Assembly: GCA_963734575.1 (NCBI GenBank)
Contig: CAVTHT010000007.1
Coordinates: 160,549 to 224,548 of the forward strand
DNA from: an uncultured beta proteobacterium
GTDB lineage: Bacteria > Pseudomonadota > Gammaproteobacteria > Burkholderiales > Casimicrobiaceae
Reading direction: 5' to 3'
Length of the DNA stretch: 64,000 bases
The translations under genes were made by a program, and so were the position numbers. The stretch's first letter is position 1, and every line of letters starts with the position of its first letter. The notes under the pieces were generated by a model that was not told the DNA's origin, ran no database searches, and worked only from the letters and a program-made list of their open reading frames with translations. Of the stretch, positions 1 to 64,000 are shown piece by piece.

Positions 1-278
1 CCTCCGCGGTGTAGCAGCCGGCGGTGTTCGGGCAGGTACGTGAACTCGCGCGGCGGCAGGGCATCGAGGAGCGACGGCGCGTTCGCATCCTGGCCGATGT
101 TCGTGCGCCGGATCGCCACCGTGACGATCTCGGCGCCCGATGCGACCACCGCATCGCGGGTCTGCGCGAAATCGCGGTACTTGCCGGTGCCGACGAGAAG
201 GCGCGAATGGTAGGTGCGCCCGGCGATGACGAGTGCGTCGGCGGGCGTGGTTTCGGCGGAGGTGTGCGGGGCGTTCAT
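1..278 (-). CDS. thiG: Thiazole synthase ThiG. Only the N-terminal ~92 aa are in the window; the gene runs off the 5' edge.
   Basis: Reverse translation gives [34 protein letters not shown]...TVAIRR...LPNTAGC.TAEEA, matching ThiG N-terminal motifs. The ATG is a 'cat' at 276-278, 24 nt downstream of the thiS stop. Confidence 0.85.
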
Positions 279-302
279 GGGCGCATTTTACGCCCGCGCG
301 AC

Positions 303-533
303 TCAGCCGCCGCCGACGGCGGCGACCACCTCGAGGCGGTCGCCGTCATGAAGCACGGTGGCGGCATGGCGGCTCCGCGGCACGATGTCGCCGTTGAGCT
401 CGACGGCGATGCGCTTGCCGGCGAGGGCGAGCTGGACGACCAGGTCGGCCACGGTGGCGGTGTGGCCGATGGCCAGTGGCGCTCCGTTGACGACCACGTG
501 CAGGGCCGGTGCGGTGACTGTTGTCTCGGGCAT
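303..533 (-). CDS. thiS: Sulfur carrier protein ThiS.
   Basis: A 76-aa ORF with a C-terminal GG (..VVAAVGGG) and the ThiS fold signature. It sits immediately upstream of thiG on the same strand. Confidence 0.85.
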
Positions 534-678
534 GCGACGATCGTATCACCGCGGCGGCGCCGGCGACGCCCGTCCATGGCGCGGCGGGGCGCGGTCGGCT
601 TCGGCCGCGAATGCATGCGCTGCCGGCGATGGAACACGCGTTCGTCCGGGGGCAGGGTTCGTGCTGTCGCCCGCGCGC

Positions 679-873
679 TCAGGAGCGATAGGCGCGCATG
701 GCGCGGCGCAGGAAGCGCAGCTGCCGCGCGAACCGGGAGCATGCGTTGCAGACGGCGAGATGCAGCCGCAGGCGCAGTCGCTCGCGCCGCGTGAGCGGGA
801 CGTCCTGCATCTGCGACAGGAGCCGTGTCGCCTCCCTGCAAGTGACCATGTGCGTTAGCCGGCGCAGGAACAT
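679..873 (-). CDS. Anti-sigma factor of the zf-HC2 family (RsrA/ChrR N-domain-like).
   Basis: A 64-aa protein with an H..C..C zinc-finger signature (HLAVCNACSRF). It lies 13 nt downstream of an ECF sigma gene. Confidence 0.7.
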   Translation of the reverse strand: MFLRRLTHMVTCREATRLLSQMQDVPLTRRERLRLRLHLAVCNACSRFARQLRFLRRAMRAYRS

Positions 874-886
874 GTTTTCGAAACGC

Positions 887-1469
887 TCAGCGCCCGGCCG
901 GCACGGCGAACCAGTTCTGCTCGAGGCACATCCGCAGTGCGACCCTTGCGCGATAGAGGATCACCCAGAGGTTATTCGCGGTGATCGCCAGTTCCTTACA
1001 GATTTCGTCGGTCTCGAGCTCCAGCACCTCCCGCATCACGAACACGCGGGCCGTCGCGGGCGGAAGCTTCTCGAGGCAGAGATCCATCACGTCGAAGAAC
1101 TCCCGCTGCTCGAGCGCCGCATCCGGGTTGCCCCAGGCGTTCGGCGGCACGTCCCAGCCGCCATCCTCGCGAAACAGCGCCATCGAGCTCGTCGACGTCG
1201 AGCTCGCCACCCATCGCGGCGAATGCGGCCGCCGGGACCGCGTCGCGCTGCCTGCGCCGTATGGCATCGACGATCTTGTGCTTGAGGATGCCCGTGAGCC
1301 ACGTGCGCAGGCTCGACTTGCCCGAGAAGCCGCTTCCGGCGAGTGCGGCAAGGAGCGTTTCCTGCACCACGTCTTCCGCAGCGTCGGTGTCGCGCAACTG
1401 AAGGTGCGCGACACGGAAGAGATACGTGCGGTGACGCTCGAGCTCTGCGGAGAAGTCGGCGTGCGGCAT
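887..1469 (-). CDS. ECF sigma-70 factor with an apparent frameshift near 1190.
   Basis: Region 2 (ELERHRTYLFRVAHLQ..DAAEDVVQETLLAAL..RTWLTGILKHKIVDAIRRRQRD) reads in one frame from the ATG at 1469. Region 4 (ELETDEICKELAITANNLWVILYRARVALRMCLEQ) reads in the -1 frame and ends at 887. The frames switch at ~1185-1200. Confidence 0.7.
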
Positions 1470-1816
1470 GGACGGGTAGGGGCGCGCGAGCGGGCATGAT
1501 AAGGCACAGGCCGCAGCCGCGCTCGCGTCACCGTCTACAGGCACCGGCGACGCGCGGCGGAAACATGCGACGCCCGCTGTGTGGACTGCAACGCCGTGCG
1601 TTCTCGCGATTCTCTGCGGCTCGTGCCCGCAGCGGCAACCGCGCGTTCCGCGCGTGCGAGCGTGATGTGCCCAGTGCAGCGAAGACAGGTGCTCGTCACA
1701 CAGTAGGCCGCATCCTACAAAAAATCGTGGGCCCAGACGACATAACCGCCTTGGCCGGAAGCGCAATCTTCGCACTGGCAGGAGAGAGCACCGGGGGTGG
1801 GGGTGTTCTCGAACGG

Positions 1817-2581
1817 GTGATCAGTGGGGTCTGGTTGCCGTCCGCGTGTTCTCCCCTGCCACTCCAAATTGTTGCGGTTCCGGGCCTCAAGCACGTAGCC
1901 GTCGGATTCAACGTGCCGTCGCACGACGGTCGAAGGGAGCAGATCGTGGAGAAGCAAACCGAACAACTTGACACGTTGAACGTCGCGCAGGCGACCGAAG
2001 GCCACGCCGTCGCGGCACAGCCGATCAGGATCATGGGCTTCGTCGACGGGGACGTGATCCCGCCGGCGTGCTACGACAAGCCGTACGCGCTCGATCCGGG
2101 CAAGGACGACAGCAAGGCGTACGACGTGCTGCGCGAAGTCATGACGCGCACCCGCAAGGTCGGGCTTGCGTCCGTGGTTATCGAGAAGAAGCAGGCGCTC
2201 GCGGCAGTCATTCCGATCGGCCGCACATTGGTGCTCAACGTGCTGCGCTTCGCGAGCCAACTCGTTCCGGGCAAGCGCAATGCCGCGACGCGCTCCGCCG
2301 TGTCAAGCGAGCCCCGGCGCGCCGCGGCGCAGCTCGCGCAGAACGATGCGCCGCGCCGCCGTCCGCTCGTCGCCGTCGAAGCGCCGAAGACTGCGGCGCG
2401 CATGTCGCCCGTGCGCAAGCACGGCGAGGTGATCGACCTCGCGACGCGCCGCTCGAGCAAGCGTGCGCAGACCCGTCCCGCGAAGACGGTACGTGCGCGC
2501 GCCGCGACGGGCTCGGTGGCCACACTCCATCAGCTGCGGCGCAAGAACGCCCGCAACGCCGTGGAGCGCCAGCTCGCCTGA
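1817..2581 (+). CDS. ku: Ku-like DNA end-binding protein (NHEJ). The N-terminus is atypical or truncated.
   Basis: ..IPPACYDKPYALDPGKDDSKAYDVLREVMTRTRKVGLASVVIEKKQALAAVIPIGRTLVLNVLRFASQ..GEVIDLATRR..KRA matches the bacterial Ku core (FDKPYYL..AYALL..RVAIAKFVLR..LVLETLRFADE..VVDLMEALR). The upstream ~100 aa lack the canonical MRAIWKGxISFGLV start. GTG 1817 is chosen, but the start is uncertain. Confidence 0.5.
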   Translation: MISGVWLPSACSPLPLQIVAVPGLKHVAVGFNVPSHDGRREQIVEKQTEQLDTLNVAQATEGHAVAAQPIRIMGFVDGDVIPPACYDKPYALDPGKDDSKAYDVLREVMTRTRKVGLASVVIEKKQALAAVIPIGRTLVLNVLRFASQLVPGKRNAATRSAVSSEPRRAAAQLAQNDAPRRRPLVAVEAPKTAARMSPVRKHGEVIDLATRRSSKRAQTRPAKTVRARAATGSVATLHQLRRKNARNAVERQLA

Positions 2582-2682
2582 GCGGGCTCCAATCCATCAC
2601 CGCTACAGCTCGGGGGCGCCACCCACTGGTCATTCGGCCTTTCGGGGTTGCGCCCCCTGTGCACTCCCCAGAAAGGACAGCC

Positions 2683-3228
2683 ATGCCATCGCGCCAAACC
2701 GAGGAAACGGGAGGCGACGCGCTCTCGCTGCTGCGCGCCGACCACGCCAGGGTGATCGACCTGTTCGATCAGTTCGAGCAGATGAAGGACGACGTCGACG
2801 AGCAGGAGAAAGATGCCCTGGTCGCTCGCATCTGCGGCGAGCTCATCGTGCACACGGCGATCGAGGAGGAGATCTTCTATCCCGCCGCCCGCGAGGCGAT
2901 CGACGACGACGATCTCTTCGACGAGGCCACGGTCGAGCACGCGTCAGCCAAGGACCTCATCGCCCAGCTCGGCGAGATGGAACCGGGCGACGAGCTCTAC
3001 GACGCCAAGGTCAAGGTCCTCGGCGAGTACGTCAAGCATCACATCGACGAGGAGCAGAACGAGCTCTTCCCGCAACTCGAGAATGCGGAGCTCGATCTCG
3101 ACGAGCTCGGCGTGCGCCTGGCGCAGCGCAAGCAGGAGCTCATGGACGAGATCGGTCTTGCGGATCTCGACGAGCTGATCCCGCAGGACGGCGACGGCAG
3201 CAACCGCGGCGAGGTGCGCGCGCGCTGA
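2683..3228 (+). CDS. Hemerythrin-like (HHE cation-binding domain) protein.
   Basis: H..E/HxxxE metal-ligand spacing (LLRADHARVIDLF, CGELIVHTAIEEEIFYP, YVKHHIDEEQNELFP). The RBS is aaagga 8 nt upstream of the ATG. Confidence 0.8.
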   Translation: MPSRQTEETGGDALSLLRADHARVIDLFDQFEQMKDDVDEQEKDALVARICGELIVHTAIEEEIFYPAAREAIDDDDLFDEATVEHASAKDLIAQLGEMEPGDELYDAKVKVLGEYVKHHIDEEQNELFPQLENAELDLDELGVRLAQRKQELMDEIGLADLDELIPQDGDGSNRGEVRAR

Positions 3229-3251
3229 ACCGCCGACAGCGCGCCGCAATG

Positions 3252-3290
3252 GAAACGCCCCATCCGCGGATGGGGCGTTTCGTTGTTGCC
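3252..3290 (+). terminator. Rho-independent terminator after the hemerythrin gene.
   Basis: aaacgccccatc-cgcg-gatggggcgttt hairpin followed by cgttgtt. Confidence 0.5.
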
Positions 3291-3340
3291 GGGCGGCATC
3301 CCTGCGCCGGCAGCGGGCAGCTGCAGGCCGCAGCCGCGCG

Positions 3341-3574
3341 TCAGCGCGCCGAAAGATGCGACATCGATCGCCACAAGCGACGCATCGCGGCGACCTTGAG
3401 ATGCCACTCCCATGGCATGAACGAATGGACGTAGGCCATCGAGAGCACGAATCCGCCCGCGCTGCCGCCCATGATGATCAGGGCCAGCAAGGGAAACGGG
3501 TAAGGCGCATCCGTGACCCACAATGCGAGTCCCGCGATGGCAGTGAGGAAGAAGAATCGTGGCATGGCGCTCAT
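3341..3574 (-). CDS. Small hypothetical membrane protein (77 aa).
   Basis: An ORF with two predicted TM helices (FFFLTAIAGLALWV, LLALIIMGGSAGGFVL). No family was recognised. Confidence 0.3.
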   Translation of the reverse strand: MSAMPRFFFLTAIAGLALWVTDAPYPFPLLALIIMGGSAGGFVLSMAYVHSFMPWEWHLKVAAMRRLWRSMSHLSAR

Positions 3575-3644
3575 GGTGAGCAGAGTGCACGGCGCGCCGC
3601 GCCTGCCGAATCAGCGAGCGCCTGAATGCGTTGTAAGCGCGGGA

Positions 3645-5120
3645 CTACCCGGCCGGCTGCGGCTCCAGCACCGGCAGCGTGACCACGATCGCGGTGCCCG
3701 ACCCCGGCCGGCCGTCCACCAGCACCTCGCCGCCGAGGCCGTGCACGCGCTCGCGAATCGAGATGAGCCCGTGCGACGTGGGGTGGTGCTGCTTGGCGGG
3801 GTCCATGCCGACGCCGTCGTCGCGCACCTGCAGGCGCCACAGCATGTCGTCGCGCACGAGATCGACCTCGACCTTCTTGGCGTGCGCATACTTGGCGATG
3901 TTCGTCAGCGCTTCCTGCACGATGCGATAAAGCGCGACGGATTGCTCCGGCGTCGGCTGCTCGTCACCGTCGGGACACGTCGCGTGGCACGCGCACCCGG
4001 TGCGCTTGGCGAATTCGTCGCACTGCCAGCGCAGCGCGGCGCAGATGCCCAGGTTGTCCAGCAGCGTGGGCCGCAGGTCCTCGATGATCCGTCGCTTCAC
4101 CGCGATGGCATCGTCGAGCGCCGCGCTGATGCGCGCGAGGCGCGGCGCGATCGCCGCGTCGTTCTTGAGGCGATCGGAGATGAGCTGCAGGTCGATCTTC
4201 GCCGCGGTCAGCGTGCCGCCGAGCTCGTCGTGCAACTCGCGCGCGACACGCTTCTTCTCGTCCTCGCGCACGTTTTCCTGGAACCGCGAAAGCTCGGTGA
4301 GCTGCGCCGTGCGCTCGCGCACCTGCGCCTCGAGCGTCGCGCCGCGCGCCTGCAACGCCTGACGCTCGCGGCGATGCCGTCGCAGGTCGCCCCAGAGGAA
4401 AAGCGCGCCCAGCGTCACGAGCAGGAGGTTGAGCGACGCTTCGGCGAAGAAGCCGAGACGGATGGCGCGCTGATGCGACGCGAGCCCGCCGATGCGGTCG
4501 GTGCGCACGCGCGACTCCTCGCTCACCATGCCGTCGAGCGCGGCGCGCAGCGTGTCCATCGTGAGCTTGCCCGCGTGGGTCATGACGATCTCCTGCGCCG
4601 CCTCGTACCCGCCGGTGCGGCGCGCTTCGAGCGTGGCCTCGATCTGCTGGAACTCCTCCTGGACGAGACGCCTGATGGTGCCGAGCTGACTCGCCTGCAC
4701 GGCGTTGTCGCCGACGAGCGCCTGCAGCCCGTCGAGGTCGCCGGCGATGCGCTGCTGCGCCTGGCGGTAGGGGAGGAGATATGCGGCGTCACCGGTGATG
4801 AGGAAGCCGCGCTGCCCGGTCTCCGCGTCCAGGAGATCGGTGCGCACGCGCTCGATCGCGTGCGTCACGCTCTGCGTCTGCACCACGCCGTTCGACGAAA
4901 GCTCGAGGTTGCGAAAGCCTCGCTCGGCCACCGACAGCGCGCCGAGATTGAACAGTGCAGCGAGTCCGAGGACGACGAAGCCGAGCTGCGCGGATACGCG
5001 TTTCAACGATCGGGAAGGGGGCTGAGATTCGGTGCTGGGGTGCATTTCGGAGGGTCTCTGCGCTGTAGGACGATTCCTACAAGGCCGGCGGAGTTTTGCT
5101 ACAGGGTTTTCGTCCGGCAT
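3645..5120 (-). CDS. Sensor histidine kinase with a CHASE3 domain (HisKA_3/NarX-type).
   Basis: An N-terminal TM helix followed by a CHASE3-like periplasmic region and a second TM helix. An ELHDELGGTLTAAKIDL H-box (HisKA_3) and a C-terminal HATPase (GVGMD..GLISIRERV..GG) follow. It is transcribed divergently from the sigma54 activator. Confidence 0.8.
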   Translation of the reverse strand: MPDENPVAKLRRPCRNRPTAQRPSEMHPSTESQPPSRSLKRVSAQLGFVVLGLAALFNLGALSVAERGFRNLELSSNGVVQTQSVTHAIERVRTDLLDAETGQRGFLITGDAAYLLPYRQAQQRIAGDLDGLQALVGDNAVQASQLGTIRRLVQEEFQQIEATLEARRTGGYEAAQEIVMTHAGKLTMDTLRAALDGMVSEESRVRTDRIGGLASHQRAIRLGFFAEASLNLLLVTLGALFLWGDLRRHRRERQALQARGATLEAQVRERTAQLTELSRFQENVREDEKKRVARELHDELGGTLTAAKIDLQLISDRLKNDAAIAPRLARISAALDDAIAVKRRIIEDLRPTLLDNLGICAALRWQCDEFAKRTGCACHATCPDGDEQPTPEQSVALYRIVQEALTNIAKYAHAKKVEVDLVRDDMLWRLQVRDDGVGMDPAKQHHPTSHGLISIRERVHGLGGEVLVDGRPGSGTAIVVTLPVLEPQPAG

Positions 5121-5203
5121 CCTACTTCAATCCCAAGTCGGTGACTCCATGATGCGTGCACATGCCGCCACGGGCGACATTGAACAACTAATTAGGAGCG
5201 AAC

Positions 5204-6331
5204 ATGGAAGTCCTTCGCTGCACTGACGATGCATTCGCCCATGAGCCCTTCAACGCCACGGAAGGTGGCTCCGAGGATGGTGTCGTGATCGCCACGTTCC
5301 CGCGTCCTGCGACGCGCGGCGTGCGCGGTCTCGTCCGTAATCGACCCGAGGTCATCCCGGGCAACGAACTCTCCGGCATGGTCGGCGAGTCGCCGGTGAT
5401 GAACTCGGTATTCAACCAGATCCGTCTCGTCGCCCGCGCCGACGTGACCGTCATGATCATCGGCGAATCGGGAACCGGCAAGGAAGTCGCCGCCAACGCG
5501 ATCCACTCGCTGTCCGACCGCCGTCGCGGGCCGTTCCTCGCCGTCAACTGCGGCGCGATCCCGGCCAATCTCGCCGAGGCCGAGTTGTTCGGTTACGAGA
5601 AGGGTTCGTTCACGGGTGCGCAGCGGCAGCACATCGGCCACTTCGAGCGGGCGAGCGGCGGTACGCTGTTCCTCGACGAAGTCACCGAGATGCCGATGGA
5701 GCTGCAGGTCAAGCTTCTGCGCGTGCTGGAGACCGGCCGCTTCGTGCGCGTCGGCGGCAGCGAGGAGATCGACGTCGACGTGCGCCTCATCACGGCGACG
5801 AACCGCGACCCGTATCAGGCGGTGCGCGACGGACGCCTGCGCGAGGACCTGCTGTATCGCCTCGCGGTGTTCCCGCTGAACCTGCCCGCGCTGCGTGAGC
5901 GCGGCGACGATATCGTGCGCCTGGCCGAGTTCTTCCTCGATAAGCTCAACACGAAGTACTCGGCAACGAAGCGCTTCAGCCCGGTCGCGCTGGCACAGAT
6001 GCGCGCCCACCACTGGCCAGGCAACGTGCGCGAGCTGCGCAATTGCGTGGAACGGAGCTTCATTCTCTCGGACAACGAGATCCAGCTCGAGATCACGCGA
6101 CCCGCGCCCACCGCCGGTCCGCGCGTGGGGTCCGACGGCTGCGTGCGCGTGCCGCTAGGCTCGACGGTGGCCGATGCCGAGCGCGAGATGATCCTCGCGA
6201 CCATCGATCACTGCGGCGGCAACAAGCGCAAGGCCGCCGACGTCCTCGGCATCAGTGTCAAGACGGTCTACAACAAGCTTGCCGAATACGGCATGACCGA
6301 CGGCTCGCTGCGGCTTGCCGCGGCCAACTGA
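5204..6331 (+). CDS. Sigma54-dependent transcriptional activator (AAA+ enhancer-binding protein) with no receiver domain.
   Basis: Walker A GESGTGKE, GSFTGA (a GAFTGA variant), an R-finger region and a C-terminal Fis-type HTH (KRKAADVLGISVKTVYNKL). Confidence 0.85.
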   Translation: MEVLRCTDDAFAHEPFNATEGGSEDGVVIATFPRPATRGVRGLVRNRPEVIPGNELSGMVGESPVMNSVFNQIRLVARADVTVMIIGESGTGKEVAANAIHSLSDRRRGPFLAVNCGAIPANLAEAELFGYEKGSFTGAQRQHIGHFERASGGTLFLDEVTEMPMELQVKLLRVLETGRFVRVGGSEEIDVDVRLITATNRDPYQAVRDGRLREDLLYRLAVFPLNLPALRERGDDIVRLAEFFLDKLNTKYSATKRFSPVALAQMRAHHWPGNVRELRNCVERSFILSDNEIQLEITRPAPTAGPRVGSDGCVRVPLGSTVADAEREMILATIDHCGGNKRKAADVLGISVKTVYNKLAEYGMTDGSLRLAAAN

Positions 6332-6522
6332 TCGGCCGTAGCGGAGCGACTCCGGGATTCCGAGCATGTGGCGCCCGGTGGCGAATCCGGTCGCGGGAGA
6401 CGCTCCCGGGACCGGATTGCTGCTGGTAGTCCTGCTGGCGGTGCTCGTCTGGCAGCTTTGCTGACCAGGGCATCGGGGCTAGAATCGGGGCGCCGCTGCC
6501 ACAAACCGACCGGGACACGCTG

Positions 6523-7161
6523 GTGAACGCCAAACCTAGAATTCTAATCGCGGACGACCACGCCCTGTTCCGCGCGGGCGTGAGGTCGCTCCTCGAAGCA
6601 CAGACGGACTGGGACGTTGCAGGCGAAGCCGCCACGGGCGACGAAGCCCTGCGGCGCATGCGTGCCGAGCACTGGGATGCCGTCCTGCTCGACATCTCCC
6701 TGCCGGACCGCACCGGCATCGACATCCTGCGGCAGATCCGGCCGCACAAGCCGACGCTGCCGATCCTGATCCTCTCCATGTATCCCGAGCAGCAGTACGC
6801 CGTGAACCTGCTGCGCGCAGGCGCGAGCGGCTACCTCACCAAGGATGCCGTGCCCGAGCAGGTCATCGTCGCGGTGCGCACGCTCCTCGCCGGCCGCAAG
6901 TACATCAGCAACGAGGTGGCGCAGCTTCTCGCCGGCGATGTCGACGGCGACGGCCGCCCGCTGCATTCCGCGCTCTCGGAGCGTGAATTCCAGATCTTCT
7001 GCAAGCTCGCGTCGGGCAAGTCCGTCGGCGACATCGCGGAGGAGCTGCATCTTTCCAACAAGACGGTGAGCACGTACCGGACGCGCGTCCTCGAGAAGAT
7101 GAATCTCGCGAGCAACGCCGACCTGACCTACTACGCCATCAAGAACGGCCTGATCCAGTAG
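6523..7161 (+). CDS. Two-component response regulator of the NarL/LuxR family.
   Basis: Receiver domain (ILIADDH..D..LLDISLPD) plus a LuxR HTH (LSEREFQIFCKLASGKSVGDIAEELHLSNKTVSTYRTRVLEKM). The start is a GTG. Confidence 0.85.
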   Translation: MNAKPRILIADDHALFRAGVRSLLEAQTDWDVAGEAATGDEALRRMRAEHWDAVLLDISLPDRTGIDILRQIRPHKPTLPILILSMYPEQQYAVNLLRAGASGYLTKDAVPEQVIVAVRTLLAGRKYISNEVAQLLAGDVDGDGRPLHSALSEREFQIFCKLASGKSVGDIAEELHLSNKTVSTYRTRVLEKMNLASNADLTYYAIKNGLIQ

Positions 7162-7165
7162 CGCC

Positions 7166-7603
7166 GTGGAAGGCCAGGGCACAACGGCGAACGTGGCGCA
7201 GCCGAGCGCCGCCGCAGGACAGAAGCCGCCACTCAGGGTTTTCCTGGTGGAGGATTCCGTGTCCGTGCGCGAGCGGCTCATGGATTTCCTGTCGGAGCCC
7301 GGCGAGGTCGAGATCGTCGGCTATGCCGAGACCGAGGCCGCGTCGGTGGCGCGGCTCGCGCAGGAGCGCGTGGACGTGGCCATCGTCGATCTCAACCTCA
7401 AGGCCGGCAGCGGCTTTGGCGTCATCTCCGCGCTGCGCTCCCAGTATCCGAGCGCGCCGCCCACGATCGTCGTCCTCACCAACTACGCGTTCCCGGAATA
7501 CGAAGTCGCCTGCCGCGAGCGCGGCGCCGATTTCTTCTTCGACAAGTCGACCCAGTTCGGGTCGGTGAAGACGCTGCTCTCGGATCTGCGCCAGCGCATG
7601 TGA
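7166..7603 (+). CDS. Single-domain response regulator (CheY-like receiver).
   Basis: RVFLVEDS..VDVAIVDLNLKAGSGFGV..VVLTNYAFPE..ADFFFDKS receiver motifs. The start codon is uncertain (GTG 7166 or GTG 7193). Confidence 0.7.
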   Translation: MEGQGTTANVAQPSAAAGQKPPLRVFLVEDSVSVRERLMDFLSEPGEVEIVGYAETEAASVARLAQERVDVAIVDLNLKAGSGFGVISALRSQYPSAPPTIVVLTNYAFPEYEVACRERGADFFFDKSTQFGSVKTLLSDLRQRM

Positions 7604-7701
7604 CGCGAGCCGCAGCGGCGCCTGCGGCCCTGTGGCGCAGGCGCACGCTTGGCAAGCGCGTTGTGCGGGTGTACTTTTTTCCGCCCCGGTAGCACGAAGT
7701 A

Positions 7702-7731
7702 CCTCGCGGTGCGCCGCGCGCAACCGCGAGG
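7702..7731. promoter_or_regulatory. Inverted repeat; a candidate upstream activator site for the sigma54 activator.
   Basis: cctcgcggt-N12-accgcgagg, a perfect 9-bp palindrome about 60-90 bp upstream of the sigma54-like promoter. Confidence 0.3.
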
Positions 7732-7791
7732 TGGCCGGCAAACCGTCGTTCGCGCGCAGAGTTATCGCCCTGCGCCGCCTGCGTGCGGCAA

Positions 7792-7807
7792 TGGCACGAA
7801 CCCTGCT
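7792..7807 (+). promoter_or_regulatory. Candidate sigma54 (-24/-12) promoter for the DUF1328-yqjDEK-bfr operon.
   Basis: TGGCACgaaccCTGCT fits GG-N10-GC with one mismatch to TGGCAC-N5-TTGC. It lies 66 bp upstream of the ATG at 7873. Confidence 0.4.
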
Positions 7808-7872
7808 CGACGATGCAGGCGCGCGGCGGCGGCGGCGGGTCCGGTCGCCCATGCCAGGCAGGGGTGTTGTCC

Positions 7873-8037
7873 ATGTTGCGTTACGCAGCGATCTTCTTCG
7901 TAATCGCCCTCGTGGCCGCGCTGTTCGGCTTCGGGGGCATCGCCGCAGGTGCCGCGGAGATCGCGAAGGTCCTGTTCTACCTGTTCCTCATGCTGTTCAT
8001 CGCCAGCCTGGCTTACGGGCTGATCGCGCGCAAGTGA
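7873..8037 (+). CDS. DUF1328/UPF0391 small membrane protein.
   Basis: [54 protein letters not shown], a typical 54-aa family member. Confidence 0.7.
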
Positions 8038-8063
8038 ATCAACGACAACCACACACGGAGCGA

Positions 8064-8465
8064 ATGACCATGGCAAACAACATGAACGCGGGCACGATGG
8101 GCGACGACGCCCGGCGACTCGGCGACGAGGCCTCGCAACTCGCGCAGGATGCCGCCGACACGCTGGAGACGACGCGCGACAACCTCATGGGCGAGTTCCG
8201 CAACCTGATCGCCGAAGGCGAAAGCCTCCTGCGCGCGACCTCCAACCTGTCGGGCGAGGCGCTTGCGACTGCGCGCGAGAAATTCCGCTCGCAGCTCGCC
8301 ACCGCGAAGTCGCGAGCGAGCGACTACACCGCGGCCGCCCGTGCCCGCGGCCGCGAGGCGGCCGTGATGGCGGACGACTACGTGCACGACAATCCGTGGG
8401 CCGCGATCGGCGTGGCAGCCGGCGTCGGCTTCCTCATCGGCGCGCTGATGAGCCGGCGGTCGTGA
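8064..8465 (+). CDS. DUF883 protein (ElaB/YqjD-like ribosome- and membrane-associated stress protein).
   Basis: An N-terminal coiled coil and a C-terminal anchor ..DNPWAAIGVAAGVGFLIGALMSRRS. The RBS is acggag. Confidence 0.8.
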   Translation: MTMANNMNAGTMGDDARRLGDEASQLAQDAADTLETTRDNLMGEFRNLIAEGESLLRATSNLSGEALATAREKFRSQLATAKSRASDYTAAARARGREAAVMADDYVHDNPWAAIGVAAGVGFLIGALMSRRS

Positions 8466-8873
8466 ACGAGAGCCTCGACGACACGGTGCGGGCGTCATCG
8501 CCCGCGGAAGGCGGCCTGCTCGCGCGGGCGCGACGTTTCTCCGGCGCGCTGCTGGAGCACGTCGCCACGCGCGGCGAGCTGCTCGCGGTGGAGATCGGCG
8601 AGGAGAAGGAGCGGCTCATCCATGCGCTGATCGCCGCGGGCCTGCTGTTGCTGTGCGCGGGCATGGTGCTGGTGTTCGCCGGCGTGCTCGCGCTGGTGCT
8701 GGCGTGGGACTCGGAGTATCGCAACGTCGTTGCGTGGCTGATTCCGGTGGCGTTCCTCGCGATCGGCATCGGCTCGTGGCTGTGGCTGAAGAGCCTCATC
8801 GGCCGCAAGACGGCGCTGTTCCGCGACAGCCTGCGCGATCTGCGGCAGGACGCGCAAGCGTTGCGGCAGCTGA
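8462..8873 (+). CDS. DUF1469 (YqjE-like) membrane protein. The reading frame has no in-frame stop; the likely stop at 8871 is in another frame.
   Basis: The GTG at 8462 overlaps the yqjD stop (GTGA). Similarity to E. coli YqjE holds to the C-terminus (LAVEIGEEKERL.., LAWDSEYRNVVAWLIPV..LKSLIGRKTALFRDSLRDLRQDAQALRQ). The frame then stays open to 9823, with a TGA at 8871-8873 only in the -1 frame. Confidence 0.55.
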
Positions 8874-8874
8874 C

Positions 8875-9201
8875 ATGGCAACCCCCGTCAAGCCACGCAA
8901 GGAGCCGCTTTTCGAGCGCCGTGCGCGCGTCGAGAGGAAGCTCGAGCAGCAGCGCCTCGAGCTCGCTGCGGCCTGGAATGCGCTCGAGCGACAGGCCTAC
9001 GTGCAGGAGCGGCGGATCAGCGGCTTCACGCGGGGCTTTCGCGCGGTGCTGCCGCTCGGCGCGCTGGGCGGTGCCGTGTGGCTTCTGCGCCGGTACGGCC
9101 CTGCGCGCCTCGTGCGTCCCGCCATGTTCGGGCTCGCGATATGGAAGTACTTCCGCAGATTCACCGATCTCCGACTGGCGTACAGAAGAGGAACGTCATG
9201 A
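8875..9201 (+). CDS. YqjK-like protein.
   Basis: MATPVKPRKEPLFERRARVERKLEQQRLELAAAW.. resembles YqjK (..QQRLDLSA..). It is 1 nt after the TGA at 8871 and ends in an ATGA overlap. Confidence 0.6.
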   Translation: MATPVKPRKEPLFERRARVERKLEQQRLELAAAWNALERQAYVQERRISGFTRGFRAVLPLGALGGAVWLLRRYGPARLVRPAMFGLAIWKYFRRFTDLRLAYRRGTS

Positions 9202-9337
9202 ACGCGCAACCGCAAGTGCCATCGCAGCAAGCGCAAAGGCAGGAGCCCAGCCCCCGCGGCCGCAGGGCAGCACGCCTTTCATCAGTGACGTGCGGACCCT
9301 GCGCGAGCGGGCGCGTCGCCACATCGAGGAGGGTGCC

Positions 9338-9823
9338 GTGACCGAGGGCTACGGCGCGAACCGCGACGTGGTGCTGAAGCTCCTCAACGAAGCGCTCGCG
9401 ACCGAGCTCGTGTGCGTGCTGCGCTACAAGCGGCACTACTACATGGCCGAGGGGCCGCAGTCGGACGCGGCCGCGGCGGAGTTCCTCGAGCACGCGCAGC
9501 AGGAGCAGGAGCACGCCGACCAGATTGCGGCGCGCATCGTGCAGCTCGGGGGCGAGCCCGATTTCGCCCCGGATACGCTGACGGCGCGCAGCCACGCCGA
9601 GTACGTTCCGGGCAAGGACCTCGTCGACATGATCAAGGAGGACCTCGTCGCCGAGCGCATCGCCATCGACAGCTATCGCGAGATGGTCGCGTTCATCGGC
9701 GAAGGCGATTCGACGACCCGCCGCATGCTCGAGGACATCCTCGCCGTCGAGGAAGAGCACGCCGACGATCTTGCCAGCCTGCTCGCCGCGGATACGTCAC
9801 TCGCGCGCGCCGCGCGGGGATGA
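9338..9823 (+). CDS. Bacterioferritin-like (ferritin-like di-iron) protein.
   Basis: VVLKLLNEALATELVCVLRYKRHYYMAEG..EFLEHAQQEQEHADQIAARIVQLGG..DMIKEDLVAERIAIDSYREMV..MLEDILAVEEEHADDL matches Bfr ligand motifs. The GTG start has a ggagg RBS. Confidence 0.75.
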   Translation: MTEGYGANRDVVLKLLNEALATELVCVLRYKRHYYMAEGPQSDAAAAEFLEHAQQEQEHADQIAARIVQLGGEPDFAPDTLTARSHAEYVPGKDLVDMIKEDLVAERIAIDSYREMVAFIGEGDSTTRRMLEDILAVEEEHADDLASLLAADTSLARAARG

Positions 9824-10057
9824 CCCGCTCCGGCGACCCCGGGGCTAGTGGCGCGGGGGCCGCCGGCAGCACCGCCGCGGTGATCGACGTCGCCGCGCCG
9901 GCGGCGGAGCCGACCGCACCGTCCGCGGCAGGAGCGCCCGGAAGCCGACGCCAGCACGACGGCCGCCGCGAGCGCCGCAGCCGCGGCCGCCGTCGAGGCG
10001 GTTGCCGCATCCGTTCCGCGGCGCGCGTCGGCGCAGGCTGCGCGGATCGCGACGATC

Positions 10058-11042
10058 ATGCTTGCCGTGATCGCCGGGGGCGTGGTGCTGTCGCTCGGGC
10101 GCGAGGTGTTCTTGCCGATCGTCGCCGCGGCGCTGCTGTCCATGCTGCTGTCGCCGATCGTCGCGCAGTTCGAGCGACTGCGGTTGCCGCGCATCGTGGC
10201 TTCGCTCCTCGTGATCCTCGGGGTCGTCGGCCTCCTGTTCCTGGCGATCGATGCGCTGCTGGAACCGCTCGCACGAGCGCTGGACCAGCTCCCCGCGATG
10301 GAAGGTCTCGTGCGCCGCACGCTGCGCGTCGCGCGCTACACGATGGGCGCGCCGTTCGCGGAATGGGTCGCCGCCCGCCTCGACGAGTGGACCGCGGCCG
10401 GCAAGAACGCCGCCTCGGCCGTGCTCTTCAGCCGCCTCCTCACCGCGTCCCTCGGCGCGGCGACGGTGCTCGTGCTCGCGTTCTTCCTGCTCGCCAGCGG
10501 CGATCTCTTCCTGCAGAAGCTCATCCGCGTCATCCCGCGCATCCGCGACAAGGTCAATGCGCTGAAGATCGTGCGGACCGTGCAGGAGGAGGTGAGCCGC
10601 TACCTGCTCACGGTCACCATGATCAACGCCGGGCTCGGCATCGTGGTCGGCACCGTGTGCTGGTACCTCGGCCTGCCGAACGCGATCCTCTGGGGCACGA
10701 TGGTCGGCGTGCTGAACTTCATCCCGTACATCGGGCCGTTCGTGAGCCTGTGCCTGCTCACGACGGCGTCGGCCGCGCACTTCTCGACCCTCGCGCGACA
10801 TCCTGCTCGTCCCGGTCGCCTTCTCCGGGATCACGATCGTCGAGGGACAGCTCCTCACGCCGATGATCGTCGGCCGTCGCGTCGAGCTCAACCCGGTCGT
10901 CGTCTTCGTCGGGCTGCTGCTGTGGTACTGGCTATGGGGCATCCCCGGGATGATCGTGGCGATCCCGATCCTCATCATCGCCAAGGTGTGGGCGCAGCAC
11001 ACCGAAGCGATGGCCGGCTGGGCCGAGTTTCTCGGCCCCTGA
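10058..11042 (+). CDS. AI-2E family transporter (PerM/UPF0118) with a frameshift at ~10795.
   Basis: FLPIVAAALLSMLLSPIV..NFIPYIGPFVSLCLLTTASAAHFSTLAR in one frame continues as DILLVPVAFSGITIVEGQLLTPMIVGRRVELNPVVVFVGLLLWYWLWGIPGMIVAIPILIIAKV in the +1 frame. The switch lies inside 'ctcgcgcgac'. Confidence 0.75.
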
Positions 11043-11051
11043 CCGGAGGCG

Positions 11052-11969
11052 GTGACGTGCCCGGCGAGGGCGTTGGCGCGGTACCGCGCGACTGCTCGGC
11101 CGCGCATGCCGGCGCTGGATCGAGGACGGCGCGAGCCGGCAGGGCGCGGCCATCGCGTTCTACGCCACGCTGAGCCTTGCGCCCTTCCTGCTGGTCCTCG
11201 CCGCCGTCGCGGCATTCTTCCTCGGTCCGGAAGCAGCGCGCGGCTACATCGTCGATCAGAGCGGCGCCCTCGTCGGCACCGAGGGCGGTGCTCTGCTCAA
11301 GGGGATGCTCGGCGCGGGCGGCTCGGCGCAGGCGAAGGGCTGGGCGGCCGCCATCGGGCTCGTGAGCACGCTTGCGGGCGCCACGGCCGGATTCGCGGAG
11401 CTGCAGACCACGCTCAATCGCGTGTTCCGCATTCCGGAGCGCCGGGGCATGCGCGCGACGCCTCACGTCGCGGCTGTGGTCGCTGCTGCTGGTGGTCGGC
11501 GTCGGCGTGCTCCTGGTCGCTTCCCTCGCCGTGACCGCGTTCGTGAGTCGCAGCCTCGACTGGTTCGAGGGACCGGCGCGCGTCACCAAATGGGCGACGC
11601 TGGCGGCCAACGAAGGCATCACTCTCGGCATCGCGACGGTGCTCTTCGGTCTCGTGCTCAAGGTGCTGCCCGATCGCGCGCGTGCCTTGGCGGCTGGCGA
11701 TCGGCGGCGGGTTCCTGACCGCGGTCCTGTTCCAGATCGCGAAGTTCGCGATCGGGTGGTACATCGGCCGCGCGACGCCGGGGGCTGCGTATGGCACCGC
11801 GGCGGCGCTGGTCGTGCTGATGCTGTGGATCTACTTTTCGGCGCAGGTCTTCCTGCTCGGCGCCGAATTCACGGCGGTGTCACTCGAGGCGCAGGAGGAC
11901 GCGACACGCATCGCGGCCCAGGCGCCGACGGCGGACGAACCCGACGCGCGCTGGACGACGACGCAATGA
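11052..11969 (+). pseudogene. YihY/BrkB family membrane protein split over at least 3-4 frames.
   Basis: Fragments GRWRGTARLLGRACRRWIEDGASRQGAAIAFYATLSLAPFLLVLAAV..RVFRIPERRG, then RLWSLLLVVGVGVLLVASLAV..VLKVLPDR, then VPWRLAIGGGFLTAVLFQIAKFAIGWYIGRATPGAAYGTAAALVVLMLWIYFSAQVFLLGAEF are each in a different frame. The switches at ~11450 and ~11678 lie in gcgcgcg runs. Confidence 0.5.
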
Positions 11970-12015
11970 AAAGGGGCGCGAACCGCGCCCCTTGCCGTGG
12001 CAATGCGTGGCCGCG

Positions 12016-12463
12016 TTACATCCGGAACACGCGGTTGCCTTCGATCCGCACGCGATCGCCCACACGCAGGTTGAGATCGTTGGAATTGTCGAGCTGCATG
12101 AGCGAGCCGGAGTCGGTGCGCACCGTGATGCGATAGCGGCTGCCTTCGACGCGATTCTGCTTCTCCACCTCGTTGCCGACCACCGCGCCGCCCACTGCGC
12201 CGGCGATGGTCGCCGCCGTGTTGCCGCTTCCGCTGCCGAACTGGTGGCCGATCACGCCGCCGGCAATGCCGCCGAGCAGCGCGCCCACGCCGACCGGGCC
12301 GGAGCCGTCACTGCGGAAGATGTCGATGTTCTCGACGACGCCGTACTGCACGCGCGGGGCGACGGTCGTCGTCGGGCCGTAGTAGCGGGTACGGCGCGCA
12401 GGCGCCGAGAACCAGGGCGCTGCCAAGCAGCGCGGCCGGAAGGAGATGTCGACGTAGGCTCAT
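12016..12463 (-). CDS. Glycine-zipper (SlyB/17-kDa-antigen-like) outer-membrane lipoprotein with a frameshift at ~12400.
   Basis: The signal peptide MSLRRHLLPAALLGSALVLGAC-A (lipobox) is in one frame. The mature part RRTRYYGP..GALLGGIAGGVIGHQFGSGSGNTAATIAGAVGGAVVGNEV.. is in the next frame, with the switch inside 'tgcgcgccg'. The ATG overlaps the upstream stop (ATGA). Confidence 0.6.
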
Positions 12464-12879
12464 TTGGAGTCCTTGGGATACGAGTTGGGGGTGGACACCG
12501 CTTCGTTGCCGCGGGGCGCGTCGGGCGATCCGCGCGGGATCTGCTCGTCGCCACGCTTTGCAAACGCATCAGAGCTGTAATTGTTGACCTGACCTTCGAG
12601 CGGTTGCGCGTTGTCGCGTTCGCCCTTGGTGAGAGCGCTGTGCGCGCCCTCGGTGCCGCTGCTTTGCGGCGCCTCGACCGCGGCGCTCTGCGGCGGCAGG
12701 GATGGGTCCCCGGCAGGCACCTGCGCCGGCTGGGCGGTGGTCACCGCGGCGGCCGTGGCCGGCGGCACGTCGCGCGCAGAGCTGACCGGCGCGCTGGTGT
12801 TGCGCTCCTGCTGGCAGGCCGCGAGTCCGGCGACGGCACAGAGTGCGACGATGAGGCGCATGCGTTGTGAAGTAGTCAT
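12460..12879 (-). CDS. Hypothetical lipoprotein.
   Basis: MTTSQRMRLIVALCAVAGLAAC lipobox, then a low-complexity Ala/Pro/Gln region. Confidence 0.5.
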   Translation of the reverse strand: MTTSQRMRLIVALCAVAGLAACQQERNTSAPVSSARDVPPATAAAVTTAQPAQVPAGDPSLPPQSAAVEAPQSSGTEGAHSALTKGERDNAQPLEGQVNNYSSDAFAKRGDEQIPRGSPDAPRGNEAVSTPNSYPKDSK

Positions 12880-12901
12880 GTCGGTCCCTTGTTGTAGTTT
12901 G

Positions 12902-13138
12902 TCACCAGTTCCAGTCGTCGCTCGAGTGCCAGCGTTCCTCGGGGGCGGCGATCGCGAGCGCGACCACCGCGCCCGCGCCGAGCAGCAGGAAGCCGACCAG
13001 CACGGCCATGATCCGGCCGACCGGCGTCGGGCCCGCTCCCACGACGATCAGCGCACCGATGGCCGCAAGCGCCGTGGCGATCGCCGCAGCGATCCAGACG
13101 AACTGCGGCGGCGCGTGATATGTCCTGCGAGGCAACAT
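12902..13138 (-). CDS. Small membrane protein (78 aa).
   Basis: A strong RBS (aaggag 8 nt upstream of the ATG) and two TM segments. It is the first gene of a three-gene minus-strand cluster. Confidence 0.45.
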   Translation of the reverse strand: MLPRRTYHAPPQFVWIAAAIATALAAIGALIVVGAGPTPVGRIMAVLVGFLLLGAGAVVALAIAAPEERWHSSDDWNW

Positions 13139-13231
13139 GGCGGGGCTCTCCTTATCCGCAACGATGATAAGGACGCGCGCGCGCCCACGGCATAAGACGC
13201 CGGCTCGAACCCCTGTAGGCGGGCGCTTACA

Positions 13232-13792
13232 TCACTGCTGATAACGCGCCTTGGCTTCGCTGAGGCACGCCGTCTTCTCGGCGCCTGCCAGGGCGTCGCA
13301 GCGCTCTGCGGCCACCTTGTATGCGGCCTTGCGTTTCTCGTCCGCCGCATCGTGCTGCGCATCGGCGATGCGCGCCTGGGCCTTCGCATCGGCCTGCGCG
13401 CGTTGCGCCGCGGCCTTCGCCTCGGCCATGCACACGTCCTGCTCGTTGCCGCGCTTGACCCGGCAGTGCGCCTTCGCGGCGTCGTAATCGGCATTCGCGA
13501 TCTGCAGGCGCGCGTCTCGCCGGGCCTTGTCGGTGTTCTTGTACGCCGCATCCGCCTCGGCCTTCGCCCGCTTCTCCGCCGCCTTGGCATCGGCCACGCA
13601 CACGTCGCGCTCGGGCCCACGGGCGACGGTGTCACAGCGCGCCACCGCCGCCTTGTAGTTCGCGGTGGCGCGGTCCTTGGCTGCGTTGTACTCGGCGCCG
13701 GTCATGCCGGCAGCGATGGCGATGGTCGGCACCGCGAGGCCCAGCACCAGCGCATCGAGCAGGCGCTCGGGGCGCGTCCAGAAGTGCTTCAT
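13232..13792 (-). CDS. Secreted protein with three ~50-aa tandem repeats, each carrying a Cys pair.
   Basis: Perfect aggagg RBS. Signal peptide MKHFWTRPERLLDALVLGLAVPTIAIAA. Repeats Y..AK..C...(E)...C..EAKA occur three times (ARCDTVARGPERDVCVADAKAA / AHCRVKRGNEQDVCMAEAKAA / ERCDALAGAEKTACLSEAKA). Confidence 0.6.
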   Translation of the reverse strand: MKHFWTRPERLLDALVLGLAVPTIAIAAGMTGAEYNAAKDRATANYKAAVARCDTVARGPERDVCVADAKAAEKRAKAEADAAYKNTDKARRDARLQIANADYDAAKAHCRVKRGNEQDVCMAEAKAAAQRAQADAKAQARIADAQHDAADEKRKAAYKVAAERCDALAGAEKTACLSEAKARYQQ

Positions 13793-13800
13793 GGTTCCTC

Positions 13801-14067
13801 CTAGAGGCTGGACGAGCCGCCCGTGCTGCGGCCCCTGCCCACGGCCGTGGGCGCGTCGGGGTCCCAGTCGGCGTTGCGCGTTTCGAAATCGCTGATCTGC
13901 CGCTCGGCCTCGTCCTTCGTGACGCCGTAGACCTCCTGCACGCGCCCGGCGAGCTGCTCGCGCTTGCCACCGATGATGTCGAGCTGATCGTCGGTGAGCT
14001 TGCCCCATTGCTCCTTCACCTTGCCCTTGAACTGCTTCCAGTTGCCTTCCACGCGATCCCAGTTCAT
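13801..14067 (-). CDS. CsbD family general stress protein.
   Basis: MNWDRVEGNWKQFKGKVKEQWGKLTDDQLDIIGGKREQLAGRVQEVYGVTKDEAERQ is a canonical CsbD sequence. The RBS is gggag. Confidence 0.8.
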   Translation of the reverse strand: MNWDRVEGNWKQFKGKVKEQWGKLTDDQLDIIGGKREQLAGRVQEVYGVTKDEAERQISDFETRNADWDPDAPTAVGRGRSTGGSSSL

Positions 14068-14700
14068 GCCTGCTCCCTCGGTTGGCCTGCGATACCCTGC
14101 GCCATGCATTGCACGTGCCACCCGCGCGCCGTTGGCAGCCGTGGCACGCCGGACAATGGCCCCGGCGGAAAAAAGCGCGCGCTCGGGCCAGCCTTTTTCC
14201 GCTTGCGCGGTCGGCACGATTGCTGCAACGCGAGGTGCGTGCCGGTCGTCGGCAACGCATGGGAGAACGAAGATGGTGAAGGGATTGTTGATGCTGGGCG
14301 TCGGGGCGGCTGCAGTCGGGCTGGCGCGGTTCTGTTCCACCGCCATCCGCGAGGAGCGGCAACGGCGCAATGGATTGCACGAGTCGCACGAGACGCACTC
14401 GATGGGAAGGCGAGGGCGGCAATCCGGTCATGCCGCAATCGGCGTTCGGCGACGTCGGCGGCGCGATCTAGCGAAATTTCGCGCTCTGCCGGGAACAAAT
14501 TGCACCGCCACGCGAGTGCGTGGCGGATGCGGGCAATCGACATGGCGCCGAAATGTAGGACGCCGGGAGACGCGTCGATCAGCGTCGCGCTGATCGAGCT
14601 TCCCGTCGCGCGCGTCTACGATGCCCGGTCGAGGATGCGTGCCGGCCCGGCGCCGGCAGCGTTCCGCCGCCCGTGCGGCCCACCCACCAAGGAGCACACG

Positions 14701-14950
14701 ATGACCAAGGACAACAAGGAATACGGCGAGGGCAACTACAAGGCCACGCGCGATTACAACGAACGGACCAAGCGTTTCATCGAGTCGGGCCAGGTGGAGG
14801 AAGCTGCCCAGAACGCAGCGCCGCAAGGATGCGGGGGAAGCCGCGGAGATGAAGGACGCCGAGCAGATCGGTCGCAGCCACGCGAAGGAAGAGGATCCGG
14901 CGCTGCTCAAGGGCAAGCGTCGTCCGGCCGATACCGGACGCTCCTCCTGA
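14701..14950 (+). CDS. Small conserved hypothetical protein (~82 aa) with a frameshift at ~14822.
   Basis: An aaggag RBS precedes MTKDNKEYGEGNYKATRDYNERTKRFIESGQVEEAAQNAAP. The +1 frame continues as KDAGEAAEMKDAEQIGRSHAKEEDPALLKGKRRPADTGRSS* with the stop at 14948-14950. The original frame runs on as Arg-rich junk. Confidence 0.45.
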
Positions 14951-15535
14951 GGCCCGGGTGGCCGGACAGCGCGATCGCGTGTCCGGCCAGTCGGCCATCT
15001 TTACAGGTCCCTTTCGAAACGCGTGCGCCGCGCACTCTAAGGGTGCGTCGGCATTGAACAATTCTCCAATGGCACGCCTCTTGCGCAGTACCGTGCGCTG
15101 TTGAGTGCCGCTGGTAGCCCGGATCACGCACACGCTGCACGCGTCGTGCGAGCGAACCGCGCCCGAAGGCTCTCGGCATCACGACTGAAAGCCACAGGGA
15201 CGCGCGATGGATGTATCGGCTTGGTGGGTGGTGGGCGCATTCGTGGTCGGCGGTTACGCCGGCGCACTGCTCGTCGCGTTGATCACGATGGCCGCCAGCG
15301 ATGGCGAGAGCGGCTCGAGCGATGTCGGCGGCGGCGGGTGTTGCCACCAACGGCCGCTGGGGCCTGTAACCTCTCTCCGCGCCCGACCGACGTTTCCCGC
15401 ATCGCCTTCGTCGACGCACGCAGCGCCGCGATGCGCGACCCGCGCTCGCTGCGCAGGAACCGTGCTGGTGTCGTACCGGTCCTATGGTCGGCGACGTCTT
15501 GCCGCCCGCCCGGCTCGCGCGGTATATACGCGGAA

Positions 15536-15886
15536 ATGTTGCGCACTGATCCCCGGTTGTTCGGTACGGCACGCGAACCGCTGTGGTCGCTGCTGTATCG
15601 CTATTTCTTCTGGGACTGGCTGTTCCGGGACGTGAACCAGGGCGATCTCCTGAGGCGCAGCGCATCGTGGCGGCACAACCTGGCGATGCGTGGCTGCCTG
15701 CCCACCTACATGGGTCGCTGGCTGTTCTGCACCGCGGTCACCGCGCTCGCGGCGCAGGGCGCCGAGGCTGCCACCGGACCTTCCGTCGTCCCGGCGCTCT
15801 TCTACACGGGATCGGTGCTGGCGGTGCTGGTCTTCTGCATCGCCCTCGTGCTCTGGATGTTCCTAACGAAGCGCCAGCAGCTCTGA
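15536..15886 (+). CDS. Hypothetical membrane protein.
   Basis: MLRTDPRLFGTAREPLWSLLYRYFFWDWLF..WLFCTAVTALAAQ..ALFYTGSVLAVLVFCIALVLWMFLTKRQQL has two to three TM segments. No family was recognised. Confidence 0.3.
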   Translation: MLRTDPRLFGTAREPLWSLLYRYFFWDWLFRDVNQGDLLRRSASWRHNLAMRGCLPTYMGRWLFCTAVTALAAQGAEAATGPSVVPALFYTGSVLAVLVFCIALVLWMFLTKRQQL

Positions 15887-16020
15887 CGCGGGTGACGCAC
15901 GCATGCATGCGTGCACGCGTCCCGACGGCATCGTTCTTGCAAGCTCCATCGTCCGATCCGAGCGTGCACCGCCACCCCGGCGACTGCCGGGCACTTGGGA
16001 AGATGAAGAGGAGCGTGCGT

Positions 16021-16900
16021 ATGGACGTGGGTGCGCAGCCGCCACCCGTGCGCGCCGATGCCGCGAAGGAAGCGGCCGAGGCGAGGGAAGCCGACGAGCG
16101 CAGCGCACCGGCCGGGTCGGTCGTCTACAAGGCAATCCTGAAGGAGGGCGAGGAGGAACTGGCGCGCTCCAGCTCCGGGCTGTTCTGGTCGGGCATCGCG
16201 GCCGGACTCGCGATGGGCATGTCGATGATCGCGCAAGGCCTGCTGCAGACCTATCTTCCGGATGCCCGGTGGCAGCCGCTGGTGGCGAAATTCGGCTACA
16301 GCGCGGGATTCCTGATCGTGGTGCTCGGGCGTCAGCAGCTCTTCACGGAAAACACGCTCACCCCGATTCTCCCGCTCCTGCAGCGCAAGCCGGGTGCCAC
16401 GCCGCGCAACGTGCTGCGGCTATGGTCGGTGGTGCTGGTCGGCAATCTCCTCGGAGGGCTCGCCATCGCACTGGTCGCCGCGCACACGAGTGCCTTCGAC
16501 ATCCAAGTGCAACGCGCCTTCCGCGACATCGGCGCGAAAGCGATGGAGAATGGCTTCGGAACGGTGCTGCTGCGCGGGGTCTTCGCCGGATGGCTGATCG
16601 CGCTGATGGTATGGCTGCTTCCCGTTTGCGGAAACTGCACGCGTCTGGGTGATCATCATCATCACCTATCTCGTGGGTCTCGGCGAGTTCAGCCACATCA
16701 TTGCAGGGTCCATCGAGACGTTCACGCTTGCGGCGATGGGCGGGGCACCGTGGAGCACCGTGCTCGGGGATTACGTGCTGCCAACGCTGATCGGCAACGT
16801 GCTGGGAGGAGTGACGCTCGTCGCCACGCTCAACCACGCGCAGGTCACCGCCGGCGGCGACGGCGCCGGACTGCAAGGGGGACTCGGTTCGGATCCTTGA
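16021..16900 (+). CDS. Formate/nitrite transporter (FNT) family channel with a frameshift at ~16627.
   Basis: RQQLFTENTLTP..LWSVVLVGNLLGGLAIALV..WLLP then, in another frame, AETARVWVIIIITYLVGLGEFSHIIAGSIETFTL (FNT GFEHSIAN-like). The switch is at the 'cttcccgtt' C-run. Confidence 0.7.
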
Positions 16901-16940
16901 GTCGCCGGGACGGCGGACGCGAGGTACGCCTTCTCGCGCG

Positions 16941-17150
16941 TTACTCGGCTTCACCTGCCATGCAGGCGAGTTCCTCGGCGATCTCGCGTTCCGCCTGGCC
17001 ATAGCCGGCGGGCGGGATCTCCATGCGCCGGTAGTAGCCGCGGATCATTCGCGGGCCGCGGAAGACCTCTGCCGTGACGCAGCAGGACCCGTCGGTCTCG
17101 GGGACCGCGGCTGCTTCGATGCGCAGCCCATCGCGCTGCAAGGTAATCAT
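16941..17150 (-). CDS. Small hypothetical protein (69 aa).
   Basis: An ORF with a weak RBS, a CC motif and an acidic C-terminus. No family was recognised. Confidence 0.3.
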   Translation of the reverse strand: MITLQRDGLRIEAAAVPETDGSCCVTAEVFRGPRMIRGYYRRMEIPPAGYGQAEREIAEELACMAGEAE

Positions 17151-17353
17151 CGTGTCCGTCCTGGCGGCTCTTGGCGAGGCTTACTTGTACCGCAGGTTTC
17201 GCTGCGCTGCGGTAGGCGCGTGTCGATGATTCGTGTCGGACGTCGCCTACAAGGTGCTCGAACCGGCAGCCTCAGCGCGCGGCCGAGGCGTACTACAATC
17301 CGGACGCATCCCGGCGACGCCGCCGGCGATCGGCCCCTGGAGAAATCGACCTC

Positions 17354-18296
17354 ATGAAGAAATGGATCGCGCTGCTTGCGCTGTGCGTCGTTCCCGCTGT
17401 CTCCGCCGAGACCTGCCCCGACAAGAACATCCTGTACTGGCAGGCGTTTCCGCCGGGCGGCGAATCGGATCTTTCGGCCCGGCACCAGCAGGTCGTCCTC
17501 AAGAAGCACTGCGCGGCGATCGACACCGTCATCCAGTACAAGGCGGGTGCGGGCGGCGGCCTGATGTGGTCGCAGATGAACCAGCTGCCCGGCGATGGCT
17601 ACAACGTGGTCGGCATCAACCTGCCGCACATCGTGTTCCAGCCCATCGAAGGGCCAGGTCCAGTACAAGACCGACGACGTGACACCGGTCTTCTGGTTCC
17701 ACTACACGCCCGACGCGCTCGTGGTGCCCGAGTCGAGCCCGATCAAGACGTTCCAGGATTTCGTGAAGGCGGCCAAGGCGTCTCCCGAGAAGATCTCGCT
17801 CGGTGGATCGGGACTCAATTCCGCCAATCATGCGGCGCACGAGCGCCTCGATGCCGTGTTCGGCGTGAAGACGACCTACGTCCCGTTCAAGGGGACCGGC
17901 GACATGACCACGGCGATCATCGGCGGGCACGTCGATGGGGCGATGTCGTACACCGCGTTCGCGATCAACAACAAGAGCAAGGTGCGCGCACTCGCGGTCG
18001 CGATGGAGAAGCGCCATCCGCTGCTGCCGGACACACCCACGTTCCGTGAGCTCGGCGTCGACTGGGTCGATGGCGCCTACCGCGGGATCGGCGTGCCGAA
18101 GTCGACGCCGCCCGAAGCGCGCAAGCGGCTGTCGGAGCTCTTCGCATCGCTCAACAGCGATCCGGAAATGAAGGAGCTCGCCGCAAAGAGCGGGTTCGAG
18201 CTCATCAGCGTGGGCCTCGACCAGATGGATCCCTTCATGAAGGAGAAGATCAAGCTCTACACCGAGGGGGCGAAGCGCCTCAATCTCGGCAAGTAG
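17354..18296 (+). CDS. Tripartite tricarboxylate transporter substrate-binding protein (TctC/Bug family) with a frameshift at ~17651.
   Basis: Signal peptide MKKWIALLALCVVPAVSA. Bug-family body ..QYKAGAGGGLMW..VVGINLPHIVFQPIEG | QVQYKTDDVTPVFWFH..KGTGDMTTAIIGGHVD..; the frames switch at 'gaagggccagg'. Confidence 0.75.
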
Positions 18297-18354
18297 CGCG
18301 CGCCGCGCCTTCACCCTCGCGCCACACGCGCTTCGCACACGGACTGGAGACGGA

Positions 18355-19413
18355 ATGCGCCACCACAGGATCGCCGCGATCGGCGGCGACGGCATCGGCC
18401 CCGAGGTCATCGCGGCCGGGCTGGAGGTTCTCGATGTCGTCGCGCACCAGGATGGCGGCTTTCGCGTCGTGGTCGAGCACTTTCCGTGGAGCTCGGGTTA
18501 CTACCTCGAGCACGGCACTTATATCCCCGAAGGCGGCCTCGAGCGGCTGCGCACGTTCGATGCGATCTTCTTCGGCGCGGTGGGCAGCCGCGAGGTCGCC
18601 GATCACGTCTCGCTGTGGGGGCTGCGCCTGCCGATCGCGCAGGGCTTCGACCAGTACGCCAACGTGCGCCCGGCGCGCGTCCTTCCGGGCGTGACGAGTC
18701 CGTTGCGCCACGGCGCGGGCATCGACTGGGTGATCATCCGCGAGAACTCGGAAGGGGAGTACGCGGGCCACGGCGGACGCGCCCATCGCGGCCTGCCGCT
18801 CGAGGTCGCGACGGAAGTGGCGGTGTTCACGCGCGCCGGCGTCGAGCGCATCCACCGGTTCGCGTTCGAGCTCGCGCGCAAGCGTCCCCGCAAGCACCTG
18901 ACGCTCGTCACCAAGTCGAACGCGCAGCGGTTCGGCATGGTCCTGTGGGACGAGGTCTTCTTCGAAGTGGCGCAGGAATACCCGGACGTCGCGACCGACC
19001 GGGAGCTCGTCGACGCGGTGACCACGCGCATGGTCATGAAGCCGCAGACCCTCGACGTGCTCGTCGCGACCAATCTGCACGCGGACATCCTGTCCGATCT
19101 CGCAGCGGCGCTGTCGGGGAGCCTCGGCATCGCGCCGACCGCCAATCTCAATCCGGAGCGACAGTTTCCGTCGATGTTCGAGCCCATCCACGGATCGGCG
19201 TTCGACATCACCGGGAAAGGGATCGCCAATCCGATCGCGACCTTCTGGACGGCGGTGATGATGCTCGAGCATCTGGGCGAGGCCGCTGCCGCGCAGCGCC
19301 TCATGCGTGCCATCGAGGCCGTCACCGCGCGTGGCGTGCACACTCCGGACCTGGGGGGGCGCGCGACTACGGCGGAGGTCACCCGGGCGGTATGCGACGC
19401 ACTCGCGGGCTAG
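18355..19413 (+). CDS. Tartrate dehydrogenase/decarboxylase (isocitrate/isopropylmalate dehydrogenase family).
   Basis: IAAIGGDGIGPEV..NLHADILSDLAAALSGSLGIAPTANLNPE..GSAFDITGKGIANP, full length. It pairs with the upstream Bug-family binding protein. Confidence 0.85.
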   Translation: MRHHRIAAIGGDGIGPEVIAAGLEVLDVVAHQDGGFRVVVEHFPWSSGYYLEHGTYIPEGGLERLRTFDAIFFGAVGSREVADHVSLWGLRLPIAQGFDQYANVRPARVLPGVTSPLRHGAGIDWVIIRENSEGEYAGHGGRAHRGLPLEVATEVAVFTRAGVERIHRFAFELARKRPRKHLTLVTKSNAQRFGMVLWDEVFFEVAQEYPDVATDRELVDAVTTRMVMKPQTLDVLVATNLHADILSDLAAALSGSLGIAPTANLNPERQFPSMFEPIHGSAFDITGKGIANPIATFWTAVMMLEHLGEAAAAQRLMRAIEAVTARGVHTPDLGGRATTAEVTRAVCDALAG

Positions 19414-19440
19414 CACACGCTCGGTCGCACCAACGAAAAT

Positions 19441-19470
19441 GGCCTGCCGGGCGGCAGGCCATTGCGTTGT
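19441..19470. terminator. Bidirectional rho-independent terminator between the tartrate dehydrogenase gene and the tRNA.
   Basis: ggcctgccg-ggc-ggcaggcc hairpin with attgcgttgttt on the plus side and attttcgtt on the minus side. Confidence 0.5.
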
Positions 19471-19471
19471 T

Positions 19472-19548
19472 TGGTGGCGAACCAGGGACTCGAACCCCGG
19501 ACCAAAGGATTATGATTCCTCTGCTCTAACCAGCTGAGCTAGTTCGCC
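19472..19548 (-). tRNA. tRNA with a CAT anticodon (elongator Met or Ile2/lysidine).
   Basis: GGCGAAC-TA-GCTCAGCTGGTTAGAGC-A-GAGGA-ATCATAA-TCCTT-TGGTC-CGGGGTTCGAGTCCCTG-GTTCGCC-ACCA folds as a cloverleaf: 7-bp acceptor stem, U33, CAT anticodon, A37 and an encoded CCA end. Confidence 0.85.
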
Positions 19549-19597
19549 GAAGGGGGGCAATTATAGGCGAACCCGGCAAGGCTGGTCAAAGTGGCGG

Positions 19598-20422
19598 GTG
19601 ATCCTCCGCTTCGTCACCTCATCCGCCCGCCCACCCGCTATCCCTTCCGTGCTTCTCGACTGGCTGCCCGACGCACCGTGGCACGTGCTGGCGCTGCTGC
19701 CCCTGGTGATCCTGATCGCCTACACGGTGTTCGGCGCGACGGGCTTCGGCTCGTCGATCATCGCCGTGCCGGCTCTGGCGCACGCGTTTCCGCTGACTTT
19801 CGCCGTGCCGCTCGTGACCACGCTCGACTGCGCCGCAACCACCACGGCCAGCTACCGGCAGTGGCGCCACGCGCGCTTCGACGAGTTCCGGCGCCTGTTG
19901 CCGGCGCTGCTGCTCGGCATCGTCACGGGCGCGACGCTCCTCGTGCGCCTGCCGCGCGCGCCTGCACTGCTGGCGCTCGGATCCTTCGTCACCGTCTACG
20001 GGGTCTACCTCCTGCTGGGCCCACGCCGGCGCGAGTCCATCCGCGGCTTCTGGGCGGTTCCGATCGGCTTCATTGGCGGGGTCTTCAGCGTGCTCTTCGG
20101 AACCGGCGGTCCGATCTACATGGTCTACCTGACCGCCCGCATCCACGACAAGTCCGAGCTGCGCGCGACCTCGTCGCTCCTGATCACGGTGAGCGTGTTG
20201 CTGCGGATGGCCGTGTTCATCGCATCGGGGCTGCTCATGCAGCGCGGACTGCTCGTGGCCGCCGGGCTCATGGTCCCGGTCATGTTCGCAGGCTACGCGT
20301 GCGGCAACCGATTGCACCACGCCCTGTCGCGCACCGGCGTGATGAAGATGATCGCGGGCCTGCTGATCGCGAACGGGACATTGCTGGTGGCGCGGGCGAT
20401 CTCCAGCCTGCGCGACAGCTGA
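19598..20422 (+). CDS. TSUP family (TauE/SafE) anion exporter.
   Basis: Seven to eight TM helices; FGATGFGSSIIAVPAL and GVFSVLFGTGGPIYMVYL are TSUP repeat signatures. Confidence 0.75.
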   Translation: MILRFVTSSARPPAIPSVLLDWLPDAPWHVLALLPLVILIAYTVFGATGFGSSIIAVPALAHAFPLTFAVPLVTTLDCAATTTASYRQWRHARFDEFRRLLPALLLGIVTGATLLVRLPRAPALLALGSFVTVYGVYLLLGPRRRESIRGFWAVPIGFIGGVFSVLFGTGGPIYMVYLTARIHDKSELRATSSLLITVSVLLRMAVFIASGLLMQRGLLVAAGLMVPVMFAGYACGNRLHHALSRTGVMKMIAGLLIANGTLLVARAISSLRDS

Positions 20423-20494
20423 GACTGGCGACGGCGAACGGACATTACCGATAGAATCCGGCGGCTAAACGCAATCGAGGACGGGCAACATCCG

Positions 20495-21430
20495 ATGGTC
20501 CATCAAGGCATGACGCTCAACATCTCGGCCGTCGAGCGCGAGACGGGACTCTCCAAGGACGTGCTCCGCATGTGGGAGCGCCGCTACGGCTTCCCTCGGC
20601 CCGGCCGTGACGACAACGGCGAGCGGCAGTACACGCCGACCGACGTCGCCAAGCTGCGCGCGGTGAAGCGGCTGATGGACATCGGCATGCGCCCGGGACG
20701 CCTGATCGAGCGCTCGCTCGACGAGCTGAACGCGCTGGCGGATTCGCGCGCCGAGCCGCGGCGCGAGGCGGTGGCCCCCGCGCTGGAGCGCGACGTCATC
20801 GGCCTCCTGCAGAACCACGACGTCGTGGGCCTCAAGCACGCGCTGGCCAATCTCATCATGCGCCAGGGCGTGCAGCGCTTCGTTCTCGAGACGGCCACGC
20901 CGCTCAATCGTGCGGTGGGCGACGGCTGGATGCGCGGCGAGCTGCAGATCTTCGAGGAGCACCTCTACACGGAGCAGATGCAGGCCGCGCTGCGCAGTGC
21001 CATCAATGGCTTTCCGCGGACCGACGGCACACCGAAGGTGATCCTCACCACGTTTCCGGGCGAGCAGCACGGCTTGGGGTTGCTGATGGTGGAAGCGGTG
21101 CTCGTCGCCGAAGGCGCGTTCTGCATCTCGCTCGGCGTCGAGACGCCGCTGGAGGAATTGCGCCGCGCCGCGATCGCGCACAAGGCGCACCTCGTTGCGC
21201 TCTCGTTCTCCGCGGGCTTCCCGGTGCGCCAGGCGAGCGACGGTCTTGCCGCGCTGCGTCGCGAGCTGCCGCCCACGACCACGCTGTGGGCGGGCGGCGA
21301 GATGACCCGCCGGATCCGCAAGACGCTGCCCGGGGTGGTGCTCATTCCGGAACTTGCCGCGACCGCGGGCGCGCTGAAGAGCTGGCGCGCGCACTGGGCG
21401 CAGGCAGCCCCGTTCCTCACGGGCGGCTGA
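20495..21430 (+). CDS. MerR-family regulator with a C-terminal cobalamin-binding domain (CarH/LitR-like).
   Basis: N-terminal MerR HTH (LNISAVERETGLSKDVLRMWERRYGFPRP). The C-terminal B12-binding fold has an E-x-H-x-x-G motif (FPGEQHGLGLLMVEAVL). Confidence 0.75.
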   Translation: MVHQGMTLNISAVERETGLSKDVLRMWERRYGFPRPGRDDNGERQYTPTDVAKLRAVKRLMDIGMRPGRLIERSLDELNALADSRAEPRREAVAPALERDVIGLLQNHDVVGLKHALANLIMRQGVQRFVLETATPLNRAVGDGWMRGELQIFEEHLYTEQMQAALRSAINGFPRTDGTPKVILTTFPGEQHGLGLLMVEAVLVAEGAFCISLGVETPLEELRRAAIAHKAHLVALSFSAGFPVRQASDGLAALRRELPPTTTLWAGGEMTRRIRKTLPGVVLIPELAATAGALKSWRAHWAQAAPFLTGG

Positions 21431-21472
21431 CGCGCCGCGCCATGGTGCCGGCGATGCGCGGATGAATCCGGC

Positions 21473-22433
21473 ATGACGACCGCCATCTCGCTCGCGATCG
21501 TGTTCCTCGGCGGGCTCGCGGCGTACCTGGCCTGGGCCGCTTCGGCGTGGCACTCCGGAGCGGATGCCCTGTGGCTCGCCGCGGGCGCGCTGCTGCTCTA
21601 CGGCGCGGTGTTCGGCGTCGTGACCGCCGCGTGGTTCGCCCTCGCATGGGTCTACCGCGTCCAGCGACCACGCGAGGTACAGCTCGGCATGCGCGCCACC
21701 CTGCGCCTCTTCTGGCGTGAATGGCTGACGCTCATGGGCTCCGGGCTGCGTATGGGCTTCGGCTGGTGGTTCATGCGCGAGCCCCGACCGCAGCGGGCAG
21801 CGGCGCCGGTGCTGCTCATCCATGGCGTGCTCTGTAACGCGGGCGTCTGGCTCGGTATGCGCGGCGCGCTGCACCGTCTCGGCATGGGTCCGGTGTACAC
21901 GATCACCTACGGCCCGCCGCTCGCGTCCATCGACGAATTCGCGACGCAGCTCGCGCGCAGCATCGAAGCCATCGTCGCCGCCACCGGGGCGCCGCGCGTG
22001 GCGCTCGTTGGCCACAGCATGGGCGGCCTCGTCGCCCGCGCCTACCTGCGCCGCTACGGCAGCGCTGCGCGTCGCGCGCGTGATCACCATCGGCACGCCG
22101 CATCGCGGCAGCGTGCATGCGTGGATGTTCCTCGGGAAAAGCCTCGCCCAGTTGCGGCCGGGCAACGCGTGGCTGCGGGAGCTCAATGACGCCTTGCCGA
22201 ACGACGTTCCGATGGTGTCGATCTGGTCCTGGCACGACTCGATGGTCGCGCCGCAGGATTCGGCCTGTCTCGACGGCGCACGCAACGTCGCCCTCGCCGG
22301 CATCGGTCACAACGCGCTGCTGCGCGAGCCGGAGGTGGCGCGCAGCGTCGTGGCCGCGACGAGCTGCGCGACGGCGCCGTGCCGCGAGCCGCGGACCGTG
22401 GCGGCGCGCTCTACCAGTGAATGCCCTGGGTGA
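21473..22433 (+). CDS. Alpha/beta-hydrolase lipase (LipA/PGAP1-like) with a frameshift at ~22065.
   Basis: N-terminal TM helices; PVLLIHGVLCNAGVW, the nucleophile elbow GHSMGG, then YLRRYGSA | ARVITIGTPHRGS in the next frame. The switch lies in 'cgcgtcgcgcgcgtg'. Confidence 0.7.
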
Positions 22434-24401
22434 GCTGCGCGAAAGCCATCTGCTCGGCGGAGAGCTGCTGTGGCCCTTCGCCTTGCTTGCGGCCTTGTGC
22501 AGCCGGCGAGTCGGGGAACATGTTGTAGGCGGTGTTGAGCAGGATCTGCGTGAGCTTCGGGCGCGATGGCGTGGCAGACCGCACCGAAGATGCCGAGGCG
22601 CGTGGCGATGCGCACGGGCTTGTAGACGATCGCCTCGGCCACGAGGTCCGCCGCCTGCTCGGGCGAGAGTGTCGGCACGTTCTCGTACATCTTCGTCGGC
22701 GCGATCATCGGCGTGCGCACGAGCGGCATGTTGATGGTCGTGAAGTTGATGCCCTTGTCGAGGAACTCCGATGCCGCGCACGCGGCGAACGAATCGAGGG
22801 CGGACTTCGAGGCGACGTAGGCGGAGAAGCGCGGCGCGTTCGACAGCACGCCGATGGACGAGATGTTGATCACGTGCCCGCGGCGCTGCTCGACCATCTT
22901 CGGCATGAACCCCAGGATGAGCCGCACGGCGCCGAAGTAGTTGAGCTGCATCGTGCGCTCGAAGTCGTGGAAGCGGTCGAGCGAGTTCATGATGCCGCGG
23001 CGGATCGAGCGCCCCGCGTTGTTGATGAGGTAGTCGCAGCCGCCGTGCTCGTCCAGCACGCGCGCCACGAGCGCGTCGCAGGACGCGAGGTCGGACAGGT
23101 CCGCGGTGTAGATCCAGGCCTTGCCGCCGAGCTTCTCGATCTCGGCCTTGGTCTCGAGGAGCTTCTCCTCGCCGCGCGCCACGAGGATCACGTGCGCGCC
23201 CGCCTCGGCGAGCCGCAGCGCGGTGGCACGCCCGATGCCCGACGACGAGCCGGTGACCACCGCCACGCGGCCCTTCACGCGCCCCGACAGCGAGCGGTCG
23301 ATGAAGAGGTCCGGATCGAGGTTGCGCTCCCAGTAGTCCCACAGTTTCGCGGCATAGGTCTGCGACGTGCGGCACGCTGATGCCCGAGCCCTTCAGCGCC
23401 TTCATCGCCTCGCGATTGTCGTAGCGCGTCGGCCAGTTGACGAACTGGAACACGTCGCGCGGAATGCCCAGGTCGGTGAGCACCGCTCGCAACATGCGCT
23501 TCACGGGCGACAGCGATCCCAGACCGTAAAGGATCGGCGCCGGGATGAAGCCGAACATGCGCGCGTTGAGGCGCATCGTCATCTGCGGCGCATGCGCGGC
23601 ACGCGCGAAGATGTTGAGCACTTCGCCGATACGGTGTGGTGCGGGATCCGTCAGGTGGAATGTCTTGCCGTCGAGCCCCTTCTTGTGGGCGATGTGGTCG
23701 AGCGCATCGGCGACGAAATCCACCGGCACGATGTTGATGCGCCCGCCTTCGATGCCGATCGTCGGCATCCACTGCGGCAGGGCCTTGCGCAGCTTCTGGA
23801 TGAGCTTGAAGAAGTAGTACGGGCCATCGATCTTGTCGATGTAGCCGGTCTTCGAATGCCCGACGACGAAGCCGGGACGATAGATGCGAAACGGCCGCTG
23901 GCATTCGCGCCGCACGATGCCCTCGGCCTCGTGCTTGGTGCGGAAGTAGGGATGGTCGAGCTCCTCGGCTTCCTCGAACATGTCCTCGCGGAACACGCCT
24001 TCGTAAAGTCCCGCTGCCGCGATGGAGCTCACGTGATGGAAGCAGCCGGCCTGCATGGCTTCGGCGAACTCGACCGCGTGCCGCGTGCCGTCGACGTTCG
24101 CGACCATCTGGTCCTCCGCGCTCGCGGCGAGATCGTAGATCGCCGCGAGATGGAAGAAGTGCCGGACCTTGCCCTTGAGCTTGCGCACGTCGGCATCGGA
24201 CACGCCGAGGCGCGGCCTGGCGAGGTCGCCGATGATCGGCACCACCTGGCGCTCGTCGGCGTTCCAGAACTCGCGCAGCGACGCAAGCTTGTCGAGCGAG
24301 CTCTTGCGCACCAGAACGTAGACGGTTTCCTGCCGCTCCAGCAGTCGTGCGACAAGGAATCGACCGATGAAGCCGGTCGCGCCGGTGACGAAATAGGGCA
24401 T
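22411..24401 (-). CDS. Two-domain fatty acyl-CoA reductase: an N-terminal NAD_binding_4 (male-sterility) domain and a C-terminal Acr1-like SDR. Frameshifts at ~23350 and ~22565.
   Basis: gaggag RBS. N-domain MPYFVTGATGFIGRFLV..HVSSIAA..YFRTKHEAE. Linker ..VADLCRE | LWDYWERNLDPDLFIDRSLSGRVKGRVAVVTGSSSGIGRA (SDR TGxxxGIG) ..NNAG..SAYVASK. The C-terminal tail is restored in a third frame (..ILLNTAYNMFPDSPAAQ..GIHW*). Confidence 0.75.
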
Positions 24402-24548
24402 GGCTCGCTCCTCGATGACGGCGGCGCGACGGTGCGGCGTCGCTCGGCACGGCACGCGCGGATTATACGGGCGCGAGCTTTAGAATGATTCCTCTAACGC
24501 CGCGGCCTACAATGCATCGTGCGCGAGACGTAGACCAAGGAGACCGGC

Positions 24549-25122
24549 ATGCTGAAGAAGGCGAAGGCGGAAGCGACGGCGGGACCGATGGAACAGGCGA
24601 AAGAGCTTTCGCAGTCGGTGCTCAATTCCTCGCACCAGATCTGGCTGGCAGGGCTCGGGGCTTTCGCCCGCGCGCAGCAGGAAGGCATGAAGGTGTTCGA
24701 GACGCTCGTGCAGCAGGGCCAGCAACTCGAATCGCGCACGCGGCAGGCCGCCGCAGACACCGCGACCGCTGCGCGCGGCGCCGCAAGCGCGAAGGCGAAG
24801 GAGATGCAGAAAATGGCCGGTGGAACGTGGGACAAGCTGGAGCAGGTTTTCGAGGACCGCGTCGCGCGGGCGCTGTCGAAGCTCGGCGTCTACACCCAGA
24901 ACGATGTCGAACGGCTGGCGCAGCGCGTCGACGCTCTGAGCGAGGCCGTGAACCGACTGATCAATGCGCAGGGGGGCACACCCGTGGCGGCGCCGAAGCG
25001 CGGCGGATCGTCCACCGCTAAACGGAGTGCCGCGAAGAAGGGCGCGCGGCGCACGACGAGCAAGTCGGCACGGCGCGCCTGCGCGCAAGACGCCACGCGC
25101 GACGAAGCAGGCCGCCAGCTGA
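24549..25122 (+). CDS. Phasin (PhaF/PhaI-like granule-associated protein) with a Lys/Ala-rich histone-like tail. Frameshift at ~25078.
   Basis: Phasin motif SSHQIWLAGLGAFARAQQEG. The tail ..AAPKRGGSSTAKRSAAKKGARRTTSKSARRA | PARKTPRATKQAAS* switches frame in 'cggcgcgcctgcgcgc'. A terminator follows directly. Confidence 0.7.
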
Positions 25123-25146
25123 GCGACAGCACCTGCCACGTGCAAA

Positions 25147-25170
25147 GGCCCGCATCGCGCGGGCCTTTTT
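25147..25170 (+). terminator. Rho-independent terminator after the phasin gene.
   Basis: ggcccgc-atcgc-gcgggcc followed by ttttt. Confidence 0.6.
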
Positions 25171-25188
25171 GCTGGGCGGGAGATCGCG

Positions 25189-25467
25189 TCAGTCGCGGTT
25201 GAGCCGCTCCACCTGCTTGATGTAGTTCTGCATGGCCTCGTCCTTGCTCATTCCCTTGACCTTGGTCCACGCGTCGTACTTCGCGCCACCCACGAAGTCG
25301 AACCCGCCGGGGCGCTCGCCCTTCACGTCGCCGTCGCTCGCCTGCTTGTAGAACGCATAGAGCTTGAGCATCGTGGCGTTGTCGGGTCGCTTCTTCGTCT
25401 GCTTGGCCGCGGCGGCCGCGGCCTCGAACTGCGCTTTGAGATCGGGTTTCTTCGCTGCGGTTGCCAT
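25189..25467 (-). CDS. Acyl-CoA-binding protein (ACBP).
   Basis: ..TMLKLYAFYKQASDGDVKGERPGGFDFVGGAKYDAWTKVKGMSKDEAMQNYI is the ACBP four-helix signature. Confidence 0.85.
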   Translation of the reverse strand: MATAAKKPDLKAQFEAAAAAAKQTKKRPDNATMLKLYAFYKQASDGDVKGERPGGFDFVGGAKYDAWTKVKGMSKDEAMQNYIKQVERLNRD

Positions 25468-25585
25468 GGGGACCTCGGGCTTCGTGCCGCTTCGGGCATC
25501 TGTGCTACTTTAGCGCGAACATCAAAACGTAGCCAATCGCGCTTCCGCGGTTTGGCCCGCCACGCCCAAGGTTCACCTTCGTCCC

Positions 25586-27042
25586 ATGCCCCGGCGCGAA
25601 AAGATATCGGCCGTCGACACCGCCTGGCTGCGCATGGACCGGCCGGGCAATCCGATGATGATCTGCGGCGTGTTCCTGCTGCGCTCCCGCGTCCCGTTGG
25701 CGCGCCTGCGGCGCACGATCGACGAGCGGTTCCTGTGCTTCGGCCGTTTCCGGCAGCGCCCGGTCCAGGAGGCCGGCACGGCGTTCTGGGAAGACGACGG
25801 CACCTTCGACATCCGTCGGCACGTCGTCGAAACCACGCTGCCCGAACCTGCGGGGCAGGTCGAGTTGCAGCGGCTCGTCAGCACACTCGCCGGCACGCCG
25901 CTCGATCCCGACCGGCCCCTGTGGGAGTTTCATGCTCGTGCGCAACTATCAGCGCGGCAGTGCGCTGGTCGCGCGCATGCACCATTGCTACGCCGACGGG
26001 ATCGCGCTGATCCAGGTCGTGCTGTCGATGACCGATGCGGGCCGCAACGGTTCGCCCGCGCTCCCGCCGCCACCACGCCGCGCGTCGCGCGCCGAAGCGA
26101 GCGATGAGCTCAACTGGCTGACCCAGCCGCTCGACGGCGCCATGCGCCTTGCGACGAAGGTCGGCACCACGCTCGTCGAGAAGGGGGTCGAGCTCTGGGT
26201 CAACCCGCTCAAGGCCATCGATCTCGCACAGCAGGGCGGCGCCTTCGCGCGCGAGATCGCGAACCTCGCGCTGATGGGCGAAGACTCGCCGACGCGCTTC
26301 AAGTCCGTGCCGCGCGGGGAAAAGCACGTCGCCTGGGCGGAGCCCCTCGACCTCGACGAGGTGAAGGCGATCGGCAGGGCACTGGGCGCGTCGGTGAACG
26401 ATGTGCTCATATCGTGTGCCGTCGGCGCGCTGGGCGACTATCTGCGCAGCCGCAAGGATCCCGTGCGACGGGGTGATGATGCGCGCGCTGGTGCCGGTCA
26501 ACCTGCGCCCGCTGGCCCATGCGTACCGGCTCGGCAACCAGTTCGGCCTCGTGTTCCTCGATCTTCCCCTGGGGCTGCGCAATCCGGTCGAGCGGCTCTA
26601 TGCGGTGCGCGCCAACATGCGCGCGCTGAAGGACTCCTACCAGCCGGTGCTCACGCTCGGTTTGCTCGCGGCCGTGGGTGCCGGACCGAAGCTGCTGCAG
26701 GACCAGCTCCTCGAAACGCTGGCCAGGAATGCGACGGCCGTGATGACCAACGTGCCGGGACCGCAGCAGGAGCTCCATCTCGCCGGCAGCGCCGTCGACA
26801 CGATGATGTTCTGGGTTCCGCAATCCGGCAACATCGGCATGGGCGCGTCGATCATCTCCTACAACGGCCGCGTGCAGTTCGGACTCATCACGGATCGCGA
26901 GATCTGCCCGGAACCCGAGCGCATCGCCGCCGGCTTCAAGCGCGCATTCGATGCGCTGGTGCTGACGACGCTGATGGCACCATGGCCGTGGGAAGGTGAC
27001 CTCGATCCGGCGCTGGCCGCCGCTGCCGTCGGCGCGCACTGA
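25586..27042 (+). CDS. Wax ester synthase/acyl-CoA:diacylglycerol acyltransferase (WS/DGAT) with frameshifts at ~25932 and ~26460.
   Basis: N-terminus DTAWLRMDRPGNPMMICGVFLL. The catalytic HHxxxDG is present as MHHCYADG in a second frame. The C-terminus ..MRALVPVNLRP..AVMTNVPGP..ISYNGRVQFGLITD is in a third frame. Confidence 0.8.
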
Positions 27043-27837
27043 CGCCGCCGCGACGCGCTCAGCTCGAGCTCGGCGCGCGCGTGCTCGACGTCGAGCCGCT
27101 CCATCGCATCCATCGGCCGGCATTCGCTCGCAGCGCGGTAGAGCTTCTCGGCCTCGGCGAGGCGGCTCTTGCCGAACAGCAGCAGGAGGCCGTTGCCGTA
27201 TTCGGAGCGCGCGATTGCCGAATCCGGGTGCAGCTTCATCGCCGTCTCGTAGTGCTCGAGGGCAGCGTCCTTCTTGGCACCGTACGTCATGCCGCCGACG
27301 AGCGCACCGACCTTCGCGATCACTTCGGCCTGATAGGCGCCGTACGCGGTGTGCGCCTCCGCATGCTTGGGCTGCAGCGCGAGCGCCGTCGCGAGCGCGT
27401 CCTTGATCTTGCCGCCGAAGCCTTGCGCCAGCGCTTTCGCGACCGAGATCCCCTGGCCATAGCGGCCCAGGTTGAAGGCGTAGAGGTAGTGCGCGTTGGC
27501 GTCCTTGGGCGCCTCCGTGCGGCGGGCGTCCGCCCACTGTGCGGCCTCCTCGAACAGGGCGAGGCTGGTCTTCTCGTTCTTCTCCACGTAGTGCGCGTAG
27601 ATGCCCTGCGCCTTGATCGCGGCGTTCGTCGCGGCGCCGCCGGCTTTCCTCCCGTGCTCGACCGCGGCCGCGAATTCACCCGCATGGAAGAGGCGCCACG
27701 CATCGAGCGCGCCGGCGTTCTTCGGCAGCGGCTCGCAGTCGCCGCGGTGCAACCGTGCCCAGTGCTTCTTCAGCCCAGCAGGATCGTAGGCGTAGGTCGC
27801 GTCGGCATACGGGAATTTGCGTCCACTTCTTCGTCAT
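26859..27837 (-). CDS. Conserved hypothetical protein. The ends are uncertain: a probable N-terminal frameshift, and the 3' end overlaps WS/DGAT.
   Basis: The ATG overlaps the TetR stop (ATGA) and gives MTKKWTQIP. It continues in the +1 frame as ..YADATYAYDPAGLKKHWARLHRGDCEPLPKNAG..AIKAQGIYAHYVEKNEKTSLALFEEAAQW..HYETAMKLHPDSAIARSEYGNGLLL. The C-terminal ~60 aa look like read-through junk. Confidence 0.35.
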
Positions 27838-28523
27838 TGCACCACTCCGGCAGTGCCGCGCGAGCGATCTCCGGCGGCGAGGTAGTCGAGCGAGATGCGA
27901 GCGATGAGAGCGCGGGCGGCTCCGGCGAGATGCGGCTCGATCAGCATCAGCACGTGGTAGGCGACGCGATTGAGATCGGTCTCGGCGGCGTCGGGCCGGT
28001 CGGCGTGGCACAGCCGCTCGTACGTCATCGATTGCGTGATGTTCAGCATGGCATTGCGCGCGAGCGCTGCCAGAGCGCCGTCGTCGGCCGCGAGTTCACC
28101 GGCCTCGCGCATGCCGGTGAAGATCGCGCGCATCGTCGCCTCGCCGTCGCGGAGCAGGTGCGCGAACCGGGCGCCGAGTCGCCGCTGGCGCAGCGCCAGA
28201 TCCGTGACGTCGCGGTAGAGGAAGCGGTACGCCTGCATGCGCTCGAGCAGGAGATGGACGAGCAGCCAGAAGTCCTCGACGTCGACGCGACGGCCCTGCG
28301 GCGTGGTGAGCAGCGGCCGCACCTCGGCTTCGAACGCCGCGTACAGCTCGCCCACGATCTCGTCCTTGTTCCGGAAGTGATAGTAGAGATTCCCCGGGCT
28401 GATGTTCATCTCGTTGGCGATGTCCGCGGTGGTGATGCGCGGCTCGCCGAAACGATTGAAGAGGTCGAGGCTCGTTGCCAGGATGCGCTCGCGCGTGCGG
28501 CGAGGACGCTTGCGTTCGGCCAT
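27834..28523 (-). CDS. TetR/AcrR family transcriptional regulator.
   Basis: TRERILATSLDLFNRFGEPRITTADIANEMNISPGNLYYHFRNKDEIV is a TetR HTH. Confidence 0.85.
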   Translation of the reverse strand: MAERKRPRRTRERILATSLDLFNRFGEPRITTADIANEMNISPGNLYYHFRNKDEIVGELYAAFEAEVRPLLTTPQGRRVDVEDFWLLVHLLLERMQAYRFLYRDVTDLALRQRRLGARFAHLLRDGEATMRAIFTGMREAGELAADDGALAALARNAMLNITQSMTYERLCHADRPDAAETDLNRVAYHVLMLIEPHLAGAARALIARISLDYLAAGDRSRGTAGVVQ

Positions 28524-28622
28524 CAGGGCCTTCAGGGGCCTTGCGTTCGGGTGCGCAGAGTCTAGCAGGCACCTCGGCGCGCCGGGAGGGCGCCATGGTC
28601 GCAGCGGTGCCGAATGCGTGCG

Positions 28623-29894
28623 TCAGGCTGCGAGCCGCAGCCAGCGCTCGAGCGCGTCGAGCGTATGCGTGAGATCGCGCGTCGCCTGGCGCACGTCGGC
28701 CCGCGCCGCAGGCGAGGTGCGCAGTGGCCTCACGTCGGACAGCGCATCCTCGATGCGCCGGTGCATCGCGTCCAGACGATCGGTGCGCACCACGATGCCG
28801 TGTCGCGAGAGCACGGGCATGAGCTCGGGCACCCGTGCGAGCAGGCGCTGGCGCGTCTTGGCGAACGCGTGGGCGCAGAGCGTGCGGCGCTGCGCGTAGC
28901 TGAAAATGTTCGCGAAGAACATGTCGGCGTCCTCGCGGTCCGGCTCGAAGAGCACGACATCCGCGTCCGGATATTGCCGGTCGTACTTCTCCATCCCGAC
29001 GCGCATGCGCGAATGGATGATCGCGCGGAAGGTCTGCGACAGAACCAGGGGCAACCCACCCTGGTTCAGCTTCTCCATCGTCAGCCGTCCGCCACGGGTG
29101 GCTTTGCTCGCGTCGAAGGGCACGAGCGGATTGATGCACAGCAGGAGATCGACGCCCTGCTCGAGCGCCACGGAGGCGTGGAGCGTCTTGTTGAGCGCGC
29201 CGTCGACATAGTGCTCGCCGCCGATCTCGACGGGCGGAAACAGGCCAGGCAGCGCCGCGGAGGCCTCGATCGCGCGGGAGATGGGCACCGTGTCGAAGCC
29301 CGGACCGCCGAACGTCACCGAAGCGCCGGAGTCGAGATTCGTCGCGACCAGGAACAGCTTGTGGCGCAGCGCACGGAAGTCGTTGGTGCGTCCCGGCGCG
29401 GCGAACAGGTCGCCGAGGAAGGCATCGATGGCGCCGTTGTCGAAGAGGCCCGTCGGCATCGCGCGCGACAGCATCGACACCGACTCCATCAGGTTGTGAT
29501 GCAGCGGATCCCGCAGGTACTGCCACGTCACGCGTGCGACGAGGCGCGGCAGCGTGAACATCCGCTGCCTGAACTCGCGCAGGGCGGGCCGCAGGAAGAG
29601 CTCCGGAGTGAGCTTCGCGTCGGCGCTGTCGGCGATGAACAGCCGGTACATCTGCGCCGGCGACAGTCCGTTCGCCAACGCTGCCGCAACGAAGCTGCCC
29701 GACGACACGCCGACATAGACGTCGAGCTCGTTGAACGCGATGCCCTCGAGCGAGTCGCTCAGCGCCAGCAGCGCGCCGACCTCGTAGATGCCGCCCAGCG
29801 GACCGCCGCCCGCCAGAGCGAGACCGACGCGCGATGATGCAGCGCCTCGGGCGCGCGACGATGCTGCGCGCCCGATCACCCTCGTCTCCCGCAT
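28623..29894 (-). CDS. Patatin-like phospholipase/lipase.
   Basis: GLALAGGGPLGGIYEVGAL (oxyanion hole), GVSSGS (GxSxG) and YVDGAL (catalytic Asp). Confidence 0.8.
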   Translation of the reverse strand: MRETRVIGRAASSRARGAASSRVGLALAGGGPLGGIYEVGALLALSDSLEGIAFNELDVYVGVSSGSFVAAALANGLSPAQMYRLFIADSADAKLTPELFLRPALREFRQRMFTLPRLVARVTWQYLRDPLHHNLMESVSMLSRAMPTGLFDNGAIDAFLGDLFAAPGRTNDFRALRHKLFLVATNLDSGASVTFGGPGFDTVPISRAIEASAALPGLFPPVEIGGEHYVDGALNKTLHASVALEQGVDLLLCINPLVPFDASKATRGGRLTMEKLNQGGLPLVLSQTFRAIIHSRMRVGMEKYDRQYPDADVVLFEPDREDADMFFANIFSYAQRRTLCAHAFAKTRQRLLARVPELMPVLSRHGIVVRTDRLDAMHRRIEDALSDVRPLRTSPAARADVRQATRDLTHTLDALERWLRLAA

Positions 29895-29924
29895 GCGTGT
29901 GCCGTCGCGATCAGCGACACCCGC

Positions 29925-30392
29925 TTACGCGCGGGCTGCAGTGCGCTTCTTCGCGCGGGTCTTGCTGGTGGCGCGCTTGGCCGGCCCCTTGGTTGCACGC
30001 TTCGCGACGGCCTTGCGACGCTTCGCAGCGGCGGCAGTCGTGGGAAGCGCGACCTTTGGCAGCGAACGCGGCAGGGTTTCCTTGACGAACAGCGTGGCCG
30101 AATCGGCCGCCTGGCGCACGGTGCTTTGCACGGTGGCGCGGGTTTGCTTCCACAACGCGTTGGCTCGGGTCATGGACGCTTCGACCTGGTCGCCGACGTA
30201 ACGGATGGCGCGCGACTCGACGACCGTGCCTTCCTTCACCAGCGTGCGGAACGTGTTGCCGGCCTCGGCCTGGATCCAGTCGCGGCTGACGACAGCGGCG
30301 CCCAGTCCGGCGAGCCATACCTGGCGCGATGCGGCCAGCGCGGCTCCGGAGAGCTCGGTGGGTTTGTGTTTGAGCGTGGCTTGCAGACGCAT
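29925..30392 (-). CDS. Phasin family protein with a C-terminal Lys/Ala-rich (histone H1-like) tail.
   Basis: aggag RBS; MRLQATLKHKPTELSGAALAASRQVWLAGLGAAVVS (phasin motif) ..PTTAAAAKRRKAVAKRATKGPAKRATSKTRAKKRTAARA. Confidence 0.75.
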   Translation of the reverse strand: MRLQATLKHKPTELSGAALAASRQVWLAGLGAAVVSRDWIQAEAGNTFRTLVKEGTVVESRAIRYVGDQVEASMTRANALWKQTRATVQSTVRQAADSATLFVKETLPRSLPKVALPTTAAAAKRRKAVAKRATKGPAKRATSKTRAKKRTAARA

Positions 30393-30471
30393 TTTGTACT
30401 CCTGCGGTGATGAGAGGCTCGCTTTGCCGGCGAGTGAACTCACTCTACGCCGCACCGTTAGAGCAAACACC

Positions 30472-32085
30472 CTAATCGTGCAGCGGGCGCATCGTCCGCG
30501 CGAGGCCATCCGCGAGGCGTGCGCAGATGCCGTAGATCGAGAGCTGCGGATTGGCGCCCACGGAGGTCGGGAAGAGCGATCCGTCCATCACGTACAGGTT
30601 CGTCGCATGATGATGCCGACCGTGCAGGTCCACGACCGCGTGCGCCGGGTCGGGTCCGAGTGCGCATCCGCCCATCACGTGCGCGCTCACCACCGGCGTG
30701 TGCAATGGTGCGAGTGCAAAGGCGGCGATGCCCGTGCGCGCGTCGGACCACGTGCGAAAGGCGATGCCTTCTCCGTGCACCGGCATGACGCTCATCGCGC
30801 CCGCAGCGAACTGGATCTCGGCCATGCTGGCGAAGGCGCGCCGCGCACCCTCCCAGACATACGGGGTGAGCGGATAGTCCAGTACCGGCGTGCCGTCGTC
30901 GCGCAGACGGACAATGCCGCCGGCGCTTTCCGGATGGAACCCGTCGCGCAGCAATGCGAGCAGCACTTGCATGCGCGGCAGCTGGCGCATCCACGCTGCG
31001 TGTGCCGCGCCGTGATTGGGCAGGGTGATCGCGGCGAGCACCGGATGCACGGGAGGCGCTTCCAGCTTGTAGCCCATGGGTCCATCGAGGGCGACGCTGT
31101 CGAGGAAGTGATCGGTGTAGATGGACTGCGGGGCGCCGGCGTACGCCGCGACGGTGTCGCGCATCAGCGCTGCGGACACGACCACCGGGTGCAGGAAGGT
31201 GCGCTTGCCGACGAGACCGTGGGGATCCGGCAACGCACTGCGCAGCAGCAGCGCAGGCGTGCCCATCGCGCCTGCCGCACTGACGAAGGCCTGCGCATGC
31301 ACGGTGATGCGACGCTGCGTCGGCCTCACGCCCGCCGCGTCCAGTGCCACGCAATGCAGCGCGACCACGCGGTCGCCGCGTGCTTCCAGGCGCTGCGCGC
31401 GGGTGCGCGTGAGCAGGGTGGCCCCGCGCTCGAGCGCTGCGGGAATCGTGGTGACCAGCATGGACTGCTTGGCATTGACGGGGCAGCCCACGCCGCAATA
31501 GCCGAGGTCGAGGCAACCCTTGACGTTGCGCGCGATGGATGCCGTCGGGATCCCCAAGGCGGACGCGCCGCGCGCGAGGACACTGTTGTTCTCGTTGGGT
31601 GTGGCGCTCCACGGTCCGATGGCGAGGCGCGCCTCCATCCGCTCGAACCAGGGTGCGAGCTCTGCAGTCCCGTACCCACGTACGCCATGGATGCGGGCCC
31701 AGTGCTCGAGGGTCCGCGGCGGCGTGCGGAAGGAGCTCGTCCAGTTGACGGTCGTCCCGCCGCCGACGCAACGCCCCTGCAAAATGTTGATCGCCTTGTC
31801 CGCGGTCTTGCGCGCGGCCGATTCCTGGTACAGGTCGGGATAGGCCTCCGCTTCGAGCATGCGGAAGTCGGCGGTGCTGCGCAGCGGCCCTTCCTCGATC
31901 AGCACCACCTTGAGGCCGCGCTCGCTCAGGATTTCCGCGGCGGTGCCGCCGCCCGCACCTGTGCCGACGATCGCGACATCGCATTCCAGCGTGAGATCGG
32001 CGCCGCCCGCGCTGGCATCGACGACGTTCCACCGCGACGCAGCGTCGCGATAGGCATCGGGGGCAGCGCGGTTGATGGCGATCAT
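30472..32085 (-). CDS. GMC family FAD-dependent oxidoreductase, large subunit.
   Basis: CDVAIVGTGAGGGTAAEILSERGLKVVLIEEG (FAD-binding GxGxxG) and the C-terminal GMC signature ..HVMGGCALG..NLYVMDGSLFPTSVGANP. The start overlaps the small-subunit stop (ATGA). Confidence 0.85.
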   Translation of the reverse strand: MIAINRAAPDAYRDAASRWNVVDASAGGADLTLECDVAIVGTGAGGGTAAEILSERGLKVVLIEEGPLRSTADFRMLEAEAYPDLYQESAARKTADKAINILQGRCVGGGTTVNWTSSFRTPPRTLEHWARIHGVRGYGTAELAPWFERMEARLAIGPWSATPNENNSVLARGASALGIPTASIARNVKGCLDLGYCGVGCPVNAKQSMLVTTIPAALERGATLLTRTRAQRLEARGDRVVALHCVALDAAGVRPTQRRITVHAQAFVSAAGAMGTPALLLRSALPDPHGLVGKRTFLHPVVVSAALMRDTVAAYAGAPQSIYTDHFLDSVALDGPMGYKLEAPPVHPVLAAITLPNHGAAHAAWMRQLPRMQVLLALLRDGFHPESAGGIVRLRDDGTPVLDYPLTPYVWEGARRAFASMAEIQFAAGAMSVMPVHGEGIAFRTWSDARTGIAAFALAPLHTPVVSAHVMGGCALGPDPAHAVVDLHGRHHHATNLYVMDGSLFPTSVGANPQLSIYGICARLADGLARTMRPLHD

Positions 32086-32624
32086 GACGGCAGCTCCGGC
32101 GGTCCCGGATACCCGATGCCGGCCCACGATCCGGGGGCCGCGTACCACGCCGCGAGCACCAGCTGATGCAGGGCGTCGTAGGCGCTGCGACGCAGGTCGA
32201 TGCGGCTCGTGCGCCAGCGCGCGAGCACCGCAGCGACCTCGTCATGCGATGCGTCACTCCACGGTTGCGTCAATCCGGCGAAGGCGAGGCGCGTCGGCGG
32301 CCACGCGAGAATGGTGAAGAGCTGCGCGAGCTCGTCCTGCGCCGTGGGCGGCAGGCCCGCGATGGCCGCGCGAACGTTGCCCACCGTGCCCTGAACACTT
32401 GCACGGCGATCGGCCGGGGCGGCAGGCAGTGCACCGTCGAGCAGCACCGGCACGATGGCTTCCAGGATCGGGGTGGCGTCGGCGGCGAGCACCGTGGACA
32501 CGCCGTGCCCGCCGAGCGAACCGCGCAGGAACCACGCGCCGGCGAGCACGGCCGATCCGGCGAGTCCGGTGATCAGGAAGGTGCGGCGCGTCAGCATCGG
32601 GATGGCGCACCGTTCCACCGGCAC
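32082..32624 (-). CDS. Twin-arginine (Tat) signal small subunit of the GMC oxidoreductase (gluconate-2-dehydrogenase subunit-3-like).
   Basis: MLTRRTFLITGLAGSAVLAGA is a Tat signal. It is translationally coupled to the GMC large subunit. The start may be the internal ATG at 32597. Confidence 0.65.
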   Translation of the reverse strand: MPVERCAIPMLTRRTFLITGLAGSAVLAGAWFLRGSLGGHGVSTVLAADATPILEAIVPVLLDGALPAAPADRRASVQGTVGNVRAAIAGLPPTAQDELAQLFTILAWPPTRLAFAGLTQPWSDASHDEVAAVLARWRTSRIDLRRSAYDALHQLVLAAWYAAPGSWAGIGYPGPPELPS

Positions 32625-32723
32625 GCTCCTGCAATCTAGCCGCAGCGTTTAGATGAAACAACCTAAATCGGCGCGGCATCCTGGCAACATGGCTGCGCGA
32701 TAGACTCGCGCCTGCCTCTTCAT

Positions 32724-33473
32724 ATGATCAGCATGGCCTCGATTCCGACGCACGCACCCCATCACGCCGCACATGCCGCGTTGCAGGAGCAGCTCGCAAG
32801 GGTCGCGCGGCTGCATGCGCTGCGCCGCGACCAGCCCGCGCTCGCTGCCGCGCTCGACGGCATCGCCCGGTGGCAGGCCCGGCGACTGCGCCAGACCTAT
32901 GCGGATCTGGCGGCGCAGCCGCGCTACGCTGCCGCGATCACGTTCTTCGAGAACGATCTCTACGGCAGCGCGGATTTCGCGCGCCGCGATTCCGATCTCG
33001 CGCGCGTCGTGCCGATCATGGTGCGGATGCTGCCGGAGCGTGTCATCCATACCGTCGCGCACGCGGTGGAGCTCAACGCGCTGTCGCACGAGCTCGACAC
33101 GATGCTGGCACGCGAGCTGCCGCGCACGGAGGGCTTCACCGTGGCCGAGTATTGCCAGGCGTATCGCGCCATGGGTCGGCGCGGCGAGCGGGAGCGCCAG
33201 ATCACGCTCATCGGCGAGGTCGGCGCCGCACTCGAGAGTCACGTGCGCAAGCCGCTCGTGCGCACCGCGCTCTCGATGATGCGCCGCCCGGCGCATCTCG
33301 CCGGGTTCGGCGCGCTGCACGATTTCCTGGAGCGCGGCTTCGGCTCGTTCCGGTCGATGGACGGCGCGCAGGAATTCCTCGCGACGATCGGAAGCCGCGA
33401 GATGGCGCTGCTGGAGCGCATCTTCGCGGGGGACGATGCGCCATTCCCGGAGCCGCCGCGCCCCGCCGTCTGA
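32724..33473 (+). CDS. Conserved hypothetical protein (249 aa).
   Basis: A full-length ORF with coding-like composition and an ITFFENDLYGSADF motif. It sits between the GMC oxidoreductase and the PHA-system protein. Confidence 0.5.
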   Translation: MISMASIPTHAPHHAAHAALQEQLARVARLHALRRDQPALAAALDGIARWQARRLRQTYADLAAQPRYAAAITFFENDLYGSADFARRDSDLARVVPIMVRMLPERVIHTVAHAVELNALSHELDTMLARELPRTEGFTVAEYCQAYRAMGRRGERERQITLIGEVGAALESHVRKPLVRTALSMMRRPAHLAGFGALHDFLERGFGSFRSMDGAQEFLATIGSREMALLERIFAGDDAPFPEPPRPAV

Positions 33474-33489
33474 CGCGGCGTTCGAGGAC

Positions 33490-33777
33490 TCAGGCGACGT
33501 GGTCGCCGAAGCGCTTGTCGAATTCCTTGTGCACTTCCTTCTCGATCGCCGGCCGAAGCGCGGACAGGAGGAAGCCGAGGGTGCAGTCCAGCCGCACGTC
33601 CTGCTTGCCGACGGTGAGCTCGCCGGACAGGCCGGCGCGATGGAAGGCGATGCGGTCGCCGTCCCAGCTGTACTGCAGGTCGAAGCGGGCCCGGAGGTCC
33701 TCCGCGACCTTGCCGGCAGCGATCTTCGCCTTGGCGTGGCTGAGTCCGTGCTTCTTGACGATGGAGAGCGTGGCCAT
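33490..33777 (-). CDS. Polyhydroxyalkanoic acid system protein (PHA_gran_rgn, TIGR02610-like).
   Basis: MATLSIVKKHGLSHAKAKIAAGKVAEDLRARFDLQYSWDGDRIAFHRAGLSGELTVGKQDVRLDCTLGFLLSALRPAIEKEV matches the ~90-aa family (..YRWDGDTLHFERSGVSG.L.VG...V...KLGFLLSAFR..IE). Confidence 0.65.
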   Translation of the reverse strand: MATLSIVKKHGLSHAKAKIAAGKVAEDLRARFDLQYSWDGDRIAFHRAGLSGELTVGKQDVRLDCTLGFLLSALRPAIEKEVHKEFDKRFGDHVA

Positions 33778-33927
33778 GGCGCCGAAGTATACGACCGGTG
33801 CCTGCGGCAAAGGCGCCGCATTGACACGCCGTTGGGTCGGTCGTACGATTCAAACGAACGTTCGACTCACGTCGCTAGATCGCTGTATCCGAACGCGGTT
33901 AGCGTGCCCTCACTTCCTGGGATACCA

Positions 33928-34648
33928 ATGGATGGCAAGGTGCTTTCGTTCGGCGAACGAGGCGCGGCCCTGACCAAGGATCGCATCCTCGATGCGGCCG
34001 AAGCCATGTTCATGGCCCAAGGTTTCGAGGGCACGTCGCTGCGCGAGCTGACGACCGCGGCGAGCGTCAACCTCGCCGCGGTCAACTACCACTTCGGCTC
34101 GAAGGAAGAGCTCTTCGAGGCCGTGCTGCGTCGCCGCCTCGACCCGATGAACCAGGCCCGGGTCGAGCTGCTGCGCCAGTTCGAGGCCGAGTCCGCGCCC
34201 GGCGCCCGTGTCATGCGAGAAGATCCTGACCGCGCTCTTCATCCCCGCGTTGCACCTTGCGCGCGACCCGCTGCGCGGTGGCAGCAACTTCCTGCGCCTC
34301 CTCGGTCGCGCCTACGCCGACCCGGCGCCCTTCATCCGCCAGTTCCTGTCCGACCAGTACGCGACGATGATCGCGCGGTTCAAGGCGGCGTTCGGCCGGG
34401 CTCTGCCCGCGCTGCCGCCGCGCGAGCTGTCGTGGCGGCTGCATTTCATGATGGGTGCGCTTTCCTACACCCTCGCCGGCACCGACGCGCTGCGCATGAT
34501 CGAGGAGCTCGCCCCCGGCGAAGGGGCCAACGACGAGATCCTGCTGCGGCGTCTCGCGCCGTTCCTGCTCGGCGGCCTGACGGCGCCGCTCCCCGAGTTG
34601 TCCGAAGTCACGCGCGCACTCGAGCGCGACGGGCACGCGCGCCCCTGA
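33928..34648 (+). CDS. TetR-family regulator (candidate fatty-acid degradation regulator) with a frameshift at ~34215.
   Basis: TKDRILDAAEAMFMAQGFEGTSLRELTTAASVNLAAVNYHFGSKEELF (HTH) then | KILTALFIPALHLARDPLRGGSNFLRLLGRAYADPAPFIRQF.. in the +1 frame. It lies directly upstream of fadE. Confidence 0.7.
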
Positions 34649-34676
34649 TGCGCGCCTTCACCCAGACGGAGTCCAC

Positions 34677-37199
34677 ATGATCACCGCACTCTGGATCGTT
34701 GTCGTGCTGTCCGGTTGCCTCGCGCTCGCCTATGTGAATGCCTCGGGCCGGCTCTGGACCGCGGCCATCGCGGCCGCCTTGGTCGCCGCATGGGTGACGC
34801 ACGCGCTGCATCCGCTCGTGACCTTGGTCGCGACACTCGCGTTCGTGCTGCTGGCGATCCCGCTGAACGTGCCTACCCTGCGTCGCAGGCTGATCAGCGA
34901 CGGCGTGCTCGGCGCGTTCCGCAAGGTGATGCCCCCCATGTCCGATACGGAGCGCGAGGCGCTCGAGGCTGGCACGGTGTGGTGGGATGGCGAGCTCTTC
35001 TCCGGCCGTCCCGACTGGAAGCGCCTGCTCGAAGTGCCGGTGCCGGCTCTCACGGCGGAGGAGCAGCGTTTCCTGGACGAGGACGTCACCGCCTTGTGCG
35101 ACATGGTGACGGACTGGGAGACGACGAACATCTATCGCGATCTGCCGCCCGAAGTGTGGCAGTTCATCAAGGAACGCGGCTTCCTCGGCATGATCATTCC
35201 CCGCGAGTACGGCGGCCTCGGCTTCTCCGCCTACGCGCAGTCGCAGGTGATCACCAAGCTGTCGACGCGTTCCGGAACCGTGGCCGTGACGGTGCTCGTG
35301 CCCAATTCACTGGGGCCCGGGGAGCTGCTGCTGCATTACGGGACCGAAGCCCAGAAGCGTTACTACCTGCCACGTCTTGCGAAGGGCATCGAGGTGCCGT
35401 GCTTCGCGCTCACCAATCCCAATGCCGGGTCCGATGCAGCGTCCATCCCCGACACCGGGATCGTCACGTGGGGCGAGCACGAGGGCAAGCGGGTGCTCGG
35501 CCTGCGCGTGACGTGGGACAAGCGCTACATCACGCTCGGGCCGGTCGCAACGCTGCTCGGTCTCGCGTTTCGCGTTTACGACCCCGATCATCTTCTCGGG
35601 CAGAAGGACGATCTCGGCATCACCTGCGCGCTCGTCCCGGCGAGCCATCCCGGGGTGGAGATCGGGCGCCGGCACATGCCGCTCAACTGCGTGTTCCAGA
35701 ACGGGCCCAATCGCGGCCAGGACGTGTTCATCCCGATGGACTGGATCATCGGCGGGCAGCCGATGATCGGCCGCGGCTGGCGGATGCTGATGCAGTGCCT
35801 CGCCGCCGGGCGCGGCATCTCGCTGCCGTCGTCGAACACCGGCATGGCCAAGCTCGCCGTGCGCACCACGGGCGCATATGCCCGCGTACGCACGCAGTTC
35901 AAGACCGCCATCGGGCGCTTCGAGGGCATCGAGGAGCCGCTGGCCCGCATGGGCGGCAGTCTCTACATGATGGATGCGACGCGCGTGCTCACCGCGGCGG
36001 CGGTCGATCTGGGCGAGAAGCCGGCCGTGCTCTCGGGCATTGCCAAGCTGCACCTGACCGAGCGCAACCGCGCCATCATCAACGACGCGATGGACATCGT
36101 CGGCGGCAAGGGCATCTGCATGGGGCCATCGAACTTCCTCGGCGCGGCATACATGCAGATGCCGGTGTCGATCACCGTGGAAGGCGCGAACATCCTGACG
36201 CGCAGCCTCATCATCTTCGGGCAGGGTGCGATCCGCTGCCATCCGTACGTGCTGAAGGAGCTCGAGGCCACGCGCGACAGCGATCGCGAGCGCGCCTCGC
36301 TGGCGTTCGACAGCGCGCTCTTCGGGCACATCCGGTTCATGCTCGCGAACATGGCGCGCACGTTCGTCATGGGGCTCACGGGCTCGCATTTCGTGCGCAT
36401 CGATGCCGACGTCGCGCCGGAGACGCGGCGCTACTACCAGCAGCTCACGCGGTTCTCGGCGGCACTCGCGTTCCTCGCCGACGTATCCATGGGCTCGCTC
36501 GGCGGCGCGCTGAAGCGCAAGGAGAAGCTGTCCGCCCGCCTGGGCGACGTGCTGTCCATGCTGTATCTGTGCTCGGCCACGCTGAAGCGCTACGAGCGCG
36601 AAGGGCGGCAAAGCGCGGATGCGCCGCTGATGCACTGGGCGATCTGGGACGCCATGTTCAAGGCGCAGGGCGCGCTGGAGGGCGTGATCTCGAATTTCCC
36701 GCTGCGCGCGGTGGCCGTCCTCATGCGCGTGCTCGTGTTTCCGCTGGGGCGTCCGTATGTCGTCCCCTCGGATCACCTCGGGCACAAGGTGGCGCGGCTG
36801 TTGATCGATCCATCGGCTACGCGCGACCGCCTCACCGCCGGCATGCACATCCCGCGCAACGTGCACGATCCCGTGACGCTGCTCGAGCGCGCGCTCGCCG
36901 CAACCGTCGTGGGCGAGCCGATCGAGGCGAAGATTCGCACCGCCAGCAAGGCGGGACGCATCGATCTTTCATTGCCGGGGGCGAACGATCCGGCCGAGAT
37001 GGCGCGCAGGGCGCATGCGGCCGGGGTGATCGATGCCGGCGAGCTCGAAGCGCTGACGCTCGCCCGCACGCTCACGGCGGAAGTCGTGCGCGTGGACGAC
37101 TTCCCGGCGGATCTGTCCTCCTTCGTGCAGGCGGTCGCGTCCCCGCGCGCGACCGGCGCGGAGGGCAGTGCGGCGCGGGCGCAAAAAGCTGCGGCTTGA
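34677..37199 (+). CDS. fadE: Acyl-CoA dehydrogenase FadE (840 aa).
   Basis: Full-length FadE-type architecture with N-terminal TM helices and an ACAD core (..GFLGMIIPREYGGLGFSAYAQSQV..), intact. Confidence 0.9.
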   Translation: MITALWIVVVLSGCLALAYVNASGRLWTAAIAAALVAAWVTHALHPLVTLVATLAFVLLAIPLNVPTLRRRLISDGVLGAFRKVMPPMSDTEREALEAGTVWWDGELFSGRPDWKRLLEVPVPALTAEEQRFLDEDVTALCDMVTDWETTNIYRDLPPEVWQFIKERGFLGMIIPREYGGLGFSAYAQSQVITKLSTRSGTVAVTVLVPNSLGPGELLLHYGTEAQKRYYLPRLAKGIEVPCFALTNPNAGSDAASIPDTGIVTWGEHEGKRVLGLRVTWDKRYITLGPVATLLGLAFRVYDPDHLLGQKDDLGITCALVPASHPGVEIGRRHMPLNCVFQNGPNRGQDVFIPMDWIIGGQPMIGRGWRMLMQCLAAGRGISLPSSNTGMAKLAVRTTGAYARVRTQFKTAIGRFEGIEEPLARMGGSLYMMDATRVLTAAAVDLGEKPAVLSGIAKLHLTERNRAIINDAMDIVGGKGICMGPSNFLGAAYMQMPVSITVEGANILTRSLIIFGQGAIRCHPYVLKELEATRDSDRERASLAFDSALFGHIRFMLANMARTFVMGLTGSHFVRIDADVAPETRRYYQQLTRFSAALAFLADVSMGSLGGALKRKEKLSARLGDVLSMLYLCSATLKRYEREGRQSADAPLMHWAIWDAMFKAQGALEGVISNFPLRAVAVLMRVLVFPLGRPYVVPSDHLGHKVARLLIDPSATRDRLTAGMHIPRNVHDPVTLLERALAATVVGEPIEAKIRTASKAGRIDLSLPGANDPAEMARRAHAAGVIDAGELEALTLARTLTAEVVRVDDFPADLSSFVQAVASPRATGAEGSAARAQKAAA

Positions 37200-37271
37200 A
37201 ACGGCCGCGGGGTGGATGCCGCCGCCGCGTGAGGAATGCTGTTGCGTGACGATGTGAAAGGCAGGGACTGC

Positions 37272-38555
37272 ATGAAGGAACCGATCTACGTCATCGACGG
37301 CGCGCGCACGCCGTTCCTCAAGGCGCGCAACCGGCCGGGGCCGTTCGCGGCTTCGGACCTCGCGACGGCGGCCGGGCGCGCACTGCTGGTGCGCCAGCCC
37401 TTCGCACCCACCGAGCTCGACGAGGTGATCCTCGGCTGCGCGGCACCGTCGGTGGACGAGGTCAACATCGGACGTGTCGTCGCGCTGCGCATGGGTTGCG
37501 GCCAGAAGGTGCCGGGCTGGACCGTCATGCGCAACTGCGCGTCCGGCATGCAGGCCATCGATTCGGCGATCAACAACATCCATGCGGGTCGCTCGAACCT
37601 CGTGCTCGCGGGCGGCGTCGATGCGCTGTCGCGGGCCCCACTGCTCTTTTCCGATGCCATGGTCGTCTGGCTCGCCAACTGGTATGCGGCGAAATCGCTG
37701 GGACAACGCGCAGCGCTGGTCGGGCAATTCCGACTGAAGCACCTGGCACCGGTGATCGGCATCATGAAGGGCCTCACGGACCCGATGGTCGGCCTTCTGA
37801 TGGGCCAGACCGCCGAGAACCTCGCGTACCGCTTCGGCATCACGCGCGAGGAGATGGATCTCTTCGCGGCGCGCAGTCACCAGCGCGTGCTGGCGGCGCA
37901 GCAGGCCGGGCACCTTGCGGGCGAGGTCGTGCCTCTTTTCGATGCCAGGGGGAACGCCTACCTGCAGGATGACGGCGTGCGCGAGGATTCCACGCCGCAG
38001 AACCTCGCGAAGCTGAGGCCGTTCTTCGATCGCAAGTACGGCAACGTCACGGCGGGCAACAGCTCGCAGGTTACCGACGGCGCCGCGTGGCTGCTGATCG
38101 CCTCGGAGCGGGCGGTCGAAGAGCACGCCCTCGTGCCGCTGGGGCGCATCGTGGATACGGAGTGGGCCGGTCTCGATCCGGCGCAGATGGGACTCGGGCC
38201 CGTGCAATCGGCCACACCCATCCTGCAGCGTCACGGTCTTGGGCTCAACGATCTCGATGCCTGGGAGATCAACGAAGCGTTCGCAGCCCAGGTTCTCGCC
38301 TGCGAGCGCGCGTGGGCATCGGACGACTATTGCCGCAGCGAGCTCGGACTCGATGGCGCGCTCGGCGTGCTCGACGAGTCGAAGCTCAATATCGATGGTG
38401 GCGCGATCGCTCTGGGCCACCCCGTCGGCGCATCCGGCGCGCGCATCGTGCTGCATCTTCTGAAGGTGCTCGAGCGCACCGGCGGCCGCCGTGGCATCGC
38501 GTCGATCTGCATCGGCGGGGGTCAGGGCGGCGCCATGCTGGTCGAGCGCCCGTAG
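37272..38555 (+). CDS. 3-ketoacyl-CoA thiolase (FadI/FadA-like).
   Basis: MKEPIYVIDGARTPF..NCASGMQAI..GNSSQVTDGAAW..GLGPV..NEAFAAQ..GGAIALGHPVGASGARI..CIGGGQGGAMLVE are thiolase active-site motifs. Confidence 0.9.
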   Translation: MKEPIYVIDGARTPFLKARNRPGPFAASDLATAAGRALLVRQPFAPTELDEVILGCAAPSVDEVNIGRVVALRMGCGQKVPGWTVMRNCASGMQAIDSAINNIHAGRSNLVLAGGVDALSRAPLLFSDAMVVWLANWYAAKSLGQRAALVGQFRLKHLAPVIGIMKGLTDPMVGLLMGQTAENLAYRFGITREEMDLFAARSHQRVLAAQQAGHLAGEVVPLFDARGNAYLQDDGVREDSTPQNLAKLRPFFDRKYGNVTAGNSSQVTDGAAWLLIASERAVEEHALVPLGRIVDTEWAGLDPAQMGLGPVQSATPILQRHGLGLNDLDAWEINEAFAAQVLACERAWASDDYCRSELGLDGALGVLDESKLNIDGGAIALGHPVGASGARIVLHLLKVLERTGGRRGIASICIGGGQGGAMLVERP

Positions 38556-38574
38556 CCGCGTGAAGGAACATGTC

Positions 38575-40606
38575 ATGGCAACCATTCCCGCCGAAACTCC
38601 CGCACGCACGTCCACATCGGCCGGACAATCGCTCAGGCCGGCCGAAGCCGGCGCGGCGCCGCTGCGCCACTGGCGCCTCACCCGGGACCCCAGATGGCAT
38701 CGCGCGTCTCGTGCTCGATCGCGCCGAGGCGAGCACCAATACGCTCTCCGGTGCCGTGCTCGCGGAGCTCGATCGCGCGCTCGACGCTCTGCAGCGCGAC
38801 CCCCCCGCCGGCCTCGTCATCGCATCGGGCAAGGCGAACGGCTTCATCGCGGGTGCCGACGTCGACGAGTTCGGCGACGTGCGCTCCGAGGCCGATGCGC
38901 TGGCCCTCGTGCGCCGGGGTTGGGACACGTTCGAGCGCCTCGCAGCGGTGACGTATCCCACCGTCGCACTGGTGCGTGGCTTCTGCCTCGGTGGCGGCCT
39001 CGAGCTCGCGCTGGCGTGCCGCTACCGCGTCGTCGTCGACGAGCCCGCGACACGCCTCGGGCTGCCCGAGGTGATGCTCGGCATCCTTCCGGGCTGGGGT
39101 GGGATCAAGCGCCTGCCGCACCTGACCGGGGCGCCTGCCGCGCTCGATCTGCTGCTCACCGGGAAGACGGTCGATGCTCGCAAGGCACGCAAGCTCGGCA
39201 TCGCCGACGAATGCGTTCCGCCGCGCGTGATGGAGAACGCCGTCCGCGGCCTGTTGCGTGCGCGGCCTCCGGTGCGCAAGCTCAAGTTCCCGCTGTCGCT
39301 GACCTTGCAGCCGTTGGTGCGGCGAATCATCGCCGCCCAGGCGCGCAAGCAGGTGGCGCGTCGCGCGCGGCGCGAGCACTATCCCGCGCCGTACGCGATC
39401 CTCGAGGTCTTCGCGCGCTACGACGGCAACGCGCTCGCCGTGCCGCCTGCGGACGACGCGTCGATCCCGGCATTGCTGCGCTCGCCCACGGCGGCCAATC
39501 TCATCCGGGTCTTTCGCCTGCAGGAGCGCCTGAAGTCGCTCGGCAAGGAAGGCGACTTCACCGCCGCGCACGTGCACGTCGTCGGGGGCGGCACGATGGG
39601 CGGGGATATCGCGGCGTGGTGCGCCCTGCGCGGCATTCGCGTGACGCTGCAGGATCAGGACGCGCAGCGCCTCGCGCCGGCCATGGGCCGCGCAGCGAAG
39701 CTCTTCAAGGAGCGCCTGCGCGATCCGCGGCGCGTGCGCGACGCCATGGATCGACTGATACCCGACGTCGCGGGCGATGGCGTCCGGCGTGCGGACGTGA
39801 TCATCGAGGCGATCTTCGAGAACCTCGAGGCGAAGCGGAGCCTGTTCGCCAGGCTGGAGCGCGAGGCGCGCAGCGATGCCATCCTGGCGACGAACACGTC
39901 GTCGATCCCGCTCGAGAGCATCGCGACCGCGCTCAGCGATCCGGGCCGGCTGCTCGGTCTGCATTTCTTCAATCCCGTTGCGCGCATGATGCTGGTGGAG
40001 ATCGTCGCCGGAGCCTCCACGCGTGCGGACCTCCTGCCGCGCGCGGCCGCGTTCGTGCGCCAGATCGACCGGCTGCCGCTGCCCGTGAAGAGCGCGCCCG
40101 GATTCCTCGTGAATCGCATCCTCGCCCCGTATCTCATGACGGCGATGCGCTGCGTCGACGAAGGCATCGCCCCCGAGACGGTGGACGAGGCCGCGCTGGC
40201 CTTCGGCATGCCGATGGGACCCATCGAGCTCGCGGACACGGTGGGCCTCGACATCTGCGTCGCCGTGGGCAAGATGCTCACGCCCGATGCACAGCCACCA
40301 CGCCGGCTGGCGGAGCTCGTCGCCGGCGGCAAGCTGGGCAAGAAATCGAAAGCGGGGTTCTACGACTGGTCGAGCGGCAAGCCGGCCAAGGCGGCGGCAG
40401 GAACGCCTCCCGCCGGCCTCGCCGATCGCCTGATCCTGCCGTTCGTGAATGAGGCGAAGGCCGCGCTCGCGGAAGGGATCGTGGACGACGCCGATCTCGT
40501 CGACGCCGGCGCGATCTTCGGGACGGGATTCGCACCGTTTCGCGGTGGACCCCTGCACTACGCGCACGAGCAGGGCCTGGCGTCCGCACGCCTCGCTGGC
40601 GCGTGA
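38575..40606 (+). CDS. Fatty-acid oxidation complex alpha subunit (enoyl-CoA hydratase plus 3-hydroxyacyl-CoA dehydrogenase, FadJ/FadB-like) with a frameshift at ~38692.
   Basis: MATIPAETP..HWRLTRDP | DGIARLVLDRAEASTNTLSGAVLAEL..GFIAGADV..GGGLELALAC.. (crotonase) ..HVHVVGGGTMGGDIAAW (NAD-binding). The frames switch at 'gaccccagatgg'. Confidence 0.85.
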
Positions 40607-40784
40607 TACGGCGCGGCTTGGGGTCGCGGGCCGAGGTCGATCGGACGAGCGGCAAGGCAACGGCATCGTCCCGGTGTAGCATTCGCGGCGAATGCACGCG
40701 ATGAGCGCCCGCCACGGCCTGGCGGAGACGGAGCACGAAGCCGGCCGAAGGGCCGACGCCACTGCCGCTTCGACGAGGATCCCC

Positions 40785-42455
40785 GTGGACAAGATCTGGC
40801 TCAAGCATTACCCGCCCGGCATCCCTGCCGACATCGACATCAACCGCTACGCGTCGGTGCGCGACGTCTTCGACGAGACCGTCACGCGCTTCGCGCCCCG
40901 CCCGGCGTTCACCTGCATGGGCAAGTCGATCACGTTCGCGGATCTCGACGTTCTCTCGCGGGCATTTGCCGCCTACCTGCAGGGCATCGGCTGCGGCAAG
41001 GGCACGCGCGTCGCGCTGATGATGCCCAACATCCTGCAGTACCCCGTCTGCCTGTTCGGCACGCTGCGCGCGGGGTGCACCGTGGTGAACGTCAATCCGC
41101 TCTACACCGCGCGCGAGCTCGAGCACCAGCTCGCCGATTCGGGCGCGGAAGTGATCGTCGTCGTCGAGAACTTCGCCCGCACGCTGCAGGAGATCGTGCG
41201 CCGCACCAAGGTGCGCCACGTGGTGGTGACGAGCATCGGCGAATTGCTCGGCTTCAAGGGCATCATCGTCGATCTCGTGCTGCGCCACGTGAAGAAGATG
41301 ATCCCGGCGTGGTCGCTGCCGCAGGCCGTGCGCCTGTCGACGACCCTCGCGCAAGGCCGCCGGCGCAAGCTCGAGCCGGTGCCGCTCGGGCACGACGACA
41401 TCGCGTTCCTGCAGTACACCGGCGGCACGACGGGCGTCGCCAAGGGGGCGATGCTGCTGCACCGGAACATCATCGCCAACCTGCTGCAGGCCGACGCGTG
41501 GGTCCGGCCGTTCCTCGGCGACGTGCGGCACGTGATCATCACACCGCTGCCGCTCTATCACATCTTCTCGCTGACGGCGAACTGTCTGGTGTTCATGGCG
41601 CTCGGGGGCGAGAACGTGCTGATCACGAATCCGCGCGACATCCCGGGCTTCGTGAAGGAGCTCGCGCGCCATCGCTTCACCGCGATCACCGGCGTCAACA
41701 CCCTGTTCAACGCGCTGCTCAACAATCCCGAGTTCGCGAAGCTCGACTTCTCGTCGCTTAAGCTCGTCCTGGGCGGGGGCATGGCGGTGCAGGAAGCCGT
41801 TGCCGAGCGCTGGAAGGACATCACGGGCGTGCCCCTGATCGAGGCGTACGGACTGACGGAGACCTCGCCGGCGGCAACGATCAATCCGCTCGATCTGCCG
41901 ACGTACAACGGCACCATCGGGCTGCCGATTCCTTCGACCGAGGTCATCCTGCGCGATGACGAGGGGCGCACCGTCGGCATCGGCGAGCCCGGCGAGATCT
42001 GCATTCGCGGCCCACAGGTGATGGCGGGCTACTGGCAGCGCCCCGACGAGACCGCCAAGGTCCTCGACAAGGACGGCTGGTTCGCGACGGGCGACGTCGG
42101 CATCATGGATCCGCAGGGCTACGTGAGGATCGTGGATCGCAAGAAGGACATGATCCTCGTGTCGGGTTTCAATGTTTATCCGAACGAGATCGAGGGCGTC
42201 GTGGCCATGCATCCCGGCGTGCTCGAATGCGCCGCCGTCGGCGTGCCCGACGTGAAGTCCGGCGAGGCGGTGAAGCTCTACGCCGTGAAGCGCGATGCGA
42301 ACGTCACGGTCGAGGACATCCTCGGCCATTGCCGGCGGCATCTCACGGGCTACAAGGTGCCGAGGGAGGTCGAGTTCCGGGCGGAGCTGCCCAAGTCCAA
42401 TGTGGGCAAGATCCTGCGGCGCGAGCTGCGCGACGAAGCGAAAAAGGCGGCCTGA
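40785..42455 (+). CDS. fadD: Long-chain-fatty-acid--CoA ligase FadD.
   Basis: Near-collinear with E. coli FadD (IWLKHYP.., ..[83 protein letters not shown]). The GTG start at 40785 was chosen by alignment; upstream ATGs at 40692 and 40701 are possible. Confidence 0.9.
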
Positions 42456-42486
42456 ACATGTACGCATCGCGCGCACGCGCCGCCCG

Positions 42487-42903
42487 ATGACGTCCAGTCA
42501 AGCCACGCCGTCCGCGGAAGCCGTCACGCTCCCGGACGAGCAGCCGGCCCTGCGCGTCGTGCCGATGCCGCACGACGCGAACTACCACGGCGACATCTTC
42601 GGCGGATGGATCATGTCGCAGGTCGACATCGCGGGGTCCGTGCCGGCCTCGCGCCGCGCGCGCGGCCGCATCGCCACGGTCGCCGTGAACTCCTTCGTGT
42701 TCAAGCAGCCGGTGCTGATCGGCGATCTCGTGAGCTTCTACGCGCGCATCAGCCGCGTCGGCAGGACGTCCATCACGGTCGACGTCGAGGTGTTCGCCCA
42801 GCGCAATCCCACCGACGTGCTGTGCGTCAAGGTGACCGAAGCGAGCCTCACCTATGTCGCCGTCGGACCCGATCGCCGGCCCCGGGAACTGCCGCCGGAA
42901 TGA
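42487..42903 (+). CDS. Acyl-CoA thioesterase (YciA-like hotdog fold).
   Basis: ..ANYHGDIFGGWIMSQVDIAGS..IATVAVNSFVFKQPVLIGDLVSFYARISRVGRTSITVDVEV. Confidence 0.8.
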   Translation: MTSSQATPSAEAVTLPDEQPALRVVPMPHDANYHGDIFGGWIMSQVDIAGSVPASRRARGRIATVAVNSFVFKQPVLIGDLVSFYARISRVGRTSITVDVEVFAQRNPTDVLCVKVTEASLTYVAVGPDRRPRELPPE

Positions 42904-43122
42904 CTGCGCGGCGGCCTGTCGCGCAACAAATGCAACAACCGCTCGCGGCTTCGGGCCGTCCGGCCCGCCGTACCTCGGAAACCCGGCGCGGCGAGGGTAT
43001 ATTCAACGAGTGGCTGCCGGGATGAGTGCCCGCGCATTGCCGACCCTTGCATTGCACCAACACCGGGAGCGTGTGCCGTTGCGCGGCGCTGCTCCGACAG
43101 GATCTCACCGAGGAGAAGAAGA

Positions 43123-44538
43123 ATGACGCACACCCCGTTTCGTCGCACCCGCCTTGCGCTCGCCCTTGGCGGCGTTGTCATCGCGCTGGGTTCCGGCCAC
43201 GCCTATGGCGGCGGCTTCGCGCTCCAGGAAACGTCCGGCAGCGGCCTCGGCAACGCGTTCGCCGGCGGGGCAGCGGCCGCCGAGGATGCAGGCACCGTGT
43301 GGTCCAATCCGGCAGGCATGTCGCGTATCGGCTCGATGCAGGTCGTGGGTGCATTTCATGTCATCACGCCGTCGTTCGAGTTCAACGACAATGGCTCGCA
43401 GGCTGCAGCGTTCCAGCCGCTGGGGCATACCGGTGGCGACGCGGGGACGGTGAACTTCGTACCCAATGCGTATTTCGTGGCGCCGATCAACCGCCAGCTC
43501 GCCCTGGGGCTGGGTCTGAATGGGCCGTTTGGCCTGGTGACGCATTACGGCGAAGGCTGGCTCGGCCGCTTCCAGGGGATCGAGTCGAACATCAAGACCA
43601 TCAACGTGAATCCGGCGTTGTCGTGGAAGGTGAACGACCGATTCGCCATCGGTATCGGGGCGAGCTACCAGCGCATCGACGCGACGCTGACGAGCCGCGC
43701 CAACTACTCCGCGGCGCTTGCGCAGGCCGCGCAGCAGGCCGCGGCGGGCGGCCTGATCCCTGCTGCTGCCGTGCCGGGCTTCATCGCGGCGACGCCCGGG
43801 CTCGATTCCGGCGTGAAGATCGACGGTGACGACAGCGCATGGGGCTGGAACGTCGGCCTGCTCTTCGACCTCGACCAGAACTCGCGCATCGGCTTGGCTT
43901 ATCGCTCCAAGATCAAGTACAACGTCGTCGGCAACGCGTCGTTCGACCATCCGGCCCTGCCGGCACTGCCGCCCGCGCTCGCGCCGATCGGCGCAGCGCT
44001 GGCTCCCCTCGTCAACGCCACGTTCTTCAACGGTGGCGTGCAGGGCGATCTCGAAGTGCCCGACACCGCGAACATCTCGTACTTTCGCCGGATCAACGAC
44101 AAATGGGACGTGATGGCCGACGCGCAGTGGACCGGCTGGAGCAGCTTCCAGACCCTCAAGTTCGTGCGCACCACGGGTGCGGTCCTCGGCAGCAACCCGG
44201 AAAACTTCGACGATGTGTGGCGGTTCTCGGTCGGGGCCAATTACCACCAGAACGAGCGCCTCATGTTTCGCGGTGGCCTCGCTTACGACCAGGGCCCCGC
44301 CAATGACACCGACCGCACGCCGCGGCTGCCCGACGTGGATCGCGTCTGGTTCTCGATCGGCGCACAGTACGCGGTGACGCCGCAACTGAAGCTCGACGGC
44401 GGTTTCACGTACATCGTCGGCACGAAGAAGGCGAGCATCGACCAGAATGGCGGCAGCACGGCGCAGAACGGCCTGATCAAGGGCAACTACGACGTGAGCG
44501 CGACGATCTTCTCGGTGCAGGCGGCCTACTCGTTCTGA
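43123..44538 (+). CDS. fadL: Outer-membrane long-chain fatty acid transporter FadL (OMPP1/FadL/TodX family).
   Basis: A signal peptide and then NPAGM.. hatch region. The C-terminus ..NYDVSATIFSVQAAYSF is a beta-barrel terminal Phe. It is intact. Confidence 0.9.
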   Translation: MTHTPFRRTRLALALGGVVIALGSGHAYGGGFALQETSGSGLGNAFAGGAAAAEDAGTVWSNPAGMSRIGSMQVVGAFHVITPSFEFNDNGSQAAAFQPLGHTGGDAGTVNFVPNAYFVAPINRQLALGLGLNGPFGLVTHYGEGWLGRFQGIESNIKTINVNPALSWKVNDRFAIGIGASYQRIDATLTSRANYSAALAQAAQQAAAGGLIPAAAVPGFIAATPGLDSGVKIDGDDSAWGWNVGLLFDLDQNSRIGLAYRSKIKYNVVGNASFDHPALPALPPALAPIGAALAPLVNATFFNGGVQGDLEVPDTANISYFRRINDKWDVMADAQWTGWSSFQTLKFVRTTGAVLGSNPENFDDVWRFSVGANYHQNERLMFRGGLAYDQGPANDTDRTPRLPDVDRVWFSIGAQYAVTPQLKLDGGFTYIVGTKKASIDQNGGSTAQNGLIKGNYDVSATIFSVQAAYSF

Positions 44539-44561
44539 CGGCCACGTCGTTGCAATAGCGG

Positions 44562-44598
44562 GCGCGGCCGAGGGCATCCCCGGCCGCGTTTTCTTTCG
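44562..44598 (+). terminator. Rho-independent terminator after fadL.
   Basis: gcgcggccgaggg-cat-ccccggccgcg followed by ttttctttc. Confidence 0.45.
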
Positions 44599-44651
44599 GG
44601 GTGCAGGCACGCGACCGCCCGCCGCACGGGCTGCACCGCAGGATTTCCACC

Positions 44652-47048
44652 ATGTCCACGTCTCCATTCCTCGTCCGCCGCGCCGCCGTGCTGGGCGCGG
44701 GTGTGATGGGCGCGCAGATCGCCGCGCACTTCGCCAACGCCGGCATTCCCGTCGTGCTGTTCGATCTCGCCGCGCGCGAGGGCGACCCCAGCGGCATTGC
44801 GCGCCGCGCTCTCGACGGCCTGCGCAAGCTCGAGCCGGCGCCGCTCGCGGCTGCCGACCGCCTCGCTGCGATCGAGCCCGCCAACTACGACCAGCATCTC
44901 GCCAGGCTGCAGGAGTGCGATCTCGTCATCGAAGCGATCGCGGAGCGGATGGACTGGAAGCGCGACCTGTACGCGCGCATCGCGTCGCACGTGGCGCCGC
45001 ACGCGGTGCTCGCGTCGAATACGTCGGGGCTGTCGATCGGCGCACTGGCGGAGGCGCTGCCGCCGGCGTTGCGCGGCCGGTTCTGCGGCGTGCATTTCTT
45101 CAATCCGCCGCGGTACATGCATCTCGTGGAGCTGATCGCGCAACCCGCGTGTGAGCCGGGGCTGCTCGATGCGCTGGAGACGTTCCTCACGTCGATGCTC
45201 GGGAAGGGCGTGGTGCGGGCCAAGGACACGCCCAACTTCATCGCCAATCGCGTCGGCATCTTCTCCGTGCTTGCGACCATGCATTACACGCAGGCGTTCG
45301 GACTCGGCTTCGACGTCGTCGACGCCCTCACCGGACCGGCGATCGGGCGCGCGAAGAGCGCGACGTATCGCACGAGCGACGTCGTCGGCCTCGACACCAT
45401 GGCCCACGTCGTGAAAACCATGCGCGACACGCTGCCGGACGACCCGTGGCACGCGCTCTTCGAGACGCCGGCGGTGCTCGCCAGGCTTGTCGAGCAGGGT
45501 GCGCTGGGGCAGAAGAGCAAGGCCGGCTTCTTCCGCAAGCAGGGCAAGGAGATCCAGGTGCTCGATCCCGCGTCGGGTGCGTATCGCACGGCAGCCGGCG
45601 AGGTCGCGCCCGGGGTGCAGAAGCTCCTCGCGATCGCGGAGCCGCGCGAGCGCTTCGCGGCACTGCGCGCGTCGAGCGAGCCGCAGGCGCAATTCCTGTG
45701 GGCGATCTTCCGCGACCTTTTCCACTATTGCGCGTATCACCTGACCGCCATCGCCCACGACGCACGCGACGTGGATCTCGCGTTGCGGTGGGGCTTCGGC
45801 TGGCAGATGGGGCCGTTCGAGACCTGGCAGTCGGCCGGCTGGGCGGAAGTCGCGGGGTGGATCGACGAAGACATCGCCGGCGGCAAGACCCTGGCTGCGG
45901 TTCCGCTCCCTCGATGGGTGCGTGAAGGACCTGCCGCCGCCGGAGTGCACGCTGCGGACGGGGCGTGGAGCCCGGCGGAGGGCACGTTCGCGCCGCGGTC
46001 GTCGCTGCCCGTATACCGTCGACAGCACTTTCCCGACCCGGTGCTCGCCGAGCGCTGGCCGCGCGGGACCACGATCAGCGAGACCACCGGGGTACGGACC
46101 TGGCACCTCGCCGACGACGTGGCGATCGTGTCGTTCCGGTCGAAGGGGCACACGATCGGCGAGGACGTCCTCGACGGCCTGCTCGACGCCATCGAGCGTG
46201 CCGAGCGCGGCTTTCGCGCGCTCGTCATCTGGCAGCCGCGCGAGCCGTTCTCGGTCGGCGCGAACCTGAAGGCGGTGGCGCCGGACGTGCAGGCGGGCCG
46301 CTGGAGCGCGATCGAAGCGATGGTGGCCAAGTTCCAGCAGACGTCGCAGCGCCTGCGCTACAGCCTCGTGCCGACCGTTGCCGCGGTCCGCGGCATGGCG
46401 CTGGGCGGGTCCTGCGAGTTCATCCTCCATTGCGATCGCACCGTGGCTGCGCTGGAGTCGTACATCGGCCTCGTCGAAGTCGGCGTGGGACTGCTCCCCG
46501 CGGGCGGCGGATGCAAGGAATTCGCGCTGCGCGCCGTGCAGGAATCCGCGCGCGGAGGCAGCGGCGGCCAGATGGACCAGTTTCCGTTCCTGCGCACGTA
46601 TTTCCAGACGATCGCGAAGGCAACGGTCGCCAGGAGCGCGTTGGAAGCGAAGGAGCTCGGCTACCTCCGACCGTCAGACGTCGTGGTTTTCCACCCCCAT
46701 GAGCTGCTGTTCGTCGCCCATGCCCAGGCGAGAGCGCTGGCCGATGCGGCATACCGGCCCCCGTTGCCGATGGCTGCGATACCTGTCGCGGGCAAGACGG
46801 GCATTGCCACGCTCGAGATGGTGCTCGTCAACATGCGCGACGGCGGCTTCATCTCGGCCTACGATTTCGACGTGTCGCTGCGCGTGGCACGCGTCCTGTG
46901 CGGTGGCGAGGTCGAGCCGGGCAGCGTCGTGGACGAGAAGTGGCTGCTCGATCTCGAGCGCGCCGAATTCATGAATCTGGTGCGCAATCCGCGCACGCAG
47001 GAGCGTATCGCGCACACCCTCAAGACAGGCAAGCCGCTGCGCAACTGA
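44652..47048 (+). CDS. Fused 3-hydroxyacyl-CoA dehydrogenase (N-terminal) and enoyl-CoA hydratase (C-terminal), FadN-like, 798 aa.
   Basis: AVLGAGVMGAQIAAHFANAGIPVVLFD (NAD-binding) ..FFNPPRYMHLVEL.. then a crotonase-fold C-half (..FRALVIWQPREPFSVGANLK..), intact. Confidence 0.85.
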   Translation: MSTSPFLVRRAAVLGAGVMGAQIAAHFANAGIPVVLFDLAAREGDPSGIARRALDGLRKLEPAPLAAADRLAAIEPANYDQHLARLQECDLVIEAIAERMDWKRDLYARIASHVAPHAVLASNTSGLSIGALAEALPPALRGRFCGVHFFNPPRYMHLVELIAQPACEPGLLDALETFLTSMLGKGVVRAKDTPNFIANRVGIFSVLATMHYTQAFGLGFDVVDALTGPAIGRAKSATYRTSDVVGLDTMAHVVKTMRDTLPDDPWHALFETPAVLARLVEQGALGQKSKAGFFRKQGKEIQVLDPASGAYRTAAGEVAPGVQKLLAIAEPRERFAALRASSEPQAQFLWAIFRDLFHYCAYHLTAIAHDARDVDLALRWGFGWQMGPFETWQSAGWAEVAGWIDEDIAGGKTLAAVPLPRWVREGPAAAGVHAADGAWSPAEGTFAPRSSLPVYRRQHFPDPVLAERWPRGTTISETTGVRTWHLADDVAIVSFRSKGHTIGEDVLDGLLDAIERAERGFRALVIWQPREPFSVGANLKAVAPDVQAGRWSAIEAMVAKFQQTSQRLRYSLVPTVAAVRGMALGGSCEFILHCDRTVAALESYIGLVEVGVGLLPAGGGCKEFALRAVQESARGGSGGQMDQFPFLRTYFQTIAKATVARSALEAKELGYLRPSDVVVFHPHELLFVAHAQARALADAAYRPPLPMAAIPVAGKTGIATLEMVLVNMRDGGFISAYDFDVSLRVARVLCGGEVEPGSVVDEKWLLDLERAEFMNLVRNPRTQERIAHTLKTGKPLRN

Positions 47049-47134
47049 ACGCGCGCTGCGCGCCCGCCGCGGAACCCCGCGGCCCGCGCCGGGACCAAAC
47101 ACCGCGCGCACCGTTGTTCCGAATGGAGCCTCCC

Positions 47135-48331
47135 ATGCAACGCCAGATGCAGGATGCATACGTCATCGCCGCCACGCGGACGCCCGTGGGCAAGGCCCCG
47201 CGGGGCGCGTTTCGCCATACCCGGCCGGATTCCATGCTCGCCCACGTGTTGCGCGCGGTGCTGGCGCAGGTGCCGGCCCTGGAGGCCGCGCGCGTGGACG
47301 ACGTGATCGTCGGCTGTGCGATGCCGGAGTTCGAGCAGGGGATGAACGTCGCGCGCATCGGCGTCCTCCTTGCGGGCCTGCCCGACAGCGTGCCCGGCAT
47401 GACCATCAACCGCTTCTGCTCCTCGGGACTCAACGCTGTCTCCATTGCCGCCGATCGCATCCGCACGGGTGAAGCGGACGTGGTGATCGCGGCCGGGACC
47501 GAGAGCATGAGCATGATCCCGATGCTCGGTCGCCTTGCGCTCAATCCGGAAGTCTTCGCCAGGGACGAGAACCTCGGCATCGCCTACGGCATGGGTCTCA
47601 CGGCGGAGAAGGTGGCACAGCGCTGGAACGTCTCGCGCGAGGCGCAGGATGCGTTTGCGCTGGAGAGCCATCGCAAGGCCCTCGCCGCGCAGGCGAGCGG
47701 CGAGTTCGCCGGCGAGATCACGCCGTATCCGCTGCAGGAGGACGTGCCGGATCTCGCGAGCGGTGCCATCACGCATCGCAGCCGTGCGTTCGATCGCGAC
47801 GAGGGTCCGCGTGCGGACACGACCGCAGACGGCCTCGCGAAGCTGCGGCCCGTGTTCGCCGCGCGCGGCAGCGTCACCGCAGGCAACAGCTCGCAAATGT
47901 CCGACGGCGCCGGCGCATCGATCCTCGTGAGCGAACGCGTCGTGCGCGAGCTCGGTCTTGCACCGTTGGCGCGGTGGGTGGGATACGCGGTCGCTGGCGT
48001 GGCGCCCGAGATCATGGGCGTGGGGCCGATTGCCGCCATCCCCAGGCTGCTGCGGCAGACGGGCATCGCGAAGGACGACATCGACTGGATCGAGCTCAAC
48101 GAGGCCTTCGCTGCGCAGAGCCTGGCCGTCATGAACGAGCTGGCGCTCGATCCCGCCAGAGTGAACCCGCTTGGCGGCGCCATCGCACTCGGACATCCGC
48201 TGGGTGCGACGGGCGCCGTGCGCACCGCCACCATCGTGCACGGCTTGCGGCGCAGGAAGCAGAAGTATGGGATGGTCAGCATGTGCGTGGGCACCGGCAT
48301 GGGCGCCGCCGGCCTCTTCGAAGCCGTCTAG
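47135..48331 (+). CDS. fadA: Acetyl-CoA C-acyltransferase (3-ketoacyl-CoA thiolase, FadA-like).
   Basis: ..AYVIAATRTPVGK..NRFCSSGLNAV..GNSSQMSDGAGA..NEAFAAQ..GGAIALGHPLGATGA..CVGTGMGAAGLFE. Confidence 0.9.
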   Translation: MQRQMQDAYVIAATRTPVGKAPRGAFRHTRPDSMLAHVLRAVLAQVPALEAARVDDVIVGCAMPEFEQGMNVARIGVLLAGLPDSVPGMTINRFCSSGLNAVSIAADRIRTGEADVVIAAGTESMSMIPMLGRLALNPEVFARDENLGIAYGMGLTAEKVAQRWNVSREAQDAFALESHRKALAAQASGEFAGEITPYPLQEDVPDLASGAITHRSRAFDRDEGPRADTTADGLAKLRPVFAARGSVTAGNSSQMSDGAGASILVSERVVRELGLAPLARWVGYAVAGVAPEIMGVGPIAAIPRLLRQTGIAKDDIDWIELNEAFAAQSLAVMNELALDPARVNPLGGAIALGHPLGATGAVRTATIVHGLRRRKQKYGMVSMCVGTGMGAAGLFEAV

Positions 48332-48466
48332 CTCGCGAGAACGGAACGCATGCTTCGTTGCTCCTCGCTTTCGTCCTCACGTATCTCCAAGTACGTTCCG
48401 GGCGAAAGCTCCGGTGCGCCTCGCCTGCGTCCCGTTTCGCGGCTATCCGGCGTATATCGCCATGGG

Positions 48467-48526
48467 TCAGGCTTCAGCCTGACATGCGAGCACGACATCG
48501 TCGTGACAGGATTGAGCCTGACATGC
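48467..48526 (+). repeat. Palindrome plus a direct repeat upstream of the chalcone-isomerase-like gene.
   Basis: tcaggct-tc-agcctga palindrome (48467-48482) and two copies of AGCCTGACATGC (48476-48487 and 48515-48526). Confidence 0.3.
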
Positions 48527-48579
48527 AGATGAGATCATCCCCCCATCGAACCGGCGCTCTCGCCCAAGGAGAATCCGTC

Positions 48580-49137
48580 ATGCGCAATGCACTCTTGGCA
48601 GTCATCCTGATGATCGGCACGGGGACGTGCCTCGCTGCCGAGGTCGCGGGCGTGAAGCTCGACGATCGCGCAACCGTCGGCGGGAAGGAGCTCGTGCTGA
48701 ACGGCGCCGGCATCCGCACGCGCGCATTCTTCAAGGTGTACGTGGCGGGTCTGTATCTTCCCGCGAAGGCAACCGACGCCACGACCGCGCTCAACGCGAC
48801 GCCGCGGCGCGTGCAGCTCAACATCATGCGCACGCTGTCGGCGGACCAGCTCGTCGATGCGTTCAACGAGGGCCTCAAGGAAAACAATACCGAGGCGGAG
48901 CTCGCAGCGATCAAGGCGCAGACCGAGCAACTCACGTCGATCATGAAATCGTTCAAGGAAGTACACGACAAGGACGTCGTGACCATGGATTACGTCGACG
49001 GCGGAACGCGCATCGGCCTAAACGGGCAGGCAAAGGAAGCCATTCCCGGCGAGGCCTTCAATCGCGCGCTGCTGAAGGTGTGGCTCGGCGACCACCCCGT
49101 GCAGGCGGACCTGCGCAAGGCGATGCTCGGCGGCTGA
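48580..49137 (+). CDS. Chalcone-isomerase-like (CHI fold) periplasmic protein.
   Basis: aaggag RBS; signal peptide MRNALLAVILMIGTGTCLA; ..FFKVYVAGLYLP..ALLKVWLGDHP is the bacterial CHI-like signature. Confidence 0.8.
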   Translation: MRNALLAVILMIGTGTCLAAEVAGVKLDDRATVGGKELVLNGAGIRTRAFFKVYVAGLYLPAKATDATTALNATPRRVQLNIMRTLSADQLVDAFNEGLKENNTEAELAAIKAQTEQLTSIMKSFKEVHDKDVVTMDYVDGGTRIGLNGQAKEAIPGEAFNRALLKVWLGDHPVQADLRKAMLGG

Positions 49138-49165
49138 CGCCGCCGCATCGACCGCGCACGCCAGC

Positions 49166-50186
49166 GATGGGACAGCACGACTTCTGGGCCTCGTCGAACT
49201 ATCGACTTCTCGCACCGACATCGGACGGTCGGCTTCGCTTGACGGACGCGTTCCTGCGGGCATCGCTGCTGCGCCCGGAGCTCGCGCCGGTGCCGACCTC
49301 CTCCGCCGCGGAGCTCGCGCTGCACGAGGCGCTGCTCGCGAACCCGCGCCAGGCCGTCCCTGCCGCCGCACTCGGTGATCTCGGGGACGAGGACGTCGAG
49401 CACAACTACGGCGTGTGGCTGCGCTTTCGCGATCGCCTTCTCGCCGCGCCGTCGATCGAGGCCGCGTACATCGCGCTTTTCCGCGACGGCGTGGACGTGC
49501 CTCCGGTATTCGTGCATCAGCTCACCCAGATCCTGCTGCGGCACATCCTGCGCGACGTCGACGACGCGCTCGAGGTGCGTGCGGCGGAGATGCTCTACCG
49601 GCCGCAGAAGATCGCGGTGCTGGAGGACGGCGCCGTCATGGCCGCCGACGCCGAGGTCGTGGAGACGCACGCCACGACCGGAGGCTTCGGCAGCCTCGGC
49701 GAGCTGCTGCAGCGCAATCGCATTCCGACCCGCACGGTCGATCTCGACGTGCTGGGCGAGGAGAATGCCGCGGACTACTGGTCGCGCGACGAGCGTTTCG
49801 ACCTTGCCATCAGCCTGAATCGGGGTGGGCCCGCGCTCAGAGCCCTGTGTCGCGTGCTCGAGCGCTGGATTGCGCACTTCCTGGGCGTTCCGGTGTCCAT
49901 CAAGCCGCAGCGCGAGATCGACGACAGCCGCTGGGTCTGGCACGTGGGCCTCGATGCCCAGGCGAGCGCGCTCCTCAACGACATCTACAATCGCGTGGAG
50001 GTGGACGAGGAGCGCAGCCGCCGGCTGCTGTGCCTGTTCGAGCTGCGCTTCGAGAATCCGGCGGACATGCGACCCGCCATCGCCGGACGGCCCGTGTACC
50101 TGGCGATGGCCATCGACGAGCGCCAGCTGTTGCGGCTGAAACCGCAGAACCTTCTCCTGAATCTTCCCCTGGCAACGACACAATGA
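49166..50186 (+). CDS. Conserved hypothetical protein (DUF6352-like), 340 aa.
   Basis: A long intact ORF; its stop overlaps the next start (ATGA). Confidence 0.55.
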
Positions 50187-50828
50187 ATCGCATCCCTGCT
50201 TTCGCCGCGCGCACGCGCGCTGTCGGGCGTCGCTGCGGCCATCGCCGCACTGGGCCTGACGATGACGGCGGCCACGGTCGTGGCGCAGACGCCCGCCGCT
50301 CCGGCCGCGCCGACCACGGATACTGCCGCGCCCAGGCCGGCCGCGGGAACCGCCGCCGCCGATGCCGCGGGCAAGCCCACCGAAACGCCACCAACGCTCG
50401 CGTCGATGCAATGGCTGGAGGGTTGCTGGCAGGGCAGCGTGAACAAGCGCGACTTTCGCGAGGTGTGGCTGCCCCAGCGCGGCGGCATGATGATCGGCGT
50501 CAGCCAGACGGTGATGGCCGACAAGACCCTCGACTACGAGTACCTGCGCCTCGAGCCGCGCGGCGACGCCGTGTACTACGTCGTCTCGCCGCCGAACAAG
50601 CCCGAGGAGGCGTTCAAGCTCACCTCCGAGCTCGTCGACAAGGAAGACGCGCACACCTTCGTGTTCCTCGATCCTGCGCGCGACTTCCCGCAACGGATCG
50701 GATACCGGCGGGCGAGCGAGGGCTGGCTCTACACCGAAGTCGAAGGCAAGGTGAAGGGCGCCGACCGCAAGGTGATCTATCCGATGCGGCGCGTGGACTG
50801 CGCGACGGGCGAATTCATCCGCAAGTGA
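50183..50828 (+). CDS. Secreted conserved hypothetical protein (DUF6265-like) with a frameshift at ~50215.
   Basis: MNRIPAFAARTRA | LSGVAAAIAALGLTMTAATVVAQTPAAP.. (signal peptide in the next frame) ..MQWLEGCWQGSV..YYVVSPPNKPEEAFKLTSEL. The switch lies inside 'gcgcgcacgcgcgc'. Confidence 0.55.
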
Positions 50829-51188
50829 CGACCGTGACCGACGTCGCGCCCTCGGCAGCACTGCAGAACTTCCGGCGCATGCTGGAGGCGGGCAAGGACG
50901 GAGCGCTCCTGCGCTTCGCGCTCGGCAACGAGCTGTTGAAGGCCGGGGACGCCGCCGAAGCGGTCGGAGCATCTTGCGCGCGCGGTGGAGCTCGATCCGC
51001 GCTACACCGCGGCATGGAAGATCTACGGCAAGGCGCTGGCCGCGGCGGGTCGCAGCGACGATGCGCTGGCCGCCTACCGGCAGGGCATCAGCGTGGCCGA
51101 TGCGAAGGGCGACAAGCAGGCGGGGAAGGAGATGCGCGTGTTCGCGCGTCGCATCGAAAGCAGTCGAGCAGGAGGCGACGCCGTTTAG
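50825..51188 (+). CDS. Small TPR-repeat protein with a frameshift at ~50960.
   Basis: ..LLRFALGNELLKAGDAAEAV | ..LDPRYTAAWKIYGKALAAAGRSDDALAAYRQGISVADAKGD are TPR-like helices. The GTG overlaps the upstream stop. Confidence 0.4.
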
Positions 51189-51208
51189 CGTGCCTGCGCA
51201 GGTGCCCG

Positions 51209-51661
51209 TCAGGGCGCCGCGCGTCCCGGGAGCGTGCCGACGCCGCGATTGGCGAGCGCGTCGGCGCGCGTGTTGCCGGGATGATCGTTGTGGCCGCGCA
51301 CCCAGTGCCAGCGGATCTCGTGCCGCGCGGCGAGTTCGTCGAGTTCGCGCCAGAGCTCGGCATTCTTCACGGGCTTGCGGTCCGCGGTCTTCCATCCGTT
51401 GCGCTTCCAGCCATGGATCCACTGCTGGATGCCGTTCTTCACGTACTGCGAATCGGTGTAGAGCTCGACCGTGCAGGACCGCTTGAGCGACTCCAGGGCG
51501 CGGATCACCGCGGTGAGCTCCATGCGGTTGTTGGTGGTGTGTCCCTCGCCACCGAAGAGCTCGCGCTCGTGGTCGCCCCAGACGAGCAGGGCGCCCCAGC
51601 CGCCGGGCCCGGGGTTTCCCTTGCACGCGCCGTCGGTATAGATCTCGACCGTGCCGCTCAT
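51209..51661 (-). CDS. rnhA: Ribonuclease HI.
   Basis: [68 protein letters not shown]; 150 aa, intact. Confidence 0.9.
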
Positions 51662-51725
51662 CGTGTGCAGCGCGCGGCCATGCGCAGGCACGGCGCAAGG
51701 CGCCCGCGATGGCATGCGTGCACCA

Positions 51726-52473
51726 TCACTCGACGCGCTCGATGCACTCGCGCACCTGGCGTGGGGCGGTCGCGAGGCCGCGGGTCGCGCGCTCCCATGC
51801 CGGCGTGATGATGCGCATGCCCAGCACTTTCTTGGTCGCGCGCAGGAAGTACGCGCCGCCCGCGATGGGCCACCAGCGATCGCCGGCGCGCTCGAAGAAG
51901 CCGAACCGGCGCAGCCATTTTTCCTGCGCGAACGGCGGCGCATAGCAATCGAGACTGCCGCCGGTCACCTCGAAGCCGAGCAGCGCCAGCCAGTCCTTCA
52001 GCCGGTAGAGGGCGATGAAGTTGCCGTTCCATGGCGGCGCCTGCTCGCGTCCGAAATAGCGCTTCGCGCCGTGCAGGCTGAACGGGTTGAAGCCGGAGAT
52101 GAGGAGCTGGCCCTCGGGTCGCACGGCACGATGCACTTCGCGCAGCAGCCGGTGCGGCTCGCTCGGAGAATTCCAGCGCATGCGGGAGCACGATGAGATC
52201 GAGCGAGCTTTCGGGAAACGGCAGCCAATGCGGATCGGCGAGCACTTGCGCGGGTCCCCCGCCATCGACCAGCCAGCGCGTCGGGATGCGGCTCTGCGCG
52301 AGGAACTCGCAGGCGGGAAGTCCGATCTGAATGGCGTGGAAGCCGAAGATGTCGGCGACGGTGCGATCGAACCACGCCTGCTCGCGCGCGAGCAGATAGC
52401 GACCCGGCGGCGTGGTCAACCAGTCCGCGAGCGTCGTTGACAGCGGTGCCGGCGCTCCCGAAGATGCTTCCAT
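51726..52473 (-). CDS. Class I SAM-dependent methyltransferase with a frameshift at ~52190.
   Basis: ..[12 protein letters not shown] | [32 protein letters not shown].. It is divergent from gloB, with a shared CATG at 52471-52474. Confidence 0.65.
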
Positions 52474-53257
52474 GGCGGCGATTATCCCCATCCCGGCCTT
52501 CGCGGACAACTACATCTGGCTGCTGCGCGAAGGCCCGCGCGCTGCGGTCGTCGACCCCGGCGACGCCCGCCCGGTGCTCGACTATCTCGCGCGCGAAGGC
52601 CTCGAGCTCTGCGCGATCCTCAACACGCATCATCACAACGATCACGTGGGTGGCAACACCGCACTGCTCGCGCACGCGGCGGTGCCGGTGTTCGGCCCGG
52701 CACGCGAGCGCATACCCGGCATCACCCGCGCGCTGCATGAAGGCGACAGCATCGAGGTGCCGGGCATCGGCCTGCGCTTCGAAGTGCACGACGTCCCGGG
52801 ACACACCGCGGGACATATCGCATACGTGATGCGCGCGCCGCAGCGCGGCATCGGCCCGCTCGCATTCGTCGGCGACACGCTGTTCGCCGGCGGATGCGGC
52901 CGGCTTTTCGAGGGCACGCCGGCGCAGATGGCGGCGTCGCTCGGGAAGCTCGCCACGTTGCCCGATGACACACGCCTCTATTGCGCCCACGAGTACACGT
53001 TGTCGAACCTGCGCTTCGCCCGCGCAGTCGAGCCTTCGAGCACGGCCATCGAGGCGCGCATCGCCCGTGAAGAGGCGCGCCGTGCGCGTGGGGAGCCGAC
53101 CGTGCCGTCGCTCCTCTCCGACGAACGGGCGACGAACCCGTTCCTGCGCGCAGCCGAACCTGCCGTCATGCGTGCGGCGGCGGCGCATGCGGGCCGCCCC
53201 GTGACGGACGCGGTGGACTGCTTCGCGGTCGTGCGGGCCTGGAAAGACCGCTTCTGA
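52472..53257 (+). CDS. gloB: Hydroxyacylglutathione hydrolase (glyoxalase II).
   Basis: IPAFADNYIWLL..ILNTHHHNDHVGG (metallo-beta-lactamase motif) ..HTAGHIAY..C.HEYTLSN, intact. Confidence 0.9.
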   Translation: MAAIIPIPAFADNYIWLLREGPRAAVVDPGDARPVLDYLAREGLELCAILNTHHHNDHVGGNTALLAHAAVPVFGPARERIPGITRALHEGDSIEVPGIGLRFEVHDVPGHTAGHIAYVMRAPQRGIGPLAFVGDTLFAGGCGRLFEGTPAQMAASLGKLATLPDDTRLYCAHEYTLSNLRFARAVEPSSTAIEARIAREEARRARGEPTVPSLLSDERATNPFLRAAEPAVMRAAAAHAGRPVTDAVDCFAVVRAWKDRF

Positions 53258-53389
53258 GCGCCAATGCGCCCCGCGCGGCGCAGGGCGCGCGCACCCGTGC
53301 CGCGGGTTGACGCTCGAGGCATGCGCGCCTACCATCGCCTCGTTTTTGAGCGACGCCGTCGCCGTTGCACCTTGCGAGGATTCATCGAA

Positions 53390-55057
53390 TTGCGAATATA
53401 CAAAGTCGCCTGCACGATCGCCGCAGCGCTTGCCCTCGGTGCCTGCGCGAGCGCGCCCAAGGCGCCGGAAGTCTCCATCGCCGCCGTCGTCGCTTCCGCG
53501 AGCGTCGGCATTCCAACCCAGCCGCTGTCCTCCCCGTCCTCTCCCGTTCTCGCACCACCGCCGCTCGCGCGCATCGCCGAAGCGCCGCCGGAACCGTTCC
53601 ATCCCACCGCCGCGGCCGAGCTCGAGGAACTGCCGGCGCCCGCTGAAGACCTGTGGGATCGCATCAAGGCACGCTTCGGGCTGCCCGAGATCGACAACGC
53701 CGACGTCGCCAAATGGGAACAGTGGTACGCATCGCGGCCCGATTACGTCGCACGCATGATCGATCGCGGCCGGCGCTACCTGTACTACGTGGTCGTCGAG
53801 GTCGAGGAACGGAACATGCCGGCGGAGATCGCGCTGCTGCCGATGATCGAGAGCGCCTACAACCCGAACGCGATGTCCACGAGCCGCGCGTCGGGCATAT
53901 GGCAGTTCATACCCTCGACGGGCAAGTCGTACGGCCTCAAGCAGAACTTCTGGTTCGATTCGCGCCGCGACGTGCTCGCGGCGACCGCCAGCGCCCTCGC
54001 GTACCTCGACAAGCTGCACACGCAGTTCGACGACTGGCAGCTCGCGCTCGCCGCCTACAACTGGGGCGAGGGCAACGTGGCGCGCGCGATCGACAGGAAG
54101 CGTCGTGCGGGCCTGCCGGCCACCTACGCCACCCTGCCGATCCCGGACGAGACGCGCAACTATCTGCCCAAGCTCCAGGCGGTCAAGAACATCATCCGCA
54201 ACCCGGAGAAGTACGGGCTGCACCTCGGCGACATCCCCGACGCGCCGTATTTCGCCGTCGTGCGGACGAGCAAGGAGATGGACGTGAAGCGTGCTGCAGA
54301 GCTCGCGGAGATGTCGGTGGACGAGTTCCAGTACCTCAACCCGCACCACAACCGCCCGGTCATCGCCGGCGCGGACGAATACACCCTGCTGCTGCCGATC
54401 GACAAGGCGGAGCTCTTCGCGGCCAAGCTCGACCTCATCGACCAGCCGCTCGTTTCCTGGCAGGCGTACCGGATGCGTCCCGGCGACTCGCTGCAGAGCG
54501 TCGCCGTGCGTTACGGCATGACGCTCGAGACGCTGCGCGCCGTCAATGGGATCGGCGCGCGCTCGACGGTCCCGCCTGGGCACGCGCTTCTCGTGCCCGC
54601 GCAACGCAGCTCGCGCGAATCCGCCGAGAGCTTCGTGCACGCGGTCTTCACCACGGTGCCCCAGGGCCGCACGTTCTATTACCGCGTCACGCGCGGCGAC
54701 ACCATGGCCACGATCGCGTCACGTTACGACGTGAGCGCCGCGGACATCCGGCGCTGGAACGGCCTCGGCAAGGCAGAGGTGCGCCCCGGACAGAAGTTGC
54801 GCATCACGAGCGACAAGGCCCCGCAGGTCACCGTGGCGAAGCGCGGCAACGCCAAGCCGGTGCGCAGCGTGGCGGCACGCGGAGAGTCCTGCTGCAAGGG
54901 AAGGACGGGCGCGGCAGCACAAGGCACCAGCGCCAAGGCGGCCGTTGCGCCCGCCGCGCGGACCCGGCACAAGGCAACGCCGAAACTGCAGAAGGCTTCC
55001 GATCCACCCAGCCCGGCGCCGCGCCGGCGCCACGGCGGCAAAGCGAAGGCGCGCTGA
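53390..55057 (+). CDS. mltD: Membrane-bound lytic murein transglycosylase D with LysM repeats.
   Basis: Lipoprotein signal (L)RIYKVACTIAAALALGAC. SLT domain ..LLPMIESAYNPNAMSTSRASGIWQFIPSTGKSYGL..YNWGEGNV. Two LysM repeats (YRMRPGDSLQSVA, YRVTRGDTMATIA). The start may be the TTG at 53390 or the ATG at 53321. The C-terminus has a basic tail. Confidence 0.85.
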   Translation: MRIYKVACTIAAALALGACASAPKAPEVSIAAVVASASVGIPTQPLSSPSSPVLAPPPLARIAEAPPEPFHPTAAAELEELPAPAEDLWDRIKARFGLPEIDNADVAKWEQWYASRPDYVARMIDRGRRYLYYVVVEVEERNMPAEIALLPMIESAYNPNAMSTSRASGIWQFIPSTGKSYGLKQNFWFDSRRDVLAATASALAYLDKLHTQFDDWQLALAAYNWGEGNVARAIDRKRRAGLPATYATLPIPDETRNYLPKLQAVKNIIRNPEKYGLHLGDIPDAPYFAVVRTSKEMDVKRAAELAEMSVDEFQYLNPHHNRPVIAGADEYTLLLPIDKAELFAAKLDLIDQPLVSWQAYRMRPGDSLQSVAVRYGMTLETLRAVNGIGARSTVPPGHALLVPAQRSSRESAESFVHAVFTTVPQGRTFYYRVTRGDTMATIASRYDVSAADIRRWNGLGKAEVRPGQKLRITSDKAPQVTVAKRGNAKPVRSVAARGESCCKGRTGAAAQGTSAKAAVAPAARTRHKATPKLQKASDPPSPAPRRRHGGKAKAR

Positions 55058-55075
55058 CGGACGCCTGAAACAAAA

Positions 55076-55105
55076 CAGGCGACGCATGCTGCGTCGCCTG
55101 TTTTT
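55076..55105. terminator. Bidirectional rho-independent terminator between mltD and the H1-like gene.
   Basis: caggcgacgca-tgc-tgcgtcgcctg flanked by ttttt on the plus side and ttttgtttc on the minus side. Confidence 0.6.
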
Positions 55106-55141
55106 CGTCGGCTGCCCCGAAGAGCGAGCCGGCGTCCGCGA

Positions 55142-55583
55142 TTACTTGCGGCTTGCGGACTTCCGGGCGCCGCCGCGTTTTTTCGCGGCAGACTTCTTGG
55201 CGCCGCCGCGCTTCTTCGCTGCGGACTTCTTCGCACCGCCGCGCTTCTTCGCTGCGGACTTCTTCGCGCCACCGCGCTTCTTCGCGGCCGACTTCTTGGC
55301 GCCGCCGCGCTTCTTCGCCGCCGACTTCTTGGCGCCGCCGCGCTTCTTCGCTGCGGACTTCTTCGCGCCGCCGCGCTTCGCGGCCGTCTTCCGCGCGCCG
55401 CCGCGCTTCGTGGCGGACTTCTTGGCGCCGCGTGCGCTTCTTCGCGGCCGACTTCTTGGCGCCGCCGCGCTTCTTCGCTGCGGTCTTCTTCCCAGCGGAC
55501 TTCTTCCCCGCGGAGCGCTTCTTCGCGGGAGCCTTCGCCGGGGCCGCAGCCGTCGGCGTCATCATCGACATCATGTCAGCCAT
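55142..55583 (-). CDS. Histone H1-like/AlgP-like Lys/Ala-repeat protein encoded by 33-bp tandem repeats. Frameshift at ~55430.
   Basis: aggaga RBS; MADMMSMMTPTAAAPAKAPAKKRSAGKKSAGKKTAAKKRGGAKKSAAKKR.. then, after one irregular 34-bp repeat unit, (GGAKKSAAKKR)xN ..GGARKSASRK* ending at a TAA (55142-55144). Confidence 0.6.
55160..55530. repeat. Tandem 33-bp coding repeat (about 10 units, gccgccgcgcttcttcgc(t/g)gc(g/c)gacttctt).
   Basis: cttctt hexamers recur at alternating 15- and 18-nt offsets from 55193 to 55518. The only break is a 19-nt step at 55418 to 55437. Confidence 0.8.
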
Positions 55584-55695
55584 TTCATTCTCCTGTCTGA
55601 GTTGCTTTGACTGTTTTGACTGCTTCACAGCAGGAGAGCACGGGTGTCGTTTTGTTTCGGACCACTTGACAAACCCATTGCTACCTGCTGCCTGA

Positions 55696-55723
55696 ATTCT
55701 AGCCACATTTTATTGAATTGCAA
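55696..55723 (-). promoter_or_regulatory. Candidate sigma70 promoter for the H1-like gene.
   Basis: Minus strand TTGCAA-N16-TAGAAT, about 110 nt upstream of the ATG, in the only AT-richer stretch nearby. Confidence 0.3.
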
Positions 55724-55854
55724 GAAATCTGCCAGCTTTGCACGCCGTCGCGCGCGCGATGTTGCGTATTCGCACACGCATTCCGGCGCGCTCAGCGCGC
55801 GCTTCCGCGCCGCATTGCGCGCGATGCGTCGCGCACCGCGCGGGCGATGACACG

Positions 55855-57100
55855 CTACGGAAGGACCGACTCGCCGGCGAAGAGCGAGGCCGCGCTCTCG
55901 CGTGCGCGGACCTCGTGCGCGGTCGCGCCGTCGACCAGCACCTCGCATGCGCGGGGCCGCGAGTTGTAGTTGGAGCTCATCACGAAGCCGTAGGCACCCG
56001 CCGCGCCGATGGCGAGGAGGTCGCCTTCGACGAGCGCGAGATCGCGGTCGTGCGCCAGGAAATCGCCGCTCTCGCAGACGGGGCCGACCACCTGCCAGCG
56101 CTGCATGGGCGAGCTGCGCGGACGCACTGCGTCGACCGGATGCCATGCCTCGTACAGCGCCGGGCGGATGAGATCGTTCATGGCCGCATCGACGATCGCG
56201 AAGTTGCGCTCCCGGCCCGGCTTCAGGAACTGCACGCGCGTCAGCAGCACGCCGGCAGCACCGACGAGCCGGCGCCCGGGCTCGACCAGGAGGCGCTCGT
56301 CGCGGCCGGCGAAGAGCTCCCCGATCATCGCTGCGTACGCCGTCATGGGCACGGGCGTCTCGTCGCGATAGCGAATGCCGAGGCCACCGCCGAGGTCGAT
56401 GTGCTCGAGCACGGTGCCCTGCTGGCGCAGCGTGTCGACGAGCTCCAGCACCTTGGTGACGGCCTCGCGATAGGGCTCCAGGGTGGTGATCTGGGAGCCG
56501 ATGTGGAGGTCGATGCCGCGCACCGCGATGTGCGGGAGCGCGGCGGCGCGCTGGTAGAGCGCGCGGGCTTCGGTGAATGCGACGCCGAACTTGCTCTCCG
56601 AGAGCCCGGTCGCGATGTACGGATGCGTGCGCGGGTCGACGTCCGGGTTCACGCGGAAGCTCACCGGTGCGCGTACTCCACGGCGCGCCGCCACCGCGTT
56701 CAGCGCATCGAGCTCACTCGCCGATTCGACGTTGAAGCAGAGAATCCCGGCGTCGAGCGCCGCCTCCATTTCGGCGGCGGTCTTGCCGACACCCGAGAAC
56801 ACCACCTTCGCCGGGTCGCCGCCGGCGGCGAGCACGCGGGCGAGCTCGCCGCCGGAGACGATGTCGAAGCCGCTGCCGAGCCGGGCGAGCAGGTCGAGGA
56901 TGGCGAGATTCGAGTTCGCCTTCAGCGCGTAGCAGACGAGGTGCGGCCGCGCGGCGAGCGCGGCGTCGTACTCGCGATAGCTCGCCTCGAGCGCAGCGCG
57001 CGAGTAGACATAACAGGGCGTGCCGAAGCGCTCGGCGATGGCGCGACAGCGGCACCTGCTCGGCACGGAGCTCGCCATCGACGTACGCGAATGCGCTCAC
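55855..57100 (-). CDS. lysA: Diaminopimelate decarboxylase LysA with an N-terminal frameshift at ~57047.
   Basis: GTG start; (M)SAFAYVDGELRAEQVPLS | AIAERFGTPCYVYS..ALKANSN..HIGSQ..GGGLGI..CESGDF..SSNYNSRPR is collinear with Pseudomonas-type LysA. The switch is an extra C in 'tcgCgccatc'. Confidence 0.85.
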
Positions 57101-57342
57101 GGCCGCGACGTGCCGGCGGGACTGGTCGGCGGCGTCGGCACCTGTGCCGGCGCCGGCGCGTTCGGCGCGGGCACCGCATCGGGGATCGCCGGCGCCGATT
57201 GCTGCGGCGTTGCGGCGGGTGCGGGCACGAGCGGCCCCTTGATGCCGCACGCGGCCAGCATCATCGCGGCGGCGAGCGCCAGCAGCGAGGCCGCGCGGCG
57301 CGCGCGCGCCGCATGCAAGGAATGTTCGGCATCACGTACCAT
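57097..57342 (-). CDS. Small lipoprotein upstream of lysA (LppL/LptM-like).
   Basis: ..RRAASLLALAAAMMLAAC-G lipobox, then a Pro/Ala-rich tail. The arrangement matches the conserved lppL-lysA pair. Confidence 0.6.
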   Translation of the reverse strand: MVRDAEHSLHAARARRAASLLALAAAMMLAACGIKGPLVPAPAATPQQSAPAIPDAVPAPNAPAPAQVPTPPTSPAGTSRP

Positions 57343-57405
57343 GGAACGATGCTAGCACGCCCATCCACGCGCATCGGCGCGTGCCAAGGCGCGGAGTCCA
57401 CCACC

Positions 57406-57756
57406 ATGCTGACCGAATCCGAATTCATCGCTGCCGCCGACGCGACCCTCGCGCTCATCGGAGAAACCCTCGACCAGGCGCTCGCCGATTCGGACATCGA
57501 TCTCGACTGGAGCCTCAACGACGGCATCCTCGAGATCGAGTGCGAGGACGGAAGCAAGCTCATCGTGAACCGGCACGTGCCGAACCGCGAGATCTGGGTT
57601 GCGGCGCGTGCGGGCGGCTTTCACTTCCGCGCCCGGGACGGACGCTGGCAGGACACGCGCTCGCGGCGACGAGCTTGCCGCGGCGCTGCGGACGCTGCTT
57701 GCCAACCAGGCGCGCCTCGAGCCCGCGTTCCCGACACTCACCGCGCCGCGCGACTA
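57406..57756 (+). CDS. cyaY: Frataxin homologue CyaY with a frameshift at ~57665.
   Basis: MLTESEFIAAADATLALIGETLDQALADSDIDLDWSLNDGILEIECEDGSKLIVNRHVPNREIWVAARAGGFHFRARDGRWQDTRS | GDELAAALRTLLANQA..*. The switch is an extra C in 'tcgCggcgac'. Confidence 0.75.
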
Positions 57757-57771
57757 GCGCGACGCCCGCGA

Positions 57772-58461
57772 TCAGGCTTCGAGCAGCGCGGTCCAGTTGC
57801 CGATCTCGCGCCGCGCGTGCGCGTGACCGGGGAACAGCGCCTCCACGACCGCCCAGAACCGCGGCGAGTGGTTGAGCTCCACCAGGTGCGCGACCTCGTG
57901 CGCGACGACGTATTGGGCGAGGAGCGGCGGCAGATGGATGAGCCGCCAGTTGAGGCGGATCTCGCCCTTGTGATTGCAGCTTCCCCATTCGGTGCGCGCG
58001 TTGGTGAGCTTCACGACCGACGGCCGCCGCGACAGGCGCGCGGCGAGATGGGTCACGTGCGGGGCGAGTCGCCGCAACGCCTCCTCGCGCAACCAGTGAC
58101 CCACGAACCCCGCGAGCAGCGGCTGCTCGTGCGGCCGCGGATGGCGCACGGTCACGTGGAAGAGGTCGGCCTCGATCGCCTTCGTGCGCGACGGAAACAC
58201 CGCGAGCGCGAGCTCCGCGCCCTGGAAGAGGATCGAAGCGCCCGTCTTCCATTCCGCGGGCAGCACGTCGCGCCGGCGCGCGCGCCATTCCCGCAGCGTG
58301 CGCAGGATCCACGTCGTGCGCTCCTCGAGCGCCGCCTCGATGTCGTGCAGCGTGACCCAGCGCGGCGCCCGCACGGTCAGTCCGGACAGCCCGACCTGCA
58401 TGCCGATGGAGCGCCGGCGCGCGCGATGAAGGCGGTAATCGATGGTCTCGCCGCCGAGCAC
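57772..58461 (-). CDS. M48/DUF45 (YgjP/SprT-like) zinc-dependent hydrolase.
   Basis: ..IDYRLHRARRRSIGMQV.. (DUF45 N-terminus) and HEVAHLVELNH (HExxH). The GTG at 58461 is the chosen start, but it is uncertain. Confidence 0.65.
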   Translation of the reverse strand: MLGGETIDYRLHRARRRSIGMQVGLSGLTVRAPRWVTLHDIEAALEERTTWILRTLREWRARRRDVLPAEWKTGASILFQGAELALAVFPSRTKAIEADLFHVTVRHPRPHEQPLLAGFVGHWLREEALRRLAPHVTHLAARLSRRPSVVKLTNARTEWGSCNHKGEIRLNWRLIHLPPLLAQYVVAHEVAHLVELNHSPRFWAVVEALFPGHAHARREIGNWTALLEA

Positions 58462-58508
58462 GATGCGGCGGGTCTGGCCTTCCTTGTCGTCGCTGCGCCT
58501 GCCGCCGG

Positions 58509-59225
58509 TCAGCGTGGCGCGCCGAGCCGCGCGACTTCGTTCTCGATCCAAGTTTCGACTTCCGTCGTGAGCGTCTGGGGGTCCTTGCCGGCCGAGCTGA
58601 TCGGCGGGCCGAACGAGATGGTAACGGTTCCGGGGCGTTTGCCGAAGACACCCTTGGGCCACAGGTAGCCCGCGTTGTGCGCGACCGGGATCACCGGCAC
58701 GCCGAGATTCAGCGCGAGACGGGCGCCGCCGGTCTTGTACTTGGCGCGCGTGCCCGGCCGGATGCGCGTGCCCTCCGGGTACACCGCGATCCAGAAGCCC
58801 TGCCTGAACCGTTCGCGTCCCTGCTCGGCGATCTGCTGCATCGCCGTCGTGCCGGCCTTGCGATCGATCGTGATCGGCGACGCGAGCGCGAACCCCCAGC
58901 CGAACAGCGGAATCGAGAGGAGCTCCTTCTTGGCGACGTAGGCGAGCGGCGGGAAATAGCGCGTGAGCGCGAGCGTCTCCCACGTCGAGCTGTGCTTGGA
59001 CATCACGATGTGCGGTACCGCCTTCGCGCCGTGCGGGATGTTGCGACGTCCCACTTCCTGCCACCGGATGCCGCAGATGGCGCGCGCGCCCCACAGGTTC
59101 ACCGCGCACCAGCTGGCGGCGAGGCGATAGCGGCCGATCCGCGGCAGCCAGAAGGTGGCGACCATCAGCACGGCATAGAACGCCGTCACGACGATCTGGT
59201 ACAGCATGAACAGCAGGGACCGCAT
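58509..59225 (-). CDS. plsC: 1-acyl-sn-glycerol-3-phosphate acyltransferase.
   Basis: ..IVMSKHSSTWETLAL (HX4D-type motif I) ..FPEGTR.., 238 aa, intact. Confidence 0.9.
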   Translation of the reverse strand: MRSLLFMLYQIVVTAFYAVLMVATFWLPRIGRYRLAASWCAVNLWGARAICGIRWQEVGRRNIPHGAKAVPHIVMSKHSSTWETLALTRYFPPLAYVAKKELLSIPLFGWGFALASPITIDRKAGTTAMQQIAEQGRERFRQGFWIAVYPEGTRIRPGTRAKYKTGGARLALNLGVPVIPVAHNAGYLWPKGVFGKRPGTVTISFGPPISSAGKDPQTLTTEVETWIENEVARLGAPR

Positions 59226-59231
59226 GGCGGG

Positions 59232-59786
59232 CTAGTCGCCTGATAGGAGTGCCGATGCGGCGAAGGCGAGATCGGGAAAGATCAGCGTGTTCTTGGGGAA
59301 GTTGCCCTCGCGCAGGGTCTTCTCGCCCTTGCCGGTGAGCACGAGCATCGGCTGGGCGCCGACGCCTTCCGCACATTGGAGGTCGCGCAGGCTGTCGCCG
59401 ACGCACGCAACCCCCGCCATGTCGACGCCGAACCGCACGCCGATCTCCTTCAGCATGCCGCACCTGGGCTTGCGACAGTCGCACATGGCGTCGGCGGTGT
59501 GCGGGCAGTAGAACACCGCGTCGATGCGCCCGCCGGCGAGGGCGAGGGCGCGATGCATCTTCTCGTTGATGGCGTTGAGCGTCGCCATGTCGAGCAGCCC
59601 GCGGCCGATGCCCGACTGGTTGGTGGCGACGACCACCCGATAGCCCGCGTGGTGCAGGCGTGCGATCGCTTCCAGGCTGCCGGGGATCGCACGCCATTCC
59701 TCGGGCGTCTTGATGAACTGCTCGCTGTCGTGATTGATCACGCCATCACGGTCGAGCACGATGAGCTTGGTGGCGCGGTAGGGCAT
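59232..59786 (-). CDS. gmhB: D-glycero-beta-D-manno-heptose-1,7-bisphosphate 7-phosphatase.
   Basis: LIVLDRDGVIN (HAD DxDGT-like) ..VVATNQSGIGRG..CPH..C.CRKP..GM zinc-binding loop. Confidence 0.9.
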   Translation of the reverse strand: MPYRATKLIVLDRDGVINHDSEQFIKTPEEWRAIPGSLEAIARLHHAGYRVVVATNQSGIGRGLLDMATLNAINEKMHRALALAGGRIDAVFYCPHTADAMCDCRKPRCGMLKEIGVRFGVDMAGVACVGDSLRDLQCAEGVGAQPMLVLTGKGEKTLREGNFPKNTLIFPDLAFAASALLSGD

Positions 59787-59816
59787 CGTGGAGGCTCTCG
59801 CGCGCGCCGGCCCGCG

Positions 59817-61949
59817 TCAGACGGCAAGTCGGGAGATGTCGGCGACGCGATTCATCGTCGCCGCGACGCCGCGCAGCAGCGCGAGCCGGTTGCTGCGGAT
59901 GGCCGGATCGTCGGCCATGACCATCACGTCGTCGAAGAAGCGGTCCACGGCAGGCTTCGCGGTCGCGAGTGCGGTGAGTGCCCCGGTGTAGTCGCCTGCC
60001 GCGCAACGGTCGTGCACGAGCGGCTCGAGCTTCTGGAACACGAGATAGAGGTCGTGCTCGGCCCCTTCGGAGAGGCGGGCCCGGTCCACGGCCATCGCCG
60101 CCTCGTCCTCCGCCTTGCGCAGGATGTTGACGATGCGCTTGTTGGCGGCGGAGAGCGTCTGCGCCTCGGGCAAGGCCTCGAAGGACTGCACGGCCTTGAG
60201 TCGCGCGGGGACGAGATGCACGTCGGGGGGCAGCGCATCGACCACGGCGGCGACCTGATTGGCCGTGTAGCCCTGCTCGCGCAGATAGCCGCGCAGGCGC
60301 TCGTAAACGAATGCGAGCACGTCGGTCTGCGCGTCCTGCATCGCCGGGACGCCGTCGAACGCGCTGAAGGCCAGCGCAACGAGCTCGGGCAGCGGCAGCG
60401 CGAGCTGCCCGTCGATGAGGATGCGCAGCACCCCGAGCGCAGCGCGGCGCAGTGCGAACGGGTCCCGGTCGCCGGTGGGCTGGGCGCCGATCCCGAACAT
60501 GCCGGCCAGGAGCTCGAGCTTGTCCGCAAGCGCCACGGACCGCGCAACCGCATCCTCCGGCAGCGCGTCGCCGGCGAAACGCGGCCAGTAGTGCTGCTCG
60601 ATCGCGCGTGCAACGGGCGCAGGTTCGCCGTCGTACTCGGCGTAGTAGCGCCCCATGAGTCCCTGCAGCTCGGGAAACTCGCCGACCATGTCGGTGAGGA
60701 GATCGGCCTTGGCGAGCTGTGCGGCCCGCTGCGCGAAGACGACGTCGGCATCCAGGCGCTCGGCGATCCCGCCGGTCAGCGCGACGACGCGGTCGACGCG
60801 CTCGGCCAGCGTGCCGAGCTTGTTGTGATACACGATCGAGGCGAGGCGCGGGATGCGATCGGCGAGCGACTGCTTGCGGTCCTGATCGTAGAAGAAGCGG
60901 GCGTCGGCGAGGCGCGCGCGCAGCACGCGCTCGTTGCCGCCGACGATCGCCGAAGGATCCTCGGTGGCGAGGTTGCTCACCAGCAGGAAGCGGCTGTGCA
61001 GCCGCCCGTCGGGGCCCGCGAGGGCGAAGTATTTCTGGTTCTGCTGCATGGTGAGGATCAGGCACTCCTGCGGCACCTCGAGGAATGCGGGATCGAACGT
61101 GCCGGCGTACACCATCGGCCACTCGACGAGCGACGTGACCTCGTCCAGCAGCGCGTCGGGCATGATCACCGTCGCGCCCGCGGCGGCTTCCTCCAGCGCG
61201 GCAATGATGCGGCCGCGGCGCTCGCCGAAGCGCGGCACGACCTTGCCTTCCGCTTCGAGCGTCTCCTCGTAGGCCTCCGCGGTGCGGATCGCCAGATCGG
61301 GGCGGCTCAGGAAGCGGTGGCCGCTCGTCACGCGCCCGGCGCGAAGCTGCAGGCGCTCGCAGAACATGTCCACCACGTCCGCGCCGTGCAGCGCGAGCAG
61401 ACGGTGCGCCGGACGCACGAACTTAACGTCGTTCTGGCCCGAGGACGATGACGATGCGTAGCTCATCACCTTGGGGATGGGCAGGCCCGCGATGGTGTCG
61501 TCGAGTGCCTCGGCGAGGCCGCGCGCGAGCGGCTGGCCCGCGGCAATACTTTCGAGGAACACGGCATCGACCTTGCCGTCGCTCTCGACGTACAGCCGGT
61601 CGGGACCATCGCCCGCATCCGGCCAGCGCTCTGCGAGCGCCTCGCGTCCGAGCGAGGCGAGCTTCTTGCGCAACGCCTTCGTCGGCCCCGTCGCGTCGAG
61701 CGCGACGTTGGCGGGCATCAGTCGCTGCACCACCGGCTGGTCGGGCGAGCGGGCGAGCACCTGCGTGATCCGCGCCGCGAGACGTCGCGGTGTCGCGAAG
61801 CCCGTGACCTCGCTGCCGGCCGTGAGATAGCCGCGCTGGCGCAGCCCCGCCTGCAGTGCGTCGGTGAAGGCTTCGCCGAGCCGCTTGAGCGCCTTCGGCG
61901 GCAGCTCCTCCGTGAGGAGCTCGACGACGAGCATGTCCGAGTCCGCCAT
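59817..61949 (-). CDS. glyS: Glycine--tRNA ligase beta subunit.
   Basis: [21 protein letters not shown].. 710 aa, collinear with GlyS. The ATG overlaps the glyQ stop (TGATG). Confidence 0.9.
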   Translation of the reverse strand: MADSDMLVVELLTEELPPKALKRLGEAFTDALQAGLRQRGYLTAGSEVTGFATPRRLAARITQVLARSPDQPVVQRLMPANVALDATGPTKALRKKLASLGREALAERWPDAGDGPDRLYVESDGKVDAVFLESIAAGQPLARGLAEALDDTIAGLPIPKVMSYASSSSSGQNDVKFVRPAHRLLALHGADVVDMFCERLQLRAGRVTSGHRFLSRPDLAIRTAEAYEETLEAEGKVVPRFGERRGRIIAALEEAAAGATVIMPDALLDEVTSLVEWPMVYAGTFDPAFLEVPQECLILTMQQNQKYFALAGPDGRLHSRFLLVSNLATEDPSAIVGGNERVLRARLADARFFYDQDRKQSLADRIPRLASIVYHNKLGTLAERVDRVVALTGGIAERLDADVVFAQRAAQLAKADLLTDMVGEFPELQGLMGRYYAEYDGEPAPVARAIEQHYWPRFAGDALPEDAVARSVALADKLELLAGMFGIGAQPTGDRDPFALRRAALGVLRILIDGQLALPLPELVALAFSAFDGVPAMQDAQTDVLAFVYERLRGYLREQGYTANQVAAVVDALPPDVHLVPARLKAVQSFEALPEAQTLSAANKRIVNILRKAEDEAAMAVDRARLSEGAEHDLYLVFQKLEPLVHDRCAAGDYTGALTALATAKPAVDRFFDDVMVMADDPAIRSNRLALLRGVAATMNRVADISRLAV

Positions 61950-62881
61950 CACGCCGCCGCCTTCGCGACTGCGCTGCCGAGCATCGGGAATCCGAGCGCC
62001 TCGCGCGACTCGTAGTACGCCTGCGCCACCATCCGCGAGAGGTTGCGGATGCGGCCGATGTACGCCGCACGCTCCGTGACCGAGATCGCGCCGCGCGCAT
62101 CCAGCAGGTTGAACGTGTGCGCTGCCTTGAGGATCATCTCGTAGCCGGGCAGCGGCAGCTTCGCCTCGAGCAGACGCTTCGCCTCGCTCTCGAAGAACGA
62201 GAACAGCTTGAAGAGCTCGGGCGCATTCGACTGCTCGAAGTTGTACGTCGACTGCTCCACCTCGTTCTGGTGGAACACGTCGCGGTAGGTGAGGGTGCGC
62301 TCGACGTTGCCCTGCGGAGTGCGCTCGTCCCACGTGGCCCACACGAGATCGAACACGTTCTCCTTGCCCTGCAGGTACATCGCGAGGCGCTCGAGACCGT
62401 AGGTGATCTCCCCGGTGATGGGATTGCAGTCGAGCCCGCCGACCTGCTGGAAGTACGTGAACTGCGTCACCTCCATGCCGTTGAGCCATACCTCCCAGCC
62501 GAGGCCCCAGGCGCCGAGGGTGGGGTTCTCCCAGTCGTCCTCGACGAAGCGCACGTCGTTCTTCGTGAGATCGAAGCCGAGTGCGGCAAGGGAGCCGAGA
62601 TAGAGGTCGAGGATGTCCGGCGGCGAGGGCTTCAGCACCACCTGATACTGGTAGTAGTGCTGCATGCGGTTCGGATTCTCGCCATAGCGACCGTCCTTGG
62701 GACGGCGGGAGGGCTGCACGTATGCGGCGCGCCACGGCTCCGGTCCGAGCGCGCGCAGGAACGTCGCGGTGTGCGACGTGCCGGCGCCGACTTCCATGTC
62801 GTAGGGCTGCAGCAGAGCGCATCCCTGACGATCCCAGTAGTCCTGCAGCTTGAGGATGACCTGCTGAAAAGTGAGCATGAT
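61949..62881 (-). CDS. glyQ: Glycine--tRNA ligase alpha subunit.
   Basis: [59 protein letters not shown] is near-identical in motif order to E. coli GlyQ. Confidence 0.9.
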
Positions 62882-62933
62882 GAAGCGATGTGCGCCATGT
62901 GCGGCGCGCTCGCGCACGATCCAAACCGCCATT

Positions 62934-64000
62934 TTAGCGTGCGGGACCGTCCTGCCCCGGTCGCCTGCTGCGATGGCCGCTGCGGCGCGCGGTCCATGCG
63001 GTCAGCGCGAGCACGAGCGCGGCGACGGCCACGGCGACGCCGTCACCCCAGCGCACATAGGGCGTTTCGCCGCGTCGTCCCTCGACGCTCACCTCGAGCG
63101 TGTCGCGCGTGAACCACGGCAGGCGTGCGATTTCGCGGCCGTCGTACGCGATGGCCGACGTGATGCCGGTGTTGGTCGAGCGCAGCAGCGGACGTGCGGT
63201 TTCCACGGCGCGCATGGCGGCGATCTGGTTGTGCTGCTCGGCGGCGAGCGAGCGCGCGTACCACGCGTCGTTGGTGACGTTCACCAGCACGGTTGCCGCG
63301 GCGGCCTGCGGACGGATGTCGGCGCCGAACACGTCCTCGTAGCAGATGTTCACCGCGACCCGCTGGTCCGCTATGGCGAAGGCAGGCTGGTCGGCCGCGC
63401 CGGCGCTCTGGTTCGCGAGCGGGATCGACAGCACCGAGCGGATGAACCAGCCGACCACGGGCTCCAGCGGAATCGTCTCGCCGAAGGGCACGAGGTGGCG
63501 CTTGCGATAGACCTGCGGTGCAGCCACGCCGAGGCTGATCACGCTGTTGTAATAGCGCAGTCCGGTGTGGCCGGGCTCCGGCGGCTCGACGGTGAAGAGG
63601 CCGGTCATCACCGCACCGTCGCGCTGCGCGGCGACGGCGAGCAGGTCCTCGAGCACGGTGCGCGGGACCTCGTCGGCGAACGCCGGCAGCGCGCTTTCCG
63701 GCAGGACCACGAGCCGGCCGCGCGACTCGCGTGCCAGCGTCGTGTACAGGCGGAAGGTGGCGTCGCGCATCGCGGGATCGAACTTGACGTCCTGGCTGAC
63801 GTTGCCCTGCACGAGGGAGACGGCGAGCGGGGCGCCCGCCACGACGCTCCACGAGACCGTACGCAGCGCCGCACCCACGGCGACGATTGCGAGCACCGCC
63901 AGCGCGGTGCCTGCCACGTCCCTGTGCCGGCGTTCGACGAACGCATCCACGCCGATGGCGCAGGCGGCGGCGATGCCCGCATATGCGAAGCTCACGAGCC
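62934..64000 (-). CDS. lnt: Apolipoprotein N-acyltransferase. Only the C-terminal CN-hydrolase domain is in the window; the gene continues past the 3' edge.
   Basis: ..[62 protein letters not shown] are Lnt nitrilase-fold motifs. The stop is at 62934. Confidence 0.85.

Follow-up and report, generated by a model that had tools for sequence, protein, structure and literature searches.

What are four genes of no assigned function doing at the end of a long beta-oxidation cluster, and do they belong together? The genes, here called g1 to g4, come from a soil betaproteobacterium and form the tail of a run of same-strand (+) genes whose order is TetR, fadE, thiolase, fadB, fadD, thioesterase, fadL, fadB and fadA. 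They were analysed within a window of 64 kb, the whole stretch of DNA considered here. Pfam profile matches bear out the family names given in the initial annotation: the CHI fold (PF16036) for g1, DUF6352 for g2, DUF6265 for g3 and a small TPR protein for g4. Its statement that none of the four has an assigned function also stands, with NCBIfam holding no family for g1 to g3, and our literature search found no paper that mentions DUF6352 or DUF6265.

We believe the locus is best explained as a fad-cluster tail made of two modules, in which g1 would encode a periplasmic carrier of the plant fatty-acid-binding protein (FAP) type and the frameshifts seen in the window would be artefacts. We put the chances of this explanation as a whole at a little below even.

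The four genes and their setting

All four are real genes under purifying selection. This follows from their GC3 of 0.81-0.89, which is similar to that of the neighbouring genes, and from dN/dS values of 0.085-0.19 against the closest orthologous locus (0.128 for g1, 0.125 for g2 and, measured across the frame breaks discussed below, 0.085 for g3 and 0.19 for g4). The features of the region are collected in Table 1. An Rfam search of 48000-51500 gave zero matches at E up to 1, and a consensus scan found no sigma-70-like promoter and no intrinsic terminator.

Table 1. Features of the region between fadA and the end of g4, in window coordinates
Feature	Coordinates	Strand	Size	Basis or position
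Extended hairpin	48332..48445	+	114 nt	Folding energy; directly 3' of the fadA stop codon
Two operator-like sites	48466..48526	+		Palindrome and imperfect copy upstream of g1
Shine-Dalgarno AAGGAGA	48567..48573	+		Read from sequence; 6 nt before the g1 ATG
g1, CHI-fold protein of FAP type	48580..49137	+	185 aa	Pfam PF16036
g2, DUF6352 protein	49167..50186	+	339 aa	Pfam PF19879
g3, exported DUF6265 protein	50183..50828	+		Pfam PF19780; ATG 50183 overlaps the g2 stop
g4, small cytoplasmic TPR protein	50834..51188	+	about 117-120 aa	TPR matches of the repaired protein; stop TAG 51186-51188

The sequence between fadA and g1

The space between fadA and g1 holds a strong hairpin with a folding energy of -52.1 kcal/mol (z = -4.85); none of 200 shuffled sequences folds as well. 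A related element is present in L001, L002, L009, L011 and L026, where its location varies. We take it for a structured element of the intergenic space that may act as a terminator or attenuator, or may be a dispersed repeat. Since it parts fadA from g1, co-regulation of g1 with the fad genes is only putative.

Downstream of the hairpin, the palindrome and the 12-bp direct repeat reported earlier are both present by sequence. The palindrome, GTCAGGCT-TC-AGCCTGAC, is perfect at 48466-48483 and has an imperfect copy at 48505-48522, while the direct repeat starts at 48468 and 48507 and spans 20 nt at 90% identity with an exact core of 12 nt. The palindrome pattern has just two matches in the window, both upstream of g1, and two or more matches arose in 3 of 100 shuffles of the window. 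We rejected the idea that this is an operator used across the clade because its conservation is limited to the nearest relative, L001, and it is absent from the other fad promoters within the window. The Shine-Dalgarno stretch GGAGAAT is conserved in L001 and L002.

An exported CHI-fold protein related to plant FAPs

The product of g1 matches Chalcone_3 (PF16036) over the complete profile, positions 1-165 of 165 (E 5e-53, 179.9 bits against a cut-off of 27). The signal peptide and the chalcone-isomerase-like (CHI-like) motifs claimed for it are both there, and from the predicted signal peptide, MRNALLAVILMIGTGTCLA/AEV, we take the product to be an exported, soluble periplasmic protein.

Single-sequence searches of g1, g2 and g3 against solved structures gave no significant match. 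A profile of the g1 family, built from 101 diverse bacterial homologues, reaches FAPb (4DOL) at E 2e-15, AtFAP1 (4DOO) at E 1e-8 and the fungal protein Aim18p at E 2e-4. Against true chalcone isomerases it gives only E about 0.1, over the C-terminal 37 residues, and the neighbours of g1 are fad genes; we therefore reject a catalytic chalcone isomerase. By these comparisons g1 is closest, among solved proteins, to FAPb and AtFAP1, so the link to plant FAPs that had been drawn before holds at the sequence level, where a conserved arginine joins the profile matches.

That arginine, R46, is nearly invariant in the family alignment, while Y54 and Y59 are invariant. At least 90% of the sequences keep it, and its motif, LNGAGxR, corresponds in the alignment to GFR in 4DOL. 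In FAPs the equivalent conserved arginine holds the carboxylate of the fatty acid (bioRxiv 10.1101/174128). AtFAP1 and FAPb (At1g53520) thus resemble g1 in a domain of about 165 residues, the GxR arginine and an invariant tyrosine after it. They differ in being plastid proteins linked to fatty-acid synthesis, whereas g1 is bacterial, predicted to be periplasmic and placed beside catabolic fad genes.

The bacterial branch of the CHI fold is large, with about 4,500 clusters at 50% identity. Single-linkage clustering of CHI sequences at 60% identity merged almost all of them and gave no useful grouping. Many 185-aa CHI-like proteins carry the wrong label "long-chain acyl-CoA synthetase" in one source. 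A CHI domain fused to an acyl-CoA synthetase was considered as a possible origin of that JGI name and rejected, as nearly every one of the best 150 cluster representatives stands alone, at ~190 aa. Chalcone_3 is the sole domain in those that are longer, save for one fusion to a ZIP transporter, probably an artefact of merged gene calls.

The company that g1 keeps

The association with fad genes reported for this locus recurs elsewhere: CHI-like genes lie beside fadA, fadL or an acyl-CoA ligase gene in several arrangements. Among 77 loci from related GTDB species, 70 have g1 immediately 3' of fadA (52 loci) or fadL (18 loci). When metagenome loci were picked by the CHI motif alone, fadA, fadL or an acyl-CoA ligase gene lay directly upstream in 37 of the 53 with visible upstream sequence; at L167 the stop of a long-chain acyl-CoA ligase gene falls 7 nt before the CHI-like gene. 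A second, deeper clade (GC 53-56%, CHI proteins 42-51% identical) keeps the fadA-CHI order, which may be common to both clades by descent. The 404-414-aa gene that follows CHI in this clade was tried as a divergent DUF6352 and dropped, having no hmmsearch, Pfam or NCBIfam match.

Two points temper this picture. Unrelated neighbours (sugar-acid dehydratase, PFK, GntR, MFS, CDF transporter, MauE/DoxX) flank roughly one in three of the CHI-like genes sampled and each of the four found on plasmids. In the Casimicrobiaceae-like clade the synteny of the whole region extends to rnhA, gloB, mltD, lysA and cyaY, so that fad adjacency there could be plain inheritance.

The products of g2, g3 and g4

The g2 product matches PF19879 at E 4e-66 (224 bits, cut-off 25). 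It has no signal peptide and is predicted to be cytoplasmic. Its AF2 model is confident (pLDDT 87, pTM 0.86), and the modelled fold is one with no solved structural relative. DUF6352 has more than 6,600 homologues. Alphaproteobacterial members are about 40% identical to g2 over the full length, and hhalign gives a probability of 100 for the one from S. meliloti. In Sinorhizobium, Bradyrhizobium and Microvirga the gene belongs to accessory clusters for formate dehydrogenase, away from any fad gene, and is flanked on one side by a BPL/LplA-family gene and DUF6505, and on the other by DUF3305, DUF3306, TorD and fdh genes. These clusters share the DUF6352 family with our locus but have no CHI or DUF6265 genes. 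Homology of DUF6265 to DUF3305 or DUF6505 was considered and rejected at an hhalign probability of 0.2.

The DUF6265 match of g3 (PF19780) has E 1.5e-17 and 64.5 bits against a cut-off of 23.8. Its intact orthologues, of 186-220 aa, each have a signal peptide, which supports the earlier description of g3 as secreted. Two cysteines are invariant in the family, and the protein is modelled as a disulfide-bonded barrel of ten strands, like nitrobindin and the fatty-acid-binding proteins; its topology matches that of nitrobindin. R20, E24, W26, R53, E55, R57 and Y105 are also invariant, with Y51 and R107 nearly so, and these residues fall on alternating strand positions and may face the barrel interior, as a candidate for the Arg/Tyr carboxylate site of FABP/calycin fatty-acid binders. 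In an alignment of 64 homologues no histidine column is invariant or nearly so. Sequence identity to nitrobindin, Rv2717c, Rv0813, the FABP barrels and the OlmO spirocyclase is only 6-17%, and g3 is unlike all of them in being exported and in having a conserved disulfide pair, an Ala/Pro-rich linker and a conserved Arg/Glu/Tyr/Trp face. A search for DUF6265 on plasmids gave no match.

The repaired g4 product matches TPR_2, TPR_16 and related families. The GTGA overlap assigned to its start is present at 50825-50828, but orthologue alignment favours GTG 50834, which is probably the true start, with GTG 50825 as the alternative.

A carrier of fatty acids, or of haem?

We consider a role as periplasmic fatty-acid carrier plausible for the g1 product, judging from its sequence and its relatives. 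In such a role it would pick up the long-chain fatty acids (or some comparable lipophilic carboxylate) that cross the outer membrane by way of FadL. It would grip the carboxylate with Arg46 and Tyr54 while the acyl chain is buried in the cleft between the sheet and the helices, and it would then pass its cargo on to the inner membrane for activation by FadD. The nature of the cargo, the route it takes and contacts with FadL or FadD, if there are any, are inferred.

The most serious challenge comes from haem. Both exported folds, the CHI fold and the g3-type barrel, have haem-binding members elsewhere, so it can be argued that the exported pair carries haem, a tetrapyrrole or some other hydrophobic cofactor, that DUF6352 serves some redox enzyme as an accessory protein or in maturation, and that the fad genes are neighbours through inherited synteny. 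Aim18p on one side, and nitrobindin or the haemophores on the other, offer models for this. The resemblance of g1 to FAPs does not settle the matter, since fungal CHI-fold proteins have 4 of 5 FAP pocket residues in common and yet bind haem, not fatty acids. The full-length DUF6352 relatives within alphaproteobacterial formate-dehydrogenase clusters and the synteny of the entire neighbourhood across the clade also speak for it. However, the g1 family lacks any invariant His, Cys or Met and the g3 family any invariant His; neither therefore has the usual axial ligands of haem. None of the alphaproteobacterial partner genes was found near the beta-type DUF6352 in at least 160 loci, and g1 is found again downstream of fadA, fadL or an acyl-CoA ligase gene in more than one arrangement. 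On balance we think the haem reading somewhat unlikely.

The known hemoproteins differ from our proteins in other ways as well. Aim18p and Aim46p (8EW8, 8EW9) are fungal mitochondrial proteins that have the CHI fold in common with g1 and lack isomerase activity, but they bind haem, are membrane-anchored and carry a fungal-specific loop, and their match to g1 is much weaker than that of the FAPs. Nitrobindins ligate haem iron through a histidine, and a proximal haem His of this kind has no invariant counterpart in the g3 family.

A broader version of the carrier role can also be imagined for the Gram-negative group to which this organism belongs, in which g1, possibly together with the g3 barrel, would make up a dedicated periplasmic leg of fatty-acid import from FadL to the inner membrane and FadD, with DUF6352 as a cytoplasmic partner. 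We regard this wider scheme as unlikely.

One operon or two modules

The initial annotation treated all four genes as one operon, a single unit that would pass fatty acids from FadL to FadD. Several features speak for this. The junctions in the window are tight: g2 begins 29 nt after g1, as had been stated, g3 overlaps g2 by ATGA at 50183-50186, an overlap also noted before and conserved in orthologues, and g4 follows after 6 nt or by a GTGA overlap. All four genes lie on the fad strand, two of the four products are exported with ligand-binding folds, and, with a single exception, the 77 related loci that have upstream sequence show a fad gene directly before g1 (or before g2 if g1 is missing).

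The comparison of genomes argues against this unit. In six species three opposite-strand genes, an ACAD/APH/SDR block, lie between CHI and DUF6352, and the second clade described above has g1 with fadA but without DUF6352, DUF6265 or TPR. Among related loci CHI is present in 70 of 77, the other seven having g2 without g1; DUF6265 is present in 71 of 72, while TPR is found in 50 of 72 and missing from 22. At least ten times as widespread as DUF6265, DUF6352 also occurs in contexts other than fad. The region thus consists of two adjoining modules, g1 and g2-g3(-g4), not one four-gene system, and we consider the single-operon model quite improbable. From its overlapping reading frames the DUF6352-DUF6265(-TPR) part is predicted to be a separate, translationally coupled unit in which TPR, perhaps a small adaptor, is optional and the g3 barrel probably binds a small hydrophobic anion. 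We see this second module beside fad genes in a single, syntenic bacterial family only.

Frame breaks in g3 and g4

One complication was missed in the initial annotation: g3 and g4 each contain a +1 shift that interrupts the reading frame. The ATG at 50183 is out of frame with the DUF6265 body (the frame of 50187-50828), and one base between 50186 and about 50230 must be skipped to join the signal peptide to the domain; the extra base is possibly in GGG 50225-50227. The public record calls only 50262-50828. In g4 the frame changes at 50966/50967, where alignment with the intact L001 orthologue reveals one extra G, and its tblastn match is split across two frames.

We read these shifts as most likely assembly errors rather than gene decay, because more of them lie nearby and the orthologues are intact. 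Counting those in g3 and g4, we find at least five +1 shifts in the stretch from 34 to 52 kb (at about 34190, 38690, 50225, 50966 and 52162), among them shifts in TetR, fadB1 and a methyltransferase. About 80 species have orthologues with no frame break, and the relatives come from long-read MAG sets. That g3 and g4 are true pseudogenes in a module decaying in this organism, as their disrupted frames and the 188-aa g3 remnant in the public record could suggest, is very improbable given a single one-base insertion in each, dN/dS values that stay low across the breaks, three further shifts within 18 kb and those intact orthologues. It is important to realize that frequent single-base insertions truncate or split genes in the public record behind this window.

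Implications

Comparison with E. coli makes clear what is at stake. As in its FadL-FadD import system, homologues of FadL and FadD and the beta-oxidation enzymes are encoded here, in the same cluster as g1. That system is not known to include a dedicated carrier in the periplasm; g1 would add one. LolA and MlaC offer a comparison only in the way they work: they have no homology to g1, their cargo is lipoproteins and phospholipids, and their membrane partners are known.

DUF6352, being widespread, with a confident model that has no solved relative and with two genomic contexts, is a reasonable target for structural and functional work. The carrier role of g1, if true, would fill the step between FadL and the inner membrane, for which the E. 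coli model has no known protein, with a soluble carrier, its gene lying inside fad clusters, as a definite and testable candidate for moving long-chain fatty acids across the periplasm. The large bacterial branch of the CHI fold would then also gain a first function.

The genes and their reading frames

Our best reading of these four genes is that they form two modules. One is the CHI-like gene (g1; Chalcone_3, PF16036), and the other is DUF6352 (g2; PF19879) with DUF6265 (g3; PF19780) and perhaps a small TPR protein (g4). They follow a long beta-oxidation cluster on the same strand, in a window of 66-71% GC whose nearest relatives are uncultured Casimicrobiaceae-like Betaproteobacteria, many from long-read MAG sets. 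Downstream come rnhA and a methyltransferase gene, convergent on the minus strand, then gloB, mltD, lysA and cyaY. All four fall within established Pfam families as ordinary members, and the locus is nowhere structurally exotic. NCBIfam has no model for g1, g2 or g3, and the literature searched makes no mention of DUF6352 or DUF6265.

Features of the fad cluster and its surroundings (window positions)
Feature	Position	Strand	Remarks
TetR regulator	about 33950-34648	as g1-g4	
fadE-type acyl-CoA dehydrogenase	34581-37199	as g1-g4	
thiolase		as g1-g4	between fadE-type and fadB-like genes
fadB-like (fadB1)	38570-40606	as g1-g4	
fadD	about 40785-42455	as g1-g4	
4HBT thioesterase		as g1-g4	between fadD and fadL
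fadL	43123-44538	as g1-g4	
second fadB	44652-47048	as g1-g4	
fadA	47135-48331	as g1-g4	
hairpin	48332-48445		114 nt, directly 3' of fadA stop
g1, CHI-like	48580-49137		185 aa; signal peptide; Chalcone_3 over full length, E 5e-53
g2, DUF6352	49167-50186		E 4e-66; no signal peptide; starts 29 nt after g1
g3, DUF6265	ATG 50183; body in frame of 50187-50828		ATG overlaps g2 stop (ATGA); body in other frame
g4, TPR	end 51188		
Lys/Ala/Arg-rich protein	~55118-55583	minus	highly repetitive, AAKKxxAKK-type repeats

The initial annotation described these genes with no mention of frame breaks, and g3 and g4 are each broken by a +1 shift. The start and signal peptide of g3 join its domain only if one base is skipped between 50186 and ~50230, and a G is inserted in g4 at 50966/50967 relative to its intact orthologue in L001, the closest relative. 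With further +1 shifts in TetR, fadB1 and the minus-strand methyltransferase there are five in about 18 kb (~34190, ~38690, ~50225, 50966/7 and ~52162), all in otherwise conserved genes. The three that can be aligned to the L001 locus are all insertions in the window. The pattern points to a systematic indel error in the source assembly, at a rate of about one in every 4 kb. The breaks shorten the publicly recorded gene calls; that of g3, for example, covers only 188 aa.

One could instead take g3 and g4 for pseudogenes, which is the less likely explanation. Their orthologues have unbroken frames, and those of g3 all carry a signal peptide. The GC3 of all four genes is like that of their neighbours, and dN/dS against L001 is 0.128, 0.125, 0.085 and 0.191 for g1 to g4 (fadA 0.075, rnhA 0.049). 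Given these observations and the repeated +1 shifts, we conclude that the genes are functional and the breaks most likely assembly errors.

The start of g4 had been placed at a GTGA overlap; alignment of orthologues favours GTG 50834 instead. The palindrome and direct repeat reported 5' of g1 are real, occur at no other site in the window and are retained only in L001. The hairpin after fadA (-52 kcal/mol, z -4.85) recurs in relatives (L001 9881, L002 8208, L009, L011, L026), in some at other intergenic positions; L002 has two tandem copies at 9677-10000, in a duplication that takes in the fadA end. A terminator is one possible reading of it, a dispersed REP-like element another. The Lys/Ala/Arg-rich protein resembles histone H1-like or AlgP-like basic proteins. 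Its L001 orthologue has 145 aa and no Pfam match, and tblastn matches to the gene fall into many overlapping segments, in several frames.

Conservation within the clade

Scanning genomes with an alignment of DUF6352 gave 80 species-level loci at 65-75% identity, whose neighbours we mapped by tblastn. The CHI-like gene is present in 70 of the 77 loci with upstream sequence, immediately after fadA (52) or fadL (18). Where it is missing, DUF6352 immediately follows fadL in four loci and fadA in two, and one more has no detected upstream fad gene. Among the 72 loci with downstream sequence, DUF6265 is present in 71 and TPR in 50. The entire neighbourhood up to cyaY and ygjP is syntenic across the clade, so adjacency within it is weak evidence of shared function.

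In six loci (L047, L024, L045, L050, L068, L080) the CHI-like gene and DUF6352 lie 3.5-5 kb apart. L047 has between them, at 6534-9922 and all on the opposite strand, genes for an acyl-CoA dehydrogenase, an APH-family kinase (phosphotransferase) and an SDR, a block noted in the other five as well. The trio resembles the kinase-plus-ACAD systems of 4-hydroxy-acid or levulinate catabolism. The g2/g3 four-base overlap is retained in L001 and L002. In L002 the DUF6265 signal peptide (g3, 11568-12161) ends in a lipobox-like MVAC motif; to judge from this orthologue, the barrel may in some species be a lipoprotein tethered to the membrane on an Ala/Pro-rich linker, not soluble.

The CHI-like gene outside the clade

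A metagenome scan seeded with the CHI motif alone gave 80 loci, of which 53 have 700 nt or more of sequence 5' of the CHI-like gene and were counted. On the same strand, its immediate 5' neighbour is fadA in 24, fadL in 12, an acyl-CoA ligase in one and something else in 16. Eight of the metagenome loci form a second clade (GC 53-56%; identity 42-51% for CHI, 66-68% for fadA). Wherever the flank suffices, their order is fadA, CHI, then a gene whose product of 404-414 aa matches nothing in Pfam or NCBIfam, and DUF6352, DUF6265 and TPR are nearby in none of the eight. This third gene (L119 10497-11741, L158 10507-11718, L152, L153, L165, L123; partial in L141 and L143) is overlapped by the CHI-like gene, and by eye its product resembles an ATP-grasp enzyme.

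The proposed four-gene operon is not kept as a whole: the g2/g3 overlap persists in L001 and L002, but CHI and DUF6352 are split in six loci and fadA-CHI occurs without g2-g4 in the second clade. A single four-gene unit is the less likely arrangement. In most of the first clade fadA or fadL lies directly 5' of CHI, but other CHI-like genes have unrelated neighbours (UxaA-like dehydratase, PFK, GntR, MFS and AraC genes), including four plasmid cases. Across these sets the CHI-like gene keeps returning to fad genes, though not universally, and does so independently of g2-g4.

Tandem CHI-like paralogues occur in L120 (1334-2493, immediately after fadL) and L127 (20-1200), with about 60% and 50% identity to g1. 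One source gives many stand-alone CHI-like proteins of 185 aa (P0001, P0014, P0017 and others) the name "long-chain acyl-CoA synthetase". We found no AMP-binding domain or fusion in them, and the name therefore appears to be a misannotation, perhaps taken over from adjacent ligase genes, as in L167, where a long-chain acyl-CoA ligase gene stops 7 nt 5' of the CHI-like gene.

DUF6352 outside the clade

DUF6352 also occurs, at 38-40% identity over full length, on megaplasmids of Sinorhizobium, Bradyrhizobium and Microvirga; a Methylobacterium record matched as well. These alpha-type genes are flanked on one side by a BPL/LplA-family gene and DUF6505, and on the other by DUF3305, DUF3306, a TorD-family chaperone and periplasmic formate-dehydrogenase genes. 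The run from BPL/LplA to TorD, 5' of the formate-dehydrogenase genes, is conserved in L083 (6719-11043), L084 and L085, where a divergent gene encodes a large 4Fe-4S protein. The run has the appearance of a module for accessory or maturation functions. An earlier study located DUF3305 and DUF3306 5' of dmsD-fdhGHI operons (PMC4464133). In at least 160 loci none of the alpha-type partners is near a beta-type DUF6352, and the alpha-type loci in the three megaplasmid genera have no fad genes close by. DUF6265 has far fewer homologues than DUF6352 (682 versus at least 6,685) and is therefore a clade-specific partner. We found no solved structural relative of DUF6352.

Folds and probable function

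At 50% identity the g1 family falls into about 4,458 clusters, nearly all of stand-alone proteins of ~190 aa, and the signal peptide of g1 looks cleavable by signal peptidase I. A profile built from 101 diverse members gave 2e-15 against the plant fatty-acid-binding protein FAPb (4DOL), about 1e-11 against reconstructed non-catalytic CHI ancestors, 1e-8 against AtFAP1 (4DOO), 2e-4 against the fungal hemoprotein Aim18p, and only about 0.1 against true isomerases. R46 of g1 aligns with the arginine that coordinates the fatty-acid carboxylate in FAPs. The model of the g3 domain (pLDDT 94) is a helix and a ten-stranded barrel, scoring about 10 against FABPs and 9-10 against phycobilin lyases. Its two invariant cysteines would fit a periplasmic disulfide, and conserved Arg, Glu, Tyr and Trp residues on alternating strand positions may line the cavity.

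The chief alternative is that fatty acids are handled by neither module. Haem-binding members are known in both exported folds, and elsewhere DUF6352 accompanies a redox enzyme. Aim18p and Aim46p share four of five FAP1 pocket residues, yet bind haem and not fatty acids (PMC9996372), an analogy that calls for care in reading g1. Among the invariant residues of the g1 family there is no His, Cys or Met, and among those of g3 no His.

We infer all functional steps for the two modules. The CHI-like protein would be a periplasmic FAP-type binder belonging with the fad genes, most plausibly shuttling fatty acids between FadL and the inner membrane. DUF6352 and DUF6265, in some loci with TPR, form a coupled unit; a hydrophobic anion is the probable ligand of its exported barrel too. 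What is new here is a family, DUF6352, without any solved structural relative, and an exported FAP-type protein that is repeatedly placed inside fad clusters.
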